A stretch of DNA of 64,000 bases. Origin: an uncultured Terracidiphilus sp. GTDB taxonomy: Bacteria; Acidobacteriota; Terriglobia; Terriglobales; Acidobacteriaceae. Position 1 is the first letter of the stretch; each line of letters starts with the position of its first letter. The DNA lies in assembly GCA_964383595.1 (NCBI GenBank), contig CAYLHL010000001.1:42676-106675 (forward strand). Reading direction: 5' to 3'. Of the stretch, positions 1 to 64,000 are shown one piece after another. Below the pieces are notes generated by a model that was given only the letters and a program-made list of their open reading frames with translations, was not told where the DNA came from and made no database searches. Made by a program: the position numbers and the translations under genes.

Positions 1-751
1 CCATGCCGAACCGTCCGTGGCTCTCAGGCACCTTCGCGACCCCGGCAGCATGGCGCTCGCGGACGTTGTCATTCTGCCCGGCAGCAAGCAGACCGTCGAC
101 GACCTGCGCTGGTTGCGCGCCTTCGGGTTTGAGCCTGCACTCAAAGAGTTTGCGCGCCATGGGGGACTGATCGTGGGTATCTGTGGAGGTTTCCAGATGC
201 TGGGCAAAGAGATTCTCGACAGCCATGGAATGGAACGCGAGGGAACCGAAAAGGCGCTCGGCCTGCTTCCCGTCAGAACCATCCTGGCACACGACAAGAT
301 CACGGTTCCAGCGCACGGGATGCTCGGCAGCGGTGCACTGTTTGGTCAGCTGATCGATCCCTGTGAGGTTGCTGGCTACGAAATTCACCTGGGCACGACG
401 GAGTATCTCGAAGGGGCGGCGCCGTTTGCATCCATTGCGCGGCAGAACGACGGAGCGCAGACGCTGCCCGATGGATGCGTCTCCACGGACGGACGTGTTT
501 GTGGAACCTATTTGCATGGTCTCTTCGACGGGGACGCTTTTCGGCATGTATTCCTGCGTGCTGCGCGCGCGGCGCGTCAGATGGATTCACCAGCTAGGCT
601 GGTGGTTTGGAGCGAGTTGCGCCGACAGCAGTTGGATATACTGGCCGATGCGTTTGCGGAAGCACTCGATCTGGATGCTGTGTTTGCCATGCTCGACCTG
701 CCGCGTTGCACGAACCGGACTGTTGATCAGGCCGAGTGGAGGCTCTCTTGA
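1..751 (+). CDS. cobQ: Cobyric acid synthase, C-terminal glutamine amidotransferase part (5' truncated by window)
   Basis: Motifs VILPGSK, GICGGFQMLG, GTYLHG; stop overlaps cbiB start (TGATG). Confidence 0.9.
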   Translation, partial: HAEPSVALRHLRDPGSMALADVVILPGSKQTVDDLRWLRAFGFEPALKEFARHGGLIVGICGGFQMLGKEILDSHGMEREGTEKALGLLPVRTILAHDKITVPAHGMLGSGALFGQLIDPCEVAGYEIHLGTTEYLEGAAPFASIARQNDGAQTLPDGCVSTDGRVCGTYLHGLFDGDAFRHVFLRAARAARQMDSPARLVVWSELRRQQLDILADAFAEALDLDAVFAMLDLPRCTNRTVDQAEWRLS

Positions 752-1710
752 TGGAGCCTGCGAAGTTCACTGCCGCCTATGCGCTGGACTGGTGCGCCGG
801 CGATCCCGAATGGCTGCCGCATCCAGTGCGGCTCATGGGCTGGAGCATAGACGCCGCAGAGCGCGCGCTCCGTCGTCGCAGCTCGGGAGATCGTTTTGAA
901 TTGGCAGCAGGCACGCTAGTCGCAGTGGGAGTGCCGGTGCTGTCCGCGCTTTGCGTATACGCATTGTTGAAGCATCTGAGAGGCGACCATCCGGCAATCG
1001 CAACCGCCGCAGAGGTGTGGTTGGCCAGTACCTGTCTCAGCACACGCAACCTGCTCGACGAAGCTGCCGAGGTCATGCGAGCGCTGGAGACCGGAGATCT
1101 GCAGCGAGCGCGTCTGCGGGTTGCGCGCATTGTTGGCCGCGATACGGATGAACTCAATGAAGAGGAAATCTGTCGGGCACTCGTGGAAACACTTGCTGAA
1201 AGCCTCTCGGATGGCGTGATTGCGCCGCTCTTCTATCTGGCAATAGGCGGCGTTCCCGCTGCGATTGCCTATAAGGCGATCAACACGCTCGATTCGATGA
1301 TCGGACATAAGGATGAGAAGCATCTTCACTTCGGACGGGTCGCGGCGCGTGTGGACGACGTTGCCAATTACGTTCCGGCGCGCATTGCGGCGCTCCTGCT
1401 TTGTGTGGCCGCGGAGTTCATCCCGCAAGCCAGCGGAGTTCGTGCCGCACAGGTTTGGTTCCGTGATGGAAGCAGACACGCCAGTCCGAATGCGGGGCAG
1501 GTGGAAGCGGCCATGGCCGGCCTCCTTGGTGTGCGGCTTGGAGGAACGAACCAGTATGCGGGCGAAGCGATCACGTCCCCGCATCTTGGGGCCGAATTCA
1601 CGCTGCCGAACCGCAACGATGCGCGGCGCGCGTGGAAGGCTGTCGGCCTGGCCTCTCTGCTTGGCTTTGGCGGAGCGCTCTTGCTTACGTTGGGGAAAAA
1701 ACATGCGTGA
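751..1710 (+). CDS. cbiB: Adenosylcobinamide-phosphate synthase CbiB/CobD
   Basis: GDP..LPHPV, IVGRDT, ETLAESLSDGVIAPLFY, YKAINTLDSMIGH, SPNAG; ATG at 751. Confidence 0.93.
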   Translation: MEPAKFTAAYALDWCAGDPEWLPHPVRLMGWSIDAAERALRRRSSGDRFELAAGTLVAVGVPVLSALCVYALLKHLRGDHPAIATAAEVWLASTCLSTRNLLDEAAEVMRALETGDLQRARLRVARIVGRDTDELNEEEICRALVETLAESLSDGVIAPLFYLAIGGVPAAIAYKAINTLDSMIGHKDEKHLHFGRVAARVDDVANYVPARIAALLLCVAAEFIPQASGVRAAQVWFRDGSRHASPNAGQVEAAMAGLLGVRLGGTNQYAGEAITSPHLGAEFTLPNRNDARRAWKAVGLASLLGFGGALLLTLGKKHA

Positions 1711-2812
1711 AGGTTTCTTGCCGGCTCATGGTGGGCAACTGCGCGAGCTGGCTGCCGAGTTTGGCGTGCCTGAAGCATCGTTGCTCGACTTCAGCGCCAG
1801 CATTCATCCGCACCCGCCGTCCGATCAGATTGTAGCGGCTCTTTGCGATGCTCTTCGCGAGCGCACGATTATGACCGAATATCCGGATTTGCATTACGTC
1901 GCCCTGAAGGAGGCAATTGCCGACTACGTGCAGGTAGATGTGCCGGCCATTGCCATTGGCAGCGGTGTGATGCCGTTGCTCGGTGCCGCACTCTCCGCGC
2001 TTCGCCCGCACCGATGCCTGGTTCCGGTTCCCGCGTTCACCGAATACCGGAAGGTGCTCGACACGTGCGGCGTGGAGTGCTGCGCCTTCACCTCGACACA
2101 AGATACGGGATTCTTGCTGGATGGCGCGCTGCTGGCAGCCAGGTTGAAGGCCTCGGGCGCGCAGGCCGTGTTGCTGGCCAATCCGCAAAGCCCCTCGGGA
2201 CGGCTAATGCGCGCGGAAGAATTGCTCCGGTTGCATGAAGCGTCATCCGCGCTGGGCGCGACCACCATCGTCGATGAGGCATTCATCGACTACGCTCCTG
2301 AAGACAGCCTCTCGCAATGGGCAGCGAAAAGCCCCGGACTGATCGTTCTGCGCTCCTTGACCAAATTCTTTGCGATGCCCGGATTGCGCGTTGCGTATGC
2401 GGTCACCTGCCCCGAGATGCGCGCTGCCATGGAATCCCGTATCCCTGCATGGCCCGTGGGTTCGATGGCGGCTGAAGCGGCCCGGATGGTGCTCCAGGAT
2501 TGGCCTTCGATTGCCCAGACTCGTGCGACGAATGCAACCGAGCGTAGTTGGCTGGCAGAGCAATTGCAGGCGCTGGGGTTCTGCGTCTTTCCAGGCGCGG
2601 CCAATTACCTGCTGATGAAGATCGATGAAAGCCGCAATGGCCGGGAGTTCTGGCGGCAGCTCATTGTCGAGCATCGCGTCGTCCTCCGCTCCTGCGCAAA
2701 CTTTGAGGGCCTGGACGAACATTACTTCCGCATCGGGGTGCGCACCCGTTTGCACAATGAACTGTTAGTGCGGGAGTTGAAGGAAGTCATGCATCTCGCG
2801 CCGAGAAGCTAG
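1703..2812 (+). CDS. cobD: Threonine-phosphate decarboxylase (PLP class I aminotransferase fold)
   Basis: AHGG..LLDFSASI N-terminus, VDEAFIDY, LRSLTKFFAMPGLR; start re-set to ATG 1703 overlapping cbiB end. Confidence 0.88.
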   Translation: MREGFLPAHGGQLRELAAEFGVPEASLLDFSASIHPHPPSDQIVAALCDALRERTIMTEYPDLHYVALKEAIADYVQVDVPAIAIGSGVMPLLGAALSALRPHRCLVPVPAFTEYRKVLDTCGVECCAFTSTQDTGFLLDGALLAARLKASGAQAVLLANPQSPSGRLMRAEELLRLHEASSALGATTIVDEAFIDYAPEDSLSQWAAKSPGLIVLRSLTKFFAMPGLRVAYAVTCPEMRAAMESRIPAWPVGSMAAEAARMVLQDWPSIAQTRATNATERSWLAEQLQALGFCVFPGAANYLLMKIDESRNGREFWRQLIVEHRVVLRSCANFEGLDEHYFRIGVRTRLHNELLVRELKEVMHLAPRS

Positions 2813-2824
2813 GAGTAAGTCAAA

Positions 2825-5800
2825 ATGCGCTGGCAAGGTCTGCTTCTTGCAATTTATTGGCTGTTCTGTTTCGCGGCCGTCACGGTTGCTCAGAGTTCCA
2901 CTTCTTCCTTGCGTGGAGATGTGGCCGACTCTTCTGACGCGGCTGTTGTGGGTGCCCAGGTGGCTTTGAAGAACCCGGCGACAGGGTTCTCAACTTCGCG
3001 CGCTACAGATTCCACGGGCGAATATCGCTTTCTCGGAGTACCCGCCGGAACATACACAGTCTCCGTGACGGCGAAGGGATTCGCCGCGCAGTTCGCAGTT
3101 GTCGAGTTGCTAGTCAATCAACCGTCCACGCAAAGTTTCTCGCTCTCCGTGGAGGCGCTCGAAACCGTGGTGGAGGTGAGCGGCGAAGCGCAGGGATTGA
3201 ATTATGTGGACGCCAGCATGGGGGATGCGGTGAATGACACAACCATTCAAGCGCTGCCCATGGAGGGGCGCAACGTCCCGGACCTGCTGAGCCTGCAACC
3301 TGGAGTGTTGTACCTTGGCGAAGCGGACGACCAGAGTCATGACAGCCGCAGCGGAACTTCGAGCGGCAGCCGCTCAGACCAGGGCAACATCACGCTGGAT
3401 GGGGTGGACAACAACGATCAGGCGCGCGGATATGCTTTTACTGGAGTGCTCCGCTCCACTCTCGATTCAGTGCAGGAGTTTCGCGTAACGACCGATGCCT
3501 TTGGGGCTGACACCGGCCGTTCCTCCGGAGCGCAAGTCAGTCTGGTGACCAGGAGCGGCACCAACGGGGTTCACGGCAGTCTCTACGAGTACAACCGGAG
3601 TTCGCTGGGCGAGGCCAACGACTGGTTCAACAAACAGGCGGAGCTGTCGAATGGGCTGCCGAATGTACCGGGAAAACTCATTCGCAATACCTTCGGAACG
3701 TCGCTTGGCGGCCCCATCAAGAAGGACAAAGCTTTCCTCTTTGTGAACTACGAGGGGCAGCGAACCTCGGAGAGCCAGCAGCAGACAATGACCGTTCCCA
3801 CGCTCTCGATGCGCGCAGGGAATATCCAGTATCTGACTTCCGCTCAGGGCAGTCCCACACTCCTCACTCCCGCGCAGATTGCATCCATGGACCCTAGCTG
3901 TTCAGGTCAGTGCAATCGTCCCTGGGGTCCAGGCGTTGATCCAAATGTGCTGGCGGTACTGAACCTGTACCCTGCGCCGAACGGTCTCTCTGCGGGGGAC
4001 GGACTGAATACTGCTTCCTATACTTGGTCAGCGCCCAATCCAGCGTCGCTCAACACCTATATTGCGCGCTTCGATTCCATGTTGTCGCACCGCAACTGGC
4101 TCTTTGTCCGGAGCAATCTGCAGAACTACAAGACCTTTTCCGTGCCGCAGTTTCCCAGCCAGTCAGCCAGCGCGACCAATACGGATAACAGCAAGGGACT
4201 TGTGGCGGGAGATACCTGGAACATCTCATCCAACCTTATCAACAATGTGCATTATGGATTCATTCGCCAAGGGTATGCCAGCCGCGGCATCGGCCAGGGC
4301 TCGTACGCGAACTTCTACAACATCAGCCCGCTCTATGCCGAAACCAGGACCACACTTGTCGACATCCCGGTTCATAACATCATCGACGATGTGACCTTGA
4401 CGCGCAGAGCGCATACGATCCAGTTCGGCGCCAATTACAGACTGATTCTCGATCACCGTCGCTCCGACGCTTTCTCTTACAGCTACGGGTACACCAACGC
4501 ATATGCACTGGCCGATGCCGGCATTGCCAACACCGGGCAGAGTTTCGATCCAGCGGCATTCGGGTACACGGCGGTAGCCGGAAGTTTCGCGGACTCATAC
4601 AACTTTGCGATGGGCAATCTTGCAGGCCTTTTGGATCTGGTGACAACCCAATCCAATTATCAGATCGCGCCTGGCGGGAGCACGGCGAGTCTACTGCCCA
4701 CTGGCGCTATGCTGGATCGCGAATTCAAAAACAACGAGTTTGAATACTATTTGCAGGATTCCTGGCGCGTTCAGCGACGTCTCACGTTGACATTCGGATT
4801 GCGTCACACACTGCTGCAAACGCCTTTCGAGGTTCACGGTCAGCAGGCGCAGCCCACAGTCAATATAGACCAATGGTTCAGAACTCGGGAACAGCAGGCG
4901 GAGTTGTTGAATAGCGTGCAGCCGGACCTCTTCTTTGCGCCATCGGGACAGGCTAGGGGATTGAAGGCGTACTGGCCGATGCAGAAAGGAAATGTCGCTC
5001 CTCGAATCGCCGTTGCCTTCTCCCCCGGAGCTGCGCATGGCTTCTGGCACAAACTCTTCGGCGGAGCGGAGGAAAGTTCAATCCGCGCGGGGTACGGCAT
5101 ATATTACGACCACTACGGGGAGGGAATCGTCAATCTCTTCGACCAGTACGGTTCCTATGGACTCAGCGAAAGTATCACCAATCCCACCAACTTGCTTACT
5201 CCCGCGACCTCACCGCGCTTCACCGGCATTCACGATCTTCCGGATATAACAGGCAGACCCGCAAGCACAATTACTTACCCCGCCTTAGCGCCCAACAATC
5301 CCCTTTGGACGGGTTTCGAGATTGCACACGGTCTCGATGATCGCATGAAGACGCCCTATTCGCAGGTGGTCAATCTCTCGATTCAACGCGAGTTACATCG
5401 AGAGTTCACTTTGGAGATCGCCTACATTGGCAGGCTTGGCCGCCACCAGTTGGAGCAGATCGATCTGGCACAACCGCTCGATCTGGTCGATCCGAAATCG
5501 GGGCAGGACTACTTCTCGGCGGCTACCCAGCTCTCCAAGCAAAAGTATGCGGGAGTCGCCAGCGTGTCCGCCATCCCCTACTTCGAGAACATGTTTCCCG
5601 ATGCTGCGGGGGGTGGCAGTAGCGCTACCCAGAACGTTTACAACATCTGGCTTCCCGGCAACGAGACGGGATCGCTCTACATGCTCGATATTCTCTGTAC
5701 TCCTGGCTGCGGAGGCACGCCTAATCGCTTTTGGCCGCGCCAGTATGCGAGCATGTATGCGTGGTCGTCGATCGGAACCAGCAGCTACAATGCCGGACAG

Positions 5801-6565
5801 ATTACGCTGCGGCGAAAGATTAGCCGAGGCGTGCAGATGGAGTTGAGCTATACACTTTCCAAATCACTCGACATGGGGTCGGATAACGAGCGCACCATGT
5901 TTTCCTCCAGTACAGGCACCAGCGCCGGTAGCAGCTTCGGGGCCATCCTCAATGCCTGGAACCCACGCTTTAATCGCGCCGTATCCGATTTCGATGTCCG
6001 TCACCTCGTCAGCGGCAACTGGGTGGCGGAGCTTCCGGTTGGAAGAGGCAAGACACTGCTGGGCGGCGCGAACCGCGCCGTGAATGGGGTGATCGGAAAC
6101 TGGCAGCTTTCCGGGGTTGTGCGCTGGACCAGTGGGCTTCCCTTCAGCGTGATCTGCGGAGCGGGTTGGGGAACCGATTGGGATGAGCAGAGCAACATGG
6201 TCCAGACGGGACCGATCCACACCCACACCCATATTGATAATGGCGCAGCTCAGGTCTTTGCGAATCCTTCTCAAGCACTGGCGAATATGCGCAACCCATA
6301 TCCGGGCGAAGCCGGGCAGCGCAATAACTTCCGCGGCGACGGCTACTTTGGCGCCGATGCCGGATTGTCGAAGACCTGGAAGACAAATGAACGCAATAGC
6401 ATCCGGCTTGCCTGGGAGGCTTTCAACGTTTCAAACTCCGTTCGCTTCGACGTCAACCCGCTCACCTCACTGCAGAACATGACAACCAGCGGAGAATTCG
6501 GTGTGTATGATGCGATCCTCACAAAGCCGCGCGTACAACAGGTTTCTCTCCGTTATTTGTTCTGA
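2825..6565 (+). CDS. TonB-dependent receptor, Oar-like, with N-terminal carboxypeptidase-regulatory-like domain
   Basis: Signal peptide, NITLDGVDNND, VQEFRV, YLQDSWRV, C-terminal PR..Q.SLRYLF. Confidence 0.88.
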   Translation: MRWQGLLLAIYWLFCFAAVTVAQSSTSSLRGDVADSSDAAVVGAQVALKNPATGFSTSRATDSTGEYRFLGVPAGTYTVSVTAKGFAAQFAVVELLVNQPSTQSFSLSVEALETVVEVSGEAQGLNYVDASMGDAVNDTTIQALPMEGRNVPDLLSLQPGVLYLGEADDQSHDSRSGTSSGSRSDQGNITLDGVDNNDQARGYAFTGVLRSTLDSVQEFRVTTDAFGADTGRSSGAQVSLVTRSGTNGVHGSLYEYNRSSLGEANDWFNKQAELSNGLPNVPGKLIRNTFGTSLGGPIKKDKAFLFVNYEGQRTSESQQQTMTVPTLSMRAGNIQYLTSAQGSPTLLTPAQIASMDPSCSGQCNRPWGPGVDPNVLAVLNLYPAPNGLSAGDGLNTASYTWSAPNPASLNTYIARFDSMLSHRNWLFVRSNLQNYKTFSVPQFPSQSASATNTDNSKGLVAGDTWNISSNLINNVHYGFIRQGYASRGIGQGSYANFYNISPLYAETRTTLVDIPVHNIIDDVTLTRRAHTIQFGANYRLILDHRRSDAFSYSYGYTNAYALADAGIANTGQSFDPAAFGYTAVAGSFADSYNFAMGNLAGLLDLVTTQSNYQIAPGGSTASLLPTGAMLDREFKNNEFEYYLQDSWRVQRRLTLTFGLRHTLLQTPFEVHGQQAQPTVNIDQWFRTREQQAELLNSVQPDLFFAPSGQARGLKAYWPMQKGNVAPRIAVAFSPGAAHGFWHKLFGGAEESSIRAGYGIYYDHYGEGIVNLFDQYGSYGLSESITNPTNLLTPATSPRFTGIHDLPDITGRPASTITYPALAPNNPLWTGFEIAHGLDDRMKTPYSQVVNLSIQRELHREFTLEIAYIGRLGRHQLEQIDLAQPLDLVDPKSGQDYFSAATQLSKQKYAGVASVSAIPYFENMFPDAAGGGSSATQNVYNIWLPGNETGSLYMLDILCTPGCGGTPNRFWPRQYASMYAWSSIGTSSYNAGQITLRRKISRGVQMELSYTLSKSLDMGSDNERTMFSSSTGTSAGSSFGAILNAWNPRFNRAVSDFDVRHLVSGNWVAELPVGRGKTLLGGANRAVNGVIGNWQLSGVVRWTSGLPFSVICGAGWGTDWDEQSNMVQTGPIHTHTHIDNGAAQVFANPSQALANMRNPYPGEAGQRNNFRGDGYFGADAGLSKTWKTNERNSIRLAWEAFNVSNSVRFDVNPLTSLQNMTTSGEFGVYDAILTKPRVQQVSLRYLF

Positions 6566-6825
6566 GTTGACGCACCAGACCCCGGAGCACACAGGGAAAC
6601 CACTGCGGAAGAATGGATGCAGCGCTGGTGGATGCCGAACCTGCATGGAATCAATCGTATAGTTGAGTCACGCCAAATCAGTAGCAGGAAACGCCCATGT
6701 CACCATCCATATTTGGGTTGATGGCTCGGACGTTGGTCCAAGATGCGGTGCCGACGTGAACAATTCTAGAATCGACGGAACGTCGTGAGCTACCCGCCGA
6801 CGGGCCTTCTTTTGGGCTCCGAGTA

Positions 6826-8844
6826 TCAGTCGCCGGAGCCAAAACGAAATTGAGCCTTCCAGTCTGTTTCTTCGCCCAATGTCAAACACGCCTCAAAACG
6901 CTTGCCCTGTTTAGAAATGAAGCCTTTGAGCAGGCCGGTTTTGCCCTTCGTGCAGAGTGCCTCAATTTGTTTCGGGGTGAGGGTCTTCTTGGCGATGGTT
7001 TCGTTGATTCTGAATTTGCAGCCCTCGCGGTAGCGGCTGCAACCGTAGAAGTTCTGACCATTGGGCCTTTTGACGACGCCTTGCTTGCATTTCGGGCACA
7101 CGAGCGATCCGGACGGCGGGGCATCCCCTGTTTTCGCCGGCGCTGACCCATTCGACGCCACAGCAGGTTGCGGCGCGATGTGCAACTGCGCCAATTCTTT
7201 TTTGAGCTGGCCGTCAATGCCGGAAACCACATTGATGTACTGGGCTTTGCCTTCGGCAATATCGTCGAGCTGCTGCTCAAGGGAGCGCGTGTAGTCGTAC
7301 TCTAGAAAGGCAAAGTGACCTTTGAGCGCGTCGATGAGCAAGATGCCGAGATCTGTGGCCCTCAATATCTTCTTTGAATCGTCGATGTAGTTGCGCGTAA
7401 TGATGTTCTTGAGAATGGCTGGGTAGGTTGAAGGCCGTCCGATTCCTTCGTGCTCCAGCTTCTTAATCAGACTTGCCTGGGTGTAGCCGTTCGGCGGGCG
7501 CGTCTGCTTGTTCAACACACGGGCGCTGTCGGCGTGGACCTGGGTGCCCCGTGCGAGGGAAGGGACGCGACCATTCTCCTCCGATTGCCTTTCCGGGTCC
7601 TCCGTGTCGTTCGCCTCGGGTTCTTCGGCGGCGTCCTTGGCTGTTAGAGTGCGCCAGCCCGGCTTGATGAGCGTTCGGCCCGTTGCTTTGAAGACGAATG
7701 GCCGCGATCCATCCTGGGCCCGGAGTGTGAGGGTGTTCACGCTGTATTCGGCATCCGCGAGTTGCGAGGCTACAGCTCGGGTCCAAATGAGGTCGTAGAG
7801 GCTCTTCTGGTCGTTGTCTGCGCCGGCATGACGCTGCTCCAGGTGAGTGGGGCGGATTGCCTCGTGCGCCTCCTGGGCGCTCTCTTTCGACTTCCAGGTG
7901 CGCGGTTTCGGCGGCAAGGGCAGGTTGTTGCTGGCCGCGTAAGCCCGAATCTCGGCCAGCGCATCTGCGGAAAAGTTTTGACTGTCGGTGCGGTGGTAGG
8001 TAATCAACCCCTCTTCGAATAGCCGCTGGGCAAGCTGTGCGGTCTGCTCCGGCTTGTATCCGAGCGTTACGCTAGCTGCCTGAAGCAGCGTTGCCGTTGT
8101 GAAGGGCGGCGGCGGGGCCTTGGTCGCCGGTTTCGTCGCCGCGGCCGTGACGGCAAAGATTCTGCATTTCGCTGCTTCTTCCGCCAGCGAAGCATCCAGA
8201 ATGTATTCCTCGCCCTCCTTGAGGAAAGGGGCTGTATCCCACTGGGCGCGCCATTTTCCGTTGTCGAAGATGGCCTCGGCACCAAAATGCTTTGTTTCCT
8301 TGAATGCGTCTATTTCACGTTGCCGATCGACGACAAGGCGGAGAGCAACACTTTGGACGCGCCCGGCACTCAGCCGGGCAATGCCCGTTTGCTGCGAGAG
8401 AGCAGGCGACACCTGGTAGCCGACGAGGCGATCCGCGCCTCGCCTGGCCTCTTGTGCGTGAATGAGGTTCGTATTGAGCTGTCGCGGAGCTTTAAGGGCG
8501 GAACGGACCACGCTCTCGGTGATTGCGTCGAAGGTAACGCGAACGTACCGGCGAGGCTTTAATACCTGCTGCAAGTGCCACGCAATGGCTTCTCCCTCGC
8601 GGTCGGGATCTGTGGCGAGATACACCTGTTCGGAGCGTGCGACGCGCTGCCGCAACTGGGAAACAACAGCCTTGCTGCGTTCGAGAATCTGGTATTGGAG
8701 CCGGTAGGTTTCCGGCTCAATACCGAATTCGCTTACAGGGAGATCCCGAATGTGTCCAACGCTTGCGGCAACATCCCAGCCACTGCCCAAAATTGCTTTG
8801 ATCTTCTTGATCTTATTCGGGCTCTCCACGATCATCAGGTTCAT
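6826..8844 (-). CDS. topA: Type IA DNA topoisomerase (element-borne) with Zn ribbon and C-terminal repeat
   Basis: IVESPNK, ATDPDREGEAIAWH, SAGRVQS, GLITYHRTDS, AQEAHEAIRPT, GIGRPST, CPKC..GCS.Y. Confidence 0.92.
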   Translation of the reverse strand: MNLMIVESPNKIKKIKAILGSGWDVAASVGHIRDLPVSEFGIEPETYRLQYQILERSKAVVSQLRQRVARSEQVYLATDPDREGEAIAWHLQQVLKPRRYVRVTFDAITESVVRSALKAPRQLNTNLIHAQEARRGADRLVGYQVSPALSQQTGIARLSAGRVQSVALRLVVDRQREIDAFKETKHFGAEAIFDNGKWRAQWDTAPFLKEGEEYILDASLAEEAAKCRIFAVTAAATKPATKAPPPPFTTATLLQAASVTLGYKPEQTAQLAQRLFEEGLITYHRTDSQNFSADALAEIRAYAASNNLPLPPKPRTWKSKESAQEAHEAIRPTHLEQRHAGADNDQKSLYDLIWTRAVASQLADAEYSVNTLTLRAQDGSRPFVFKATGRTLIKPGWRTLTAKDAAEEPEANDTEDPERQSEENGRVPSLARGTQVHADSARVLNKQTRPPNGYTQASLIKKLEHEGIGRPSTYPAILKNIITRNYIDDSKKILRATDLGILLIDALKGHFAFLEYDYTRSLEQQLDDIAEGKAQYINVVSGIDGQLKKELAQLHIAPQPAVASNGSAPAKTGDAPPSGSLVCPKCKQGVVKRPNGQNFYGCSRYREGCKFRINETIAKKTLTPKQIEALCTKGKTGLLKGFISKQGKRFEACLTLGEETDWKAQFRFGSGD

Positions 8845-8879
8845 GCGGCTGCCTCTTGCCTAGCGATGCACCGAGAGCA

Positions 8880-9305
8880 TTATGCGAAGGTGGTTTGTGT
8901 TGGGCTCTTGAGTTTATAGATGGAGGCAAAATAGGCCACCATTACGCGAAACGTCTTGGAGCGATTGACGCCCCCAAGAACCTCTCCTCCAACCCGCTCC
9001 AGTTCATCAGCGATCTCGTGGGTCAAGGGGAATACGAATGCGGTGTCAATACTCTGAAAGGGAATGTTCAGCCACTGGTTGTTGTAGAACGCAACAATCT
9101 GCGTCTGAGCGACCTTGGTCTTGAAGTTCATAATGATGTGTTCTGCAAGAGCGTTCTTCTTCCGAATTCCGAGCACGGCAAAAAGCTGATTGAAGTGTGT
9201 TTTCGTAAATTTGGAGTCAACAGTGAGCCGGAGCTGGGTGCGCTTTTCAAGCGGTGCGACGATCCTGGACTTGGTACGGGCTCCGGTTTTCTTCGTTGGG
9301 GTCAT
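8880..9305 (-). CDS. Hypothetical protein, possible tandem ribbon-helix-helix regulator
   Basis: AAGGAG RBS; two strand-helix-helix-like segments, the second with NRSKTFRVMV. Confidence 0.55.
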   Translation of the reverse strand: MTPTKKTGARTKSRIVAPLEKRTQLRLTVDSKFTKTHFNQLFAVLGIRKKNALAEHIIMNFKTKVAQTQIVAFYNNQWLNIPFQSIDTAFVFPLTHEIADELERVGGEVLGGVNRSKTFRVMVAYFASIYKLKSPTQTTFA

Positions 9306-9472
9306 ACCGTCTCCTTTGCGTTGTGTAACTTCAGATGTATATTACAGTAATTATATACTATTTAGCAACGACTCCCGCTAGGGAATAGTAATCAAAGGAG
9401 TTCCCGAAAGTCACTATAGTGGGTTTGTTGCAATGGGGGAAACGACAGCCACGCTTCCCCCGTTTGCAGGTC

Positions 9473-10120
9473 TTACCGAAAGCTCCCTGCCGTCGCACAC
9501 GCGTCGAATGGGAGCGCTCTTGCGGATCGTGCTCCCACCTCCAAACTGCGCCGTCTCTGGGGTTGGTACGCTGCGTATATCTCCTTGATCCGATTAACCA
9601 TACCTCTCGGAGCCCGCATGTCTAAGCACGCCTGCGCACGCCGCATCGAGTGGTGTATCTGTGGCCTCTCGGCAATATTCATCATATGAAGAGCGGCGCG
9701 AACTGCGAACCGTTCCTCGAACGAGAGACGGTGACCGTCCAAATTCAGAAGGGCGCTCACCATAGTAGAGAATTCAGGGTATTTATGCGGTATGGAAGGT
9801 GTGCTCTCCGTTGAGGTTTCATGTATGGCTGCGGGCACCGCTACAGCCAATTGCTCGGTCGAGGCGCACCGGAGGAGGTGAACCGCAGCGATGATTCCGG
9901 CCGCGTCTTCCTCTTTCAGAACGGCATTCACGTTGATCTCAAGGAGGACTGTTGCAACGGAAGCCAGGGACTGATGAGCCCGCTGTTGTGCTCTTTGGAT
10001 GATCCGATAGCACCGAGCCATCTGCGCTTCGATGGCTCCACGTCGTTTGGGCGAATTCGCGCAGGACGTAAGAGTCACTGCGAGCGCTTCGAGTCTTTCC
10101 TGCGCTTCCGGTACGGTCAT
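9473..10120 (-). CDS. Hypothetical protein
   Basis: ORF with GGAGGGGAG RBS before MTVPEAQ; co-oriented with neighbours; GGGGGAA/TTCCCCC hairpin downstream. Confidence 0.55.
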   Translation of the reverse strand: MTVPEAQERLEALAVTLTSCANSPKRRGAIEAQMARCYRIIQRAQQRAHQSLASVATVLLEINVNAVLKEEDAAGIIAAVHLLRCASTEQLAVAVPAAIHETSTESTPSIPHKYPEFSTMVSALLNLDGHRLSFEERFAVRAALHMMNIAERPQIHHSMRRAQACLDMRAPRGMVNRIKEIYAAYQPQRRRSLEVGARSARALPFDACATAGSFR

Positions 10121-10596
10121 TCTCCCCTCCCTTGATTGTTGATTGCCGATGAGCAAAGCTATAGAACAACTTTCTTTTATATCACATTAATCATGTAATT
10201 CGGACCCCGTTAAGGGGTACGAAAGTGTTCCTAGTCACTGCCAAAGTCTTCCCTGTATTTACCTTTTATTCTTGGGTTTTGCGTTTCATACAGTTCTGCT
10301 GTATTATCTGTACGATCTCAGTGAACGGCCACACCATGCACTGTATGAAAATGCGCCAATCGACAATGCCCATACCTCGTGGCTTGGTTTTGAGAGTGTT
10401 TGGGCGCTTACCGCGCTTCTTGCGGGCTCGTTTGCTTGCTCGATGGCGCAGTAAGGGCGGGCCGGGAAGACAGCGGGATGGCCCTGCGCCATGTTGGCCA
10501 TATCGCATCGATCAGGTACTCAGGTTCTATTACGCGTGATGTGTATGAAGTGTCGAAGACTGTTCACCCGTGAAGACTCGCGTTTGGAGAAAGAAA

Positions 10597-13500
10597 ATGA
10601 GCGGAGCGTGGCGTAACGTAGCGATGTTTGTCGTTGTTGTGATGCTGGCTAGCGTAGCTGTGTTTGGCCAGATTTCCTACCCCGCAGCCAATGACATCAA
10701 TGCGATTGCGGGCACTGGCACCATGGGCTACAACGGCACGGGTGGCGCAGCGACGACCACGGATCTATATGAACCCCTCTCCGCTGTATTTGATGCTTCG
10801 GGCAATGTGTGGATCGACGACGGCGCCTTATGTCTTGTACTCGAAGTGTCGGCCTCCACAGGAGACATAAACAGCATTTTAGGCACAGTGCCTTCGGGAG
10901 GCTACTACTACGACTGCGTTCCAACCTATGGGGTTACCTATGATCCGATGGGTGCAGCCGTCGATGCGTCGGGAAATATGTATTTCATCGATGGTGGCAC
11001 CTATATTCGCAAACGGGCAACTTCTGGGAGCTTGAGTGTCGTAGCCGGCATTGGAACGGCTGGGCATACCGGCGACGGTGGGGCAGCGACTAGCGCGGAG
11101 ATCGAGGCCACTAAATTAGCTATCGACTCTTCCGGAAATCTCTTCTTTGTGCAAGATCAGTACACGAGTACGCGAGGCGGGGACGTGTGCTCTTACAACA
11201 CTATTCGTGAAGTAGCGACCTCTGGACTCATTTCGACCGTTGCAGGTAGTGGGACCTGTGGATACACAGGGGATGGCGGGGCGGCGACTAGCGCGGAGAT
11301 TGAGGCAGGCGGTTTGGCTGTTGATTCTTCAGACAACGTCTACATCACAAACTTGGTGGGCTGTGCACTTCGTAAGGTGACGGCTTCAAACCATTACATT
11401 TCAACGATTGCAGGAAACGGGACCTGCGGATATTTAGGGGATGGCGGCGCGGCTGTGAGTGCGGAACTGAAGAGCCCGACCGGGGTCGCAGTGGATTCGA
11501 GCGGTAACGTCTATGTCGCGGACTACGGCAATTACCGCATCCGAATGATTTCGGCGAGTACACAGGACATCTCGACCATTGCGGGTGACGGAACGTTTGG
11601 GTGTTCAGGGAATGGCGGCGCCGCTACCAGCGCAGAGTTGGGATATCTTGACACTTTGGCGATTGATGGCTCCGGACACCTGATTCATACAGACACAGAA
11701 TGCGCTGATGTGCGCGCAGTGACCCTTGTCAAGCCTACTCCTTCAATCTCTTTGTCCTGCTCGCCGAATCCGATTACTTACGGGGGCGAGACCACAGACT
11801 GCACAGTCGATGTCGGGAATGGTGCTACTGGCACGACAACCTGGACGATCAACGGTGGAGCGTGGACGACACAGACATTGAGTGGCGGCACCGCTTCGGC
11901 AGGGGGCTTCAACGGGTATGCGGCCGGCTCGTACACAATCGGCGTTACCTACAACGGCGACAGCAACAACAATACCGCGAGTACATCGACCACGCTTACG
12001 ATCAGCATGGCAACACCAAGCGTTTCCGATACGTGCTCTCCGAATCCGATTACCTACGGGGGCAGCAATTCGATCTGCACTGGTTATGCGAGTGACAGCG
12101 GTACGGTAACCGGGACACTGTCGTTCACGATCAACGGTTCGCCGTGGGCGACGGAAACTCTCTCTTCTGGTTCGGCCACAGCGCCTCAGTTTAGCTCGAC
12201 CTACGGGATCGGCACATACACTGTTGGGGTAACCTACAGCGGCGATAGCAATAACAATGCGGCTAGCAGTTCGACGACGCTAACGATTACCAAGGCCGCT
12301 CAAACGATCACTTTCCCGGCCCCGACAAGCCCAGTAATCTATGGGGTATCGGCGATCTCTCTGAGCGCAACGGCCAGCTCAGGGCTGGCGGTGACCTTCA
12401 GCGTCTCCTCCGGACCTTGCACCGTTTCTGGCAGCACGCTGACGGTCACCGGGGCGGGCACTTGCGTAGTGGCCGCAAATCAGGCAGGTAACGCCGACTA
12501 CTCAGCGGCTGCTCAGGTGACACAGAGTGTCACTGTGAACGCTGCTGTGCTGACGGTGACTGCGAAAAGCGCCTCGCGGGTCTACGGGGTTGCGAATCCA
12601 GCGTTCAGTTATACGGTATCGGGGTATGTAAATGGTGACACTTCGAGCGTCGTTGGTGGCTCGGCTGCGGAGACGACGAGTGCAACGAGCACCTCTGCTC
12701 CTGGCTCCTATTCGATCACCTTTTCGTCCGAGGCGCTGACAGCAGCCAATTACACCTTCAGTTACGTGAATGGGACACTGACCGTGACCCAAGCGTCTCA
12801 AACCATCACCTTCAATGCTCCGGCGAGTCCTATCACCTACGGCGTGTCCCCGATCTCCCTGAGTGCGACGGCCAGTTCCGGCCTGGCGGTGACCTTCAGC
12901 GTCTCCTCCGGACCTTGCACCGTTTCTGGCAGCACGCTGACGGTGACCGGCGCGGGCACCTGCGTGGTGACCGCGAATCAGGCAGGCAACACCGATTACT
13001 TGGCGGCGCCTCAAGTGACGCAAAGCGTGATGGTGAATCAGGCTGCGCTGACGGTGACGGCGAACAGCGCCTCTCGGGTCTACGGCGCGGCAAACCCGAC
13101 ATTCAATTACACAATTACGGGCTACGTGAATGGCGACACATCGAGCGTCGTTGGCGGCTCGGCTACGGAGACGACGAGTGCAACGAGCACCTCAGCTCCT
13201 GGCTCCTACTCGATTACCTTCTCATCCGAAGCGCTGACAGCAACCAATTACACGTTCAGCTATGTAAATGGGACGCTGACGGTGAGCCAGGTGTCGCAGA
13301 CGATCACCTTCAATGCGCCAGCGAGTCCTGTGACCTACGGCGTGTCGCCGATCTCTTTAAGCGCGACGGCCAGCTCTGGGCTGGCGGTGACCTTCAGCGT
13401 CTCCTCCGGCCCCTGTTCGACCTCCGGTGCCACGTTGACGGTGACCGGGGCGGGCACCTGTGTAGTGGCTGCGAATCAGGCGGGCAACGCCGACTACACG

Positions 13501-16500
13501 GCGGCGGCAGCGGTCTCTCATAGCATCGTTGTCAACCCCGCAGTCCTGACGGTGACCGCCAATAATGCGTCGCGCTCTTACGGTGCGGCGAATCCGACAT
13601 TTACCCAGAGCTATTCGGGATTCGTGAACGGTGACACATCGAGTGTGTTGAATGGCGCTCCCAGCTTAATCACAACGGCTACGAGTACCTCCGCACCTGG
13701 CTCCTACTCGATCATGGCTGCGGTTGGAACGCTCACGGCGAGCAACTACACCTTCAGTTTTGTCAACGGAACCCTGACCGTGACAGCGGCCACACAGACA
13801 ATCAGCTTCACGGCTCCCGCAAGCCCGGTGACCTATGGTGTTTCGCCGATCTCTTTGAATGCGACGGCCAGCTCTGGGCTGCCGGTGGCCTTCAGCGTTT
13901 CATCCGGCCCTTGCACGGTCTCGGGCAGCACGTTGACGGTGACTGGAGCGGGTACGTGCGTTGTGGCCGCGAATCAGGGGGGTAACAGTGATTATTCGGC
14001 TGCGGCCCAGGTCACGCAAAGCGTGACGGTCAACCAGGCCGCGCTAACAGTCACGGCGAACAATGCCTCACGGGCCTATGGCGCCACAAATCCGACATTC
14101 AATTACACGATTACGGGCTATGTGAATGGCGACACATCGAGTGTCGTTGGCGGTTCGGCTGCGGAGACGACCAGTGCAACGAGCACTTCTGCCCCAGGAT
14201 CTTACTCGATCACCTTCTCGTCCGAAGCGCTGACAGCAACCAACTACAACTTCAGCTATGTGAGCGGAACGCTGACCGTGATCCAAGCGTCTCAGGCGAT
14301 CACCTTCAATGCTCCGGCGAGTCCTGTGACATACGGAGTGTCGCCGATCTCTTTGAGTGCGACGACCAGTTCCGGCCTGGCGGTAATCTTCAGCGTGTCC
14401 GCCGGCCCTTGCACGGTCTCCGGCAGCACGCTGACGGTATCCGGCTCAGGTACCTGCGTGGTGGCCGCAAATCAGCCGGGCAACAGTGATTATTCGGCTG
14501 CGGCCCAGGTGACGCAAAGCGTGACGGTGAATCAGGCTGCGCTGACGGTCACGGCGACCAACGCCGCGCGGGCCTATGGCGCAGCGAATCCAACATTCAG
14601 TTATACGGTTAGCGGTTATGTGAACGGCGACACATCGAGCGTTGTTGGCGGTTCAGCTGCGGAGACAACAAGTGCAACGAGCAGTTCTGCTCCTGGCTCC
14701 TACTCGATCACCTTCTCTTCCGAGGCATTGACAGCGGCCAATTACACCTTCAGCTACGTCAATGGGACGCTGACCGTGACCCAAGCGTCTCAGACAATCA
14801 GCTTTGCGGCTCCCGCAAGCCCGGTGACCTACGGGGTTTCACCAATCTCTTTGAGCGCAACGGCCAGCTCCGGGCTTGCGGTGACATTCGGCGTCTTGTC
14901 GGGTCCCTGCGCAGTTTCGGGCAGCACATTGACGGTGACTGGAGCAGGCACCTGTGTGGTGGCCGCAAATCAGGCGGGCAACACAGACTACTCGGCTGCG
15001 GCAATGGTCTCTCACAGCATCGTCGTTACTGCCGCGGTGCTCACGGTGACGGCAAACAACGCTTCGCGGGCTTATGGCGCGGCAAATCCGACATTTACCC
15101 CGAGCTATTCGGGGTTCGTGAACGGCGACACATCGAGCGTCCTGAGTGGCGCTCCCAGCTTAACCACAACGGCCACGAGTTCCTCCGCGCCTGGCAGCTA
15201 CACGATCACCTCTGCGGCTGGAACCCTGGCGGCGAGCAACTACACCTTCAGTTTCGTCAACGGAACACTGACGGTCAATGCAGCCGTGCAGACGATCAGC
15301 TTCACGGCTCCAACGAGCCCAGTAACCTACGGAGTGTTGCCTATCACCCTGAGTGCGACGGCCAGCTCCGGGCTGGCTGTGACCTTCAACGTTTCCTCCG
15401 GACCCTGCTCGGTCTCGGGAAGCACGTTGACTGTGACCGGCGCGGGTGGTTGTGTTGTAGCCGCAAATCAGCCGGGCAACAGTGATTATTCGGCTGCGGC
15501 CCAGGTGACGCAAAGCGTGACGGTGAATCAGGCCGCACTGACGGTTTCGGCGAACAGCTCCTCGCGGGCCTATGGCGCAGCGAATCCGGCGTTCGGTTAC
15601 ACGGTCACTGGCTATGTGAACGGTGACACGTCGAGCGTGGTTGACGGCTCGGCTGGGGAGACAACAAGTGCAACAACCTCGTCAGCTCCTGGGTCCTATG
15701 CGATCACCTTTTCTTCCGAGGCGCTCACTGCGACCAACTACACCTTCAGCTATGTGAGTGGAACGCTGACGGTGACGCAAGCATCTCAGACGATCACCTT
15801 CGCTGCTCCAGCAAGCCCGGTGACGTATGGGGTGTCGCCGATCTCGCTCTCTGCCTCGGCCAGTTCTGGGCTGGCGGTGACTTTCAGTGTGTCGTCTGGA
15901 TCGTGCTCGGTCTCCGGCGCTACGCTCACGGTGACCGGGGCAGGCACCTGTGTGGTGGCAGCAAATCAGGCAGGCAATGCAGACTACTCGACGGCGGCAA
16001 CAGCTTCTCACAGCATCGTCGTCAATGCTGCGGTCTTAACGGTGACGGCCAATAACGCCTCACGGGTCTACGGCACCGCAAATCCGACGTTCGCCGCGAG
16101 CTTCTTGGGGTTCGTCAACGGCGACACGTGGAGTGTCCTGAGCGGCGCTCCCAGCTTGACTACAACGGCCACGCCGACATCCGCACCCGGCAGCTACACG
16201 ATCACCTCTGCGGCTGGAACACTGGCAGCGAGCAACTACACCTTCAGTTTCGCCAACGGGACCCTGACGGTGACTGTGGCCACTCAAACAATCACATTCG
16301 CCGCCCCGGCAAGCCCAGTCACCTATGGCGTTTCGCCGATCTCATTGGGCGCGACGGCCAGTTCCGGCCTGGCGGTCACCTTCAGCGTTTCCTCTGGCCC
16401 TTGCTCGGTCTCCGGTAACACGATGACGGTGGCGGGGGCAGGCACCTGTGTAGTGGCTGCAAATCAGCCCGGCAATGCCGACTACACCGCGGCGGCAGCG

Positions 16501-16773
16501 GTCCTGCAGAGCTTGGTCATTAACAAAGAGTCCGTGATTGTCAACAGCGCGTCTTCGCTGTCTCCCTCCATTTATGGCGACAACGTCGCGTTGACTTTCA
16601 CATTAATAGGCGGCGGGGTTACTCCAACAGGCACGCTAACCATCAGCGATGGAGCAAATCCGCTTGCCACGATCTCGCTCGATGCGGGTATCGCAACCTA
16701 CAACACATCTGCACTGATCGCAGGAAAGCACACTCTAACCGCGGTCTACAGCGGAGACAACAACTATCAGTGA
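10597..16773 (+). CDS. Giant secreted adhesin: NHL-repeat beta-propeller, Ig-like (Big_3-type) domains, Ig/MBG tandem stalk
   Basis: Signal peptide; repeated TIAG.GT.GY.GDGGAATSA; MBG-type LTVTANNASRxYGAANPTF; alternative GTG start at 10570. Confidence 0.88.
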   Translation: MSGAWRNVAMFVVVVMLASVAVFGQISYPAANDINAIAGTGTMGYNGTGGAATTTDLYEPLSAVFDASGNVWIDDGALCLVLEVSASTGDINSILGTVPSGGYYYDCVPTYGVTYDPMGAAVDASGNMYFIDGGTYIRKRATSGSLSVVAGIGTAGHTGDGGAATSAEIEATKLAIDSSGNLFFVQDQYTSTRGGDVCSYNTIREVATSGLISTVAGSGTCGYTGDGGAATSAEIEAGGLAVDSSDNVYITNLVGCALRKVTASNHYISTIAGNGTCGYLGDGGAAVSAELKSPTGVAVDSSGNVYVADYGNYRIRMISASTQDISTIAGDGTFGCSGNGGAATSAELGYLDTLAIDGSGHLIHTDTECADVRAVTLVKPTPSISLSCSPNPITYGGETTDCTVDVGNGATGTTTWTINGGAWTTQTLSGGTASAGGFNGYAAGSYTIGVTYNGDSNNNTASTSTTLTISMATPSVSDTCSPNPITYGGSNSICTGYASDSGTVTGTLSFTINGSPWATETLSSGSATAPQFSSTYGIGTYTVGVTYSGDSNNNAASSSTTLTITKAAQTITFPAPTSPVIYGVSAISLSATASSGLAVTFSVSSGPCTVSGSTLTVTGAGTCVVAANQAGNADYSAAAQVTQSVTVNAAVLTVTAKSASRVYGVANPAFSYTVSGYVNGDTSSVVGGSAAETTSATSTSAPGSYSITFSSEALTAANYTFSYVNGTLTVTQASQTITFNAPASPITYGVSPISLSATASSGLAVTFSVSSGPCTVSGSTLTVTGAGTCVVTANQAGNTDYLAAPQVTQSVMVNQAALTVTANSASRVYGAANPTFNYTITGYVNGDTSSVVGGSATETTSATSTSAPGSYSITFSSEALTATNYTFSYVNGTLTVSQVSQTITFNAPASPVTYGVSPISLSATASSGLAVTFSVSSGPCSTSGATLTVTGAGTCVVAANQAGNADYTAAAAVSHSIVVNPAVLTVTANNASRSYGAANPTFTQSYSGFVNGDTSSVLNGAPSLITTATSTSAPGSYSIMAAVGTLTASNYTFSFVNGTLTVTAATQTISFTAPASPVTYGVSPISLNATASSGLPVAFSVSSGPCTVSGSTLTVTGAGTCVVAANQGGNSDYSAAAQVTQSVTVNQAALTVTANNASRAYGATNPTFNYTITGYVNGDTSSVVGGSAAETTSATSTSAPGSYSITFSSEALTATNYNFSYVSGTLTVIQASQAITFNAPASPVTYGVSPISLSATTSSGLAVIFSVSAGPCTVSGSTLTVSGSGTCVVAANQPGNSDYSAAAQVTQSVTVNQAALTVTATNAARAYGAANPTFSYTVSGYVNGDTSSVVGGSAAETTSATSSSAPGSYSITFSSEALTAANYTFSYVNGTLTVTQASQTISFAAPASPVTYGVSPISLSATASSGLAVTFGVLSGPCAVSGSTLTVTGAGTCVVAANQAGNTDYSAAAMVSHSIVVTAAVLTVTANNASRAYGAANPTFTPSYSGFVNGDTSSVLSGAPSLTTTATSSSAPGSYTITSAAGTLAASNYTFSFVNGTLTVNAAVQTISFTAPTSPVTYGVLPITLSATASSGLAVTFNVSSGPCSVSGSTLTVTGAGGCVVAANQPGNSDYSAAAQVTQSVTVNQAALTVSANSSSRAYGAANPAFGYTVTGYVNGDTSSVVDGSAGETTSATTSSAPGSYAITFSSEALTATNYTFSYVSGTLTVTQASQTITFAAPASPVTYGVSPISLSASASSGLAVTFSVSSGSCSVSGATLTVTGAGTCVVAANQAGNADYSTAATASHSIVVNAAVLTVTANNASRVYGTANPTFAASFLGFVNGDTWSVLSGAPSLTTTATPTSAPGSYTITSAAGTLAASNYTFSFANGTLTVTVATQTITFAAPASPVTYGVSPISLGATASSGLAVTFSVSSGPCSVSGNTMTVAGAGTCVVAANQPGNADYTAAAAVLQSLVINKESVIVNSASSLSPSIYGDNVALTFTLIGGGVTPTGTLTISDGANPLATISLDAGIATYNTSALIAGKHTLTAVYSGDNNYQ
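12301..16520 (+). repeat. 498-bp (166-aa) tandem coding repeat, about 8.5 units
   Basis: Q(T/A)I(T/S)F module starts at 12301, 12799 ... 16285, exactly 498 bp apart. Confidence 0.92.
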
Positions 16774-16863
16774 GCTCACCCACGGCAACTGCCGGGGGCG
16801 CTGTATTGACCCGGCTGCCATTCCAACAAACGCAACTCAACCGAAAGAGGACGACAGCCGACC

Positions 16864-18336
16864 ATGAAACCCAGTCAGAGAATTGCGAGTCTTGCACTTC
16901 TGTTGGCCGGTGGCCCTGCGATGCTTTTCGCGCAGTCAACCGGCACGATCACACAAACCGTCAACCATAGAAATACAATCGGTGTTCTTTCTGCGACGCC
17001 CAACGGCACCATCACCGCTGGCAATCCTATCGCTTTCACCTACATTCTGAACACTGCCGGTACTCCGGCCCCTACGACAGAGACGGTGCAGTTCTACGAC
17101 GGCACCACGGCATTGGGCACTCCCCAAACTATTGGGCTGATCCCGGCAGCCAATTTGCTGCCCTACTCGCAAGTCAACACAGGGCAAGGATGGACTACTT
17201 CCGGGACCGCCCCGACAGTAGCCTCCCTGACCGCCAATGGCCCGGACGGCAGTACCAATACAGCCACCGCCTTGACATTTGTGAATGCGACCTCGACGGT
17301 ACTCTATGCAGTTCCGGGAACGACCAACTACGCCAATCAGCAAGTGACTTTCTCGATCTGGGCGCAGTCCGCAACTCCGACGACACTCAATCTCATCGTT
17401 CAGGACAGCCCCTTTGTGGCTGCGAATAAATCCGCGCCTTGCTCAGTTACCTCTACGTGGCAACGATGCACGCTGACCTACACCTTTCCGGCGACTGCCG
17501 GCACTGGTTTTGCCGTTTCGCTGACCTCATCGAATTTTGGCGTGCCTATCAATCTCTGGGGTGCGCAGTTTGAACAAGCCGGCCAGGCAGGACCGTACGT
17601 TTCCACGATTGGAACCGCGAGGCCGACCGGCGCACAAGCCGGGACCGTCGCGTTCTCCTGGAGCCAATTTCAGACCGGGGTTCATACGGTCACGGTGCAG
17701 TATCCGGGAGATGCGAACTTCGTGGGATCGACCTCGAATGCTGTAGTCCTCACGGCTCAGCAGGAGATCCCGAAGATTGTTTTGACAGATTCACCGGCGG
17801 GTACGAGCGTCTATGGCCAAGCTGTGACGCTGACTGCGCAGTTGTCGGATCAGGATAACGATGACAACTGGATTCCGACCGGAACGGTAACCTTCTACGA
17901 CGGGACCACGGTGATCGGCTCTGGAACGCTGAACGCGTCGGGACAAGCCTCCATCACGCTCGTTGGCCCGACCTCGCTGGTTGTGGGTTCCCACTCGCTG
18001 ACGGTCCAGTATAGCGGCGATGAAGATTTCAGCGCCCTCACCTCCGGACCCATTGTCCACGTAGTAACGAAGGCCAGTTCGAGCAGCGTGGTGACAACTA
18101 CGGTTACCAGTTCGCTCAACCCGTCCGTCTATGGCGATTCCGTCACGCTGAGCATCAATGTTTCGTCCTCTGTCGGCATCCAGCCCACCGGCTCGGTGAC
18201 GGTCGTCGATGGAAGCACCACGCTCGGCACATTGACGCTCAACGCCTCCGGCAACGCAACCATCACTATCCCAACCTTTACGGCAGGGACGCACAACATC
18301 GTTGTCACGTATTCGGGCGACAGCAACTACAACTAA
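16864..18336 (+). CDS. Secreted Ig-like repeat protein with inserted CBM/head-spike-like domain
   Basis: Signal peptide ending MLFA-Q; three PT(G)TV.FYDG..H...V.Y.GD Ig domains; RBS AGAGG. Confidence 0.85.
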   Translation: MKPSQRIASLALLLAGGPAMLFAQSTGTITQTVNHRNTIGVLSATPNGTITAGNPIAFTYILNTAGTPAPTTETVQFYDGTTALGTPQTIGLIPAANLLPYSQVNTGQGWTTSGTAPTVASLTANGPDGSTNTATALTFVNATSTVLYAVPGTTNYANQQVTFSIWAQSATPTTLNLIVQDSPFVAANKSAPCSVTSTWQRCTLTYTFPATAGTGFAVSLTSSNFGVPINLWGAQFEQAGQAGPYVSTIGTARPTGAQAGTVAFSWSQFQTGVHTVTVQYPGDANFVGSTSNAVVLTAQQEIPKIVLTDSPAGTSVYGQAVTLTAQLSDQDNDDNWIPTGTVTFYDGTTVIGSGTLNASGQASITLVGPTSLVVGSHSLTVQYSGDEDFSALTSGPIVHVVTKASSSSVVTTTVTSSLNPSVYGDSVTLSINVSSSVGIQPTGSVTVVDGSTTLGTLTLNASGNATITIPTFTAGTHNIVVTYSGDSNYN

Positions 18337-18345
18337 CCAACAAAG

Positions 18346-18377
18346 GGCGCTGCCGGACTCTCCTGTCTGGCAGCGCC
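18346..18377 (+). terminator. Intra-operon stem-loop (attenuator or mRNA stabiliser)
   Basis: GGCGCTGCCGGAC-tctcct-GTCTGGCAGCGCC, 13-bp stem, no U tract. Confidence 0.55.
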
Positions 18378-18425
18378 AACCGTGTGATCGAGAGTGGATA
18401 GGATTCGAAGACGATTGGGAGTTCG

Positions 18426-19328
18426 ATGATGAGACGCATTCTTATTGATGTTGGCCTGTTGTTCGCGGCGTTGTCTGTCATGCCGCTGTCGCTCGATGCA
18501 CAAAAGAGCGTCTCTTACCGGCAGGTTGTCGAACAGGCGAGCACCATAACTCTGGTTTCGTCGTCCGTCAATCCGTCGCCAAACAATTCGACGGTCGCTT
18601 TCGCAGCTCATGTCACCGGAGTGCTTGCCGGTATACCAACCGGCACCGTAGCATTCAGCGCCACCCAGGAGTCTGGCCAGGTTGCCACAGCCACGCTTCC
18701 CTTGGACGCTTCGGGTAACGCGACCTGGACAATCTCTCTTCAATCCGGTCAGTACGAAATCACAGCACTGTATAGCGGTGACACCGATTATCTCTCGTCC
18801 GTATCTACGACTCTTTCTCAGATCGTCGAAGGGCCTCCCGATTTCACAATCAGTCTTCCATCGACAATGACCGTCGTTCAGGGGGCATCCGGCACGGCGA
18901 CTGTCTCGGTCACCTCTCTCAACGGATTTGCAGGCACGATCCAGTTGCAATGCACTGGAGCACCAGACGAGAGTTCGTGCAACTTCACACACGACTCGAT
19001 CACGATCCCCGCGTCCGCAGCAACCTCAGCATCCAGCGTCAATACAACCACTTTGACTATGACCACGGCTGGCACGACGGTCACGACGCTTGGGGTTCTG
19101 GGTTTGTTGTTCGGGTGGGGTTCCTGCTCGCGTAAGAGGCTGCGTCATCGCTTCGTGATCTGGATTGGACTTGCGGTTCTCTTGATGGGAATAGCAGGGT
19201 GCGCGGGTCCCAATCGCTACGTGCAATCCAACGGAACGCCGCCGGGGTACTACTCTCTGACAGTTGTGGCAACGTCAGGATCAATCACTCATTCAAGCAC
19301 GATGACCTTGCATGTAGTTGCGAAATAG
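18426..19328 (+). CDS. Ig-like domain protein with C-terminal hydrophobic segments and internal lipobox
   Basis: Signal peptide; complete Ig domain; hydrophobic-RKRLRHR-hydrophobic-IAGC followed by GTPPGYYSLTV. Confidence 0.82.
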   Translation: MMRRILIDVGLLFAALSVMPLSLDAQKSVSYRQVVEQASTITLVSSSVNPSPNNSTVAFAAHVTGVLAGIPTGTVAFSATQESGQVATATLPLDASGNATWTISLQSGQYEITALYSGDTDYLSSVSTTLSQIVEGPPDFTISLPSTMTVVQGASGTATVSVTSLNGFAGTIQLQCTGAPDESSCNFTHDSITIPASAATSASSVNTTTLTMTTAGTTVTTLGVLGLLFGWGSCSRKRLRHRFVIWIGLAVLLMGIAGCAGPNRYVQSNGTPPGYYSLTVVATSGSITHSSTMTLHVVAK

Positions 19329-19357
19329 GCGCATCGCCAAAAGGAAGGGGCGGCATT

Positions 19358-19933
19358 ATGAAAATGAGGCTGCATCTGGCAACGATCATCCTGGGTGTCT
19401 CGTTTGCCGGCATTTCGCTCTTCGCTCAAGCGCGGCATGAGGTCAAATACGACTGGGCTCCGGACCAACTGGCAGCTACGTTTATGTACACAGTCGATGA
19501 CTACTCTCTGCAAGTGACTCCGACGAATCTTGAAAGAACTCGCCTCGGCGGTGGCAGCGTCGAATACGCATCGCGCCATTTCTATCCCTGGGAGCTCGTC
19601 GGATCTGCCCAATACTCCAGCGGTCAACCTCTGGGGCAGAAGCTCATCTCTGCGGGCGGAGGCGCGGGATACTGTCGAAGTTTCAAGCACTGGACTCCCT
19701 ATGCCCGCGTTCTCGGCGGCATGGCTCGAACCAGCTCCAACGATCAGATGTATCTCTATACGGCCCCTAAATTGGGCCTTGCGTTCAACACAAGTGTTGG
19801 CGCAGATTACCAGCTCACGCCCCGATGGGGAATCCGCGGAGTGCAATTGCAAAATGAGTATTTGCCGTTTGGATCGCGCGGCTCGGTGTATTGGTCCATC
19901 GGTACGGGAATCACCTACCACTTTCGTCCTTGA
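19358..19933 (+). CDS. Small outer-membrane beta-barrel protein
   Basis: Signal peptide; alternating strands WTPYARVLGG, VGADYQL, terminal GTGITYHF. Confidence 0.75.
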   Translation: MKMRLHLATIILGVSFAGISLFAQARHEVKYDWAPDQLAATFMYTVDDYSLQVTPTNLERTRLGGGSVEYASRHFYPWELVGSAQYSSGQPLGQKLISAGGGAGYCRSFKHWTPYARVLGGMARTSSNDQMYLYTAPKLGLAFNTSVGADYQLTPRWGIRGVQLQNEYLPFGSRGSVYWSIGTGITYHFRP

Positions 19934-19942
19934 GGAGAGGTC

Positions 19943-21586
19943 ATGCGAAGGAAAGGAATCGCTCAGTTCTTTGTGGCCTGGATGTTGCTCGCCGCATGTG
20001 TCGAGTGTGTGTATGCGCAGGCGCAGGACCCACTCATCGTCCGGATGGCCGCGAACGAGAATGCGATGCTGGCCCGCATCGGCAAACAAGCTCCTCTGGT
20101 CGAAACATATTTGCAGGTGGTGGCCAGGAATGGCGAAAGTCCGGTTTCGGATCGGTACTATCTGCACCGGATCGACCTTGGCAGTGCGATCCGGGAGACC
20201 ATGTACGATCAACCAGAACGGCAACGCTCAAAGCTGTCAAATGCGTGGAAGTTCGCGGGTCTGTCGGTACGCCGCGCTCCCATATCGTTCAACTCCTCGG
20301 GATTCGTCGAAATGCTTTCTCCCGACATCCACGGGTTTGACCCCGGCAAATTCAAGTTTGAGTTCCTTCACAACGAATTCATCGGCAATGTGAAGGCCGC
20401 CGTCTACGATGTTTTCCCCGCGAAGGCTGGTTATTTTCGCGGCCGGTTCTGGATTGACGAGCACGGTAACCTGGTCCGTTTTACAGGAGTTTTCGCCGGT
20501 AACGGTTCCGGGTCTCATCCCCTATACCTGCATTTCGATTCATGGCGATTGAACGTCAAGCCGGGGGTCTGGCTACCGGCAGCCATCTACGTCGAGGAAC
20601 CTGTGCCGGAAGGAATTGTGCATGGCCAGATACGCATCTGGGGCTACGGCCTTGACGCCCGGCTTCACGATCCGCTGTCTTCGGTCACAGTCTCCGTGGA
20701 CGATGCCGTGGATCGCAGCGGCGACGGAACAGACATGGACCCGTTGGCGTCGCTGCAGGCGTGGAAGGATCTCGCCGCAAGCAACATCCTCGACAAGTTG
20801 GAACGCGCCGGTATTCTCGCCCCGCACAGCAGCTTCGATAGCGTTCTCGATCAGATTGTGGTCAACCTGAGCGTTCCGAACGATCTGACATTCGCAGAAC
20901 CCGTCCATTGCCGCGTCATGCTAACCACGCCCATCGAAGCGACAACCGTGGGCAACACAATCCTCATCAGCAAGGGGCTCATCGAAACACTTCCCAACGA
21001 GGAAGCGATCGCTTCGGTGGTCGCATTCGAGCTCGCCCACGTAATTCAAAGCAACACTGTGGACACACGCTACTCCTTTGCGGACAGAACGATGTTCCCA
21101 GACCGGAAAGTCAGTAGAGACCTCAACCTCGCGCATTCAGGCAAGGAAGATGAGAAGGCGGCAGAAGTCGCCGTAAACCTTATTAAGAAGAGCATGTACG
21201 GGGACAAGCTGGGAGGCATCGGCTTGTACTACCAACAAATGGCCCTTGGCATTGGAAAGCTAAATGGGCTGTATAGGCCGGAAACGGGAGATTCGCTGAT
21301 CTCACCGACCGGGAAGCCGTGGCTGCTCGCGCTGCTCGCTGAGAAAAGTCCACGGCTCGAACCGGGAAACCCGCGTCAGCTCGCAGCTTTGCCGCTCGGC
21401 TCAAACCTGGTTGTCGATCCGTGGACCGGGGAAGTGCGGCTGAGCGATGCGCCCCGAGTGATGCCTCAGACGACCAGTGAAAAGCGGCCGTTTGAAGTTG
21501 TGCCCGTGTACTTTCGGCTGCGGGTTGCTCCGGAGGTCGCACTCGGCACTGGAAACGCTGACACGGTGACGGTTGCCGTCCGGTGA
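19943..21586 (+). CDS. Exported M48-peptidase-like protein with degenerate zinc motif
   Basis: ILISKGLIETLPNEEAIASVVAFELAH matches M48 context, but HExxH reads FELAH. Confidence 0.72.
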   Translation: MRRKGIAQFFVAWMLLAACVECVYAQAQDPLIVRMAANENAMLARIGKQAPLVETYLQVVARNGESPVSDRYYLHRIDLGSAIRETMYDQPERQRSKLSNAWKFAGLSVRRAPISFNSSGFVEMLSPDIHGFDPGKFKFEFLHNEFIGNVKAAVYDVFPAKAGYFRGRFWIDEHGNLVRFTGVFAGNGSGSHPLYLHFDSWRLNVKPGVWLPAAIYVEEPVPEGIVHGQIRIWGYGLDARLHDPLSSVTVSVDDAVDRSGDGTDMDPLASLQAWKDLAASNILDKLERAGILAPHSSFDSVLDQIVVNLSVPNDLTFAEPVHCRVMLTTPIEATTVGNTILISKGLIETLPNEEAIASVVAFELAHVIQSNTVDTRYSFADRTMFPDRKVSRDLNLAHSGKEDEKAAEVAVNLIKKSMYGDKLGGIGLYYQQMALGIGKLNGLYRPETGDSLISPTGKPWLLALLAEKSPRLEPGNPRQLAALPLGSNLVVDPWTGEVRLSDAPRVMPQTTSEKRPFEVVPVYFRLRVAPEVALGTGNADTVTVAVR

Positions 21587-21610
21587 TTGGTGTGCTTTGG
21601 GCTAGAACGA

Positions 21611-21639
21611 CAGAAGGCCGGTCCCGGACCGGCCTTCTG
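21611..21639. terminator. Hairpin between convergent genes
   Basis: CAGAAGGCCGGTC-ccg-GACCGGCCTTCTG, perfect 13-bp stem. Confidence 0.7.
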
Positions 21640-21676
21640 CGTCTCTGTCTCTTTGTTTCGGCTGGCTCGTAGCCGT

Positions 21677-22174
21677 TCACTTGATGGCTGCGACCTGAGT
21701 ATTGCGGTCCTTGAGCCATGCCGTGACCTGGTTACGCGCCACGGTATCATCCGACGTGTTGAGGATCACCCGCGCTAGAGTATCCGCAACGATGAACTTC
21801 GGTTCCGGCGTTGCCTTCGTGGGATGAATGAGCGCCCATCCCCGGATGTACGATACCCTCTTCGTCGTATCGACGGAAGCGCCGGAGGTCGGTGTCACGC
21901 TGAAGTAGTCAAAACCCTTCTTGGCTGTCCCGGTCGCGTGGACAACATCCTTCCACGTCTTCTCGTCGCAGACAATGTAGAAGGTCCAATTGGTGGGCCG
22001 AGGAAGTTGGTTGGCAATGGCCGCAAACGCGTCCACTTCAGTCCGGCAGACCGCCGTTGCTTTGTCGGTAGCTGTCTCGTGCGAGACCATGATGACGTGG
22101 TTAGGCTGCGCCAGGGTTACGAGTGGAGTCAGAACAACAAAAGCGAAAGCGATAAGGCAATTATGACGGGTCAT
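21677..22174 (-). CDS. Exported hypothetical protein
   Basis: AAGGAG RBS; signal peptide ending VTLA-Q. Confidence 0.7.
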   Translation of the reverse strand: MTRHNCLIAFAFVVLTPLVTLAQPNHVIMVSHETATDKATAVCRTEVDAFAAIANQLPRPTNWTFYIVCDEKTWKDVVHATGTAKKGFDYFSVTPTSGASVDTTKRVSYIRGWALIHPTKATPEPKFIVADTLARVILNTSDDTVARNQVTAWLKDRNTQVAAIK

Positions 22175-22274
22175 GGTAGCGTTCTCCTTACATTGGCTAC
22201 ATGGTTGTTATCGGCAAAACATGCCGTAAGACGAGTATTTGCAGCAGGTTGGCAGTTACTTAGGGAAGGTGCAG

Positions 22275-22517
22275 TTACGGCCTAAACTCGGTTTGTGGCT
22301 TTGTTTTCCCAGCGCCGCGCGCGCGCTGACGGGTGATTGCTATGGAAGACGGCTTTGCCTTTGGCTGCATCGTCTGAGACGGCTTCACCGGCGTGGTAGC
22401 GTGCTTTGAAGGAATGCAGGCGCCTATCAGCAAAATGCCGATCAGCACGGGCATCCAAATGGCGCGCACGATAGTTCTGGACCGAAGCGAATTGAAGAAA
22501 ATCTGTAGGGCGGTCAT
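22275..22517 (-). CDS. Small putative lipoprotein/membrane protein
   Basis: GGAGAGG RBS before MTALQ; hydrophobic stretch ending LIGAC; basic tail. Confidence 0.45.
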   Translation of the reverse strand: MTALQIFFNSLRSRTIVRAIWMPVLIGILLIGACIPSKHATTPVKPSQTMQPKAKPSSIAITRQRARGAGKTKPQTEFRP

Positions 22518-22944
22518 GCTGGAGTCCTCTCCGAAGGGGGCGATCCGAAATCCCCCGTCACAGCTAGCTGAGGGGGTTGAGGAGCGCCCAGGGGAGGACG
22601 CTCGCGTCGTGGGGGCGGCTTGAGGGGAACGACGCAAAGCAACCGAAGTGACAGCGCCTTTTGCTGGCACGCCGGGTGCAGTCGATTCCCGGCCCGAAAG
22701 GGCAAGCCGGCCGCACAGAGCGACCAGACCGCCTACAAGACTCAATTGCATTCGGTCTTGGAGATGCGCCGGATGTTGCCCGTGTTCGAGATTGCTTGGC
22801 GCTATTCTGCATTACGGCTGCTGCCGTCGAAGATGGCCATGGCGCAATCAGGACTGGATCAAGAACCATCGAGTCGTAGAGGATGAAGGTCACTGTGTCG
22901 TTCATAGATTCTTCCCAGTTCTTCTCGCTATCGTCTGTTCAACA

Positions 22945-22971
22945 AGAAAAGGGGCCGATGGCCCCTTTTCT
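22945..22971. terminator. Rho-independent terminator downstream of ssb (bidirectional-type)
   Basis: AGAAAAGGGGCC-gat-GGCCCCTTTTCT. Confidence 0.75.
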
Positions 22972-22987
22972 GCTGCTGCGCGGGTTG

Positions 22988-23440
22988 CTAGAACGGCGAA
23001 TCGTCGGTTAGCTCGGTGCCGTTGTCGGCCTCTACCGAAATCGGGGCGGTCCCGTTGTCGCTAGCCGGGTCTGGTGCTGCTTCATTGGGCGAGGAGGCCG
23101 GCCGACGGCTGAGCAGGGTGAAGCTATCGATGACGACCTGGGTAAAGTTGTGCTGCACATTGTCCTTGTCGGTCCACCGCCTGTATGCGAGGTGACCGAC
23201 CACATGGAGGGGATTGCCTTTCTTGACGTACTTTTTGATAACGTCGGCAGGCTTTTCGCCGTACATGACGAGGTTGTGCCAAGCGGTGGTTTCCTTCACT
23301 TCTCCCGTGCTTTTGTCCACATACTGGTTGTTGGTGGCCAGGGTAAAGCGTGCGACGGGAGTTCCGTTCGTGGTGTACTGGATCTTCGGATCGATTCCGA
23401 CGTTGCCTAGCAATATGGTGAGATTGACTGAACCGGCCAT
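22988..23440 (-). CDS. ssb: Single-stranded DNA-binding protein
   Basis: SVN..ILLGNVG.DP, ARFTLATN, TAWH, acidic DDSPF tail. Confidence 0.93.
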   Translation of the reverse strand: MAGSVNLTILLGNVGIDPKIQYTTNGTPVARFTLATNNQYVDKSTGEVKETTAWHNLVMYGEKPADVIKKYVKKGNPLHVVGHLAYRRWTDKDNVQHNFTQVVIDSFTLLSRRPASSPNEAAPDPASDNGTAPISVEADNGTELTDDSPF

Positions 23441-23500
23441 AGCAGCGTTGTTTCCTTTCTGATTGGGTTCGTGGAGGTTGATGTTTTGCGGCCAGCGAGT

Positions 23501-23992
23501 TTAGGCCGTCAGGGGAACGTGTTCGTTTTGAAGTTCATTCGTACCGCCCGCAAGCTGGCAGTTGAAACAATGCGTAAGGTAGGACAACACCTTCTCGGCG
23601 TCCTGGCCGAGGAGGGTTAAGCTACGAACGCGGTTGTCGTCCTGGTGAGTGATGAAAAGGCCGGCAATGAGGCCACCTGACTGCTGCAAGAATTCCAAGA
23701 GATCGGAACGGCTTGGCGAGTTGTAACCGGCGAGAAAATCTGTGACCGTCCTCGCCAGTTCGTCGGCGAAGACGAATGTTGTTGTCATGCAGGTTCCTTC
23801 ACACTTGCCGGGATCGGCACCCGATGGAGCGGGGGCGCTGATGGTGAGTTCAACGCGCACAGTGGAGGACTTTGGAGGATTGGGTTTGAGCTTTGCGACT
23901 TTGCAGAATTGCAAAATGGCTAGAACGACGAGTGCGTACAGCACGCAAATTGCGCTGAATACCACGAGAGAAGAAAGCGTTATGTGATGCAT
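23501..23992 (-). CDS. Membrane-anchored hypothetical protein
   Basis: GGAGG RBS before MHHITL; N-terminal hydrophobic helix. Confidence 0.55.
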   Translation of the reverse strand: MHHITLSSLVVFSAICVLYALVVLAILQFCKVAKLKPNPPKSSTVRVELTISAPAPSGADPGKCEGTCMTTTFVFADELARTVTDFLAGYNSPSRSDLLEFLQQSGGLIAGLFITHQDDNRVRSLTLLGQDAEKVLSYLTHCFNCQLAGGTNELQNEHVPLTA

Positions 23993-24667
23993 TCTGTCCT
24001 CCAGGATCTGGAGCAAGAGCGCAACCGTGTTGCGTGTCGAGAACGATGAGTGCCACCAACACCACGAACTCTTTGGAAGGCGAGCACTTGCCGGGGAGTT
24101 CGCTGACGATCCGTGGTAGAGCATCGGTGGTCCCGAATAGTCTGATCATTCGCATATTGCGCACTTGCGAGAATCGTATTAACTGTATCATACATCATTG
24201 ATGTATTATTTTATGAACGATAAAGTTTGATCGCACAGATGGGTGGACGTGTGCAAGGATCACTCGGTCAATTTTCTCCGGCTCTCGGCGGAGAAAGCTT
24301 GACCGTTCGTCCCACAATTTTGCTCAATCAGTGCCTGCCCTGCATCGCCACGGATCGTGTGTTTCGTTGCAGTGGCAACCAGATCATCGAAGCCCCGTGT
24401 GCGGTAATGTGCACGCCGCAAGATCGGGTCTCGGCTCAGGCACAATGACAATGGGTGGGCAATTGCTCCCATCATCAAGTTGCTTGTTGATGGTGCCATC
24501 CTCTTGTAGTCAAATGGGCGAATATATGACGAATATTGGAGCGCGGGCACGAGATTCAAGTGGCCAAGAGGATTCATGTGGGGGGATTCCCCTTCCCCTT
24601 GCTTGTTTTCGCGCCACCTTATGATGTCCAACCATGTATGCTGTATGCTGATCTATTGGACAATCAG

Positions 24668-24877
24668 ATGAACAACTCTTCTACCTCTCCGGTGCAGGAC
24701 CGATGGTTGTCGGTTGGAGAACTGGCTGGATACATTGGGATCAAGCGAGATACCGTCTACAAGTGGATTACGCGCCGCAATATGCCCGCTCACAAGGTAG
24801 GACGTCTTTGGAAATTTAGGAAAGAAGAGATTGACGGGTGGGTGAGGAGCGGTGCCGCAGGTGAGCGAGACAGATAG
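24668..24877 (+). CDS. Excisionase-like helix-turn-helix protein heading the BREX operon
   Basis: DRWLSV.ELA.Y.GIKRDTVYKW..MPAHKVGRLWKF. Confidence 0.85.
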   Translation: MNNSSTSPVQDRWLSVGELAGYIGIKRDTVYKWITRRNMPAHKVGRLWKFRKEEIDGWVRSGAAGERDR

Positions 24878-24880
24878 CCA

Positions 24881-25351
24881 ATGCAGACACAGAGCGCAGT
24901 GGATCAAATTCGGGAGCGTCTCTCTGGAATTGCCGACATTTACAACCGCCTGGTGCTTCTTGTAGGGCCTTCAGGCAGTGGTCGAACGGCCGCAATACGT
25001 TCGCTTGCGGATGCTGAAAAAGTTCCGGTGCTGAATGTGGGCACTGAAATTTCCCGGCTTCTTCTTGACTTGACCGAGCGCCAGCGCGTACTTCATTTGC
25101 CCAAATTGTTAGAGGGAGTGGTTGCGGCATCACCAAGCGATCTCGCTCTTCTGGACAATACTGAGGTTCTCTTTAATCCGGTCCTCAAGCAAGATCCTCT
25201 CCGTTTGTTGCAGGCGTTGTCCAGAGATAGAACGATCGTTGCCAGTTGGCTCGGTGACGTAGACGTTGGGTATTTGACCTACGCCGTGCCGGGGCACCCG
25301 GAATTTCGGCGGTATCCCTCAGCTGATCTTCTCACTGTCTGCCTCAGATAG
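24881..25351 (+). CDS. brxF: BREX-3 P-loop protein BrxF
   Basis: RLVLLVGPSGSG, LLDNTEVLF.P.LKQDPLRLLQ.LSR, YA.PGHPE; position in locus. Confidence 0.85.
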   Translation: MQTQSAVDQIRERLSGIADIYNRLVLLVGPSGSGRTAAIRSLADAEKVPVLNVGTEISRLLLDLTERQRVLHLPKLLEGVVAASPSDLALLDNTEVLFNPVLKQDPLRLLQALSRDRTIVASWLGDVDVGYLTYAVPGHPEFRRYPSADLLTVCLR

Positions 25352-25371
25352 GCCATGTAAGCCCGTGAAGG

Positions 25372-28300
25372 TTGAAGATGAAATACGGCGATTTAATTCA
25401 ATTCGAACCGATTGAGTCCGTGGTACAGCTCCGCAATGCGGATCAGTTGGATGCTGCGAAGCAACTCGTATCCACTTACGTCATCTCGGATGAGATGGCG
25501 GAGAAGTTGACATCCCTTGTCATTCCGGACATTCAGTTCGACACGCCTTCGGATAATAAGGGGCTGATGGTCGTGGGCAACTATGGCACAGGCAAGTCCC
25601 ACCTAATGTCGGTTCTTTCGGCGATCGCGGAAGATGCAGCCACGTTACCCTTAATTCGTTGCGCTCCAGTGGCCAAGGCGGCGCAACGGATCGCTGGCAA
25701 GTTTAAGGTGATCCGTACCGAGATCGGCGCAGTGACGATGTCCCTCCGGGACATCCTTACTGCGGAAATAGAAGAGCATCTCTCCAAGCTGGGCGTTAGC
25801 TTTACCTTTCCTTCTGCTGCTGCCATTACAAACAACAAGCGTGCCTTTGAGGACATGATGGCGGTATTCCAGCAGAAGTACCCCGACCAAGGTTTGCTTG
25901 TCGTTGTCGACGAACTGCTCGACTATTTGCGAAGCCGGAAAGATCAGGAACTGGTTCTCGATCTGAACTTTCTCCGCGAACTGGGAGAGGTTTGCAAAGA
26001 CCTGCGATTCCGATTCGTCGCCGGCCTCCAGGAGGCCATCTTTGACAGCCTGCGATTCTCGTTCGTCGCTGAGAGCCTACGTCGTGTAAAGGATCGTTTC
26101 GAGCAGATCCTGATCGCCCGGAGTGACGTGAAGTTTGTAGTCGCGGAGCGCCTCTTGCGAAAGACGCCCACGCAGGAAGCTCAGATTCGGGAGTACCTTC
26201 TGCCGTTCACGAGGTTTTACGGCAACATGAACGAGCGCCTGGACGAATTCGTGCGCCTCTTTCCGGTGCATCCGGATTATATCGATACCTTCGATAAGGT
26301 CACAGCGGTAGAGAAGCGAGAAGTGCTAAAGAGCCTTTCAATCGCGATGCGAAAGAGGCTGAATGATTCATTGCCAATAAATGAGCCAGGTTTGATCGCC
26401 TACGACAATTATTGGAACACTCTCCGCGAAAACCCATCGTTCCGCGCCGTCCCCGACATCCGTGCGGTCATCGATTGCAGCCAACTTCTTGAATCTCGTA
26501 TCGAAGCGGCTTTCCCCATCAAGCCTTTTAAGCCGATGGCACGGCGAATCATTCAAGCCCTTTCGGTAAACCGCCTCACGACCGGCGATATCCATGTTCC
26601 GGTTGGTCCCACCGCGACGGAGCTGCGCGATACTCTTTGCCTCTATCAAGCAGAAGTCGCGGCCATGGGCGGTGACGGGGCCGCAGACCTTCTGACTCAC
26701 GTTGAGAATGTAGTTGGCCAAATCAAGAGTACAGTCAGCGGTCAGTTCCTCTCGCAGAATCAGGAAAATGGCCAAATCTACCTCGACCTGAAGAAGACTG
26801 AGGACTACGACGCGCTAATTGAGAAGCGTGCCGAATCACTGGATTCCACTCAACTGGATCGCTATTACTACGAAGCGCTAAAACGAGTGATGGAATGCAC
26901 GGACCAGACTTATGTCAGCGGGTACCGCATTTGGGAACACGAATTGGAATGGATCGAGCGCAAGGTCGCTCGCCGCGGTTACCTCTTCTTCGGCGCGCCA
27001 AATGAGCGTTCGACGGCGGCGCCGCCTCGCGATTTCTACCTGTACTTCCTTCAACCTTTCGATCCGCCGCGGTACCAGGACGAGAAGAGGAAAGATGACG
27101 TATTCTTTCGGCTCAACCTCACTGTCGGCGATGACGAATTCCGCACAATCCTCCGAAGTTACGCAGCGGCGGTTAATCTCGGATCGACATCCTCGGGGAA
27201 TGCGAAGGACACGTACGAGCGAAAAGGAACGGGATTTCTGAGGGATTTGGTCAAATGGCTACAAGATCACATGACCACGGCCTTCGAAGTCACGTATCAG
27301 GGAAAGGCGAAACCCCTGCTGGGCTGGGCGAAAGGTAAACCGCTCGGTAGTGGCGGCCGAATCAATGTGCGGGATGTTGTGAATACGGTTGCCTCGGCGT
27401 GCTTGGCACCGCATTTTGAAGATATCGCACCGAATTATCCCTCGTTTTCGCTCCTGATCACCACAGCGAACCGTGAGTTGGCAACCCAGGATGCCCTCAA
27501 AGCCATTGCCGGCGGTCCGCGGACGAAGGTCGGCACAGCCGTGCTCGAAGCATTGGAGTTGCTTGACGGTGAGCGGTTGGATGCGGCGAAGTCAAAGTTC
27601 GCCTGCCAAGTTGTCGATGCGTTGAAGAAGAAGGGGCACGGTCAAGTTGTAAACCGGAGTGAGCTGGTTCATGAAGTGCACGGGGTCGAGTATTTCGCAC
27701 CTGAAACCTGTCGCCTAGAACCAGAGTGGCTCGTCGTCTTGCTTGCTGCGCTCGTGCATTCCGGTGATCTTGTTCTCGCCGTTCCCGGCAGGAAACTCGA
27801 CGCAACTAATATCGCCCAGTTGACAGCAACGCCTCTCGACGAACTGATCAACTTCAAGCACATCGAGCGGCCGAAAGACTGGAACCTGCCTGCGCTGAAG
27901 GCATTGTTTGAGCTATTGAGCCAGCCTCCTGGACTTGCGCAGGCGCTCACGCAGGGTGGTGAACAGGCCGGCGGTGCGGTAAAGACTCTGGCAGGTGAAT
28001 CCAAGAAGCTTACTGAGCGGATAGTTCATGCGCAGCAAGTGCTGCAAGGCGGGTTGAAACTCTGGGCACGCAATCTGCTTTCTCCTGAAGATTCCGATGC
28101 ACTGCGTGTGCGGATGGATGTTACCAAGCAGTTTCTTGAATCACTTCAGGCATATACCAGTGCCGGACAACTCAAGAACTTCCGCGATGAGCCGCAGGCT
28201 ATTTCCGCCAAACGTGATGGCTTAGAAGTACTGAAACAAGTTGAATCGTTCCAGATGATCGCCGCTGAATTCGGACCACTCGCATCCTATCTCGCTGCTG

Positions 28301-29103
28301 CCGAAATGGCGCTGCCCAGCGATCATGCGTGGATCAAGAAGATTCAGGCCGTTCGGCAGGAGCTGCTGTCGGATATGTTGGACGCCGGGAAGCGGCAATC
28401 GCATTCATTTCATCAAGAAGGTCTTCAAAAGCTGTCCAGCTTGAAGAAGGACTATTCAGAGTTGTATGTGGCCGCTCACGGCCGCGCACGACTGGGTGCG
28501 AAAGACGATAAGTTGAAGGCGCGACTGTCAACGGATGCTCGGCTGGGACAGTTGCAGAGACTTTCGACCATTGAACTAATGCCGAGGCAGCAGCTCAGCG
28601 ACTACCAGAACCGTCTAGCCAGTCTCCGAACTTGCTTCGCGCTAACGCAGCCGGATCTTGATGCTTCCCCTGTTTGCCCGCACTGCAATTTCCGGTTGGT
28701 TTCCGAACCTGATTCTGTTTTCGCGAGTCAGGCAATCAGGAAGTTGGAGGAGGAGTTGGACCGGCTGTACGACGGTTGGACAAAGACTCTTCTGAACAAC
28801 CTGGAAGATCCCACGACTCAGCAGAATCTTGGATTGCTGAAATCGGCGCCCAGGAAGATCGTTGACGCGTTCTTGACAGCGTCTGTCCTTCCAGATGATG
28901 TGAGTCATGACTTTGTCGCTGCTCTTCAGGAGGCCCTATCGGGCCTATCGAAGGTTATCGTAACTGCCGATGCGCTTCGTGCTGCGCTACTTGCCAACGG
29001 TTCGCCATCTACAGTGCCGGAATTGAAGAAGCGCTTCGACGATTACCTCGTCGAGATTGTCAAAGGCAAGGACGCATCAAAGGTCAGGATTGTTTTGGAG
29101 TAG
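25372..29103 (+). CDS. brxC: BREX-3 ATPase BrxC/PglY (DUF6079-type)
   Basis: Walker A GNYGTGKS, Walker [12 protein letters not shown]-terminal CPHC; 1243 aa. Confidence 0.85.
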
Positions 29104-29110
29104 GCGCGTC

Positions 29111-30952
29111 ATGACAAAAGAGGAACTCTTAGACCGGCTTTCTGGTATCGAGTGGAACGACTGGGAGGTGAAGGAGGCTGCGCGCGACGTGCCGAACAGC
29201 GCGTATGAGTCTGTCTCAGCCTTCGCCAACACCGCTGGCGGTTACCTTGTTTTCGGCGCAAAGGAGAAGGGCGGCACATTCGAGGTTGTCGGAGTAATTG
29301 AAGTTGACAAGGTGCAGAGTGCGTTCCTGAACACTATCAGAAGTGGCCAAAAACTCAGCAAGATCATCGATGTTAACGAGAAGCTTATCGACTGCGACGG
29401 GGCGAGCGCACTCGTCTTTTATGTCCCGGAAGCGCCTCGCCGCGATAAGCCAATCTTCTTGAACGGCGATTTGCGAAAGTCGTTTGTCAGACGTGGCAGC
29501 TCAGATCAGCATTGCACTCCAGATCAGATCAAGGCCTTCTTGCGCGACGCGGATGAAACCCCGTTCGATTGTCACATCATCGATGACTTGAGCCTTGCAT
29601 CGAGCTTCAATAACAAATCAGTCACTTGGTACCGTTCGGTTTTCGCGACGCGAGGTCTGGCATACGACCCGAACGCGAGCGATGTCGACTTTCTTCACGC
29701 CAAGGGGTTCATCCAAGAGCGGGATGGCAAGCACTTCGCCACACGCGCCGCCATTCTTCTCTTCGGTTCGGAAGCCGCCGTGAGACAGGTACTCGGGCGC
29801 CCCCTGGTCATGTGCTACAAACAGTCAACGAATCGCGATGACCCACAGCCGGAGGAACGCTGGTTGGATCGTATTGTTCTCGAAGAGAACTTGGTCGAAA
29901 CTTGGCGCGCGATCAATGAATGGTATCTCCGGCACGCGGAGAAGCCGTTTTCTTTGGACTCAAAAACATTGCAGCGCATCGATGCACCGCCGGATCAGGA
30001 AGTCTTTCGCGAAGCAGCGGTCAATCTCCTTATCCATCAAGACTATTCGGATCGGTCCCGAATTCCTACGATCAAGTTCTTCCGCGATGCCGCAGTTTTC
30101 TATAATCCAGGACACGCATTTGCCAGCGACGCGGAACTTCTCTCCCCAGGGGACAAGGAAGTTCGCAATCAGCTCGTTCGCACGGCCTTCCGAATGGTCG
30201 GTTTCGGCGAGCAGGCCGGCACCGGTATTCCGGCAATGATGCGAGGCTGGCAGCGGCTCGGCTACCTTCCACCCAGAATTCGGAATGACAAAGAGCAACG
30301 CAGTTTTGAAGTGACCATGCTGCGAGAAATGCTCCTGTCGGATGAGCAGCTTTTCTTCCAGGGGAGTCTCGGAGTGTCTCTAACCAACGAGGAAGCCCGC
30401 TTATTCGCCTATGCCTGTCGCCAACAGCAGGTGAGTGAAGCTGAGGCTAAAACGGTGGTTTCCTTGTCTACCGGCGAGACTCGTAAGTTGTTGGAAAAAC
30501 TGGCAGTTCAAGCCCTATTGGCGGTTGCGCCAAGCGGCTCTCATTGGCTCGTGGCGGAGCATTTACGTGAACGCTTTGCAGGGCTGACCAAGCCGGCAGG
30601 GGAGCCGAACTTGGTCAGTGACCAACCTATAGAGAAATCGCTCAGCTTGGTCACTGACCAAGCTGAGTCCAAACGGGTCACACTTTCGGGCTTGACCGAG
30701 ATCCAGGTGCGGATACTTGTGTTGTGTGCCGCGCCGAGGAGACTCAAAAATCTTCTTGAAAACATGAAGGTTACGAACCGGACCTTCTTTCGGAGAACTC
30801 ATTTGAAGCCGTTACTTGACGGCGGGATTCTTCAACTCAGGTACCCTGAGAACCCCAACCACCCCTCCCAGACATACTTTCTCACTGAGGCGGGTCAACG
30901 GTTGCTTGAGAACCACCGGGCACGAGAGAAGGATCAGGAGAACGCAAAGTGA
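29111..30952 (+). CDS. AlbA_2/Schlafen-like + HATPase (RecG C-terminal-like) + winged HTH protein
   Basis: E.KEA..SAFANTAGGYLVFG, REAAVNLLIHQDY, GEQAGTG, C-terminal P.NPNHP.Q.Y.LT..G. Confidence 0.82.
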   Translation: MTKEELLDRLSGIEWNDWEVKEAARDVPNSAYESVSAFANTAGGYLVFGAKEKGGTFEVVGVIEVDKVQSAFLNTIRSGQKLSKIIDVNEKLIDCDGASALVFYVPEAPRRDKPIFLNGDLRKSFVRRGSSDQHCTPDQIKAFLRDADETPFDCHIIDDLSLASSFNNKSVTWYRSVFATRGLAYDPNASDVDFLHAKGFIQERDGKHFATRAAILLFGSEAAVRQVLGRPLVMCYKQSTNRDDPQPEERWLDRIVLEENLVETWRAINEWYLRHAEKPFSLDSKTLQRIDAPPDQEVFREAAVNLLIHQDYSDRSRIPTIKFFRDAAVFYNPGHAFASDAELLSPGDKEVRNQLVRTAFRMVGFGEQAGTGIPAMMRGWQRLGYLPPRIRNDKEQRSFEVTMLREMLLSDEQLFFQGSLGVSLTNEEARLFAYACRQQQVSEAEAKTVVSLSTGETRKLLEKLAVQALLAVAPSGSHWLVAEHLRERFAGLTKPAGEPNLVSDQPIEKSLSLVTDQAESKRVTLSGLTEIQVRILVLCAAPRRLKNLLENMKVTNRTFFRRTHLKPLLDGGILQLRYPENPNHPSQTYFLTEAGQRLLENHRAREKDQENAK

Positions 30953-33723
30953 GCAAAATGACGAGTGATAGCAAGCCCATGTTTATCGAGCCCTCTGAAG
31001 GCACGGTAGAGTGTCTCGGCCATACTTTCCCATCTGAGGATGCCCGCCGTGCGCACTTTCTGACGATCTTGAAGGCAAGACTGAAGGACCCAGAGTTCCG
31101 GAGAACACAGGGCTTTCCGACTGGCTCTGATGAAGACATACTCCGCCTCTCTGACCCGCCATACTTTACTGCGTGTCCTAATCCCTTCATGGAAGACTTC
31201 GTTCGCTGTTACGGCAAGCCTTATGATCCGGCAATCCCGTATCTTCGGAAGCCATTTGCGGTAGATGTTAGCGAAGGAAAATCAGACGCGATATATACGG
31301 CACACTCCTATCACACGAAAGTGCCGCACAAGGCTATCATGCGCGCTATTCTCCACTACTCCGAGCCTGGCGATTTGGTGTTGGATGGGTTTGCTGGCTC
31401 AGGAATGACGGGGGTTGCCGCACAATCATGCGGAGCGCCGGATGCCGCGTTCAGAAATCTCATGGAAGAGGAGTGGCGAATCGCCGGCGATTCATTCCCC
31501 AAGTGGGGTGCACGCCGGGCAATTCTTGGCGATCTGGCGCCTGCAGCAACATTCATAGCTGGTAATTATGCCACGCCATTCGATCTGGAATCGTTCCAAA
31601 TCCAAGCACAGCGGATATTGCAAGAACTCCGAGCCGAGATCGGCTGGATGTATGAAACGATTCATGCGCAAAACAAGAAGACCGGCTCTATTAACTATAC
31701 AGTTTGGAGTGAGGTCTTCTCATGCCCGAACTGCGGTGGCGAGGTGGTGTTTCTAGAGGAGGCATTGGACCAGGAAACCGATAAGGTAAGAGAGCACTTC
31801 CCTTGTCCGAAATGTTCGTCAGAGCTTACAAAGGACAGTCTTCAACGAATGATGGAGACCTTGATCGACGCCGCAACCGGAAGAACTTGGGAGCGTATAC
31901 GGCTTGTACCGGTATTGATCAACTATACCGTGGGGGGGAAAAGGTACGAAAAGAAGCCTGACAACCACGACCTTAATGTCCTACAGAGGGTTGCAGCGAT
32001 GAAACTTCCTCCTGGCGTCCCAGTTAACGCGTTCCCTATTGATACGATGTATCACGGTTCACGATTGGCCCCAAAGGGTTTCACAAATATCCACCATATG
32101 TACCTGCCACGCGCTGCGCAGGCGCTTGGTCTGCTTTGGGAGAAGATTCAAACCGTTTCAGACAGACGCCTTCGTTTGATCCTTTCCTTTTGGTTCGACA
32201 GTCATGTTGTTAACCTGTCCATCCAGAACAGGTATAGGCCAGGAGTAAGTTTCCCGTATAACCCATTGACGGGGGTATACTACGTACCATCACAAGTGAG
32301 TGATGCGAACCCCTTTATTGCTTACGAGAACAAACTCTTAAGGATTCTCACTGCATTTCGGGGTTATCGCCCGTCTGCCGGCCTGACCATCGTTACAACG
32401 GCTGACTGTGCTTTTGGCCTAACTATAGACCCAAACACCATAGACTACATCTTTACCGATCCGCCATTTGGCGAGAATATTTACTACGCTGACTTGAACT
32501 TCATGGTTGAGTCATGGTATCGAATCTTCACTGACTCCAAAAACGAAGCAATCGTAGACAAGACTAAGGATAAGAATCTGCTTATGTACGAGCGATTGAT
32601 GGAGTCTTGTCTCAGAGAATACTACCGAGTACTTAAACCTGGCAGATGGATGACGATGGTGTTTCACAACTCTAGCAACTCTGTTTGGGCAGCCATCCAA
32701 GAGGCTCTTACAGGTGCTGGTTTTGTGGTTGCCGATGTGCGCACACTTGACAAGCAGCAGGGCTCATACCGACAAGTCACTAGCACAGCTGTGAAGCAAG
32801 ATCTGGTCATATCGGCCTACAAGCCAAACGGAGGTCTTGAAGGGCGATTCGAGCTCGAAAAGGGGACGGAGGATGGTGTCTGGGATTTTGTACGGACACA
32901 CCTGCGGCAGTTGCCGGCGTTTGTTGCGAAGGACTCTAACGTCGAAGTTGTCGTGGAGAGACAAGCATTCCTTCTTTTTGATCGAATGGTTGCATTTCAT
33001 GTCCAGAGGAGTGTGGTAGTTCCGCTATCTGTCGGAGAGTTTTTTGCTGGGCTCTCACAACGATTTCCTGAGCGCGATGGAATGTATTTTCTTCCGGAAC
33101 AGGTTGCCGAGTACGACCAAAAGAGGATGACGGCGAACGAAGTAAGGCAGCTAGAGATATTCGTTCGGAATGAGAAAAGTGCCATCCAGTGGCTCCGTCA
33201 GCAGCTCCAAGATAAACCTCAAACATTCCAGGATATTCATCCGCAATTCATGCGTGAGATTGCCGGCTGGGAGAAACACGAAAGCCCCGTGGAGCTGCGC
33301 GATCTTTTGGAGCAGAATTTCTTGCTGTACGATGGGCTGGACGAAGTGCCCAGCCAGATTCACCGCTACCTCTCGACAAACTTCCACGATCTGCGCAATC
33401 TTGCAAAGGATGCTCCAGCATTACGAGCTAAGGCGAGGGACCGGTACTATGTCCCCGATCCGACAAAAGAGGCAGATGTCCAGAAGAGTAGGGAAAAGGC
33501 ACTGCTCCGCGAATTTGGCGAGTATCGTGCGACGACTCAGAAGAAACTCAAGGTATTCAGACTTGAGGCGATTCGGACCGGCTTCCGCTCGGCTTGGCAG
33601 CAGAACGACTACGACGCCATTTTGGGTGTAGCGGAGAAGATCCCTGAGGATGTGCTCCAAGAGGATGCCATGTTGCTCATGTGGTATACGAACAGCCTGA
33701 TTCGAACTGGGCGAGGCGCATAG
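30949..33723 (+). CDS. pglXI: BREX-3 DNA methyltransferase PglXI
   Basis: AHSYHTKVPH, motif I LDGFAGSGMTG, Zn finger CPNC/CPKC, motif IV DYIFTDPPF. Confidence 0.85.
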   Translation: MSKMTSDSKPMFIEPSEGTVECLGHTFPSEDARRAHFLTILKARLKDPEFRRTQGFPTGSDEDILRLSDPPYFTACPNPFMEDFVRCYGKPYDPAIPYLRKPFAVDVSEGKSDAIYTAHSYHTKVPHKAIMRAILHYSEPGDLVLDGFAGSGMTGVAAQSCGAPDAAFRNLMEEEWRIAGDSFPKWGARRAILGDLAPAATFIAGNYATPFDLESFQIQAQRILQELRAEIGWMYETIHAQNKKTGSINYTVWSEVFSCPNCGGEVVFLEEALDQETDKVREHFPCPKCSSELTKDSLQRMMETLIDAATGRTWERIRLVPVLINYTVGGKRYEKKPDNHDLNVLQRVAAMKLPPGVPVNAFPIDTMYHGSRLAPKGFTNIHHMYLPRAAQALGLLWEKIQTVSDRRLRLILSFWFDSHVVNLSIQNRYRPGVSFPYNPLTGVYYVPSQVSDANPFIAYENKLLRILTAFRGYRPSAGLTIVTTADCAFGLTIDPNTIDYIFTDPPFGENIYYADLNFMVESWYRIFTDSKNEAIVDKTKDKNLLMYERLMESCLREYYRVLKPGRWMTMVFHNSSNSVWAAIQEALTGAGFVVADVRTLDKQQGSYRQVTSTAVKQDLVISAYKPNGGLEGRFELEKGTEDGVWDFVRTHLRQLPAFVAKDSNVEVVVERQAFLLFDRMVAFHVQRSVVVPLSVGEFFAGLSQRFPERDGMYFLPEQVAEYDQKRMTANEVRQLEIFVRNEKSAIQWLRQQLQDKPQTFQDIHPQFMREIAGWEKHESPVELRDLLEQNFLLYDGLDEVPSQIHRYLSTNFHDLRNLAKDAPALRAKARDRYYVPDPTKEADVQKSREKALLREFGEYRATTQKKLKVFRLEAIRTGFRSAWQQNDYDAILGVAEKIPEDVLQEDAMLLMWYTNSLIRTGRGA

Positions 33724-33743
33724 AAGGCGCCGATGGGAATCGA

Positions 33744-36539
33744 ATGCAATTTTCAGGCGGAGAGTGGCTTTACGACGAAGGCCGGCGCTTACGGTGTCAG
33801 GTGCTGGAGCGTGCCGATACATGGGGGCATACAGCGGTAAGGGTCTGGTATCCGGAAGCTCAGACTATCCAGCTTGTCGCCCCTGAACAACTGAAGCCAA
33901 TCGAAGATCTCCGAACCAGTTCGCAGGAGATCGCCTATATCACCGCCGCCGCTAAAGTTGCAGACGCGCTCGATGAGAACATTCTTCTGGCGCCAATTGA
34001 ATCATCGGTGATCCCTCTTCCCCACCAGATTCTCGCTTTGCTAAAGGCCGTCTCCTCAGACCGTATACGGTTGCTACTGGCTGACGAAGTGGGGCTGGGC
34101 AAAACAATCGAGGCTGGTCTGATCATAAAGGAACTGAAGCTGCGTGGATTGATACGCCGCATTCTTGTCGTCGCACCGAAGGGTTTGGTGAGCCAGTGGG
34201 CGGCCGAGATGCGGACGCATTTCGGTGAAGACTTCCGACTCCTCCTGCCGGGTGACTTCCCGGCCTTTCGTCGCGTCGCTGGTCAGGACAACGTCTGGAG
34301 GATGTACGACCAGATTATCTGCCCTATGGACGCAGTGAAACCCATTGATAGTCGGCGTGGCTGGTCGAAAGAGCAGCTCGCCGAGTACAACCGAGACCGG
34401 TTCGAAGACTTGATGGCGGCAAACTGGGATCTGATCGTGATCGACGAAGCGCACCGCCTGGGAGGGATGACGGATCAGGTAGCGAGATTCAGACTCGGTC
34501 AGGGGCTTGCTGAATCCGCACCGTACCTTCTTCTTCTGACCGCTACTCCACACCAAGGTAAGACGGATGCCTTTCATCGCCTAGTTTCGCTTCTCGACAA
34601 GACGGCATTCCCAGATTCTGGTTCGGTCAGTCGCGAGCGGCTGGAGCCCTATTTGGTCCGAACCGAGAAGCGTAAAGCCATCGACGCACAGGGCAATCCG
34701 CTGTTCAAACCAAGGCGGACGCAGTTGGTGCCCGTCCGCTGGAACGAGCGCCACGTGCTCCAGCGACAACTCTACGAAGCTATTTCGGAGTACGTTCGAA
34801 TCGGCTATAACCAGGCGATACGGGAGAAGAAAAACTATGTTGGCTTTCTGCTGATCTTGATGCAGCGGCTTGTCACTTCCTCGACACGCGCGATCCGGAC
34901 GACACTTGAGCGTAGGCTGGAGATGCTTCAGATGCCGGAAGAACAGTTGTCGCTTTTCCCGCAGGGATTCGACGACGACTGGCCGGACATGGATGGCCAA
35001 GAGCAGATTGAGATGCTGCTCCACATGCGAACCAAGGCGCTGCGGAATGAACGTGCCGAAGTGCAATTGCTGCTCGACCTTGCAAAGCGTGCAGATGCGA
35101 CCAGCGCAGACGCTAAGGCTGAGGCGCTGCTCGATTGGATCTACCAGTTGCAGCAGGAAGAATCCGATCCTGACCTGAAAGTCTTGCTGTTCACAGAGTT
35201 CGTGCCATCCCAGGAAATGCTTCGGAGCTTTCTTGCGGAACGGGGCTTCTCGGTTGCGTGTTTGAATGGCAGCATGGATTTGGATGCGCGCAAGCAGGTT
35301 CTTGAGGCGTTTGCGGGCGACGTACGCATCTTGGTGTCCACCGATGCAGGCGGAGAAGGCTTGAACCTTCAGTTCTGTCACGTGGTGGTCAACTTCGACA
35401 TCCCATGGAATCCGATGCGGCTTGAACAACGCATCGGCCGCGTGGATCGAATCGGACAGGGGCACATGGTTCGGGCGCTGAACCTTGTTCTGGAGGACAC
35501 CGTCGAATTCCGCGTGCGTGAGGTTTTGGAGGAGAAGCTGGCAGTCATTCTACGCGATTTCGGCGTCGACAAGACCGGCGATGTGCTCGATTCCGCCGAA
35601 GCTGGAGAGATCTTCGACGAGCTGTACAGGGACGCCATCCTGGACCCTGTTGCCGTCGAGAGTAAAGTGGACTCGGTTCTGGCAAAGGTCCGAGCGCAAG
35701 CAGATGCCATGCGGCAAAGCACGAGTCTGCTTGCCCAAACGGTGGCGCTGAGTCCGTCAGAGGCACAACGACTGTTAGGTCATCCGCTACCCTACTGGGT
35801 TGAAAAGATGACGGTGAATTATCTTGAAACTTGCGGTGGCAAGGCAGAGAAGGCCAAGGCTGGCTGGAAGTTACAATGGCCCGATGGAACGACCACGCCA
35901 CACGCCGTTTTCACCGTTGCAGACGCGGAGATCCACCCGTCGGCAGCTCATTTGACGCTAGAAGACTCACAGATCCGCAGCATTGCTACGCGCGTGCCAC
36001 GCTTCGTGCCTGGCCAGCCTATTCCATCTATCGAGGTAACCGGAATCCCATGGGAAATCCGAGGGTATTGGTCTCTGTGGACCGTCGGAGTTCGTAGTCC
36101 CGAATGGTGCAAGGAGCGGATACTCGCGTTGTTTTTGCACGACGATGGGCGCGTGTTGTTTCCAACTGCGCGGCACATATGGACGTTGCTGCTGGATCAA
36201 TCACCAACTCCTCGCAGCTACTTGGATGGAGGCGAGTCCACGAGGGTCTTCGCGGTAGCAACAACCGCCGCTGAGTCTCATGGCCATCCTCTCTATGAGG
36301 AACTGTTGCGGTTCCATCATGGCCAACTCGATAAAGAGAGAGAGAAAAAACGGTATGCCTTTGATGCCCAGCGCCGCGTGATCGAGCGGATCGGTCTGCC
36401 TGCCGTCCGCCAGCATCGCCTAAATGAAATTTCCCGTGAGGAAGCGGCATGGGGCATCGAGTCGGAATCGCGTGACCAAGTCCATCCAGAGCTTGTTCCG
36501 CGGTTGATAATTCGTGTGGAGGGTCTTGGCAATGGGTGA
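33744..36539 (+). CDS. brxHII: BREX-3 SNF2-family helicase BrxHII
   Basis: LLADEVGLGKT, DEAH, LTATP, STDAGGEGLNLQ, EQRIGRVDRIGQ. Confidence 0.87.
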   Translation: MQFSGGEWLYDEGRRLRCQVLERADTWGHTAVRVWYPEAQTIQLVAPEQLKPIEDLRTSSQEIAYITAAAKVADALDENILLAPIESSVIPLPHQILALLKAVSSDRIRLLLADEVGLGKTIEAGLIIKELKLRGLIRRILVVAPKGLVSQWAAEMRTHFGEDFRLLLPGDFPAFRRVAGQDNVWRMYDQIICPMDAVKPIDSRRGWSKEQLAEYNRDRFEDLMAANWDLIVIDEAHRLGGMTDQVARFRLGQGLAESAPYLLLLTATPHQGKTDAFHRLVSLLDKTAFPDSGSVSRERLEPYLVRTEKRKAIDAQGNPLFKPRRTQLVPVRWNERHVLQRQLYEAISEYVRIGYNQAIREKKNYVGFLLILMQRLVTSSTRAIRTTLERRLEMLQMPEEQLSLFPQGFDDDWPDMDGQEQIEMLLHMRTKALRNERAEVQLLLDLAKRADATSADAKAEALLDWIYQLQQEESDPDLKVLLFTEFVPSQEMLRSFLAERGFSVACLNGSMDLDARKQVLEAFAGDVRILVSTDAGGEGLNLQFCHVVVNFDIPWNPMRLEQRIGRVDRIGQGHMVRALNLVLEDTVEFRVREVLEEKLAVILRDFGVDKTGDVLDSAEAGEIFDELYRDAILDPVAVESKVDSVLAKVRAQADAMRQSTSLLAQTVALSPSEAQRLLGHPLPYWVEKMTVNYLETCGGKAEKAKAGWKLQWPDGTTTPHAVFTVADAEIHPSAAHLTLEDSQIRSIATRVPRFVPGQPIPSIEVTGIPWEIRGYWSLWTVGVRSPEWCKERILALFLHDDGRVLFPTARHIWTLLLDQSPTPRSYLDGGESTRVFAVATTAAESHGHPLYEELLRFHHGQLDKEREKKRYAFDAQRRVIERIGLPAVRQHRLNEISREEAAWGIESESRDQVHPELVPRLIIRVEGLGNG

Positions 36540-38508
36540 CTGGCGTGAACAGATCCTGAAAGAGTTTGCGGTGGGGGTCAAGCCGATAACGGCCGTTGCC
36601 GATCCGGATAAATTGCTTACGGAACCTTTCCTCAGCCAGGCTCTCGCCGAACGAGGTTTCGAGTCGCTCTTATTAGAAGATTCGATCTCTTTCCGGTTTG
36701 CTTACGAGTCCCGCTTCCGCTCTCGGTTGGATTCAGACGAACACATGGATCTGATAGTCCTCGTAGGCGATGGCGCCTCTTCCCTTGCGAAGGTGCCGTT
36801 TGACGTTCTCGCTAAGGCGCAGAAGCTCTCATTTTCACTCGCGGACGTGTTCCCACAGTTTAGTTACCCAGTGCTCCGCGCCCTGGAGCCGCAGTATTTT
36901 GATCTGTTGTACGATGCCCAGCGTCGTTTCAGCCCCGGAATACTGGGCGAGAATGCCACAAAGGATTTCATCCTGCGGCATGTCTTTGAGATCGCGGCGG
37001 AGTTGATTAAGTCTGATGCTGACATCCTCCGGATGTTATTACGCCGACACTATCGCCTTCAGTCGATACCGCCAGTGTTCGTGGAGCGGCTCGTGCAGGT
37101 TCTTAATCAAGATGGATGCTTTGCGGGGTGGCCACTCAGAGGACTCCTCACTGACCGCAGTCTGTTCTATGCGTTTCTGCAGGAGCGTTGGCCAGTGTTC
37201 CTTGACCAATTGAGCGACAGGACTGAATCCCGAGAAGCTTCCTTAACTGTAGATGGCCCGACACATCTTCCTTTCGAGCACCCTGACATTCGGGTTTACA
37301 TCGACAACCTTTTCGTAGAGGGATTGCTGCAGCCTGTCGCGTGGGCAGGGATTCCTCAAGCATGGGCCGCAGCGGGTGTACGCCGCGATCCGCAACATGA
37401 CCGGGATCGTCGCTTCCGAGCACTTCTCGATGTCGCGGAACGTGAATTGCCGGAGGACGACGCACGGCACGGTGCCTGGCTTTCCTTTGCCAGAATCTGG
37501 GCGGAATTGAATCTGCTGGTTTCCGAAGTAGGTGCTGGTTCCGCCCCAGACGTTGCGACGCGAGTCCTCAACATTCGCGGAGAGGTCGACGTACGTTTTA
37601 GTCAGTGGCTCCAAAAGCGCTTCGGCAGCCTTTACAGCTTACCGTCGAGCCCGCCAGTGATGGTGCATCACATCGCGCGCTTCCTCTCCGCGCAACGCGA
37701 TAACGTAGCTAAGGTTGCCCTTGTTGTTGTGGACGGACTGGCATTTGACCAGTGGCTAACCGTGCAGCAAGAAATCAGCCAGCAGCGCCCGGCGTGGCGA
37801 TTCGAAGAAAGCGCAACATTCGCATGGGTGCCAACCATCACGAGTGTTTCCCGGCAGGCAATCTTTGCCGGGAAAGCGCCGCTCTATTTCCCGTCGAGCA
37901 TCTTCTCAACCGGCAGGGAAGCAAGCCTCTGGGAGCAATTCTGGGTGGATCATGGCTTGGCAAGTCCCGAGATCGCCTATTTGAAAGGCTTGGGAGACCT
38001 ACCAGCACTCGAAGCGGTCGAAGAAACATTATCAGAGCCCAAGCTCAAAGTCATCGGAGCGGTAGTGGATAAGGTCGACCGTATCATGCACGGCATGGAG
38101 TTAGGTGCTGCGGGAATGCAAAGCCAGGTGCGACAGTGGGCGGCAGAAGGATTCCTGACTGCACTCTTGGATCTGTTACTCTCAAACGGATTCGTTGTGT
38201 TTCTGACCGCGGATCACGGCAATGTTGAGTCCGTTGGCTGCGGAAGGCCGAACGAAGGGGTCACGGCTGACATTCGTGGAGAACGCGCGAGGATTTACTC
38301 CGATCCTGTACTACGCGCCAATGTCGCGGCCAGATTTCCGGCTGCCATTTCGTGGAAACCTACTGGGCTTCCGGAGGATTTCTTGCCTCTTTTGTCCGCT
38401 GACCGAAGCGCTTTTGTGTCAGATGGTTATCGGACTGTTGCTCATGGCGGCATTACGCTAGAAGAGACAATTGTTCCATTCATTCGGCTTGTGGGAGGAA
38501 GGTCTTGA
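36532..38508 (+). CDS. pglZ: BREX-3 phosphatase PglZ
   Basis: VVDGL, PTITSVSRQAIF, DRIMH, TADHGN, HGGITLEE. Confidence 0.92.
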   Translation: MGDWREQILKEFAVGVKPITAVADPDKLLTEPFLSQALAERGFESLLLEDSISFRFAYESRFRSRLDSDEHMDLIVLVGDGASSLAKVPFDVLAKAQKLSFSLADVFPQFSYPVLRALEPQYFDLLYDAQRRFSPGILGENATKDFILRHVFEIAAELIKSDADILRMLLRRHYRLQSIPPVFVERLVQVLNQDGCFAGWPLRGLLTDRSLFYAFLQERWPVFLDQLSDRTESREASLTVDGPTHLPFEHPDIRVYIDNLFVEGLLQPVAWAGIPQAWAAAGVRRDPQHDRDRRFRALLDVAERELPEDDARHGAWLSFARIWAELNLLVSEVGAGSAPDVATRVLNIRGEVDVRFSQWLQKRFGSLYSLPSSPPVMVHHIARFLSAQRDNVAKVALVVVDGLAFDQWLTVQQEISQQRPAWRFEESATFAWVPTITSVSRQAIFAGKAPLYFPSSIFSTGREASLWEQFWVDHGLASPEIAYLKGLGDLPALEAVEETLSEPKLKVIGAVVDKVDRIMHGMELGAAGMQSQVRQWAAEGFLTALLDLLLSNGFVVFLTADHGNVESVGCGRPNEGVTADIRGERARIYSDPVLRANVAARFPAAISWKPTGLPEDFLPLLSADRSAFVSDGYRTVAHGGITLEETIVPFIRLVGGRS

Positions 38509-39257
38509 TCGATCGCCAGCGCATCATCGGATATAACCGGACCGTCAAACTACGTTGGCTGGATGAGACGCTGGACCTCTTGCTGGCAGGCATGTCCGAC
38601 GCAGACATCTACGCGGCACTGCGTGAACGGCTGAAGGACGAACTCTCCGTGGGCAGCAAAGCTCTGCGTGGTAGTCGGGAGAAAACGATCACGCTTCTCA
38701 TGAAGACCTGGGTCCGCGTGCCGCTACCGCTGCGAGAGTTGCGGAAAGATGGCATTCATCTCTTGCAGGGAACGCGCCGTTCAGAAAGGCTGCCGCTGCA
38801 TTGGGGCATGACGATGGCTGTCTATCCGTTTTGGCGAGTAGTAGCGGATGTGACAGGCCGGCTGTTCCGGCTCCAGGGAACTGCTGCTCCGACGCAAGTT
38901 CAGCGACGAGTCAAGGAGTTGTTAGGTGAGAGAGAAGCGGTTGCAAGATCCACGCGGTACGTCCTACGAGCTTTTGCAGATTGGGGCGTGATCGCCGATT
39001 CTGGTCGAAGCGGGGAGTATTCCCTAGCACCCCCGTTCCCAGTGGTGGACTCGAAGTTGGTTGCATGGCTCCTAGAATCCGCAGTTCTGTCGGCTCCGGA
39101 CGGTGTCTCTGACTTTCGCAGTCTGGTAAACGGTCCGGGGCTGTTCCCTTTCCAGATCGACCGAATCGTTCCGGAGCAGCTCGCCGCGTCAGGCCGTTTG
39201 GAGGTTGTCCGGCATAGCCTTGAGGAGACAGTCGTTCGCGTCCGCAAGTCTGCGTGA
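38505..39257 (+). CDS. brxA: BREX-3 BrxA-like protein
   Basis: Last gene of the locus, overlaps pglZ stop; LHWGM....YPFW. Confidence 0.65.
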   Translation: MIDRQRIIGYNRTVKLRWLDETLDLLLAGMSDADIYAALRERLKDELSVGSKALRGSREKTITLLMKTWVRVPLPLRELRKDGIHLLQGTRRSERLPLHWGMTMAVYPFWRVVADVTGRLFRLQGTAAPTQVQRRVKELLGEREAVARSTRYVLRAFADWGVIADSGRSGEYSLAPPFPVVDSKLVAWLLESAVLSAPDGVSDFRSLVNGPGLFPFQIDRIVPEQLAASGRLEVVRHSLEETVVRVRKSA

Positions 39258-39487
39258 AGGGTAATGATACCGGCCGCGAGTACAATCAGATGACCACAAA
39301 ACGACTCCTGCTTAGAAAGCGGTAAAGTAATCAGTAGAACAGGCAAACCAGTGCCAACGGTTTGCAGTCAATACCAAAGGCATTGAGCAGAAATGCGTCC
39401 TCCTGAAGCACCTTGATCGTCTTCCTCTCGGCACTGTCTGTGATTGCATTCATTGCACATCTCTTCCTTATCGAGAAGTTGTCCCGT

Positions 39488-39746
39488 CTATTTGGCGGCA
39501 GCCTTCTTCTGCGCGGCCCAGCGCCGTTTGACAGCCTCGGCGATGCGAGCGCGTCCCTCGGGCGAGAGAATCCGCTTCTTTTTCCGTGGTGAGGCTTTTG
39601 GAGGGGTAGCAACCACCTTGGGGGGGGCGACCGACCTTCGGCGGCGCTTTAGTGATCGTTGAACCGCTGGCCACTAAGAGCGCGCGGGCCTGGGTAAGCC
39701 GTGCAATCTCCGCATCAATGGAGGAAAGAATGTCTATGAGTGCCAT
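39488..39746 (-). pseudogene. Small basic nucleoid-associated-like protein frameshifted at a C8 tract
   Basis: IDAEIARL..ARALL..GRPP in one frame; KKKRILSPEGRARIAEAVKRRWAAQKK in another; frames join if one C is removed at 39620-39627. Confidence 0.7.
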
Positions 39747-40039
39747 TCGGGAATTATAGCGCCGTCCCAGCTAGCCGGCCCTTGCTTAGAAAGCACTCCT
39801 TGCCTCGACCAGTTCTCTTTTCCAGCCTCCCCAACGGTTAGCGCCTTGATCGAAAGCGACGCGACGCCTTTGGCGTTCAATCGCGCTGTGTGGGGGCGTT
39901 GCGGGGTTTTCGCCCCGCTGGGGTGGGTAGGAGGAGGACGCAAAGCGGCCGCAACGAGGGAGGGTGCTCCCTCCAAACGTAGCTGAAAAGACGATTCTGG
40001 TCTGGGATTTTGCCTTCGAGGGGGTAATGCTGGGTGAAG

Positions 40040-40621
40040 TCAGTAGTAGCTGTTTAGGAGAACCAGGTGGCGAAGGATGCTTCCGGCGAAGATCAGAGCC
40101 AAACCGCCAACGGACAGGATCAGCGGACTGAAGAAGATTGGATTAAACCAGAGAAAACCGATGCCAGCGAGGCAGGCGAGAAGAAGAAGTACGGTGCCTG
40201 TGATGAAACGGGTTTGAATCAGGTAGACGATTAAACCGGCAGAGGTGAGCGCGATGGCCGAGATCTGGGGGCTGATTCCAGGGAGTAAAGGCTGGCTTTG
40301 AGAGAGGATGGCAAGTCCAATTCCGGAGGTCGAGAGAATCAGACAGAAGGTTCCGAAACCTCGACGCAAACGCGGATAGAGGTAGACGGAGGAGCAAATC
40401 AGGGCGAGTGCCGCAATTGTGGTGATGGTTCTCGGTTGAAACGTAGTATTGCGCGACATCCACATCCATAATGCGACTGTGGCCGAGAGGATGCCGGAGT
40501 AAACGATGAAGCCCGCAGCGGCGGCAGCGCGTCTTGCTTTGATAAATCCGTAGGCGATTGGATTCGATGCGGTGAGCATGTTGAGCATATTTTGCGGTTG
40601 TAGCGCGAGCATGGCGACCAT
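40040..40621 (-). CDS. Multi-pass membrane protein at the end of the tra operon
   Basis: About six hydrophobic segments; starts 3 bp after the transglycosylase gene. Confidence 0.7.
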   Translation of the reverse strand: MVAMLALQPQNMLNMLTASNPIAYGFIKARRAAAAAGFIVYSGILSATVALWMWMSRNTTFQPRTITTIAALALICSSVYLYPRLRRGFGTFCLILSTSGIGLAILSQSQPLLPGISPQISAIALTSAGLIVYLIQTRFITGTVLLLLACLAGIGFLWFNPIFFSPLILSVGGLALIFAGSILRHLVLLNSYY

Positions 40622-40624
40622 CCT

Positions 40625-41227
40625 TCATGGTCTGGCGTTTTTGAGAATGCGATCAACGTATCCGTTGTAAAAGCCGAAATTAGCAGTCCCGCTGTTGTAG
40701 ATCGACAGCGCGTGAAGCAGCGCATCGGGGTCGTTCGGTGCCGCCAGCTTTTGGGCGGCATAGGCTTCGGCAAGGAGGTTGGCGCCAACGGTGACGTTGG
40801 TGCAAGGGTCGAAGAGCCGTTCTGGATCGAGATGAAATCGAGCGGCATTGTCGGTGCTGACCTGGAGAAGCCCGACAGAGACGGAGACGCGATGTTGAAG
40901 GAGCCAGCGCATCCAGAGGACAGCCTCCAATTTGGAATTCGGTTGTCTTTGAAGCTCGATTGCCTGGTTGGTGAGTCCAAACCTGCCAGCGATTTTCTGG
41001 GGGCTGTTGACGCTGATTGCGTAGGGGTGAAAGCCGGACTCCGTCGTTGCGACGGCAAGCATGGTATTGAGTGCGGCGTAAGGAGCGCAGCTCCTGAGCA
41101 GAACGATCATCTGGTCTTGTGAATAGCGGCCATTCGGTTCCAGAAGCGTGGCCGCCGGGCCCTGCGCGACAGCGGCGGCTGCGGCCACACTGAGAAGAAT
41201 CACGACAATGGATTGATACCGTTTCAT
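40625..41227 (-). CDS. VirB1/TrbN-like lytic transglycosylase
   Basis: Signal peptide; TESGFHPYAI, SVGLLQV, LFDPCTN, ALSIYNSG. Confidence 0.85.
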   Translation of the reverse strand: MKRYQSIVVILLSVAAAAAVAQGPAATLLEPNGRYSQDQMIVLLRSCAPYAALNTMLAVATTESGFHPYAISVNSPQKIAGRFGLTNQAIELQRQPNSKLEAVLWMRWLLQHRVSVSVGLLQVSTDNAARFHLDPERLFDPCTNVTVGANLLAEAYAAQKLAAPNDPDALLHALSIYNSGTANFGFYNGYVDRILKNARP

Positions 41228-42396
41228 CTGTTGGTTGCACTCACCACGGGAATCCAGAAGAGTCTGGACCATGCTTCGATGGCGGATTGCTGAATCTCTG
41301 CGATGTAGGTGCCTTTCGTCCAATAGTCGTTTGCGATCGATACGATCACTTCGGGATTGTGTTCCATGGAGATGAGGATGGGAGCGACGAGGAGCTGTTC
41401 GTAACAGATGATGGGCGCTGCGCGCCTGGGGCCGACGGAGAGAATGGACGGGCCGAAATAGTGAATGGGGACGCCGATTTTGTCCCAAGGTCTCCACATC
41501 GCGTATGGGATCGGGACCCGCTGTTGGAATGTCGCTGTGTACTGCCCGCGCAGGAGAAGCTCGTTCTGATATTGACCGCGGTGAGACGAGTTTTCTTCTG
41601 CGCCGAAGAGAATCGACTGGTGGTTCCGTTCGAGTTCAGAGTAGGTCGATTGCCAGAACCCCTCTGCGGCGGGTGTCCAGTGATTGATGAGTCCTTCGGG
41701 AAAGACCTGGATTTGGGCATTTGAGTCGAGTGCGGTCTCCTGAACGTAAACGACAGCCTTGTAGAGCGCCAGCGGCGTTTGCTTGGATAGTTCAGCGCCT
41801 CCAAGTTCGGTGTCGTGGCTTTGCCAGGCCGGGGGAATGGTTGGAGTGCCTGGGTGCGAGACATAGCAAATTGCGGCGAGCATCCCCGCCGATAGAAGCG
41901 AAGAGACCCTGCGCTTCGACAGGGTTCCAAAGAGAATGATGGTGGCGAAGAGGCCCGCCCAGCCGAGCCCTGGAAACAGGACGCCGGCGACGGTCAGAGG
42001 ATTGACGACGCCGGTGGGCAGGAGGGCTGTGAGACACAGCCCGATAGGCAAAGCCCATTCGGCCTTGATGCGTGGCGTCAGGAGCAGCCAGACCCAAGGC
42101 AGCGTCAGGACAACCGACGAAATGATCCAGAGGATCAGAATGGAGAGCGGATGCATTCCGGCGTCGTCGCCGAAGAATTGGGTTGCTCCAGGCATGACCG
42201 GCCAAATCGATGCTGCGTAGTAGCATCCGAGAACTGTCAGGCGCTGTGCCGGTCCTTTCACGCTCCTGAACACCATAGGCAGCGCGAGAAGCGCCAGAAG
42301 AGTGAAGAGGTGGCCGGACCATGCAACAGCGCCGATTACAAGTGCGAGAAAACCGGCCATCAGGGCGGTTTTAGAAGAGCCAGAAGAGTTTTGCAT
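41224..42396 (-). CDS. traB: Conjugal transfer protein TraB-like (carbon-nitrogen hydrolase/Lnt-like fold)
   Basis: N-terminal TM helices, VFPEG, PIICYEQLL, ANDYW; follows traF as in Ti-plasmid traAFB. Confidence 0.75.
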   Translation of the reverse strand: MQNSSGSSKTALMAGFLALVIGAVAWSGHLFTLLALLALPMVFRSVKGPAQRLTVLGCYYAASIWPVMPGATQFFGDDAGMHPLSILILWIISSVVLTLPWVWLLLTPRIKAEWALPIGLCLTALLPTGVVNPLTVAGVLFPGLGWAGLFATIILFGTLSKRRVSSLLSAGMLAAICYVSHPGTPTIPPAWQSHDTELGGAELSKQTPLALYKAVVYVQETALDSNAQIQVFPEGLINHWTPAAEGFWQSTYSELERNHQSILFGAEENSSHRGQYQNELLLRGQYTATFQQRVPIPYAMWRPWDKIGVPIHYFGPSILSVGPRRAAPIICYEQLLVAPILISMEHNPEVIVSIANDYWTKGTYIAEIQQSAIEAWSRLFWIPVVSATNR

Positions 42397-42898
42397 ATTG
42401 AACCTTTTCATCGAGATTGACTGGGCCGAAGTAGCGGCTATCAAAGCTGAAACGGTTGTAGGAGGAAATGACCCATACCGTCCCAGGAAGGACGGCATAG
42501 GTTCCGAACGGGACCATCGGCATGGGCCGTCCAATTCCATCCTTGGGGTACTGTTTGGAATTCTGGAGAAGCTTCCCGTTGACGGCTACACCGGCTTGGC
42601 TCAGAGTAATGGTATCTCCAGCTCGGGCAGCGATTGGCTTGAGCAACGGGGCGTATCCGTCCCCGCATCCGAAGCTCCTTACCCTGTACTCTCTTTCGAT
42701 TGAGACCTTTTCAGCGACTCCGGTGGGACAGACGAGAAGGTCACTTCCTTTCCCTGCGGGAACGATCCGGTAAAGCCCCGGAGGGAGGGAGTTGGAAGCG
42801 ATGTTGAGCCGGATTCCGAAGACACCGAGCAGAAGGACGATGCTCGAAGCAGCGATGGCCGGTGCGACCGCGACAATGACGAAACGCTTAACGTTCAT
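42371..42898 (-). CDS. traF: Conjugative transfer signal peptidase TraF (S26)
   Basis: SLPPGLYR, PLLKPIAA..GD, SFDSRYFGP. Confidence 0.88.
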   Translation of the reverse strand: MNVKRFVIVAVAPAIAASSIVLLLGVFGIRLNIASNSLPPGLYRIVPAGKGSDLLVCPTGVAEKVSIEREYRVRSFGCGDGYAPLLKPIAARAGDTITLSQAGVAVNGKLLQNSKQYPKDGIGRPMPMVPFGTYAVLPGTVWVISSYNRFSFDSRYFGPVNLDEKVQYAKLFWLF

Positions 42899-45263
42899 TG
42901 GAGGTCGCTCCCGCGCTTCTCTGGAGTTCGTAGATGTGGAAGTTTCTGTCCATCTCTTCCATGCCTTCGTCGAGCTGGGAGAATATCTCCTTCATTTCGT
43001 CTGTGGGTACCGGTTGCTGAGAAATTGCAGCCGCGGTTTCGCCTTGTTCTTTCATTTCGGGATCTCCAGTTGTGAATGCGTGTGATGTAGTGAGGGTTTG
43101 CTTGTCGGAGGAGATGATGTGCTTCGGTCCTCCGTTGGCAGACGACGCGGCGGCTGCGGATGGAGGTTTGGAAGGTGGATCAAGTAGAGTGGCGGATTTG
43201 ACTTGAATAGGACCCTGAATCAAGCCACGAGTGGATTGCAAGGTATCCGAATGGTAGAGCTTGCCTGCCGAGAGGATATTGCCTTCATGCTCGATGGTGA
43301 ACAGAGTTTGCGGCGGCTTGATCGCCGATCTTTTTTGTAGCACCGGGTCCTGAAAATAGAGAAGCTGCTTGCCGAATATCGGCGGTTGCCCAGCGATGAA
43401 GATGAGCATTGCTCCTGGAGCGACGATACGCTGGGCTTCGCCCTGGCCTTCCTTGATGGGTCCTGGAAGGCGCATGAGTTCATCGATGGTGATGAGAGGC
43501 CGGGAGATGTGGTCTACGTTGGTGGATACGTTTGTTGCAAGCGGGCTTGTGCGCGAGCCGCTGTAGCTGACAGCCGCTCTGAGGATCGTGGCTGTTCCCG
43601 CCATTTTTGAGAGTGCCTCTGCGGTCTCGGTCTTATTCGGTGCAAAAGCAATTCGAATATGGCAGTTGGAGATGATGCTCTCGTGGTTGCCATATGTGTC
43701 CTTCATCTGTTCGATGTCCTGCGTAATCAGGTATGCCTTGATGCCGTAACCGGCGATGTAGGCGAATGCGGTTTGGAAGATCGGCATTTTGCCCAATGTT
43801 GGGAACTCGTCGATTAGGAGCAAAACCCGATGGTCTGGGCGGGCCTTAAATGTCTCGCCGGGCTTGAGCGCCTGTTGGAGTTTGGAATTCCGCACTTCTT
43901 CAAGTTCCTCAGTCAATCGGTTCACAGTCATCGTGAAGATCAGCCTGAGGAGGGGCTTGAGGCGCTCGATGTCGCTCGGCGGCACAACAAGGTAGAGGCT
44001 CACAGGGTATCTGAAGTGCTTCAGATCGTTGATGGTGAAGTCGCTCTCTTCGATGCTGCGTTGAACCAGGGGATCGCTGTAGAGGATGAGTGCTGTTTTC
44101 GCTGTGGACAACACGCCGGAGAATTCCTTGTCCTCTCTGTTGAGCATCTCCTGCATTTTTTCGAGGACTACAGGATGCACGAGCGACTGTTGGCCGTCGC
44201 GGAGATTCCAATAGCTTGTGGAATCGACGTGAGGAGTTCTCATGGCCTGGGAAAAGTATTCGCGGGCAACGTTGAGCTGTTGCGGGTCCATCCCTTCGAG
44301 GTCGATGGGCATCGTCAGGTCGGACATAAGCGGCGTGAGCGAGTTGGACAGTTCCGTAAGTGTGGCAAACCGATTCTTCCGTCGCGCGACATAGCAAAGA
44401 TGCAGGATGAGACCGGTCACAAGACTGGTCGCCGATTTGATCCAATGTTCGTCCTGGGCGCTTTCTTTGCCGCTTCTGCAAAGCATTTCCGCGATGTTTT
44501 GCGCGTCGGATACTTCGCGGAGCGTACCGATGCGCACCTCGGCGAGTGGGTTGAAGCGCGCGCTATGCTCTTCGACTGGAGCGAAACGAAAACAGACGTG
44601 GCCTGCGGAAATCCGATAGCCAGCGGTCCTGTCCCAGTTTTCGCCTTTGATGTCGAAGATCACTGCGCTCTCTTCCCATGCGAGTAGCGTTGGAATCACA
44701 AGCCCGACGCCCTTGCCGGACCTGGTTGGGGCAAAGGCAAGAATGTGTTCCGGGCCTGCGTGCCTGAGGTATTCGAGGGAATCGGTTTTCTCATCGTGCC
44801 AGCCGCCGATGTAGACGCCATGTTTTTGATCGACAAGTCCAGAGTTGCGGATTTCCTTTTCATTGGCCCATCGTGCGCTTCCGTGAAGATCCTCAGTGTC
44901 TTCGGTGAGCTTCTTGTTGCGATGAATATTGAGTGCGGCAACGATGAAGAGCGAAACCGCAAAGCCGACAGCTGCAATCAGTGTTGAGGTCAGCAGGGGC
45001 TGCCGTACCAGTGGGTCGGGAGAGTTGCCGAACTTAAGAATCCAGGGGAACCACTTGTACGGTGGGTAAAGTTTCAAAGAGGCGATTTGGAATAAAGGCG
45101 GTCCGAGTGCCGGCTGGTAATCGAAGTGCGAGGCAATGTGCTGGGTTGTGATGACGTTGGTTGCGACCAATGCCATTAGCCCAAGCAGGATGGCGGACCA
45201 ATTGTATGTGCCGAGGTATCCAGGCGATTGTGGTCTCTTGTACAAGGCTGGAGATGTGTTCAT
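42888..45263 (-). CDS. traG: Type IV coupling protein TraG/VirD4
   Basis: LHGSARWA, APTRSGKGVG, DIKGENW, LLLIDEFPTLG. Confidence 0.92.
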   Translation of the reverse strand: MNTSPALYKRPQSPGYLGTYNWSAILLGLMALVATNVITTQHIASHFDYQPALGPPLFQIASLKLYPPYKWFPWILKFGNSPDPLVRQPLLTSTLIAAVGFAVSLFIVAALNIHRNKKLTEDTEDLHGSARWANEKEIRNSGLVDQKHGVYIGGWHDEKTDSLEYLRHAGPEHILAFAPTRSGKGVGLVIPTLLAWEESAVIFDIKGENWDRTAGYRISAGHVCFRFAPVEEHSARFNPLAEVRIGTLREVSDAQNIAEMLCRSGKESAQDEHWIKSATSLVTGLILHLCYVARRKNRFATLTELSNSLTPLMSDLTMPIDLEGMDPQQLNVAREYFSQAMRTPHVDSTSYWNLRDGQQSLVHPVVLEKMQEMLNREDKEFSGVLSTAKTALILYSDPLVQRSIEESDFTINDLKHFRYPVSLYLVVPPSDIERLKPLLRLIFTMTVNRLTEELEEVRNSKLQQALKPGETFKARPDHRVLLLIDEFPTLGKMPIFQTAFAYIAGYGIKAYLITQDIEQMKDTYGNHESIISNCHIRIAFAPNKTETAEALSKMAGTATILRAAVSYSGSRTSPLATNVSTNVDHISRPLITIDELMRLPGPIKEGQGEAQRIVAPGAMLIFIAGQPPIFGKQLLYFQDPVLQKRSAIKPPQTLFTIEHEGNILSAGKLYHSDTLQSTRGLIQGPIQVKSATLLDPPSKPPSAAAASSANGGPKHIISSDKQTLTTSHAFTTGDPEMKEQGETAAAISQQPVPTDEMKEIFSQLDEGMEEMDRNFHIYELQRSAGATSNER

Positions 45264-45266
45264 GGT

Positions 45267-45707
45267 TTATCGCTCCAGTTGGGTGCGAAGCCGGCTAGGC
45301 GTTGAAATGGTTCGAGAGTGCACTTCAGCGCGTTGAAGACTATATGCAGCCGCTGCTTTGAGAAGTTTTGCCGTTTCCATCTCCTGGTCTGGAAGTGGAA
45401 GGATCTGGTACGTGACTGTCTGGTCGTACTCCGAGCAGCCGACCGACATCACGAAGAGTCCGCGTACTCCTTGAGATCGCTCCTCCCCAGGAATCAGTCC
45501 TGCCGACAGCGCCAAGACAGCTTCCTTGCCTGCGGGGTATCCATAGATCGAGTTGAATAGCGTAGTCGCAAGGGTAATGTCGTTGGTTGTAATCGGATCA
45601 GGCCCACCGTTTTCTCTGCGGTGCTGTGGCATCATCGAGAGTTCGATGTGGTTAGCCATCTGGTGAAAGAGTCCTGCGTGTCCGTGGTAGATTTCCACTT
45701 GCATCAT
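45267..45707 (-). CDS. Hypothetical protein
   Basis: AGGAG RBS; ends 3 bp before traG start. Confidence 0.6.
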   Translation of the reverse strand: MMQVEIYHGHAGLFHQMANHIELSMMPQHRRENGGPDPITTNDITLATTLFNSIYGYPAGKEAVLALSAGLIPGEERSQGVRGLFVMSVGCSEYDQTVTYQILPLPDQEMETAKLLKAAAAYSLQRAEVHSRTISTPSRLRTQLER

Positions 45708-45856
45708 GGCGGTTCTCCTGTTCTAACTTCTGGCACGTTGAGCGCGGGGGCCGGCTACCCATGTTCTGTCTGAATCGTGGTGGGAAAGCTGCCACTTCAG
45801 CAGTGGCAGCATCCCAGGTTGGCAGATCATGAGAGCCGACTGGTCATAGCCGACAT

Positions 45857-47452
45857 TCAGCGACCAAGTTCTTGTGTGGGATTGGTTCGCGCGGCGCGGC
45901 GCTGTTCCCTCTCTTCAGGAGTCCTGCCGGACTGATTGGAGTGATACCAGGCGCACTTGCCAAAGATCGCGGCAAGTTCCTCTCGCTTTCCAGGGAGTGG
46001 CTTGACTGCGATGCGTAGATTTTGGTTGAGGGCGCCGATCGGCGGCCGTTCAATGTTGATGGCGAATGTGTCGTTGAACTGCTTCGCTCCGGCTGCGCCA
46101 GTTTCGACGCCTGCCGCGAGGACGGAGAATTCTTTCAGTGCTGCCCTCTTGCAGGTTGCAAACAGATCCTTGTCGAAGGACTTTAGCCCTCTGGAGGTTG
46201 CCGAGTGGTGGTAGAAGGCTGTGGCCATGAACTCTTTGGCCACATCGGGATTGAGCAGGGAGAATGAGTCCCTGGGGTATTTGTCGTTGAGACAGTTCAT
46301 CTTCGACGCCAGCATGGTTTTGGCGAGTTGACGATGGTGTGCGGTGTGCTCCTGACGCGCATCGCAGTATTCGTGCTTGGCCCTGAGAACGGCGTCCTCC
46401 CTGGTCTCTCCGTCGCGCACTTCAATCGGTCGTGTCCGCCGGTCGAGGTGCGTCTGGAAATCCTTGTCGCAGGCCGCCTTCTGCTCGGGGGACAAAGCGT
46501 CGTATCCGCCTTTCTCACGAAGATAGGAGCCAATTTGGGGGGCTTCCGCCTGGTTTTCCAAGGTGTCAAGTTCTTGTTGAGCGTCGGTTCCCTGGATTGT
46601 GGAAGCCGCCGTGGGTTCCGGAGAGACAACCGTTTCGGGTTCCCGTTCCTTGGTTTTAGAACTGCGGCGTCCCGGCTTCTGGGTTTTCTCACTGGTTTCG
46701 AGAGGTGCAACTTGGGTAGCCATACTCTTGGCATCGCTTTCTGTGCGCGACTCTTGCGCACGGTTGAGGTTGAGGTTGTGTTCGATGGTGTGTCGAGCAG
46801 GATTGAGAACTGTTTCGTAGAGACGAAGATCGTGCAGAGACACACAGAGGTCTTCGAGAATGTCAGAGAGTTCGGCGGCTCGATCTTCAGATGGTTCGAG
46901 CGCGTAGCGGTATTGGCCGTCTTTGTTGATGCACGTCAGAGTGGCCAGTTCTTTTAGGGAGATGGTGCGCGCTGTATCCTGGGCTGTATGCGCAGTCAGA
47001 GCATCGATTAAATTGTGGTTTGCATAGTCGCCGTAGATCGCGCCGATGCAGAGCGCGGCTGTCGATTTGTTCAAGACAGGGGATGGGTAATCGGGGTCTT
47101 CGATCTTGGAGAGAATGGCTTTGACGGTGGCAAGTGGGGAGATCGTTGTGCTGCGCTGTTCGATTTGTATGTCTACGAGGTAGCGAAGTCTATCGTAGCG
47201 TTGAATCTGTCGATCAAATGTCTTGGTTTGATCGTCAAGTTTGCGAGCTTGGAACTGTGCCGCGGCTAGAACGGCGAAACCTGTGGCTTCGCGCAAGTAT
47301 TGCTGTACGAGCTGTGGCTCCACTTTCGACGATAAAGAAAGGATGGCCTGCTCTTCGAGGGGCGAGGTCTCCGTTGAAGTTGCGTAATGTTCTATCGCTC
47401 CAATGAGCTGAACAAGTTCCGGCGGGCAATCGGGTTGTGTTGTTGGCAGCAC
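45857..47452 (-). CDS. Hypothetical protein (531 aa)
   Basis: Long ORF co-oriented with tra genes; own promoter-like sequence upstream. Confidence 0.65.
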   Translation of the reverse strand: MLPTTQPDCPPELVQLIGAIEHYATSTETSPLEEQAILSLSSKVEPQLVQQYLREATGFAVLAAAQFQARKLDDQTKTFDRQIQRYDRLRYLVDIQIEQRSTTISPLATVKAILSKIEDPDYPSPVLNKSTAALCIGAIYGDYANHNLIDALTAHTAQDTARTISLKELATLTCINKDGQYRYALEPSEDRAAELSDILEDLCVSLHDLRLYETVLNPARHTIEHNLNLNRAQESRTESDAKSMATQVAPLETSEKTQKPGRRSSKTKEREPETVVSPEPTAASTIQGTDAQQELDTLENQAEAPQIGSYLREKGGYDALSPEQKAACDKDFQTHLDRRTRPIEVRDGETREDAVLRAKHEYCDARQEHTAHHRQLAKTMLASKMNCLNDKYPRDSFSLLNPDVAKEFMATAFYHHSATSRGLKSFDKDLFATCKRAALKEFSVLAAGVETGAAGAKQFNDTFAINIERPPIGALNQNLRIAVKPLPGKREELAAIFGKCAWYHSNQSGRTPEEREQRRAARTNPTQELGR

Positions 47453-47469
47453 CGGATTTCACCTGTCTA

Positions 47470-47498
47470 ATAATACCTATATTCTGTCATTTGTGTAA
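47470..47498 (-). promoter_or_regulatory. Sigma70-like promoter
   Basis: Minus strand TTACAC-17 bp-TATTAT just upstream of the GTG at 47452. Confidence 0.5.
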
Positions 47499-47552
47499 TA
47501 TCTATGCCGCGCAATTACGGAAGTAACGACGCGGTTATGTGAATGGCTTCGT

Positions 47553-48593
47553 TTATCTTGATCTTCCGTGAGCGCGTCCACGGCGGGTTCGGCCGGATTG
47601 ACGGTGTGGCTGGGATAGCCTGAGTGGATCAAGGGTCTGGGATGCCTCCATATATAAGGAGTGGAGAATCGTGCTGCTTGTAGCTCGTTCGCGCACGTGG
47701 AATGCCAGTTCCGAGTCGCCATACGGAGATGAGCTGACCTGGAGATCCAGAATTCCGCCAATTGGCTCTATTCGGGTGTCGCCTGGGGCGAGTTGCGAAG
47801 TCAGAATCCCGAGAAGGTTGCTTCCGTAGGGAATCCCGAGGGCGGTGTTCAAGAGTTGGTCCGCGTATTCACGTCCGGGGAGCCTATAGATGTGGGCTTT
47901 GTTGTGGAGAGCGCGTGCCTGTGCCTCGAAGTAGCGTGACGGAGCCAGTAGGGAAGCGTGGTCGATCAGGGTTTGGTGCTGCCCGTCGAGACTAATCAGG
48001 GTTGCTTCCTTGTAACCGGCATTCGACGCACGGCGAAGAAGGGTTTCTGCGAGTTCCTTGCCGGCCGGGCTTTCCGGGACGGTGCAAAAGGGATTGCCAT
48101 TGACTCTGACCTGGAGTGCCTTAGATGTGATCGGGGTATGCTCGCGAAAGAAGCGATCTGCCGGGCACGGTATGGCGCTGGAAAGGTCATACAAGTATCG
48201 CTTGAGATCTCGGCTCGATTTGAGCCAGCGGTTGGGATGTCCGTAGGCAGCGAGAATTCTGAGTTGGGCGCTTTCCGAATTGAGGTCGAAAAAAACCGGA
48301 GCATGGGTGAGCACGGTTCTGGTTGGATCGATAAGGAATTGAGCGGATTGAAGCAGGTAGTGGAGATTGGGGGGCAGGATCGTTTCGACGAAAGCCAGGG
48401 GATTGAAAGCCGAAGAATATCCCCATATTGTGATCGGGTGCATGGGGTCGTCGAAGATGGTCAGGGCCGCTTGGGCATATTGGCTGATTCGTTCCGAATG
48501 CGCGGGCGCTTGTGAATCCTGGTCCGGATTGGACAGGGTGAACTGAGGCAGAAACCGCTCCGTGACACCGAATACGATCTGTTCTTCAGTCAT
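47553..48593 (-). CDS. Hypothetical protein
   Basis: ATG 4 bp after the relaxase stop, AAGGGG RBS. Confidence 0.6.
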   Translation of the reverse strand: MTEEQIVFGVTERFLPQFTLSNPDQDSQAPAHSERISQYAQAALTIFDDPMHPITIWGYSSAFNPLAFVETILPPNLHYLLQSAQFLIDPTRTVLTHAPVFFDLNSESAQLRILAAYGHPNRWLKSSRDLKRYLYDLSSAIPCPADRFFREHTPITSKALQVRVNGNPFCTVPESPAGKELAETLLRRASNAGYKEATLISLDGQHQTLIDHASLLAPSRYFEAQARALHNKAHIYRLPGREYADQLLNTALGIPYGSNLLGILTSQLAPGDTRIEPIGGILDLQVSSSPYGDSELAFHVRERATSSTILHSLYMEASQTLDPLRLSQPHRQSGRTRRGRAHGRSR

Positions 48594-48597
48594 CCCC

Positions 48598-50727
48598 TTA
48601 CCGGCCTTCTGTCTCGCGCGTGCGGGTCCTGATGTTCCGGTGCAAACCCCAATTCGCTGCCTGGCGAAGCTGGACGACTCGGTCGATGATCTCCTGGCGC
48701 TTTCCTTCATGGACGGAGACTTGGAAGGCGTATTGACCTTGGGGACCCTTGAGAATCGCCAACGTAAGATTGCCACCCACGTTGGCCTTTGCGCCGGGAG
48801 CTTGAGAAGTTTTCAGAACCCCTAGCACCCGATGCGCATGAGCGGCCGGCTGGAGGCATGAGAGCAGTTCCTGAACCTCGGTTTCATCGGTGAAGACGAG
48901 ATCCTCCGCTTCATCCGTTCTGAGTCTGGTTTCGATCGAATGCAGCCGGGCAGCTCGAACTTGAAGAGGATTGGCCGTTTGCCTTTCTCGGTCGAGGGCG
49001 TTTTCCATGTCGGGATCGGTGAATTGCACGAAAATGCCGTATTGGACGGCTGCTCTGACGACTGCCTGCTTCCATTGATCTGTTCCGGTGCAGGCAATTC
49101 TCGATCCATATTTTTGGACGGCCATCTCCAGCCCAAAGACGATTGCCGCATCGTCCTGGTTGAGAACGGTCACTAGGCGCCCGCGGTCGATGACTGAGAC
49201 CCGGCCGTTTAGCATGTACGACACGTCGCCGGTCTTCCGGTTAATCGTCCAGATGCGTGTCGTGGCGATCTGTTGAGCAAGATGCTGGTCCCTCTGTTGA
49301 GCCAATAGCCTCTGCCGCATGAATTCTGCCCAGTCGGATTTGTCATTGTCGCCAGGCGACGGGCCGATATGGAGTGCAGTTGGTTCGAGCGTCGAGTTGA
49401 GCCGCCGCTGATTCCGTTGATCCGCATAGCGCCATCCGCGAAGTTGGGCGGCAGCCCGTGCATCCCCTTCGCTGGCCCTGTCCGCGACCCAAGAGCGGAG
49501 ATCCTTTGGAAATGCCTCTTGGCGCCTTTGTTGAATGGAGACCTTCAGGGCGCGCACTTCGAGCACGGATTGGGCCGTAGCCTGGGAGAGCAGGACTTTC
49601 TTGGCCGGCCATGACAGAGCGGACCTGCGAATTTCCTTCTTTTGTTGCCTCAAGACCTCAAGAAGATATTGCCTGCCCTCCCTGCCGTCTGTCGTGAAGG
49701 CTTTGCACACTTCCCGCTGGCGTTTGCGATACCCGTTATATTCATCCATCAGAGAAGATCGGTCAGCCCGTCGTTGCGCCTTGCGTTCTTCCCTCAGTGC
49801 GCTATTACGAACGGGAGTACGAACGCTATGTTGAGCGATCTCCTGGGGGGATATTGAAGACGGTCTCCATGGTCCAAGAGCGGCTTCAGTGGTTTGTCGG
49901 TTGACCTTGCCTGCGAAGTTGTTCCGGAACACGTCGGACGCTTTTGCCCGGATGTTGTGATCGATGGCAAGGACCGTGTATCCGCCCGAATCACCTTTCT
50001 CAAGTCGGAGATGGGCCTTGGAGAGGAGCAGATGGAGATCATCCCATGTGACGTTGCGTCGGGTGAGCAGTGTGCGTACGCTCGGAGCAACCTCCCGTCG
50101 CACAAAGGATTGGAACGATTCCTGATCCTGATAATGTTCAAATTGTGCTGCGGCACCAGTCGGATGTTGTTGATTCGATCTGTACGCAGTACGTTCGTTC
50201 CTTGATGTAGGTACAGCCTGTTTTGTGTTCTCATCCCAGCGTGCAAGGCCCGGCGTATGAGCCCAACCGTATTTGGTTTCGAGTTGCCTCGCTGCTGTGT
50301 GTAGTAGCGTATGGGACTGATGTGGCGTTGTTGCTCTAAGGGTCTCTGGGTGTACCTTGTTGACCATTATATGAATATGGAAGTGCTTCTTGTCGTCGTG
50401 TGCGACGATCATATATTGATGGTCTTCATATCCGAGTGCTTTCAATGTGTGTAAGGCTGCGTCCGTCCATTGCGGTCGAGTCGGATGTTCTTCTGGAGGC
50501 CATGCCAGTTCATAATGGCATACTGCATCTCGGCAACGATCGTTGAGAGCAGCAACACCTTGCATTTCTCCTGCTGCGGTGTCGAAGCTCAGAAGATTCT
50601 CCGACAAGACCACATCTCCTCGCAATCGAAGCTCTCCAGTACCGGCACCAGGCTCTTGTGTAAGGTATTCATGAAGCCGCTTGAAGCTCGTGGAGTGTTT
50701 TCGAGATGGTTGTACCTTAACAATCAT
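48598..50727 (-). CDS. traI: MOBP relaxase (TraI-like) with C-terminal LPD7-like domain
   Basis: MIVK..LHEYL, HYELAWPPEEHP, H.D..HFHIHIMVNKVHP; IDRG..A.QKYG..GT..WK. Confidence 0.88.
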   Translation of the reverse strand: MIVKVQPSRKHSTSFKRLHEYLTQEPGAGTGELRLRGDVVLSENLLSFDTAAGEMQGVAALNDRCRDAVCHYELAWPPEEHPTRPQWTDAALHTLKALGYEDHQYMIVAHDDKKHFHIHIMVNKVHPETLRATTPHQSHTLLHTAARQLETKYGWAHTPGLARWDENTKQAVPTSRNERTAYRSNQQHPTGAAAQFEHYQDQESFQSFVRREVAPSVRTLLTRRNVTWDDLHLLLSKAHLRLEKGDSGGYTVLAIDHNIRAKASDVFRNNFAGKVNRQTTEAALGPWRPSSISPQEIAQHSVRTPVRNSALREERKAQRRADRSSLMDEYNGYRKRQREVCKAFTTDGREGRQYLLEVLRQQKKEIRRSALSWPAKKVLLSQATAQSVLEVRALKVSIQQRRQEAFPKDLRSWVADRASEGDARAAAQLRGWRYADQRNQRRLNSTLEPTALHIGPSPGDNDKSDWAEFMRQRLLAQQRDQHLAQQIATTRIWTINRKTGDVSYMLNGRVSVIDRGRLVTVLNQDDAAIVFGLEMAVQKYGSRIACTGTDQWKQAVVRAAVQYGIFVQFTDPDMENALDRERQTANPLQVRAARLHSIETRLRTDEAEDLVFTDETEVQELLSCLQPAAHAHRVLGVLKTSQAPGAKANVGGNLTLAILKGPQGQYAFQVSVHEGKRQEIIDRVVQLRQAANWGLHRNIRTRTRETEGR

Positions 50728-51059
50728 GTTCGCTTTACCCCAACGATTTCGAGCGCCCTTACTGCGCTAATCACCGCGGACAGTGTCGAATTCAGTCCCT
50801 TCCGCAGACCTTCTTCATCGGGAAGACCTTTGATCTGCTTCAGCAGGAGCTTTTGAAGCCCACCGAGTCTTGCAAGCTCCCCTAAAGCCTTTTGGTCCAT
50901 CTTCGAAACGATTCGCTTGTTGAGCGAGACCCTTCGTATGTACTCGCTCATGCTCATGCCGGCAATCTTGGCCTGGGCTCTGATGATGGCCTTCTCTGCA
51001 TCCGTCATCCTGACGAAGAGCCTTAATGTGGCGCCTTCAGTCCGTTTAGGTCTTGCCAT
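50724..51059 (-). CDS. Relaxosome accessory protein (TraJ/MobC-like RHH)
   Basis: VRMTDAEKA.I...A..AGMSMSEYIR, ELARLGGLQK; overlaps relaxase start. Confidence 0.82.
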   Translation of the reverse strand: MARPKRTEGATLRLFVRMTDAEKAIIRAQAKIAGMSMSEYIRRVSLNKRIVSKMDQKALGELARLGGLQKLLLKQIKGLPDEEGLRKGLNSTLSAVISAVRALEIVGVKRT

Positions 51060-51074
51060 TGGATTCTCCTGTTC

Positions 51075-51210
51075 TGTGGGGTCTCGGGGCGTAGCCCTGA
51101 GCAAGATGCGCAACCATTTCTCCGAGTAGCCGCAGGCGGATTGGAGAAATGGTGGTGGACGCGCGGAACCCCGAAGGGGTTTCGTGCGTACAGCGCCCAT
51201 CTTGCCGTCT
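51075..51210. other. Origin of transfer (oriT)
   Basis: Lies between divergent traJ-like and traK-like genes; hairpin followed by CATCTTGC (cf. IncP nic YATCCTG/Y) at 51198-51205, inverted copy at 51101-51108. Confidence 0.72.
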
Positions 51211-51308
51211 CTCTCAAGCATTCCGTTACTAGAATAATACATTTATGCTGTAATATCTATGGTATTGTTTCTTCGTGCCGTTGATGAAGGCGGAGATGGG
51301 GAAAAGGG

Positions 51309-51683
51309 ATGGAAAAAGAGCGACGTAAAGTGCAAATGTTCACCGCAGAGCAAGTGCAGGGGCTTCGCACATACCTGGCTCAAAAGGAAACAGAGCCTCC
51401 CCCACAACCTGAGACGTTCATGATGGGGGAGATTGTACGAGCTGTGTACCCGGAACTGAAAAAACTACGGGAAAATGGCTATTCGCTGAAGGTGCTGGTG
51501 CGTGTATTGGAAGAGAAGGGCGTTGTAATCACAGCCAATGCCCTATCAACATACATGGCGAAACTGGCGTCGCCAAGAGATGAGTTGCAACCGAGAGCTG
51601 TTCGTAAGGGAAGTTCGGTGCTTTCGTCAACTGTTGAAGTAAGGCGTGGACAATTCCAGATGAAAGCGGACGTACCGCTGTAA
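51309..51683 (+). CDS. TraK/StbA-like oriT-adjacent protein
   Basis: L.KLRENGYSL..LV..LE..GV.IT..ALSTY; position divergent from oriT. Confidence 0.6.
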   Translation: MEKERRKVQMFTAEQVQGLRTYLAQKETEPPPQPETFMMGEIVRAVYPELKKLRENGYSLKVLVRVLEEKGVVITANALSTYMAKLASPRDELQPRAVRKGSSVLSSTVEVRRGQFQMKADVPL

Positions 51684-51697
51684 GAAAGGTGTGAAGT

Positions 51698-52399
51698 ATG
51701 GCGCGAGTGTTCTTTGTGACAGGTAGTAAGGGCGGCGTTGGAAAGTCGGTGGGCTCGATCGGTCTCCTCGACTACTTCGAGATGAGGAATCGTAAGGTCT
51801 CGCTCGTGGAGACCGATACGGCGAACCCAGATGTTGGCAAAGCCTACCAGAAGGATGTGAAGTCTTTCTCTCTCGTGAACCTGGATGAGAACGAAGGTTG
51901 GCTTGATCTTCTCGACATTGTGGATGCGAGCAAGGACGATGAGGTTGTCGTCAATACAGCCGCACGAAACAATGAAGGGGTCAATCGCCACGGTTCAATG
52001 TTCGATGAAAAGCTGAATGAATTTGGCTGGCCCTTCATCACACTGTTCCTTATCAACCAGCAGCGAGACAGTTGCGAGATGCTGAGCGAATACATGAACG
52101 TGGTGAAGTACGGCAGGATTCATGTCGTTCGCAATCGGTTCTTCGGTATTGCTCCGTCGTTGTTCGAGTTGTACGACAATTCCGCTTTGCGGAAGTCGGT
52201 GGAGACAAGGGAAGGATTGTCGCTATACCTCCCTCAGCTTGCCACGCGTGTCACCAATCTTGTGCAGAGCAATCGGCTGACGCTCGAAAAGGCGTGGCAG
52301 ACTGCAACGTTGGGTAGTCGCGCGGAGATCGAACGGTGGCGCCGGGAATGCGCTCAGAACATCTTCGATAGGGTCTGCGACGATGATTTCACCAAGTGA
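51698..52399 (+). CDS. TraL/MobD-like ParA-type P-loop protein
   Basis: GSKGGVGKS, ETDTANPD, VVVNTAAR. Confidence 0.75.
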   Translation: MARVFFVTGSKGGVGKSVGSIGLLDYFEMRNRKVSLVETDTANPDVGKAYQKDVKSFSLVNLDENEGWLDLLDIVDASKDDEVVVNTAARNNEGVNRHGSMFDEKLNEFGWPFITLFLINQQRDSCEMLSEYMNVVKYGRIHVVRNRFFGIAPSLFELYDNSALRKSVETREGLSLYLPQLATRVTNLVQSNRLTLEKAWQTATLGSRAEIERWRRECAQNIFDRVCDDDFTK

Positions 52400-53009
52400 C
52401 GATCTGTACAGCGTCTTTCTTGCGGATCTATCCGAGTCCGAACGCGAACGTGTCAGGTTATACGCTGACACGTTCGGGATCGAGCCAACGGATGCCGTAT
52501 GGGCTTTGATGATTGTGCTTGGCCGGTACAGCGACCTGTATGAGGCAGTCCCGGAAAAGATCAAAGTAACCGTGCAGGGCATTCTGGAGAAAATTCAGTC
52601 GGCAGCCGCGGCTGAAGCTGAGGCTTCGAGGGTCCGTCTGCAGGCGTCTTTGACAGATGCAGTGGTCGGTGCGGCCGAGTCTGTAGCGGCAAGAAAAGGC
52701 CGCCGCGAGCTTCTGAAATGGAGCGCAATTGCTTCGTCTGCCGGGGTGCTCATGGTCGCCGGTGTTTTTGTTCTTGGGTATTGGCTGGGTTTCGATCACG
52801 GTCGAGCTCGTGGTTTCAATGCCGGTGTTGAAGGGCACCTTGTGTCGTCATGGGCACTCTCTGTGGATGGATTGCGGGCGTACGAGCTTTGGGAAGCCGG
52901 TGATCTGGAGCATTTGAGTGCGTGCGATCGGCCTGGTTGGAAATTGGATTCTGGGGTGTGTTACCCCAAGGCTGACGAAGGGAAACTGTATGGTTGGCGC
53001 GTTCGGTGA
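52383..53009 (+). CDS. TraM/MobE-like membrane protein
   Basis: GI..TDAVW.L...L..Y..LY..VP, TM helix, C.RPGW...G.CYP. Confidence 0.65.
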   Translation: MISPSDDLYSVFLADLSESERERVRLYADTFGIEPTDAVWALMIVLGRYSDLYEAVPEKIKVTVQGILEKIQSAAAAEAEASRVRLQASLTDAVVGAAESVAARKGRRELLKWSAIASSAGVLMVAGVFVLGYWLGFDHGRARGFNAGVEGHLVSSWALSVDGLRAYELWEAGDLEHLSACDRPGWKLDSGVCYPKADEGKLYGWRVR

Positions 53010-53138
53010 GACCGAGCGTGAATCAAGTGCAACTCAACACGTTGAAAAGGTGTGGGAGCAAATCTGCGAACAAACAACGGAACACGGTCTTGCGCCTTAC
53101 ATTTCCGTCGAAGACTGTGCGCTCTGGGGAGATTCATC

Positions 53139-53357
53139 ATGATGGAAGACAACATCAAAGACATGCGTATGAGTCCTGAGCCCTTCGTCGATGCCAACGC
53201 GGCGGGGACATACCTGAAACTCCATCCGGTCACCGTGCAGCGGTTTGCCCGCATGGGCAGTCTTCCTGCACATCCCATACAGAAAGGAAGCAGGAAGCAT
53301 TGGCGATTCCTGCTGTCTGAATTGGGCGACTGGCTCAAGGGCAGGACCGGAGAATAA
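53139..53357 (+). CDS. Excisionase-like HTH protein
   Basis: EPFVDA..A..YL.LHPVTV.R.AR.G.LPAHP..WRF.LSEL..W; upstream of integrase. Confidence 0.78.
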   Translation: MMEDNIKDMRMSPEPFVDANAAGTYLKLHPVTVQRFARMGSLPAHPIQKGSRKHWRFLLSELGDWLKGRTGE

Positions 53358-53503
53358 TTAGCCCCAGTTGAGGCTGAATCGGCCCACAGAATCATGATGT
53401 TTATCAACAACCTGCATGTGAAAAGGCATCTTTCCATGAGTGATTTTTCGATGTACAGTTTGAATACCGATGCATTCTGCGCCCTCAGCGGAAGGAGGAT
53501 TTC

Positions 53504-54760
53504 ATGAGGAAGGCGCGGAAACAGAATGGCTCTCTTTATATGGATGTGAACGGGAGTAAAACCCCGGTCTGGATGTTCAGTTGGCAGCATGTTCTTCCAA
53601 CCGGGCGTCGTGTCCGTCGAAAGAGACAAGTAGGCACCCTTGACCAGTACAAGACAGAGGCCGCAGCGGAACGGGCGGTGCGAAGTTGGCGGCTGGCCAT
53701 CAACTCCAATCAGGCACACGCATTCTCTGGAATCACGATGAAGGATCTGATCGAACACTTTCGGCTCAAAGAACTGGCAGGCAATGGCGAGGATCGACGC
53801 GCCTGGTCTACCCGTCACCGTTACGAATGCTACCTCAAGAGTTGGATTGAGCCGAGGTGGGGCAAAGAGGAATTGGCAACCATCAAAACGCCGATAGTTG
53901 AAGAATGGCTGGAACAGCTCATACCGCTCGAACGGAAGCACCACAAACTGAAGAGCGGACAAGCGGCTAAGAGAGACTTCAAACCTCTTGCTCCGGCTAC
54001 CAAGGCCAAGATCCGCAATCTGATGAGTGTGCTCTTCAATCACGCTATCCGGTGGGAATTCACGGACAGGAATCCGATCAGAGGGTTGACCCGCGGTTCC
54101 GGCGTTCGTCAGAGTTCTAAGCGGGAGAAAGTTCCCGACATCCTGGAAGTCGCCGAGATGCAGGCCATTGTCGCTGAGCTTCAGTTGAGGGAGCGTGTGT
54201 TGCTTTTCTTGGACATGACGACCGGACTGCGGCGCGGCGAACTGGCTGGACTCAAATGGCAGGACATTGATTTTGAAAATATGCAAATCGATGTCAACAG
54301 GTCGGTCGTGAGCCAAGTCGTGGGCCGGTGCAAGACGGAAGCTTCTCAGAAGCCGGTGCCAATGGACGGTTGCACTGCACAACTCCTTCAGAGTTGGTTG
54401 CAGGTGACGCCGTACCGGAATCCGGAGGACTGGGTTTTTGCTTCCAACAGCAGCCGGGCAGGAGAGAAGCGTGGGAAACAGCCGTTATGGTTGCAGACCA
54501 TCATGCGCTATCACATCCAGCCGGTGGTCGAGCGGCTCGGCATCACCAAGCGGGTCTCTTGGCACACCTTCCGGCGCACCTTCGCAACGCTCCTCAAAGC
54601 CAACGGCGAGGACATCAAAGTTGTGCAGGAGCTGTTGCGGCATGGTTCGACACGCGTGACTCTGGACATCTACGCACAGGCGCAGATGCCCGCAAAACGG
54701 GCGGCACAGCAGAAGGTCGTCGAGATGGTACGGGCCAAACCCCTTCCATTGGCGGTCTAA
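53504..54760 (+). CDS. int: Tyrosine recombinase/integrase
   Basis: TGLRRGEL, WHTFRRT, LLRH, TLDIY catalytic set. Confidence 0.93.
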   Translation: MRKARKQNGSLYMDVNGSKTPVWMFSWQHVLPTGRRVRRKRQVGTLDQYKTEAAAERAVRSWRLAINSNQAHAFSGITMKDLIEHFRLKELAGNGEDRRAWSTRHRYECYLKSWIEPRWGKEELATIKTPIVEEWLEQLIPLERKHHKLKSGQAAKRDFKPLAPATKAKIRNLMSVLFNHAIRWEFTDRNPIRGLTRGSGVRQSSKREKVPDILEVAEMQAIVAELQLRERVLLFLDMTTGLRRGELAGLKWQDIDFENMQIDVNRSVVSQVVGRCKTEASQKPVPMDGCTAQLLQSWLQVTPYRNPEDWVFASNSSRAGEKRGKQPLWLQTIMRYHIQPVVERLGITKRVSWHTFRRTFATLLKANGEDIKVVQELLRHGSTRVTLDIYAQAQMPAKRAAQQKVVEMVRAKPLPLAV

Positions 54761-54770
54761 AAGGGCGCTT

Positions 54771-54860
54771 AAACGCTCCCCAAAATGCTCCGCGGCTGAA
54801 ACAGGGGAAACTTGCTAAGTTATTGATTTAATTTGGCGTCCCCGACGGGATTTGAACCCG
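54771..54860. other. Putative att junction with arm-type repeats
   Basis: AAACGCTCC / AAATGCTCC direct repeat (54771, 54783) and CTAAGTTATTGATTT abutting the tRNA 3' end. Confidence 0.5.
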
Positions 54861-54911
54861 TGTTATCGCCGTGAAAGGGCGGTGTCCTGGGCCGGGCTAG
54901 ACGACGGGGAC
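54834..54911 (-). tRNA. tRNA-Glu (TTC)
   Basis: GTCCCCG acceptor stem, CTTTCAC anticodon loop, GGTTCAAATCC T arm, encoded CCA. Confidence 0.97.
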
Positions 54912-55259
54912 GCAGACAGAAGCCAATAATCGGCCGCGATTGGCCGCTAGCTCCCTTACGAAGGCTACCAACTCTGCCGGGCTGTGTCAAAAAATCAAGA
55001 TCACCGGCTGAAATCATGGGAGACTTTTTAGCAAAAACCGGGAAGGGTATCAAAATACGCGACGGCGATGGCGCGTTCCCTGGACGGCGTGACCAGCTTC
55101 AACCCCTTTGTTTGGAAGGGTAAAAACGTCGAATGACAATGCCTCCATCAAGGTCAGGAGGGCAAAGATTGTTTTTTTGCGTCGATCTCCCGGCTCCAGG
55201 CGTCACAATATAGACAACGTCCTTGAATGGATTCTTCAGATAAGGTGAGGAAGAACGAC

Positions 55260-56357
55260 TTGAAACGTATTTACGAGATGGGTTGTTTTGTACTTCTAGG
55301 GTTGGCGATGGTCGGCTGCGAGAAGAAGCCAGCGGCATCTGGCGCGGCCGGGATGCAGGCCATGCCGGTGCAGACAGCGGCCGTAACGCTCGAGCCGGTG
55401 GCACAGTCCAGCGAGTATGTGGCCACCATCAAGTCACGCCGCTCGGCTACGCTGTTGCCGCAGGTGAGCGGCGTGCTGACCCAGATTCGCGTTCACTCGG
55501 GCGAAGCCGTCAAGGCGGGGCAATTGTTGATGGAGATTGATCCGAGGCAGCAGATGGCCACAGTCTCCTCAGCGCGCGCCACCGAGAGGCAGAAGAAGGC
55601 CGTTTACGATTACAACGTAGTGGAAGTTGAGCGGCAGCGCAAGCTCTTCGAGGCCGGCGTTACCAGCCGCGATACCTACGACCAGGCGCGGCAATCGCAT
55701 GACAACTCAAAGGCGGATTACGAGTCCGCGGTAGCGCTGCGCAAGACGCAAGAGGAACAATTAGCCTACTATTCTATCCGCGCTCCGTTTGGCGGCGTGG
55801 TGGGCGACATCCCGGTGCATGTGGGCGACTTCGCTTCGCCGATGAATTCGCCGGCGACTGTACTGACCACGGTGGATGAGAACCGGGAACTGGAAGCCTA
55901 CATCTATGTGCCCACGGAGCGCGCTGGCCAGGTGCGCAGAGGGCTGGCCGTGGAATTGATGGATAACAGCGGCAAACTGCTGGAGAAAACGCAGATTGAC
56001 TTTCTCTCCCCGCAGGTTGATCCAACGCTCCAGGGAATTCTAGTGAAAGCGCCAGTGCAAACCAAGTTGGAAGTTCTGCGGAACGCGCAGATGATCAAGG
56101 CGCGCGTCATCTGGAGCATCACGCCCATGGCGGTTGTGCCGGTGCTGGCGGTCACACGGCAGGGCGGACAGAGCTTTGTCTTTGTGGCACAGACTCAGGA
56201 CGGCCACGTTGTGGCTCATCAATCCGCTGTCACCTTGGGCGACACAGTGGGCAACAACTACTCCATCTCTTCAGGACTGAATGTCGGCGACCGCGTGATC
56301 GTCTCCGCTACGCAGTTCCTTGTGAACGGAATGCCGGTGGTGCCGATGGGCGGCTGA
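55260..56357 (+). CDS. RND efflux periplasmic adaptor (lipoprotein)
   Basis: Lipobox MVGC, PQVSG, G..VKAGQLL, IRAPF.G.VG; TTG start after GAGG (ORF open from 55227). Confidence 0.9.
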   Translation: MKRIYEMGCFVLLGLAMVGCEKKPAASGAAGMQAMPVQTAAVTLEPVAQSSEYVATIKSRRSATLLPQVSGVLTQIRVHSGEAVKAGQLLMEIDPRQQMATVSSARATERQKKAVYDYNVVEVERQRKLFEAGVTSRDTYDQARQSHDNSKADYESAVALRKTQEEQLAYYSIRAPFGGVVGDIPVHVGDFASPMNSPATVLTTVDENRELEAYIYVPTERAGQVRRGLAVELMDNSGKLLEKTQIDFLSPQVDPTLQGILVKAPVQTKLEVLRNAQMIKARVIWSITPMAVVPVLAVTRQGGQSFVFVAQTQDGHVVAHQSAVTLGDTVGNNYSISSGLNVGDRVIVSATQFLVNGMPVVPMGG

Positions 56358-56416
56358 GGAGACGCGGTTTATCGACAATCTCACAATCGAAATTCGAGCC
56401 ACCCGTCAATCCATGT

Positions 56417-56477
56417 AACCGCAGGTTGTTCGACTGCTCTTGAAGTAAGATCGCGCCAAACTCCGCTTAGGATGACA
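56417..56477. repeat. Possible degenerate REP-like element
   Basis: AACCGCAGGTTGTTCGACT...CTCCGCTTAGGATGACA resembles intergenic ..CGCTCAGGATGACA repeats; single copy here. Confidence 0.35.
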
Positions 56478-56500
56478 GCGTATTAGGGAAGGGAAAACCC

Positions 56501-59500
56501 TTGTTTGTAGATTTTTTCATTCATCGGCCAGTCTTTGCGACGGTCTGCGCGCTGCTGATTATTCTTGCCGGTGCGGTATGCATCCCCAATCTGCCTGTCG
56601 CCATGTACCCGACTCTCGCGCCGCCGCAGGTCGAGGTGGACTGCAACTATGTGGGCGCCAATGCAGACACCGTAGAAAAGGCTGTCACTATTCCGCTGGA
56701 AGAGTCCATCAACGGCGTCGAGGGAATGCGCTACATCAGTTCTTCCAGCACCAACAGTGGCGCCAGTTCCATCACTACGACCTTCAAGACGGGCTACGAT
56801 CTTTCCATTGCCGCCGTCGACGTGCAGAATCGCGTGGCCAGCGTCGAGGGTCGTTTGCCCGCCGCCGTCAACTCGACCGGCATCACCATCACCAAGTCCA
56901 ACAGCAACTTCGTTTTCGGCGCAGGCTTCTTCACGCGCGACGGCCGATATTCGAGCGAGTTCATCTCCAACTACCTTGACGTTTACGTGAAGGATGCGCT
57001 GAAGCGTGTTCCCGGCGTGGGCGATGTGATGATCTTCGGCGAGCGCAAGTACGCCATGCGCGTTTGGCTTGATCCAGTGCGGCTGGCCTCGCGCGGGCTT
57101 ACCGCAACTGACGTGGTGAGTGCGCTCGTGGAACAGAATGTCGAGATTCCTGCCGGCCAGCTTGGCCAGCCGCCTTCGAATGCGAGGCAGGCCTTCGAGG
57201 TTCCGGTGCGAGTGGTCGGCCGCCTCAGCTCACCTGCCGAGTTTGACAACATCATCGTCAAAAACAGCTCCAACGGCCTGGTGCTGCTCAAGGATGTAGG
57301 CCACTCGGAGGTGGGCGCCGAAGACTACAGCAGCGATCTCAAATACGCCGGGCGCGAGGCGATGGGCATCGGTGTCGAGCAGCTATCCAACGCCAATGCG
57401 CTCGACGTGGACAGCAGGGCCAAGGCTACGCTCGCGGAACTCTCCAAGAGCTTTCCACCAGGGCTGGAATATGCTATCGCCTTCGACTCCACAACTGTGG
57501 TGGGCGACTCCATTCGCGAAGTGTTGGTTACGCTGGTCGAGGCCATTGTCATCGTCATTATCGTCATCTTCCTTTTTCTGCTGGACTGGCGCGCCACCAT
57601 CATCCCAGCCGTCACCATTCCGGTCTCCCTCATAGGCTCCTTCGCCTTCATCAAGATCTTCGGTTTCTCCATCAACTCGCTTACTCTTTTCGGCATTACG
57701 TTGGCTACGGGACTTGTGGTCGACGATGCAATCGTGGTTATCGAGAATGTACAGCGCCACATTCATCTGGAGCACTCCAACCCGCACGCCGCCACCTCGC
57801 GCGCCATGGGCGAGGTGACTAGCGCCGTCATCGCTACATCGCTGGTGCTCATCGCGGTCTTTGTGCCGGTTTCCTTCTTCCCCGGCACCACGGGCATTCT
57901 CTATCGTCAATTCTCGTTGACCATTGCCTTCGCCATCGCCATTTCCGCCTTCAATGCGCTCACGCTTTCGCCGGCTCTTTCCGCCATGTTTCTGCGCGGT
58001 GAGGAAGACCGTCCCAAGCAACTGGACTTCCTGCACATTGATGTGGTGTCGAGGTTTTTCGCCAGATTCATTCACTCCACCGACGAGCAGATCAGTTGGC
58101 TTTCCAGCACCTATGCCAAGTCGATTCACGCCGCATTGAAGATTCGCTACGCCCTGCTCCTTCTCTTCTTTGCCGGCCTGGGTGCAACGGTGTGGACCTA
58201 TATGCACGTTCCCACCGGCTTCATTCCCCAGGAAGATCAGGGATTTCTGATGGTCATCGTACAAACGCCGCCGGGTTCTTCGCTGGCTTACACCGGCGCG
58301 TTGGCTGAGCGCGCCGAGGCCATCATCGGTCAGAACCCGGATATCGCTGGAGCCTTCTCCGTGATGGGCTTCAGCCTTGCCGGCAGCGCCTCCAACACGG
58401 GCATGATGTTTATCGGAGCCAAGCCGAGCGACCAGCGCCGTGGCAAAGGTCACTCTACTGCCGACATCGTGGCTGACCTGAACCCCAAGCTGCAAATGCT
58501 TATGTTCGCGCCCAACGGGGGGTTGGTTCAGATGTTTGAACCCCCAGCGGTTGAGGGAGTAGGCAGCTACGGCGGCTTCCAGTTCATGCTGCAGGATAAG
58601 GGGAACAATACGCTCAGCGACCTGGACCGCGTAGCTCACCAGATTGTAAGCGCCAGCAAATCGCACAAGGAACTCACTAGCCTGCTCACCACTTTTTCGG
58701 CCAACGATCCACAGGAGCTGGTCACCATCGATCGCGAGAAGGCCAAATCAATGAACATTCCCCTCTCCCAGATCACCAGCACCCTCAGCGTCTTCATGGG
58801 TTCGGAGTACATCAACGACTTCGACTACAACAACCGCACCTATCGCGTATATGTGCAGGCCGATCAGCCCTTCCGTATGTCAACTCGCGATTTGCACAAT
58901 TATTATGTGCGTTCCGACTCCGGCCAGATGGTGCCGCTCGACAATCTGGCAACGGTGGCCGAAAGCTCAGGGCCGCCGGTCATTACACACTACAACCTCT
59001 TCCGTGCGGTTGAAATTGACGGCTCGCCCGCGCCCGGCTACAGCAGCGGGCAAGGCCTGGCGGCGATGGAGAAGCTGGCCAACCAAACCATGATGCCCGG
59101 TATGAAGTTCGAGTGGACGGGATTAACGCTCGATGAGATCGAATCCAGCGGCAAGGCGTTAGTCATCTTTGGCCTCGGAATCCTGGTCGTTTATCTCACG
59201 CTTTCGGCGCTCTATGAGAGCTTCGCTTTGCCCTTCATCATCCTTCTGGCCGTTCCTATGGCTGTCCTCGGCGCGCTAGGCCTGGTTTCGCTGCGCGGCC
59301 TTTCCAATGACGTCTATTGCCAGATTGGTCTGGTCATGCTCATCGGCCTCTCGGCTAAAAACTCGATTCTGATCGTCGAGTTTGCCGAGCAGTTGCGCAA
59401 GAAAGGACGTTCCATTGCTGACGCGGCTATTGAAGCTGCGGAACTGCGCTTGCGCCCCATTCTGATGACCTCCTTCGCTTTCATCCTCGGTGTCCTTCCG

Positions 59501-59677
59501 CTGGCCTTCGCCACCGGCGCGGGCGCGCTCGGTCGCCGCTCCGTAGGCACCACCATCGTCGGCGGAATGCTGCTTTCGACGGTGCTCAACCTGTTTTTCA
59601 TTCCCGTGCTTTATGTGATTCTCAGCAGGCTGCTCAGGCGCGGCGACGAACTGGTTGTTGAAACTACCGGTGCGTAA
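56501..59677 (+). CDS. RND efflux permease (HAE1, AcrB-like)
   Basis: FFI.RPVFA, GLVVDDAIVVIEN, AKNSILIVEFA, RLRPILMTS. Confidence 0.95.
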   Translation: MFVDFFIHRPVFATVCALLIILAGAVCIPNLPVAMYPTLAPPQVEVDCNYVGANADTVEKAVTIPLEESINGVEGMRYISSSSTNSGASSITTTFKTGYDLSIAAVDVQNRVASVEGRLPAAVNSTGITITKSNSNFVFGAGFFTRDGRYSSEFISNYLDVYVKDALKRVPGVGDVMIFGERKYAMRVWLDPVRLASRGLTATDVVSALVEQNVEIPAGQLGQPPSNARQAFEVPVRVVGRLSSPAEFDNIIVKNSSNGLVLLKDVGHSEVGAEDYSSDLKYAGREAMGIGVEQLSNANALDVDSRAKATLAELSKSFPPGLEYAIAFDSTTVVGDSIREVLVTLVEAIVIVIIVIFLFLLDWRATIIPAVTIPVSLIGSFAFIKIFGFSINSLTLFGITLATGLVVDDAIVVIENVQRHIHLEHSNPHAATSRAMGEVTSAVIATSLVLIAVFVPVSFFPGTTGILYRQFSLTIAFAIAISAFNALTLSPALSAMFLRGEEDRPKQLDFLHIDVVSRFFARFIHSTDEQISWLSSTYAKSIHAALKIRYALLLLFFAGLGATVWTYMHVPTGFIPQEDQGFLMVIVQTPPGSSLAYTGALAERAEAIIGQNPDIAGAFSVMGFSLAGSASNTGMMFIGAKPSDQRRGKGHSTADIVADLNPKLQMLMFAPNGGLVQMFEPPAVEGVGSYGGFQFMLQDKGNNTLSDLDRVAHQIVSASKSHKELTSLLTTFSANDPQELVTIDREKAKSMNIPLSQITSTLSVFMGSEYINDFDYNNRTYRVYVQADQPFRMSTRDLHNYYVRSDSGQMVPLDNLATVAESSGPPVITHYNLFRAVEIDGSPAPGYSSGQGLAAMEKLANQTMMPGMKFEWTGLTLDEIESSGKALVIFGLGILVVYLTLSALYESFALPFIILLAVPMAVLGALGLVSLRGLSNDVYCQIGLVMLIGLSAKNSILIVEFAEQLRKKGRSIADAAIEAAELRLRPILMTSFAFILGVLPLAFATGAGALGRRSVGTTIVGGMLLSTVLNLFFIPVLYVILSRLLRRGDELVVETTGA

Positions 59678-59983
59678 GCATCGCACGGAAATGTGGGTTT
59701 ACCCAGGATTTCTTGATGAATTTGATCTGTAACGGATCGTTCAAAAGAGCCTGGGGAGATCCGCGCAACTTCGAAGTGACGAGAATAAAGCGAAGAAAAG
59801 TATTTATATGTGTTGAATCTCCAGTAGACATAGGCATTTCCATGCAAAATCACTGTATGAAATGCGCAGTTCTCTCATCAATAGAATTGGATATCTCTGG
59901 GAGGGAAGGGAATTGAAAGATGAATGGAGAGAAAAGAGATGAGTGCAGCGCAGATCGGGTATTGCTGTGATTTAAGAAAAAAG

Positions 59984-60028
59984 AGGAGTTCCCAGGCTTC
60001 ATTTTAATAATGCTGCCTGGGAACTCCT
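59984..60028. terminator. Inverted repeat between convergent genes
   Basis: AGGAGTTCCCAGGC ... GCCTGGGAACTCCT with flanking A/T tracts. Confidence 0.6.
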
Positions 60029-60107
60029 TTCCCCAGATCTGCGTTGTTTCTATAAATAATTCTGCGGGAACCCGCAAAACTGCACAAGATTACAAAAATG
60101 TGTATAG

Positions 60108-60881
60108 CTAAGTAACGTCAATTGTTGACTGATTAGTAATAGGCTGCGAGAAGGACGTCAGAGGTTGGCGTCGATCACCCTTGCGGCGTTCACCCCTGCG
60201 TCGATCAAGAATACCAGCGCCCTGTAACAGCGCCGGATTCGATGCGCGCATCGAGAGATCCGTACGATTAGTCGCTCCTACTTTGCGCATCAGCCGCCCC
60301 ACATGAGCCTGCACAGAACCTTCCTCAATGCCCAACTTTTGAGCAATCTCGCGATTGGACTGCGCCATGAGAATCAATTCCAGAACCTGGCGCTCCCGGT
60401 CTGTCAAGCGTGGGGGCGTATTGGTCAGGCTGGTGTCGGAGCTTTCCAGCAATCGATCGATCAGCGCGCAGAGCAGCCGTCGCGGCGCCCAGATCGAACC
60501 GCTGATAACCACATCGACTGCTTGGCGCACGATGCGCGGGCTGGCCTTCAGATCCAAGTAGGCGCGGACGCCTGCCTTGATCAGATCCATCACCTGCTTG
60601 TCGTTATTCTCCGGGCCAAGGACAATCAGCCGCATATCGGAACGGCGCCGACGAATGTCTTCCACGGTTTCCATACCGACGATGGGCGAATTCATATCTA
60701 CAACCATGTACTCCAGCGTGGAGTCAGACAACAACTCATCAAGATCTGCGAATATCGGGGACAACTGCACGTATCTTTCGCTGGGAGCGGCTTCGAAGAT
60801 GCTGGCAAGCCCTTCCTGGCGGATCGGTTCTTCCGTCAACACTCCCACGCGAATCGGTTCGGCGCTAGGCCTCGTGCTCAT
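60108..60881 (-). CDS. NarL/LuxR-family response regulator
   Basis: Receiver-like N-terminus; LTDRERQVL..SNREIA..L.I....V..H...L..K. Confidence 0.85.
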   Translation of the reverse strand: MSTRPSAEPIRVGVLTEEPIRQEGLASIFEAAPSERYVQLSPIFADLDELLSDSTLEYMVVDMNSPIVGMETVEDIRRRRSDMRLIVLGPENNDKQVMDLIKAGVRAYLDLKASPRIVRQAVDVVISGSIWAPRRLLCALIDRLLESSDTSLTNTPPRLTDRERQVLELILMAQSNREIAQKLGIEEGSVQAHVGRLMRKVGATNRTDLSMRASNPALLQGAGILDRRRGERRKGDRRQPLTSFSQPITNQSTIDVT

Positions 60882-61002
60882 AGTGTGCCTCCCGGCCCAA
60901 CCCTGTAATACAACCCTCCAAGCGACATCCACAAGACAGCCACTCTATCGCCATGAAATATGCCCCCATTCCGTTCCAGCCGATCTTCCTCCCACAAACG
61001 CT

Positions 61003-61557
61003 CTAGAGCTTTGGAAGAACTATCCCCTGTTGATTCTGATACTTGCCATTGCGGTCGGCATAACTGATCTCGCAACTCTCGTCGCCACGGAAGAACAATA
61101 TTTGACACAATCCTTCGTTGGCGTAAATCTTGGCCGGCAGCGGCGTGGTGTTGGAGATTTCCAGCGTTACAAATCCCTCCCACTCCGGCTCGAAGGGCGT
61201 CACATTCACCAGAATGCCGCAGCGCGCATAGGTTGACTTGCCTACGCAGATCGTCAGCACATTTCGGGGAATTCGAAAATACTCGACCGAGCGGGCCAAG
61301 GCAAAGGAATTGGGAGGCACAATCACCGACTCGGCCTGGACGGAGACAAACGAACGCTCGTCGAAGGCCTTCGGGTCGATCAGAACGCTGTTGACATTGG
61401 TAAATATTTTGAACTCGTCACTGACGCGCAGGTCATAGCCATACGACGAAAGGCCATAAGAGATGACCCCTTCTGCCACTTGCTTTTCGCTGAATGGCTC
61501 AATCATGCGGTGTTGAATAGCCTGCTCCCGGATCCAACGGTCACTCTGAATTGACAT
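61003..61557 (-). CDS. dcd: dCTP deaminase
   Basis: [34 protein letters not shown]. Confidence 0.96.
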
Positions 61558-61835
61558 TCATCTCCTCATCCGGGTCTGTGTCACGCCGGTTTTGAGTTCG
61601 TTCGGGTTAGGGTGGAATTCAAAGGACTATCCTACGGAATTTGACAGGGATTTACAATAGGAACAGTATCAATTTTGAAATACTTCAAACTTGGAAAGTA
61701 GGCAGGCGCTCTAGGAGGATTCACGCTTCTGTGGAAGGTCGCAGTTTTGGGAGTTCCATAAATCCTCCAAAAGCTGTAGCATCTCTAGCGTGGGACGTAG
61801 TAAAGTCAATTCAGTTGCGCCAGCGAGGTACCCCA

Positions 61836-62123
61836 TTGATTAAGCAGGACATCGTCCATCATGTGATTGAGCGTACTGGCCTGCCCCGCACCAAGGCGGA
61901 GGCGGCCGTGGATACAGTCTTCGAGGGCCTCAAACAGGCTCTTGCCGCCGGTGAGCGCATCGAGTTGCGCGGCTTCGGCGTCTTCAGCGTCCGCGCCCGG
62001 AAAACCGGCATCGGCCGCAATCCCCGCACCGGCAAAGAGGTCAGCATCATCCCCGGCAAGGCGGTGCGCTTCAAACCCGGCAAGGAATTGCATTCGATCG
62101 ACAGCGGCGAGCCGGCCAAGTAG
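61836..62123 (+). CDS. hup: HU/IHF-family DNA-binding protein
   Basis: IELRGFGVF..R.RK.G.GRNPRTG, VRFKPGKEL; TTG start after GAGG. Confidence 0.92.
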   Translation: MIKQDIVHHVIERTGLPRTKAEAAVDTVFEGLKQALAAGERIELRGFGVFSVRARKTGIGRNPRTGKEVSIIPGKAVRFKPGKELHSIDSGEPAK

Positions 62124-62373
62124 GGCCTGCCGGAGTGAGGCTAATCCTTCACTCCATGCTCGTTCGCAAAGTATCATCGCGAGTTTCCCTCGCTTCAGGA
62201 CGCCGGCGGCGCGCTGGCCGGTCTGTGTGTGTGTAGTACGCAGGACCCCATCCATCGCGCACTTTCCACCCCGACGCACAAAGTAGGTGCGTCCTGATTC
62301 CCGGTTTGCAATGCGTGGGGAATCAATGCGCCCGCCAACCGCTCTGAAGGCGGCTAATCTCCATCGTAAGTGC

Positions 62374-64000
62374 TCACATCAGACGCTGCGCATCCACATC
62401 CACAATCAGATTCCTGCGCGGAATTCCCGCCGATTCGGCCTGCTCCAACATCCCGCGCAAGGCAGTGTTGAGCGCCTTGCGCGAAGCTGCCTTCAAGATC
62501 ATATGGAAGCGGTAGATGCCCTTGATGCGCGCAATGGGTGCGGTGCAGGGGCCGAGCACGCGCACCGCTCCGCCGCTCTGGCTTTGCACCATATATTTGC
62601 CCAGGATCGACGACCAACTCGTCGCTTCTTCAAGCTTTTGCGACTGTACCAACACATTGGCCAACACGCCAAAGGGCGGATAGTGCATCCAGCGCCGGTA
62701 CTTCAGTTCGCGCTCCACAAAGCCCCCATAATCGTGCGTACTGGCGGCTAGAATCGCATAGTGCTCCGGGTAGTAGGTCTGCACCACCACGCGCCCCGGC
62801 AGATCGCCCCGTCCTGCGCGGCCGCTGACCTGCGTCATCAACTGGAAGACCCGCTCGGCGGCGCGAAAGTCGGGCATCGAAAGCGAGTGATCGCAGCCAA
62901 CCACGCCCACCAGCGTCACGCCGTGGACGTCGTGGCCCTTGGCGATCATTTGCGTACCTACCAGCAGGTTGATCTCGCCTGAGTGCAGCCGCGCCAGCAA
63001 TCTTTCCAAATCGTAGCGTCCGTGCACCGTATCGCGGTCCATGCGCCCGATGCGCGCCGTGGGAAAGATCTCCCCCAGCCGCGCCTCCCCTTGTTCCGAC
63101 CCTGCTCCCAGGTAGTAGAGGTGCTCGCTATCGCACTTAGGGCAGCGCGTGGGCACCGTGCGGCAGAATCCGCAGTAGTGGCATTCCAGGCGCTGGCCGG
63201 GGCGGGCCAGGTTGGCATCTTCCGATGGCGGCTTATGATGCGTCAGCGCGATGGCGCAGTTCTCGCACTCCAGCTTTTCTCCGCACGCGCGGCAGATCAC
63301 GGCAAACGAATAGCCGCGGCGGTTAAGCAAAATCAACGCCTGCTCGCCGCGATCCAGAGTAGCCTGGGTCTGCTCCACTAGAACGCGCGAGAAAAGCTGC
63401 TCCTGTCCGGTTTCCTGAAATTCGCGGCGCATATCGATCAGTTCCACCGCAGGCAGTGGGCGGTTCATCACCCGCTCTTTCATCTCGATCAGCTGGTACT
63501 TGCCCAAAGCCGAATTCTGCCACGACTCCAACGACGGAGTCGCCGATCCCATCACCACAACCGCCCCTTCGATTTTGGCGCGCATCACGGCCACATCGCG
63601 CGCGTTGTAGCGCGGCGTCTCCTCCTGCTTGTAGCTTTGATCGTGCTCTTCATCCACCAGGATCAAACCCAGGTTGGGCACTGGCGCAAAGATCGCCGAC
63701 CGTGTGCCGACTACAATCGGCGTCTCGCCTCGCCGAATGCGACGCCACTGCTCGCTGCGTTCCTCCGGTGTCAGCGCCGAGTGCAGCAGCGCGACTTTGT
63801 CTCCGAAGGCGGCATCCAGAAGACCCACCATCTGCGGCGTCAGCCCGATCTCCGGAACCAGCAGAATCGACGCCAGTCCGCGCTCCAACCCCCGCTGCAT
63901 CGCCGCCAGATAAACCGCCGTCTTGCCCGATCCGGTCACGCCATGTAGTAAAAATGGATGAAATTTCCCCTCTAGGGCCGTCGCCAGGCTGGCCAGTGCT
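62374..64000 (-). CDS. priA: Primosomal protein N' (5' truncated by window)
   Basis: LHGVTGSGKT, LVPEIGLTPQ, DEEH, Cys-rich region, GTQMIAKGHD, QVSGRAGR. Confidence 0.96.
   Translation of the reverse strand, partial: ALASLATALEGKFHPFLLHGVTGSGKTAVYLAAMQRGLERGLASILLVPEIGLTPQMVGLLDAAFGDKVALLHSALTPEERSEQWRRIRRGETPIVVGTRSAIFAPVPNLGLILVDEEHDQSYKQEETPRYNARDVAVMRAKIEGAVVVMGSATPSLESWQNSALGKYQLIEMKERVMNRPLPAVELIDMRREFQETGQEQLFSRVLVEQTQATLDRGEQALILLNRRGYSFAVICRACGEKLECENCAIALTHHKPPSEDANLARPGQRLECHYCGFCRTVPTRCPKCDSEHLYYLGAGSEQGEARLGEIFPTARIGRMDRDTVHGRYDLERLLARLHSGEINLLVGTQMIAKGHDVHGVTLVGVVGCDHSLSMPDFRAAERVFQLMTQVSGRAGRGDLPGRVVVQTYYPEHYAILAASTHDYGGFVERELKYRRWMHYPPFGVLANVLVQSQKLEEATSWSSILGKYMVQSQSGGAVRVLGPCTAPIARIKGIYRFHMILKAASRKALNTALRGMLEQAESAGIPRRNLIVDVDAQRLM

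Follow-up and report, generated by a model that had tools for sequence, protein, structure and literature searches.

Structure of the locus

The window (the whole stretch of DNA analysed, 64,000 nucleotides from an uncultured Terracidiphilus sp.) contains three adjacent genes, designated g1, g2 and g3, which lie on the forward strand like all other features described below. The three secreted proteins of this soil acidobacterium resemble one long surface adhesin cut inside its Ig domains: head, stalk and anchor are not united here in one polypeptide, being encoded by three ORFs with separate starts. According to Pfam, stretches matching the Ig-like family Big_3_5 number three in g1, three in g2 and one in g3. 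Most of the evidence on the trio considered below comes from metagenome-assembled genomes.

The ORF, translation and Pfam matches of g1 (10597..16773) characterize it as a putative tip protein carrying only an acceptor, i.e., a terminal Ig domain without its last strand. The ORF opens at GTG 10570, with the ATG at 10597 as its residue 10, and the protein comprises, besides a likely signal peptide, a head formed by an NHL beta-propeller, three Big_3_5 domains and eight MBG_2-containing repeats (Pfam: MBG_2, 1.5e-146 in eight stretches, Big_3_5, NHL and TEN_NHL). In other loci, the orthologues of g1 vary from 909 to 2676 aa, all of them ending with Y[SNG]GD.NY.

The second gene, g2 (16864..18336), encodes a 490-aa protein, the candidate middle subunit with both donor and acceptor (translation, Pfam and NCBIfam). 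About 115 orthologues with 48-94% identity were found among the matches listed, and the AF2 monomer has a mean pLDDT of 92.6. The protein consists of three Big_3_5 domains, the first being split by an inserted domain (17146..17619, residues 95-252) similar to head-spike fibres of GTA/phages (NCBIfam NF048003 GTA_spike_fiber, 8e-18), which, judging by this similarity, is a possible glycan binder. Its likely signal peptide (MKPSQRIASLALLLAGGPAMLFA, 16864..16932) was recognized from the basic N-terminus, hydrophobic core and Ala at position -1; the AQS junction at its end is conserved across the orthologues, while the stretch N-terminal to it is variable. The predicted mature protein thus begins with QSTGTITQTVN at 16933.

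The product of g3 (18426..19328), by its translation a putative membrane-anchored base subunit with a donor only, possesses a single Big_3_5 domain (model positions 2-87 of 88 at residues 45-134); its AF2 model has a mean pLDDT of 77.9. The predicted mature N-terminus, QKSVSYRQVVEQA, is located at 18501, after a likely signal peptide. The C-terminal part (18999..19316) corresponds to a lipo-invert anchor, comprising a transmembrane helix, a basic loop, a second hydrophobic helix that ends with the lipobox-like IAGC (Cys259), and a beta-hairpin tail (residues 274-298, pLDDT 86-89). It matched the NCBIfam model NF058595 invert_tail with 3e-15 and 56.6 bits at a cut-off of 37, which was also exceeded by the g3-like proteins of the loci L018, L027, L028 and L017; G258, C259 and G261 of the anchor are invariant in the alignment of g3-like proteins.

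Two more genes follow, the membership of both in the system being doubtful. The gene g4 (19358..19933) encodes a small likely outer-membrane beta-barrel, for which no Pfam family was matched, and g5 (19943..21586) an M48-like protein with FELAH replacing the HExxH motif (weak Pfam M48 match, 0.014; 0.97 feature matches to M48 clusters in a protein atlas). The two had been suggested to act as assembly factors, a proposal not borne out by the comparison: homologues of g4 adjoin the triad only in L013-L017 and L082, the pair is absent from most distant loci, and paralogues of g5, paired with an OMP, are located elsewhere without adhesins. Probably, g4 and g5 are not dedicated assembly factors.

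Terminal Ig domains of g1 and g2

The g1 protein terminates with ...AVYSGDNNYQ (stop codon 16771-16773) and g2 with ...TYSGDSNYN (stop codon 18334-18336). These ends and the starts of g2 and g3 agreed with the original prediction in both coordinates and sequences. The Pfam match of the terminal Big_3_5 domain covers only model positions 4-75 of 88 in g1 (16555..16770) and 1-76 of 88 in g2 (18076..18333), and consequently the last, G, strand is missing in both proteins, as had been predicted. Complete Big_3_5 domains of the same locus, at residues 311-401 of g2 and 45-134 of g3, extend to model position 87 of 88, and unrelated proteins ending with a Big_3_5 domain, for example with ...YGGDTDFLSSISDPLTQTVA or ...YAGDTNTQGSTSAGFTQTVNE, keep the G strand.

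The truncation is a conserved and rare trait. The tail Y.G[DN] plus 3-8 residues was present in 113 of 120 g2 homologues among the matches listed; the remaining seven include two divergent frameshift-like ends, one degenerate motif at the same position and four non-orthologous Ig proteins. Residues Y483, S484, G485, D486, N488 and Y489 are invariant in 29 g2 orthologues with identities down to 49%. Among 6552 stop-to-stop ORFs of at least 150 aa in the 3.37-Mb genome, a loose regular expression retrieved 26 tails, only two of which were YSGD-type Ig tails, namely those of the adjacent g1 and g2, situated beside donor-bearing genes. When 401 genomes of the phylum were scanned, paired acceptor ends turned up in only three, which belong to a single family. 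The acceptor domains of g1 type and g2 type form separate lineages across the loci: the tree needs two label changes, compared with a mean of 10.9 after shuffling, and one clade (support 99/98) holds 15 of the 16 g2-type domains.

N-terminal peptides of g2 and g3

The original prediction also stated that the N-termini of g2 and g3 resemble the missing strand, and an independent profile supports this. The profile, a G-strand HMM, was built from 97 unrelated segments of other proteins (consensus AGSTSAALTQTVNQASTTTT). Among 9005 N-termini of the genome, that of g2 ranked first, with an individually weak score (8.5 bits, E 1.5), and that of g3 ranked 44th with a likewise weak 4.0 bits. By hhalign, the g2 N-terminus aligned in register with an internal G strand, linker and A strand (P 3e-5 and 7e-5). 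Together with the fused homologues described below, these results identify the putative g2 donor peptide QSTGTITQTVNHRNT (16933..16977) as an orphan Big_3_5 G strand with a linker; the putative g3 donor is QKSVSYRQVVEQAST (18501..18545). No G-strand-like peptide was detected at the N-terminus of g1, and donor-like N-termini were absent from the acceptor-only proteins of the examined loci.

Few columns of the g2 and g3 alignments are invariant, and donor residues are among them: in g2, R36 and T38 do not vary and V33 hardly does, and across 12 g3-like proteins with 20-91% identity the invariant positions are V35, Q37 and A38, with Q33 nearly so. All the donors have in common the core pattern hydrophobic-x-Q-x-V-x-Q, while outside this core the g2-type and g3-type donors differ consistently. 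A scan for covariation between the g2 donor and the remainder of the protein gave nothing above background; the strongest pair, 27-432, had a value of 0.238 and approximately rank 50 of all alignment pairs.

AF2 does not model the donor peptides of the monomers as strands and gives them lower pLDDT, and the last domain of g2 appears as a six-stranded sandwich with pLDDT of 92-95. Such confident modeling of a lone truncated domain means that it may be stable without a partner, and thus speaks for an explanation with no complementation in trans, in which the six-stranded ends are stable and the N-terminal peptides play another role, e.g., that of an export, sorting or maturation signal. We consider this explanation unlikely: it leaves unaccounted for the match of the peptides to the missing strand and their alignment with a G strand in fused homologues, as well as the fact that the only two truncated ends of the genome adjoin each other and two donor-bearing genes, and the other terminal Big_3_5 domains keep their strand.

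Natural fusions, single-chain relatives and gene neighborhood

The break points between the proteins of the trio are ordinary F-G junctions in natural fused homologues. In P0126, a natural fusion of 931 aa, residues 217-663 align with g2 29-489 (43% identity, 3e-81) and residues 672-931 with g3 32-300 (39% identity, 8e-39), so that the end of g2 and the start of g3 are contiguous, 8 residues apart in one Ig domain. In the 755-aa protein of L082, g2 29-489 aligns to residues 303-754 (38%, 5e-72), and the N-terminal peptide of g2 aligns to the strand following YSGDANFQPGTSQP. In both of these longer relatives, the peptide falls on the G strand of a preceding Ig domain. Furthermore, NHL motifs and the lipo-invert anchor tail occur together in one chain in 40 of 120 longer g3 homologues; for instance, in the 1809-aa P0191 of Granulicella paludicola, g1 24-592 aligns to 130-700 and g3 33-297 to 1538-1807. 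Based on these natural fusions and single-chain homologues with a propeller head and lipo-invert anchor, the trio is, at the level of sequence, a common one-chain adhesin that has been split.

The gene arrangement, conservation of which had been proposed as a check, was kept in 16-17 of 19 loci. A gene for a donor-plus-anchor protein directly follows g2 in 17 of them; in 16, another gene with an acceptor end is located no more than 10 kb away, in two gene orders, and in one further locus it is found at a distance of 17.5 kb. A further possibility is an artefact or decay, with nonsense mutations having interrupted a giant gene, or stop-codon read-through giving one chain. Although g1 and g2 share a frame here and the 90-nt spacer between them holds only TGA stops, all three pieces possess a start codon and a likely signal peptide of their own, and orthologues with as little as 48% identity still show the split; moreover, the frames of g1 and g2 agree in four loci but differ in three (L017, L018, L026), and g2 and g3 are in different frames. 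An origin of this kind appears highly improbable.

Proposed joining of the three proteins

The terminal Ig domains of g1 and g2 without the last strand and the N-terminal peptides of g2 and g3 that match this strand lead us to propose that the three proteins are joined head-to-tail by donor-strand complementation, with g1 as the tip, g2 as the middle and the anchored g3 as the base; we estimate the probability of this reading at about 0.7. Each of the three would be exported by Sec, and joining would occur outside the cytoplasm. The N-terminal strand of g2 would insert beside the F strand of the last domain of g1, and that of g3 into the last domain of g2, so that ordinary Big_3_5 domains, nicked in the F-G loop, would be restored. 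The end product would be a tandem-Ig rod with the NHL propeller of g1 as its distal head, g2 as an extension module carrying the lectin-like insert, and g3 as the base, held to the membrane via the lipo-invert tail. The route of the trio across the diderm outer membrane is left unaccounted for by this model.

Concerning the number of g2 copies per chain, one is the minimum implied by the fused homologues, and several are possible, since g2 has both donor and acceptor and all donors possess the common core. The order and colinearity of the fused homologues would fit a split adhesin of strict 1:1:1 composition with specific joints (the strand of g2 received by g1, and that of g3 by g2), a non-covalent equivalent of the single-chain adhesins, and so would the separate lineages of g1-type and g2-type acceptors and the consistent differences between the donor types outside the core. 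However, the donors of g2 and g3 do not differ in their core-facing residues, and equal stoichiometry does not account for the conserved hairpin after g2. We regard the strict composition as a tentative option.

We regard as equally tentative a polymeric shaft, in which g2 would add to itself repeatedly, its donor entering the acceptor of the previous g2, with g1 as the cap and g3 as the terminator and anchor. Self-polymerization of g2 is plausible from its sequence, as only this protein combines a donor with an acceptor, and the generic core shared by all donors means that no sequence feature bars g2-g2 pairing. Both the donor and the acceptor of g2 are highly conserved, in contrast to the variable g1 acceptors and g3 donors. 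In addition, a 13-bp GC-rich hairpin (18346..18377, fold z -2.83), which ranks within the top 2.6% of 2208 folds downstream of ORFs in the genome, is located directly 3' of the g2 stop codon, and all 14 other loci examined, including those with the g2-g3-g1 order, have a hairpin of different sequence at this position. This strong hairpin, possibly an attenuator or 3'-end stabilizer, could provide an excess of g2 over g3; on the other hand, it may simply be a terminator before a g3 promoter, and a single copy per module suffices in the natural fused forms, namely P0126 and the single chains extending from NHL head to anchor.

Comparison with known systems

In the chaperone-usher systems, exemplified by type 1 and P pili, FimH/PapG form the tip, FimA/PapA the rod, and PapH is the terminator. 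As is well established, their Ig-like subunits lack the C-terminal G strand, and the groove is filled by the N-terminal extension of the next subunit (cf. PMC1868955, PMC6615685). The trio shares with them the Ig fold without the C-terminal G strand, as detected by Pfam, and the predicted order of an acceptor-only tip, a donor-plus-acceptor middle and a donor-only terminator at the cell-proximal end. Supply of the strand by the following subunit would agree with the sequences and the fused homologues. Differently from these pili, it consists of Big_3_5 tandem-Ig proteins of 300-2067 aa and not of single-domain pilins, its terminator g3 has a membrane anchor of its own, and unsplit single-chain homologues exist. 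In line with the expectation that usher and chaperone are absent, neither a PapC-like usher (PF00577) nor a PapD-like chaperone (PF00345) gave a match in the source genome (96% complete), while the E. coli controls were positive; nor was a chaperone-like factor that would keep the acceptors open found. No fimbrial pilin family matched the trio, for which Pfam gives only Big_3_5, MBG_2 and NHL.

N-terminal strand donation without an outer-membrane usher, as proposed here for the trio, is a feature of TasA/TapA of Bacillus and of the WxL/Elr pilus. In TasA, the archaeal threads and TLP-1, a single kind of subunit forms the polymer via its own N-terminal strand, for which g2, with its putative donor and acceptor, would be the candidate in the trio. 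For the TLP-1 pond fibrils, strand donation is described as usher-independent and the donor as disordered in the AF2 monomer (PMC11494351), similarly to the donors of the trio, which likewise are not modeled as strands. For the CPR Pam pili, a preprint describes a tip that has a truncated Ig domain only, and a terminator that is anchored and inserts its N-terminus (bioRxiv 10.64898/2026.03.03.709456). TasA, TLP-1, Pam and Elr are homopolymers of small dedicated pilins, whereas the trio represents large adhesin segments of another domain family in a diderm, with polymerization only hypothetical; besides, the Pam and Elr systems have chaperones.

The subunits of type V pili are lipoprotein precursors matured by proteolysis, and their exchanged strands are differently arranged. 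Usher-free strand exchange between such subunits (FimA/Mfa1 of Bacteroidota) is described in PMC4789730. In contrast to them, the signal peptides of g2 and g3 end with ...LFA|Q and ...LDA|Q, without Cys or an N-terminal lipobox, and the putative g2 donor is the mature N-terminus itself.

The trio shares its overall architecture with the single-chain acidobacterial Ig-like domain repeat adhesins such as P0191, which have a beta-propeller head, a Big_3_5 stalk and an invert_tail anchor, and with which g1 and g3 are colinear by BLAST. These adhesins are single polypeptides, while the trio has two cuts, both located between an F and a G strand, and its downstream pieces, g2 and g3, have likely gained signal peptides of their own. 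No description of strand-lending assembly of the pilus type was found for this adhesin family in the literature searched.

Significance

The sequence and comparative data support the acceptor-only g1, the donor-plus-acceptor g2 and the donor-only anchored g3 of the predicted tip, middle and base, while to speak of a pilus class probably goes too far; the system probably reads better as a split fibrillar adhesin using the joining principle of pili. A far-reaching version is doubtful: it would be a chaperone- and usher-independent fibre of Acidobacteriaceae, with a g2 shaft of lectin-bearing Ig rods built by donor-strand complementation, interchangeable NHL or FG-GAP propeller tips, a lipo-invert base that terminates and anchors it, and a post-g2 hairpin setting the g2:g3 ratio and hence the fibre length, i.e., a new pilus class born by cutting a single-chain adhesin at F-G loops.

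To our knowledge, donor-strand complementation has so far been known from dedicated pilins, a chaperone and an usher have been thought necessary for it in diderm bacteria, and the surface structures of the phylum are almost unstudied. If the proposed joining is true, strand complementation links large segments of a fibrillar adhesin in a diderm without chaperone or usher, a question directly testable with the peptides and domains of this locus. The natural series of one-chain, two-piece and three-piece forms would offer a rare view of the origin of strand exchange, by a cut in the F-G loop and an added signal peptide, and suggests that NHL or FG-GAP propellers could be exchanged as adhesive head modules on a shared anchored stalk.

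Organization of the gene cluster

The region comprises five genes (g1–g5), all on the plus strand, of which the first three form a triad encoding adjacent secreted Ig-repeat proteins. The ORF of g1 (10597–16773) runs from a GTG at 10570 and encodes 2067 aa with a likely signal peptide; Pfam recognized an NHL beta-propeller, three Big_3_5 Ig domains and eight MBG_2-containing repeats. These eight Ig-plus-MBG_2 units (window 11800–16500; loci L013–L028) are near-identical to one another, and the span of g1 orthologues, acceptor-only proteins (i.e., ending in a Big_3_5 domain without its last strand) of 909 to 2676 aa with NHL or FG-GAP heads, indicates that repeat number shifts fast. The 490-aa product of g2 (16864–18336) carries three Big_3_5 domains, and an insert (residues 95–252, window 17146–17619) that matches the GTA or phage head-spike fibre family (NCBIfam GTA_spike_fiber NF048003, 8e-18) interrupts the first of them; in P0127 the Ig-with-insert module occurs in three tandem copies. 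A fold search of the g2 model against the PDB returned generic tandem-Ig matches only, e.g., an S-layer protein, LILRB and adhesins. The g3 product (18426–19328, 300 aa) contains one complete Big_3_5 domain and a C-terminus assigned to NCBIfam invert_tail, ‘lipo-invert putative C-terminal anchoring domain’ (56.6 bits at a cut-off of 37). Downstream lie g4 (19358–19933), a small, likely outer-membrane beta-barrel gene with no family match, and g5 (19943–21586), which is M48-like by weak or feature-based matches only.

The cluster is flanked by genes for a TonB-type barrel, a topoisomerase (6826–8844, minus strand), an SSB (22988–23440, minus strand) and a 1243-aa DUF6079 AAA-type protein (25372–29103, plus strand). 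A mobile or island context is hinted at by the last three genes and by how patchily the triad is distributed.

Putatively complementary ends of the triad proteins

The sequences and coordinates quoted in the original prediction all proved correct on re-checking. The last domain of g1 covers positions 4–75, and that of g2 positions 1–76, of the 88-position Pfam Big_3_5 model, complete domains extending to position 87; it is precisely the last (G) strand that both lack. In the 3.37-Mb genome only two ORFs have such truncated ends, the neighbours g1 and g2, and unrelated Big_3_5 proteins ending in such a domain retain the G strand. The g2 family is large, and 113 of the 120 homologues listed terminate in Y.G[DN] plus 3–8 residues; of the seven exceptions, four are unrelated Ig proteins, two have divergent ends and one carries a degenerate form of the motif where the others have it. 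Residues Y483, S484, G485, D486, N488 and Y489 are invariant in 29 g2 orthologues (identity down to 49%), as are R36 and T38 of the N-terminal peptide.

The mature N-terminal peptides of g2 and g3 are, by profile comparison, predicted G strands. An HMM was built from 97 twenty-residue segments following the YxGD motif in other proteins, taken from the same genome outside the g1–g3 locus and from non-orthologous loci (consensus AGSTSAALTQTVNQASTTTT), and was searched against the first 70 residues of the 9005 ORFs of the genome. The g2 protein ranked first of 9005, with TGTITQTVN aligned on SAALTQTVN, and g3 ranked 44th, at individually weak scores of 8.5 and 4.0 bits, respectively. At both internal g2 junctions, hhalign matched g2 residues 26–60 to the G strand, linker and A strand in the same register (P = 3e-5 and 7e-5). 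The distance from GD to the conserved valine is 14 residues at the virtual joints versus 15 at internal junctions, which places the cut in the F–G loop. Coupling (MI-APC) of the g2 donor columns with the rest of g2 (98 sequences, Neff 63) gave 27–432 and 27–412 as the best pairs, both in the last g2 domain, and neither exceeds the background.

In the AF2 monomer model of g2 (98-row alignment, mean pLDDT 92.6) the last domain is six-stranded (pLDDT 92–95), and residues 24–34 form no strand, the block 21–30 averaging 65; in g3 (12 rows, mean pLDDT 77.9) residues 26–37 are unpaired. For TLP-1 fibrils, too, the donor is reported to be disordered when the monomer is modelled (PMC11494351). Self-complementation of g2 in cis was rejected, as the monomer keeps residues 24–34 unpaired; since g1 has no donor and g3 no acceptor, partners in trans would be required in any case.

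Natural fusions and single-chain relatives

Counterparts of g2 and g3 occur in a single chain in P0126, a 931-aa protein from a public assembly, where g2 29–489 corresponds to residues 217–663 (43% identity, 3e-81) and g3 32–300 to residues 672–931 (39%, 8e-39). By these limits the g2 end and the mature g3 start are separated by 8 residues, inside one ordinary Ig domain. The g2 N-terminal peptide has its counterpart in LTQSVTQSPT, which comes after ...YSGDTNFTSATSNP and constitutes the preceding domain's G strand; the N-terminus of P0126 itself is a g3-type donor. At the variant locus L082 (genome G102, another genus of the same family), a donor and three additional Ig domains precede a g2 module (38% identity to g2, 5e-72) with the same C-terminal end point in a 755-aa protein, its gene being flanked by those of a 1051-aa FG-GAP-headed protein ending AAYQGDSNYH and of a 311-aa donor-plus-anchor protein. 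Among 120 longer g3 homologues, 40 are single chains of ~1600–1900 aa that combine NHL motifs with the anchor tail, and none of the 120 has a truncated terminal domain; in P0191 of Granulicella paludicola, g1 24–592 matches 130–700 and g3 33–297 matches 1538–1807. On the strength of these fused and single-chain homologues, the trio in the window represents a common single-chain adhesin that has been split. Every cut lies between strands F and G, and all downstream pieces open with a likely signal peptide, the G strand coming next.

Read-through or a broken giant gene was considered and rejected: g1 and g2 share a frame in no more than four of seven loci, and a separate likely signal peptide heads every piece.

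Conservation and distribution

The neighbourhood scan, with one genome per species, covered 19 loci with a g2 orthologue, all in Acidobacteriaceae MAGs or genomes. Directly after g2, 17 of them have a gene combining a donor-like N-terminus with a tail of TM segment, basic loop and lipobox (of the other two, one is cut off early by the contig end and the other is a fragmentary locus), and in 16 a second acceptor-ending protein is encoded within 10 kb, in the order g1–g2–g3 or g2–g3–g1; another genome has it at a distance of 17.5 kb. The gene arrangement is conserved in 16–17 of the 19 loci. Of 10 g3-like proteins tested, 4 exceeded the invert_tail cut-off and 4 more gave weak scores. Twelve g3-like proteins (20–91% identity) share only 12 invariant columns, including V35, Q37 and A38 in the donor peptide and G258, C259 and G261 in the lipobox. 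Acceptor-only tips in other genera carry FG-GAP instead of NHL propellers (L082 4487–7642, L081 8968–11820), so the heads appear interchangeable on one joining system.

A DNA-pattern scan for Y.GD.N[YFH].stop in 401 genomes of the phylum found paired acceptor ends only in G000, G102 and G238; single matches were roughly as common as in a reversed-pattern control, and the one in G374 is an unrelated protein. The paired-acceptor system is rare in the phylum, and a wider class across it was rejected on these counts. With g2 as query, no full-length orthologue was found in 40 relatives, only Ig-domain matches, a tally partly resting on five unpublished genomes (G034, G035, G036, G038 and G040). 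In some MAGs, g1, g5 or g2 is split into two ORFs (L014 6517–10387, L017 13496–15140, L030 9533–11405, L042 957–2932); these splits are frameshifts or assembly errors, and the locus may be decaying in some lineages.

Assembly model

We assign a probability of about 0.7 to strand complementation in trans between g1, g2 and g3. The three proteins would be exported separately, the last g1 domain being completed by the g2 strand and the last g2 domain by the g3 strand, and the product would be a tandem-Ig rod containing nicks, with the propeller at its distal end and the lipo-invert anchor at its proximal end. Such a rod would have the polarity of the single-chain relatives and the joining logic of chaperone–usher pili. 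The expected lack of a PapC-like usher and a PapD-like chaperone held: PF00577 and PF00345 (PapD_N) had no match in the 96% complete genome, the positive controls being recovered.

The original prediction also saw in g2 a possible self-polymerising shaft. We treat a chain with many g2 copies as a tentative option, to which three features point: g2 bears donor and acceptor alike, the core pattern hydrophobic-x-Q-x-V-x-Q is common to all donors, and the stretch after g2 folds into a strong hairpin, its sequence varying, in the window as in 14 of 14 other loci (L013–L018, L020, L022–L024, L026–L028 and L082). In the window this GC-rich hairpin (18346–18377) stands directly after the g2 stop and ranks among the strongest 2.6% of 2208 ORF-downstream folds, a comparably strong fold occurring only after g5, at the cluster end; its counterparts in every locus examined are likewise GC-rich and immediately behind the g2 stop, and have 11–16 bp, with differing stems and usually without a U-tract. 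A fixed 1:1:1 chain of g1, g2 and g3, which we hold just as provisionally, is consistent with the fused forms, which manage with one copy of each module, and with the separate lineages formed by g1-type and g2-type acceptors. A complex prediction for two mature g2 copies (24–490, 98-row alignment), run without controls, scored 0.29 against a mark of 0.42, a value that weighs on neither side of the binding question.

The proposed role of g4 and g5 as dedicated assembly factors was not upheld, as they are missing from the 10-kb flanks of most loci and g5 has paralogues without an adhesin. Both genes adjoin the triad in L013, L017 and L082; L014–L016 have g4 and no g5 match, the L016 contig ending ~1.1 kb after g4, and both are absent from the 10-kb flanks of the remaining loci. 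The adhesin-less g5 paralogues, with an OMP neighbour, are on contigs C11 of G000 and C6 of G102, and the sole g5 homologue in G238 lies ~190 kb from g2. The HExxH motif of g5 is replaced by FELAH or MELAH. Probably, g4 and g5 constitute a separate envelope module. The g4–g5 pair recurs at window 19358–21586, G000 C11:21350–23913 and G102 C37, C33 and C6, with paralogues of the pair elsewhere in the genome, away from adhesins.

Relation to known fibres and the g3 anchor

In full-text searches, no paper paired donor strand with the names of Acidobacteria, none dealt with lipo-invert and none tied Big_3_5 to strand exchange, and for strand complementation in fibrillar adhesins there were reviews only. 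TasA/TapA and a WxL pilus are usher-independent donor-strand fibres. Further fibres of this kind, which are under active study, are CPR Pam pili (bioRxiv 10.64898/2026.03.03.709456) and TLP-1 (PMC11494351). All four systems differ from g1–g3 in using small dedicated pilins as subunits.

The tail of g3 (window 18999–19316, residues 192–297) comprises a TM helix, an RKRLRHR loop and a second hydrophobic helix leading to a lipobox-like IAGC, after which AF2 predicts a 40-residue beta-hairpin (pLDDT 86–89). If Lsp cuts at Cys259, this hairpin would become a separate lipopeptide and may be another instance in which a domain is completed over a break.
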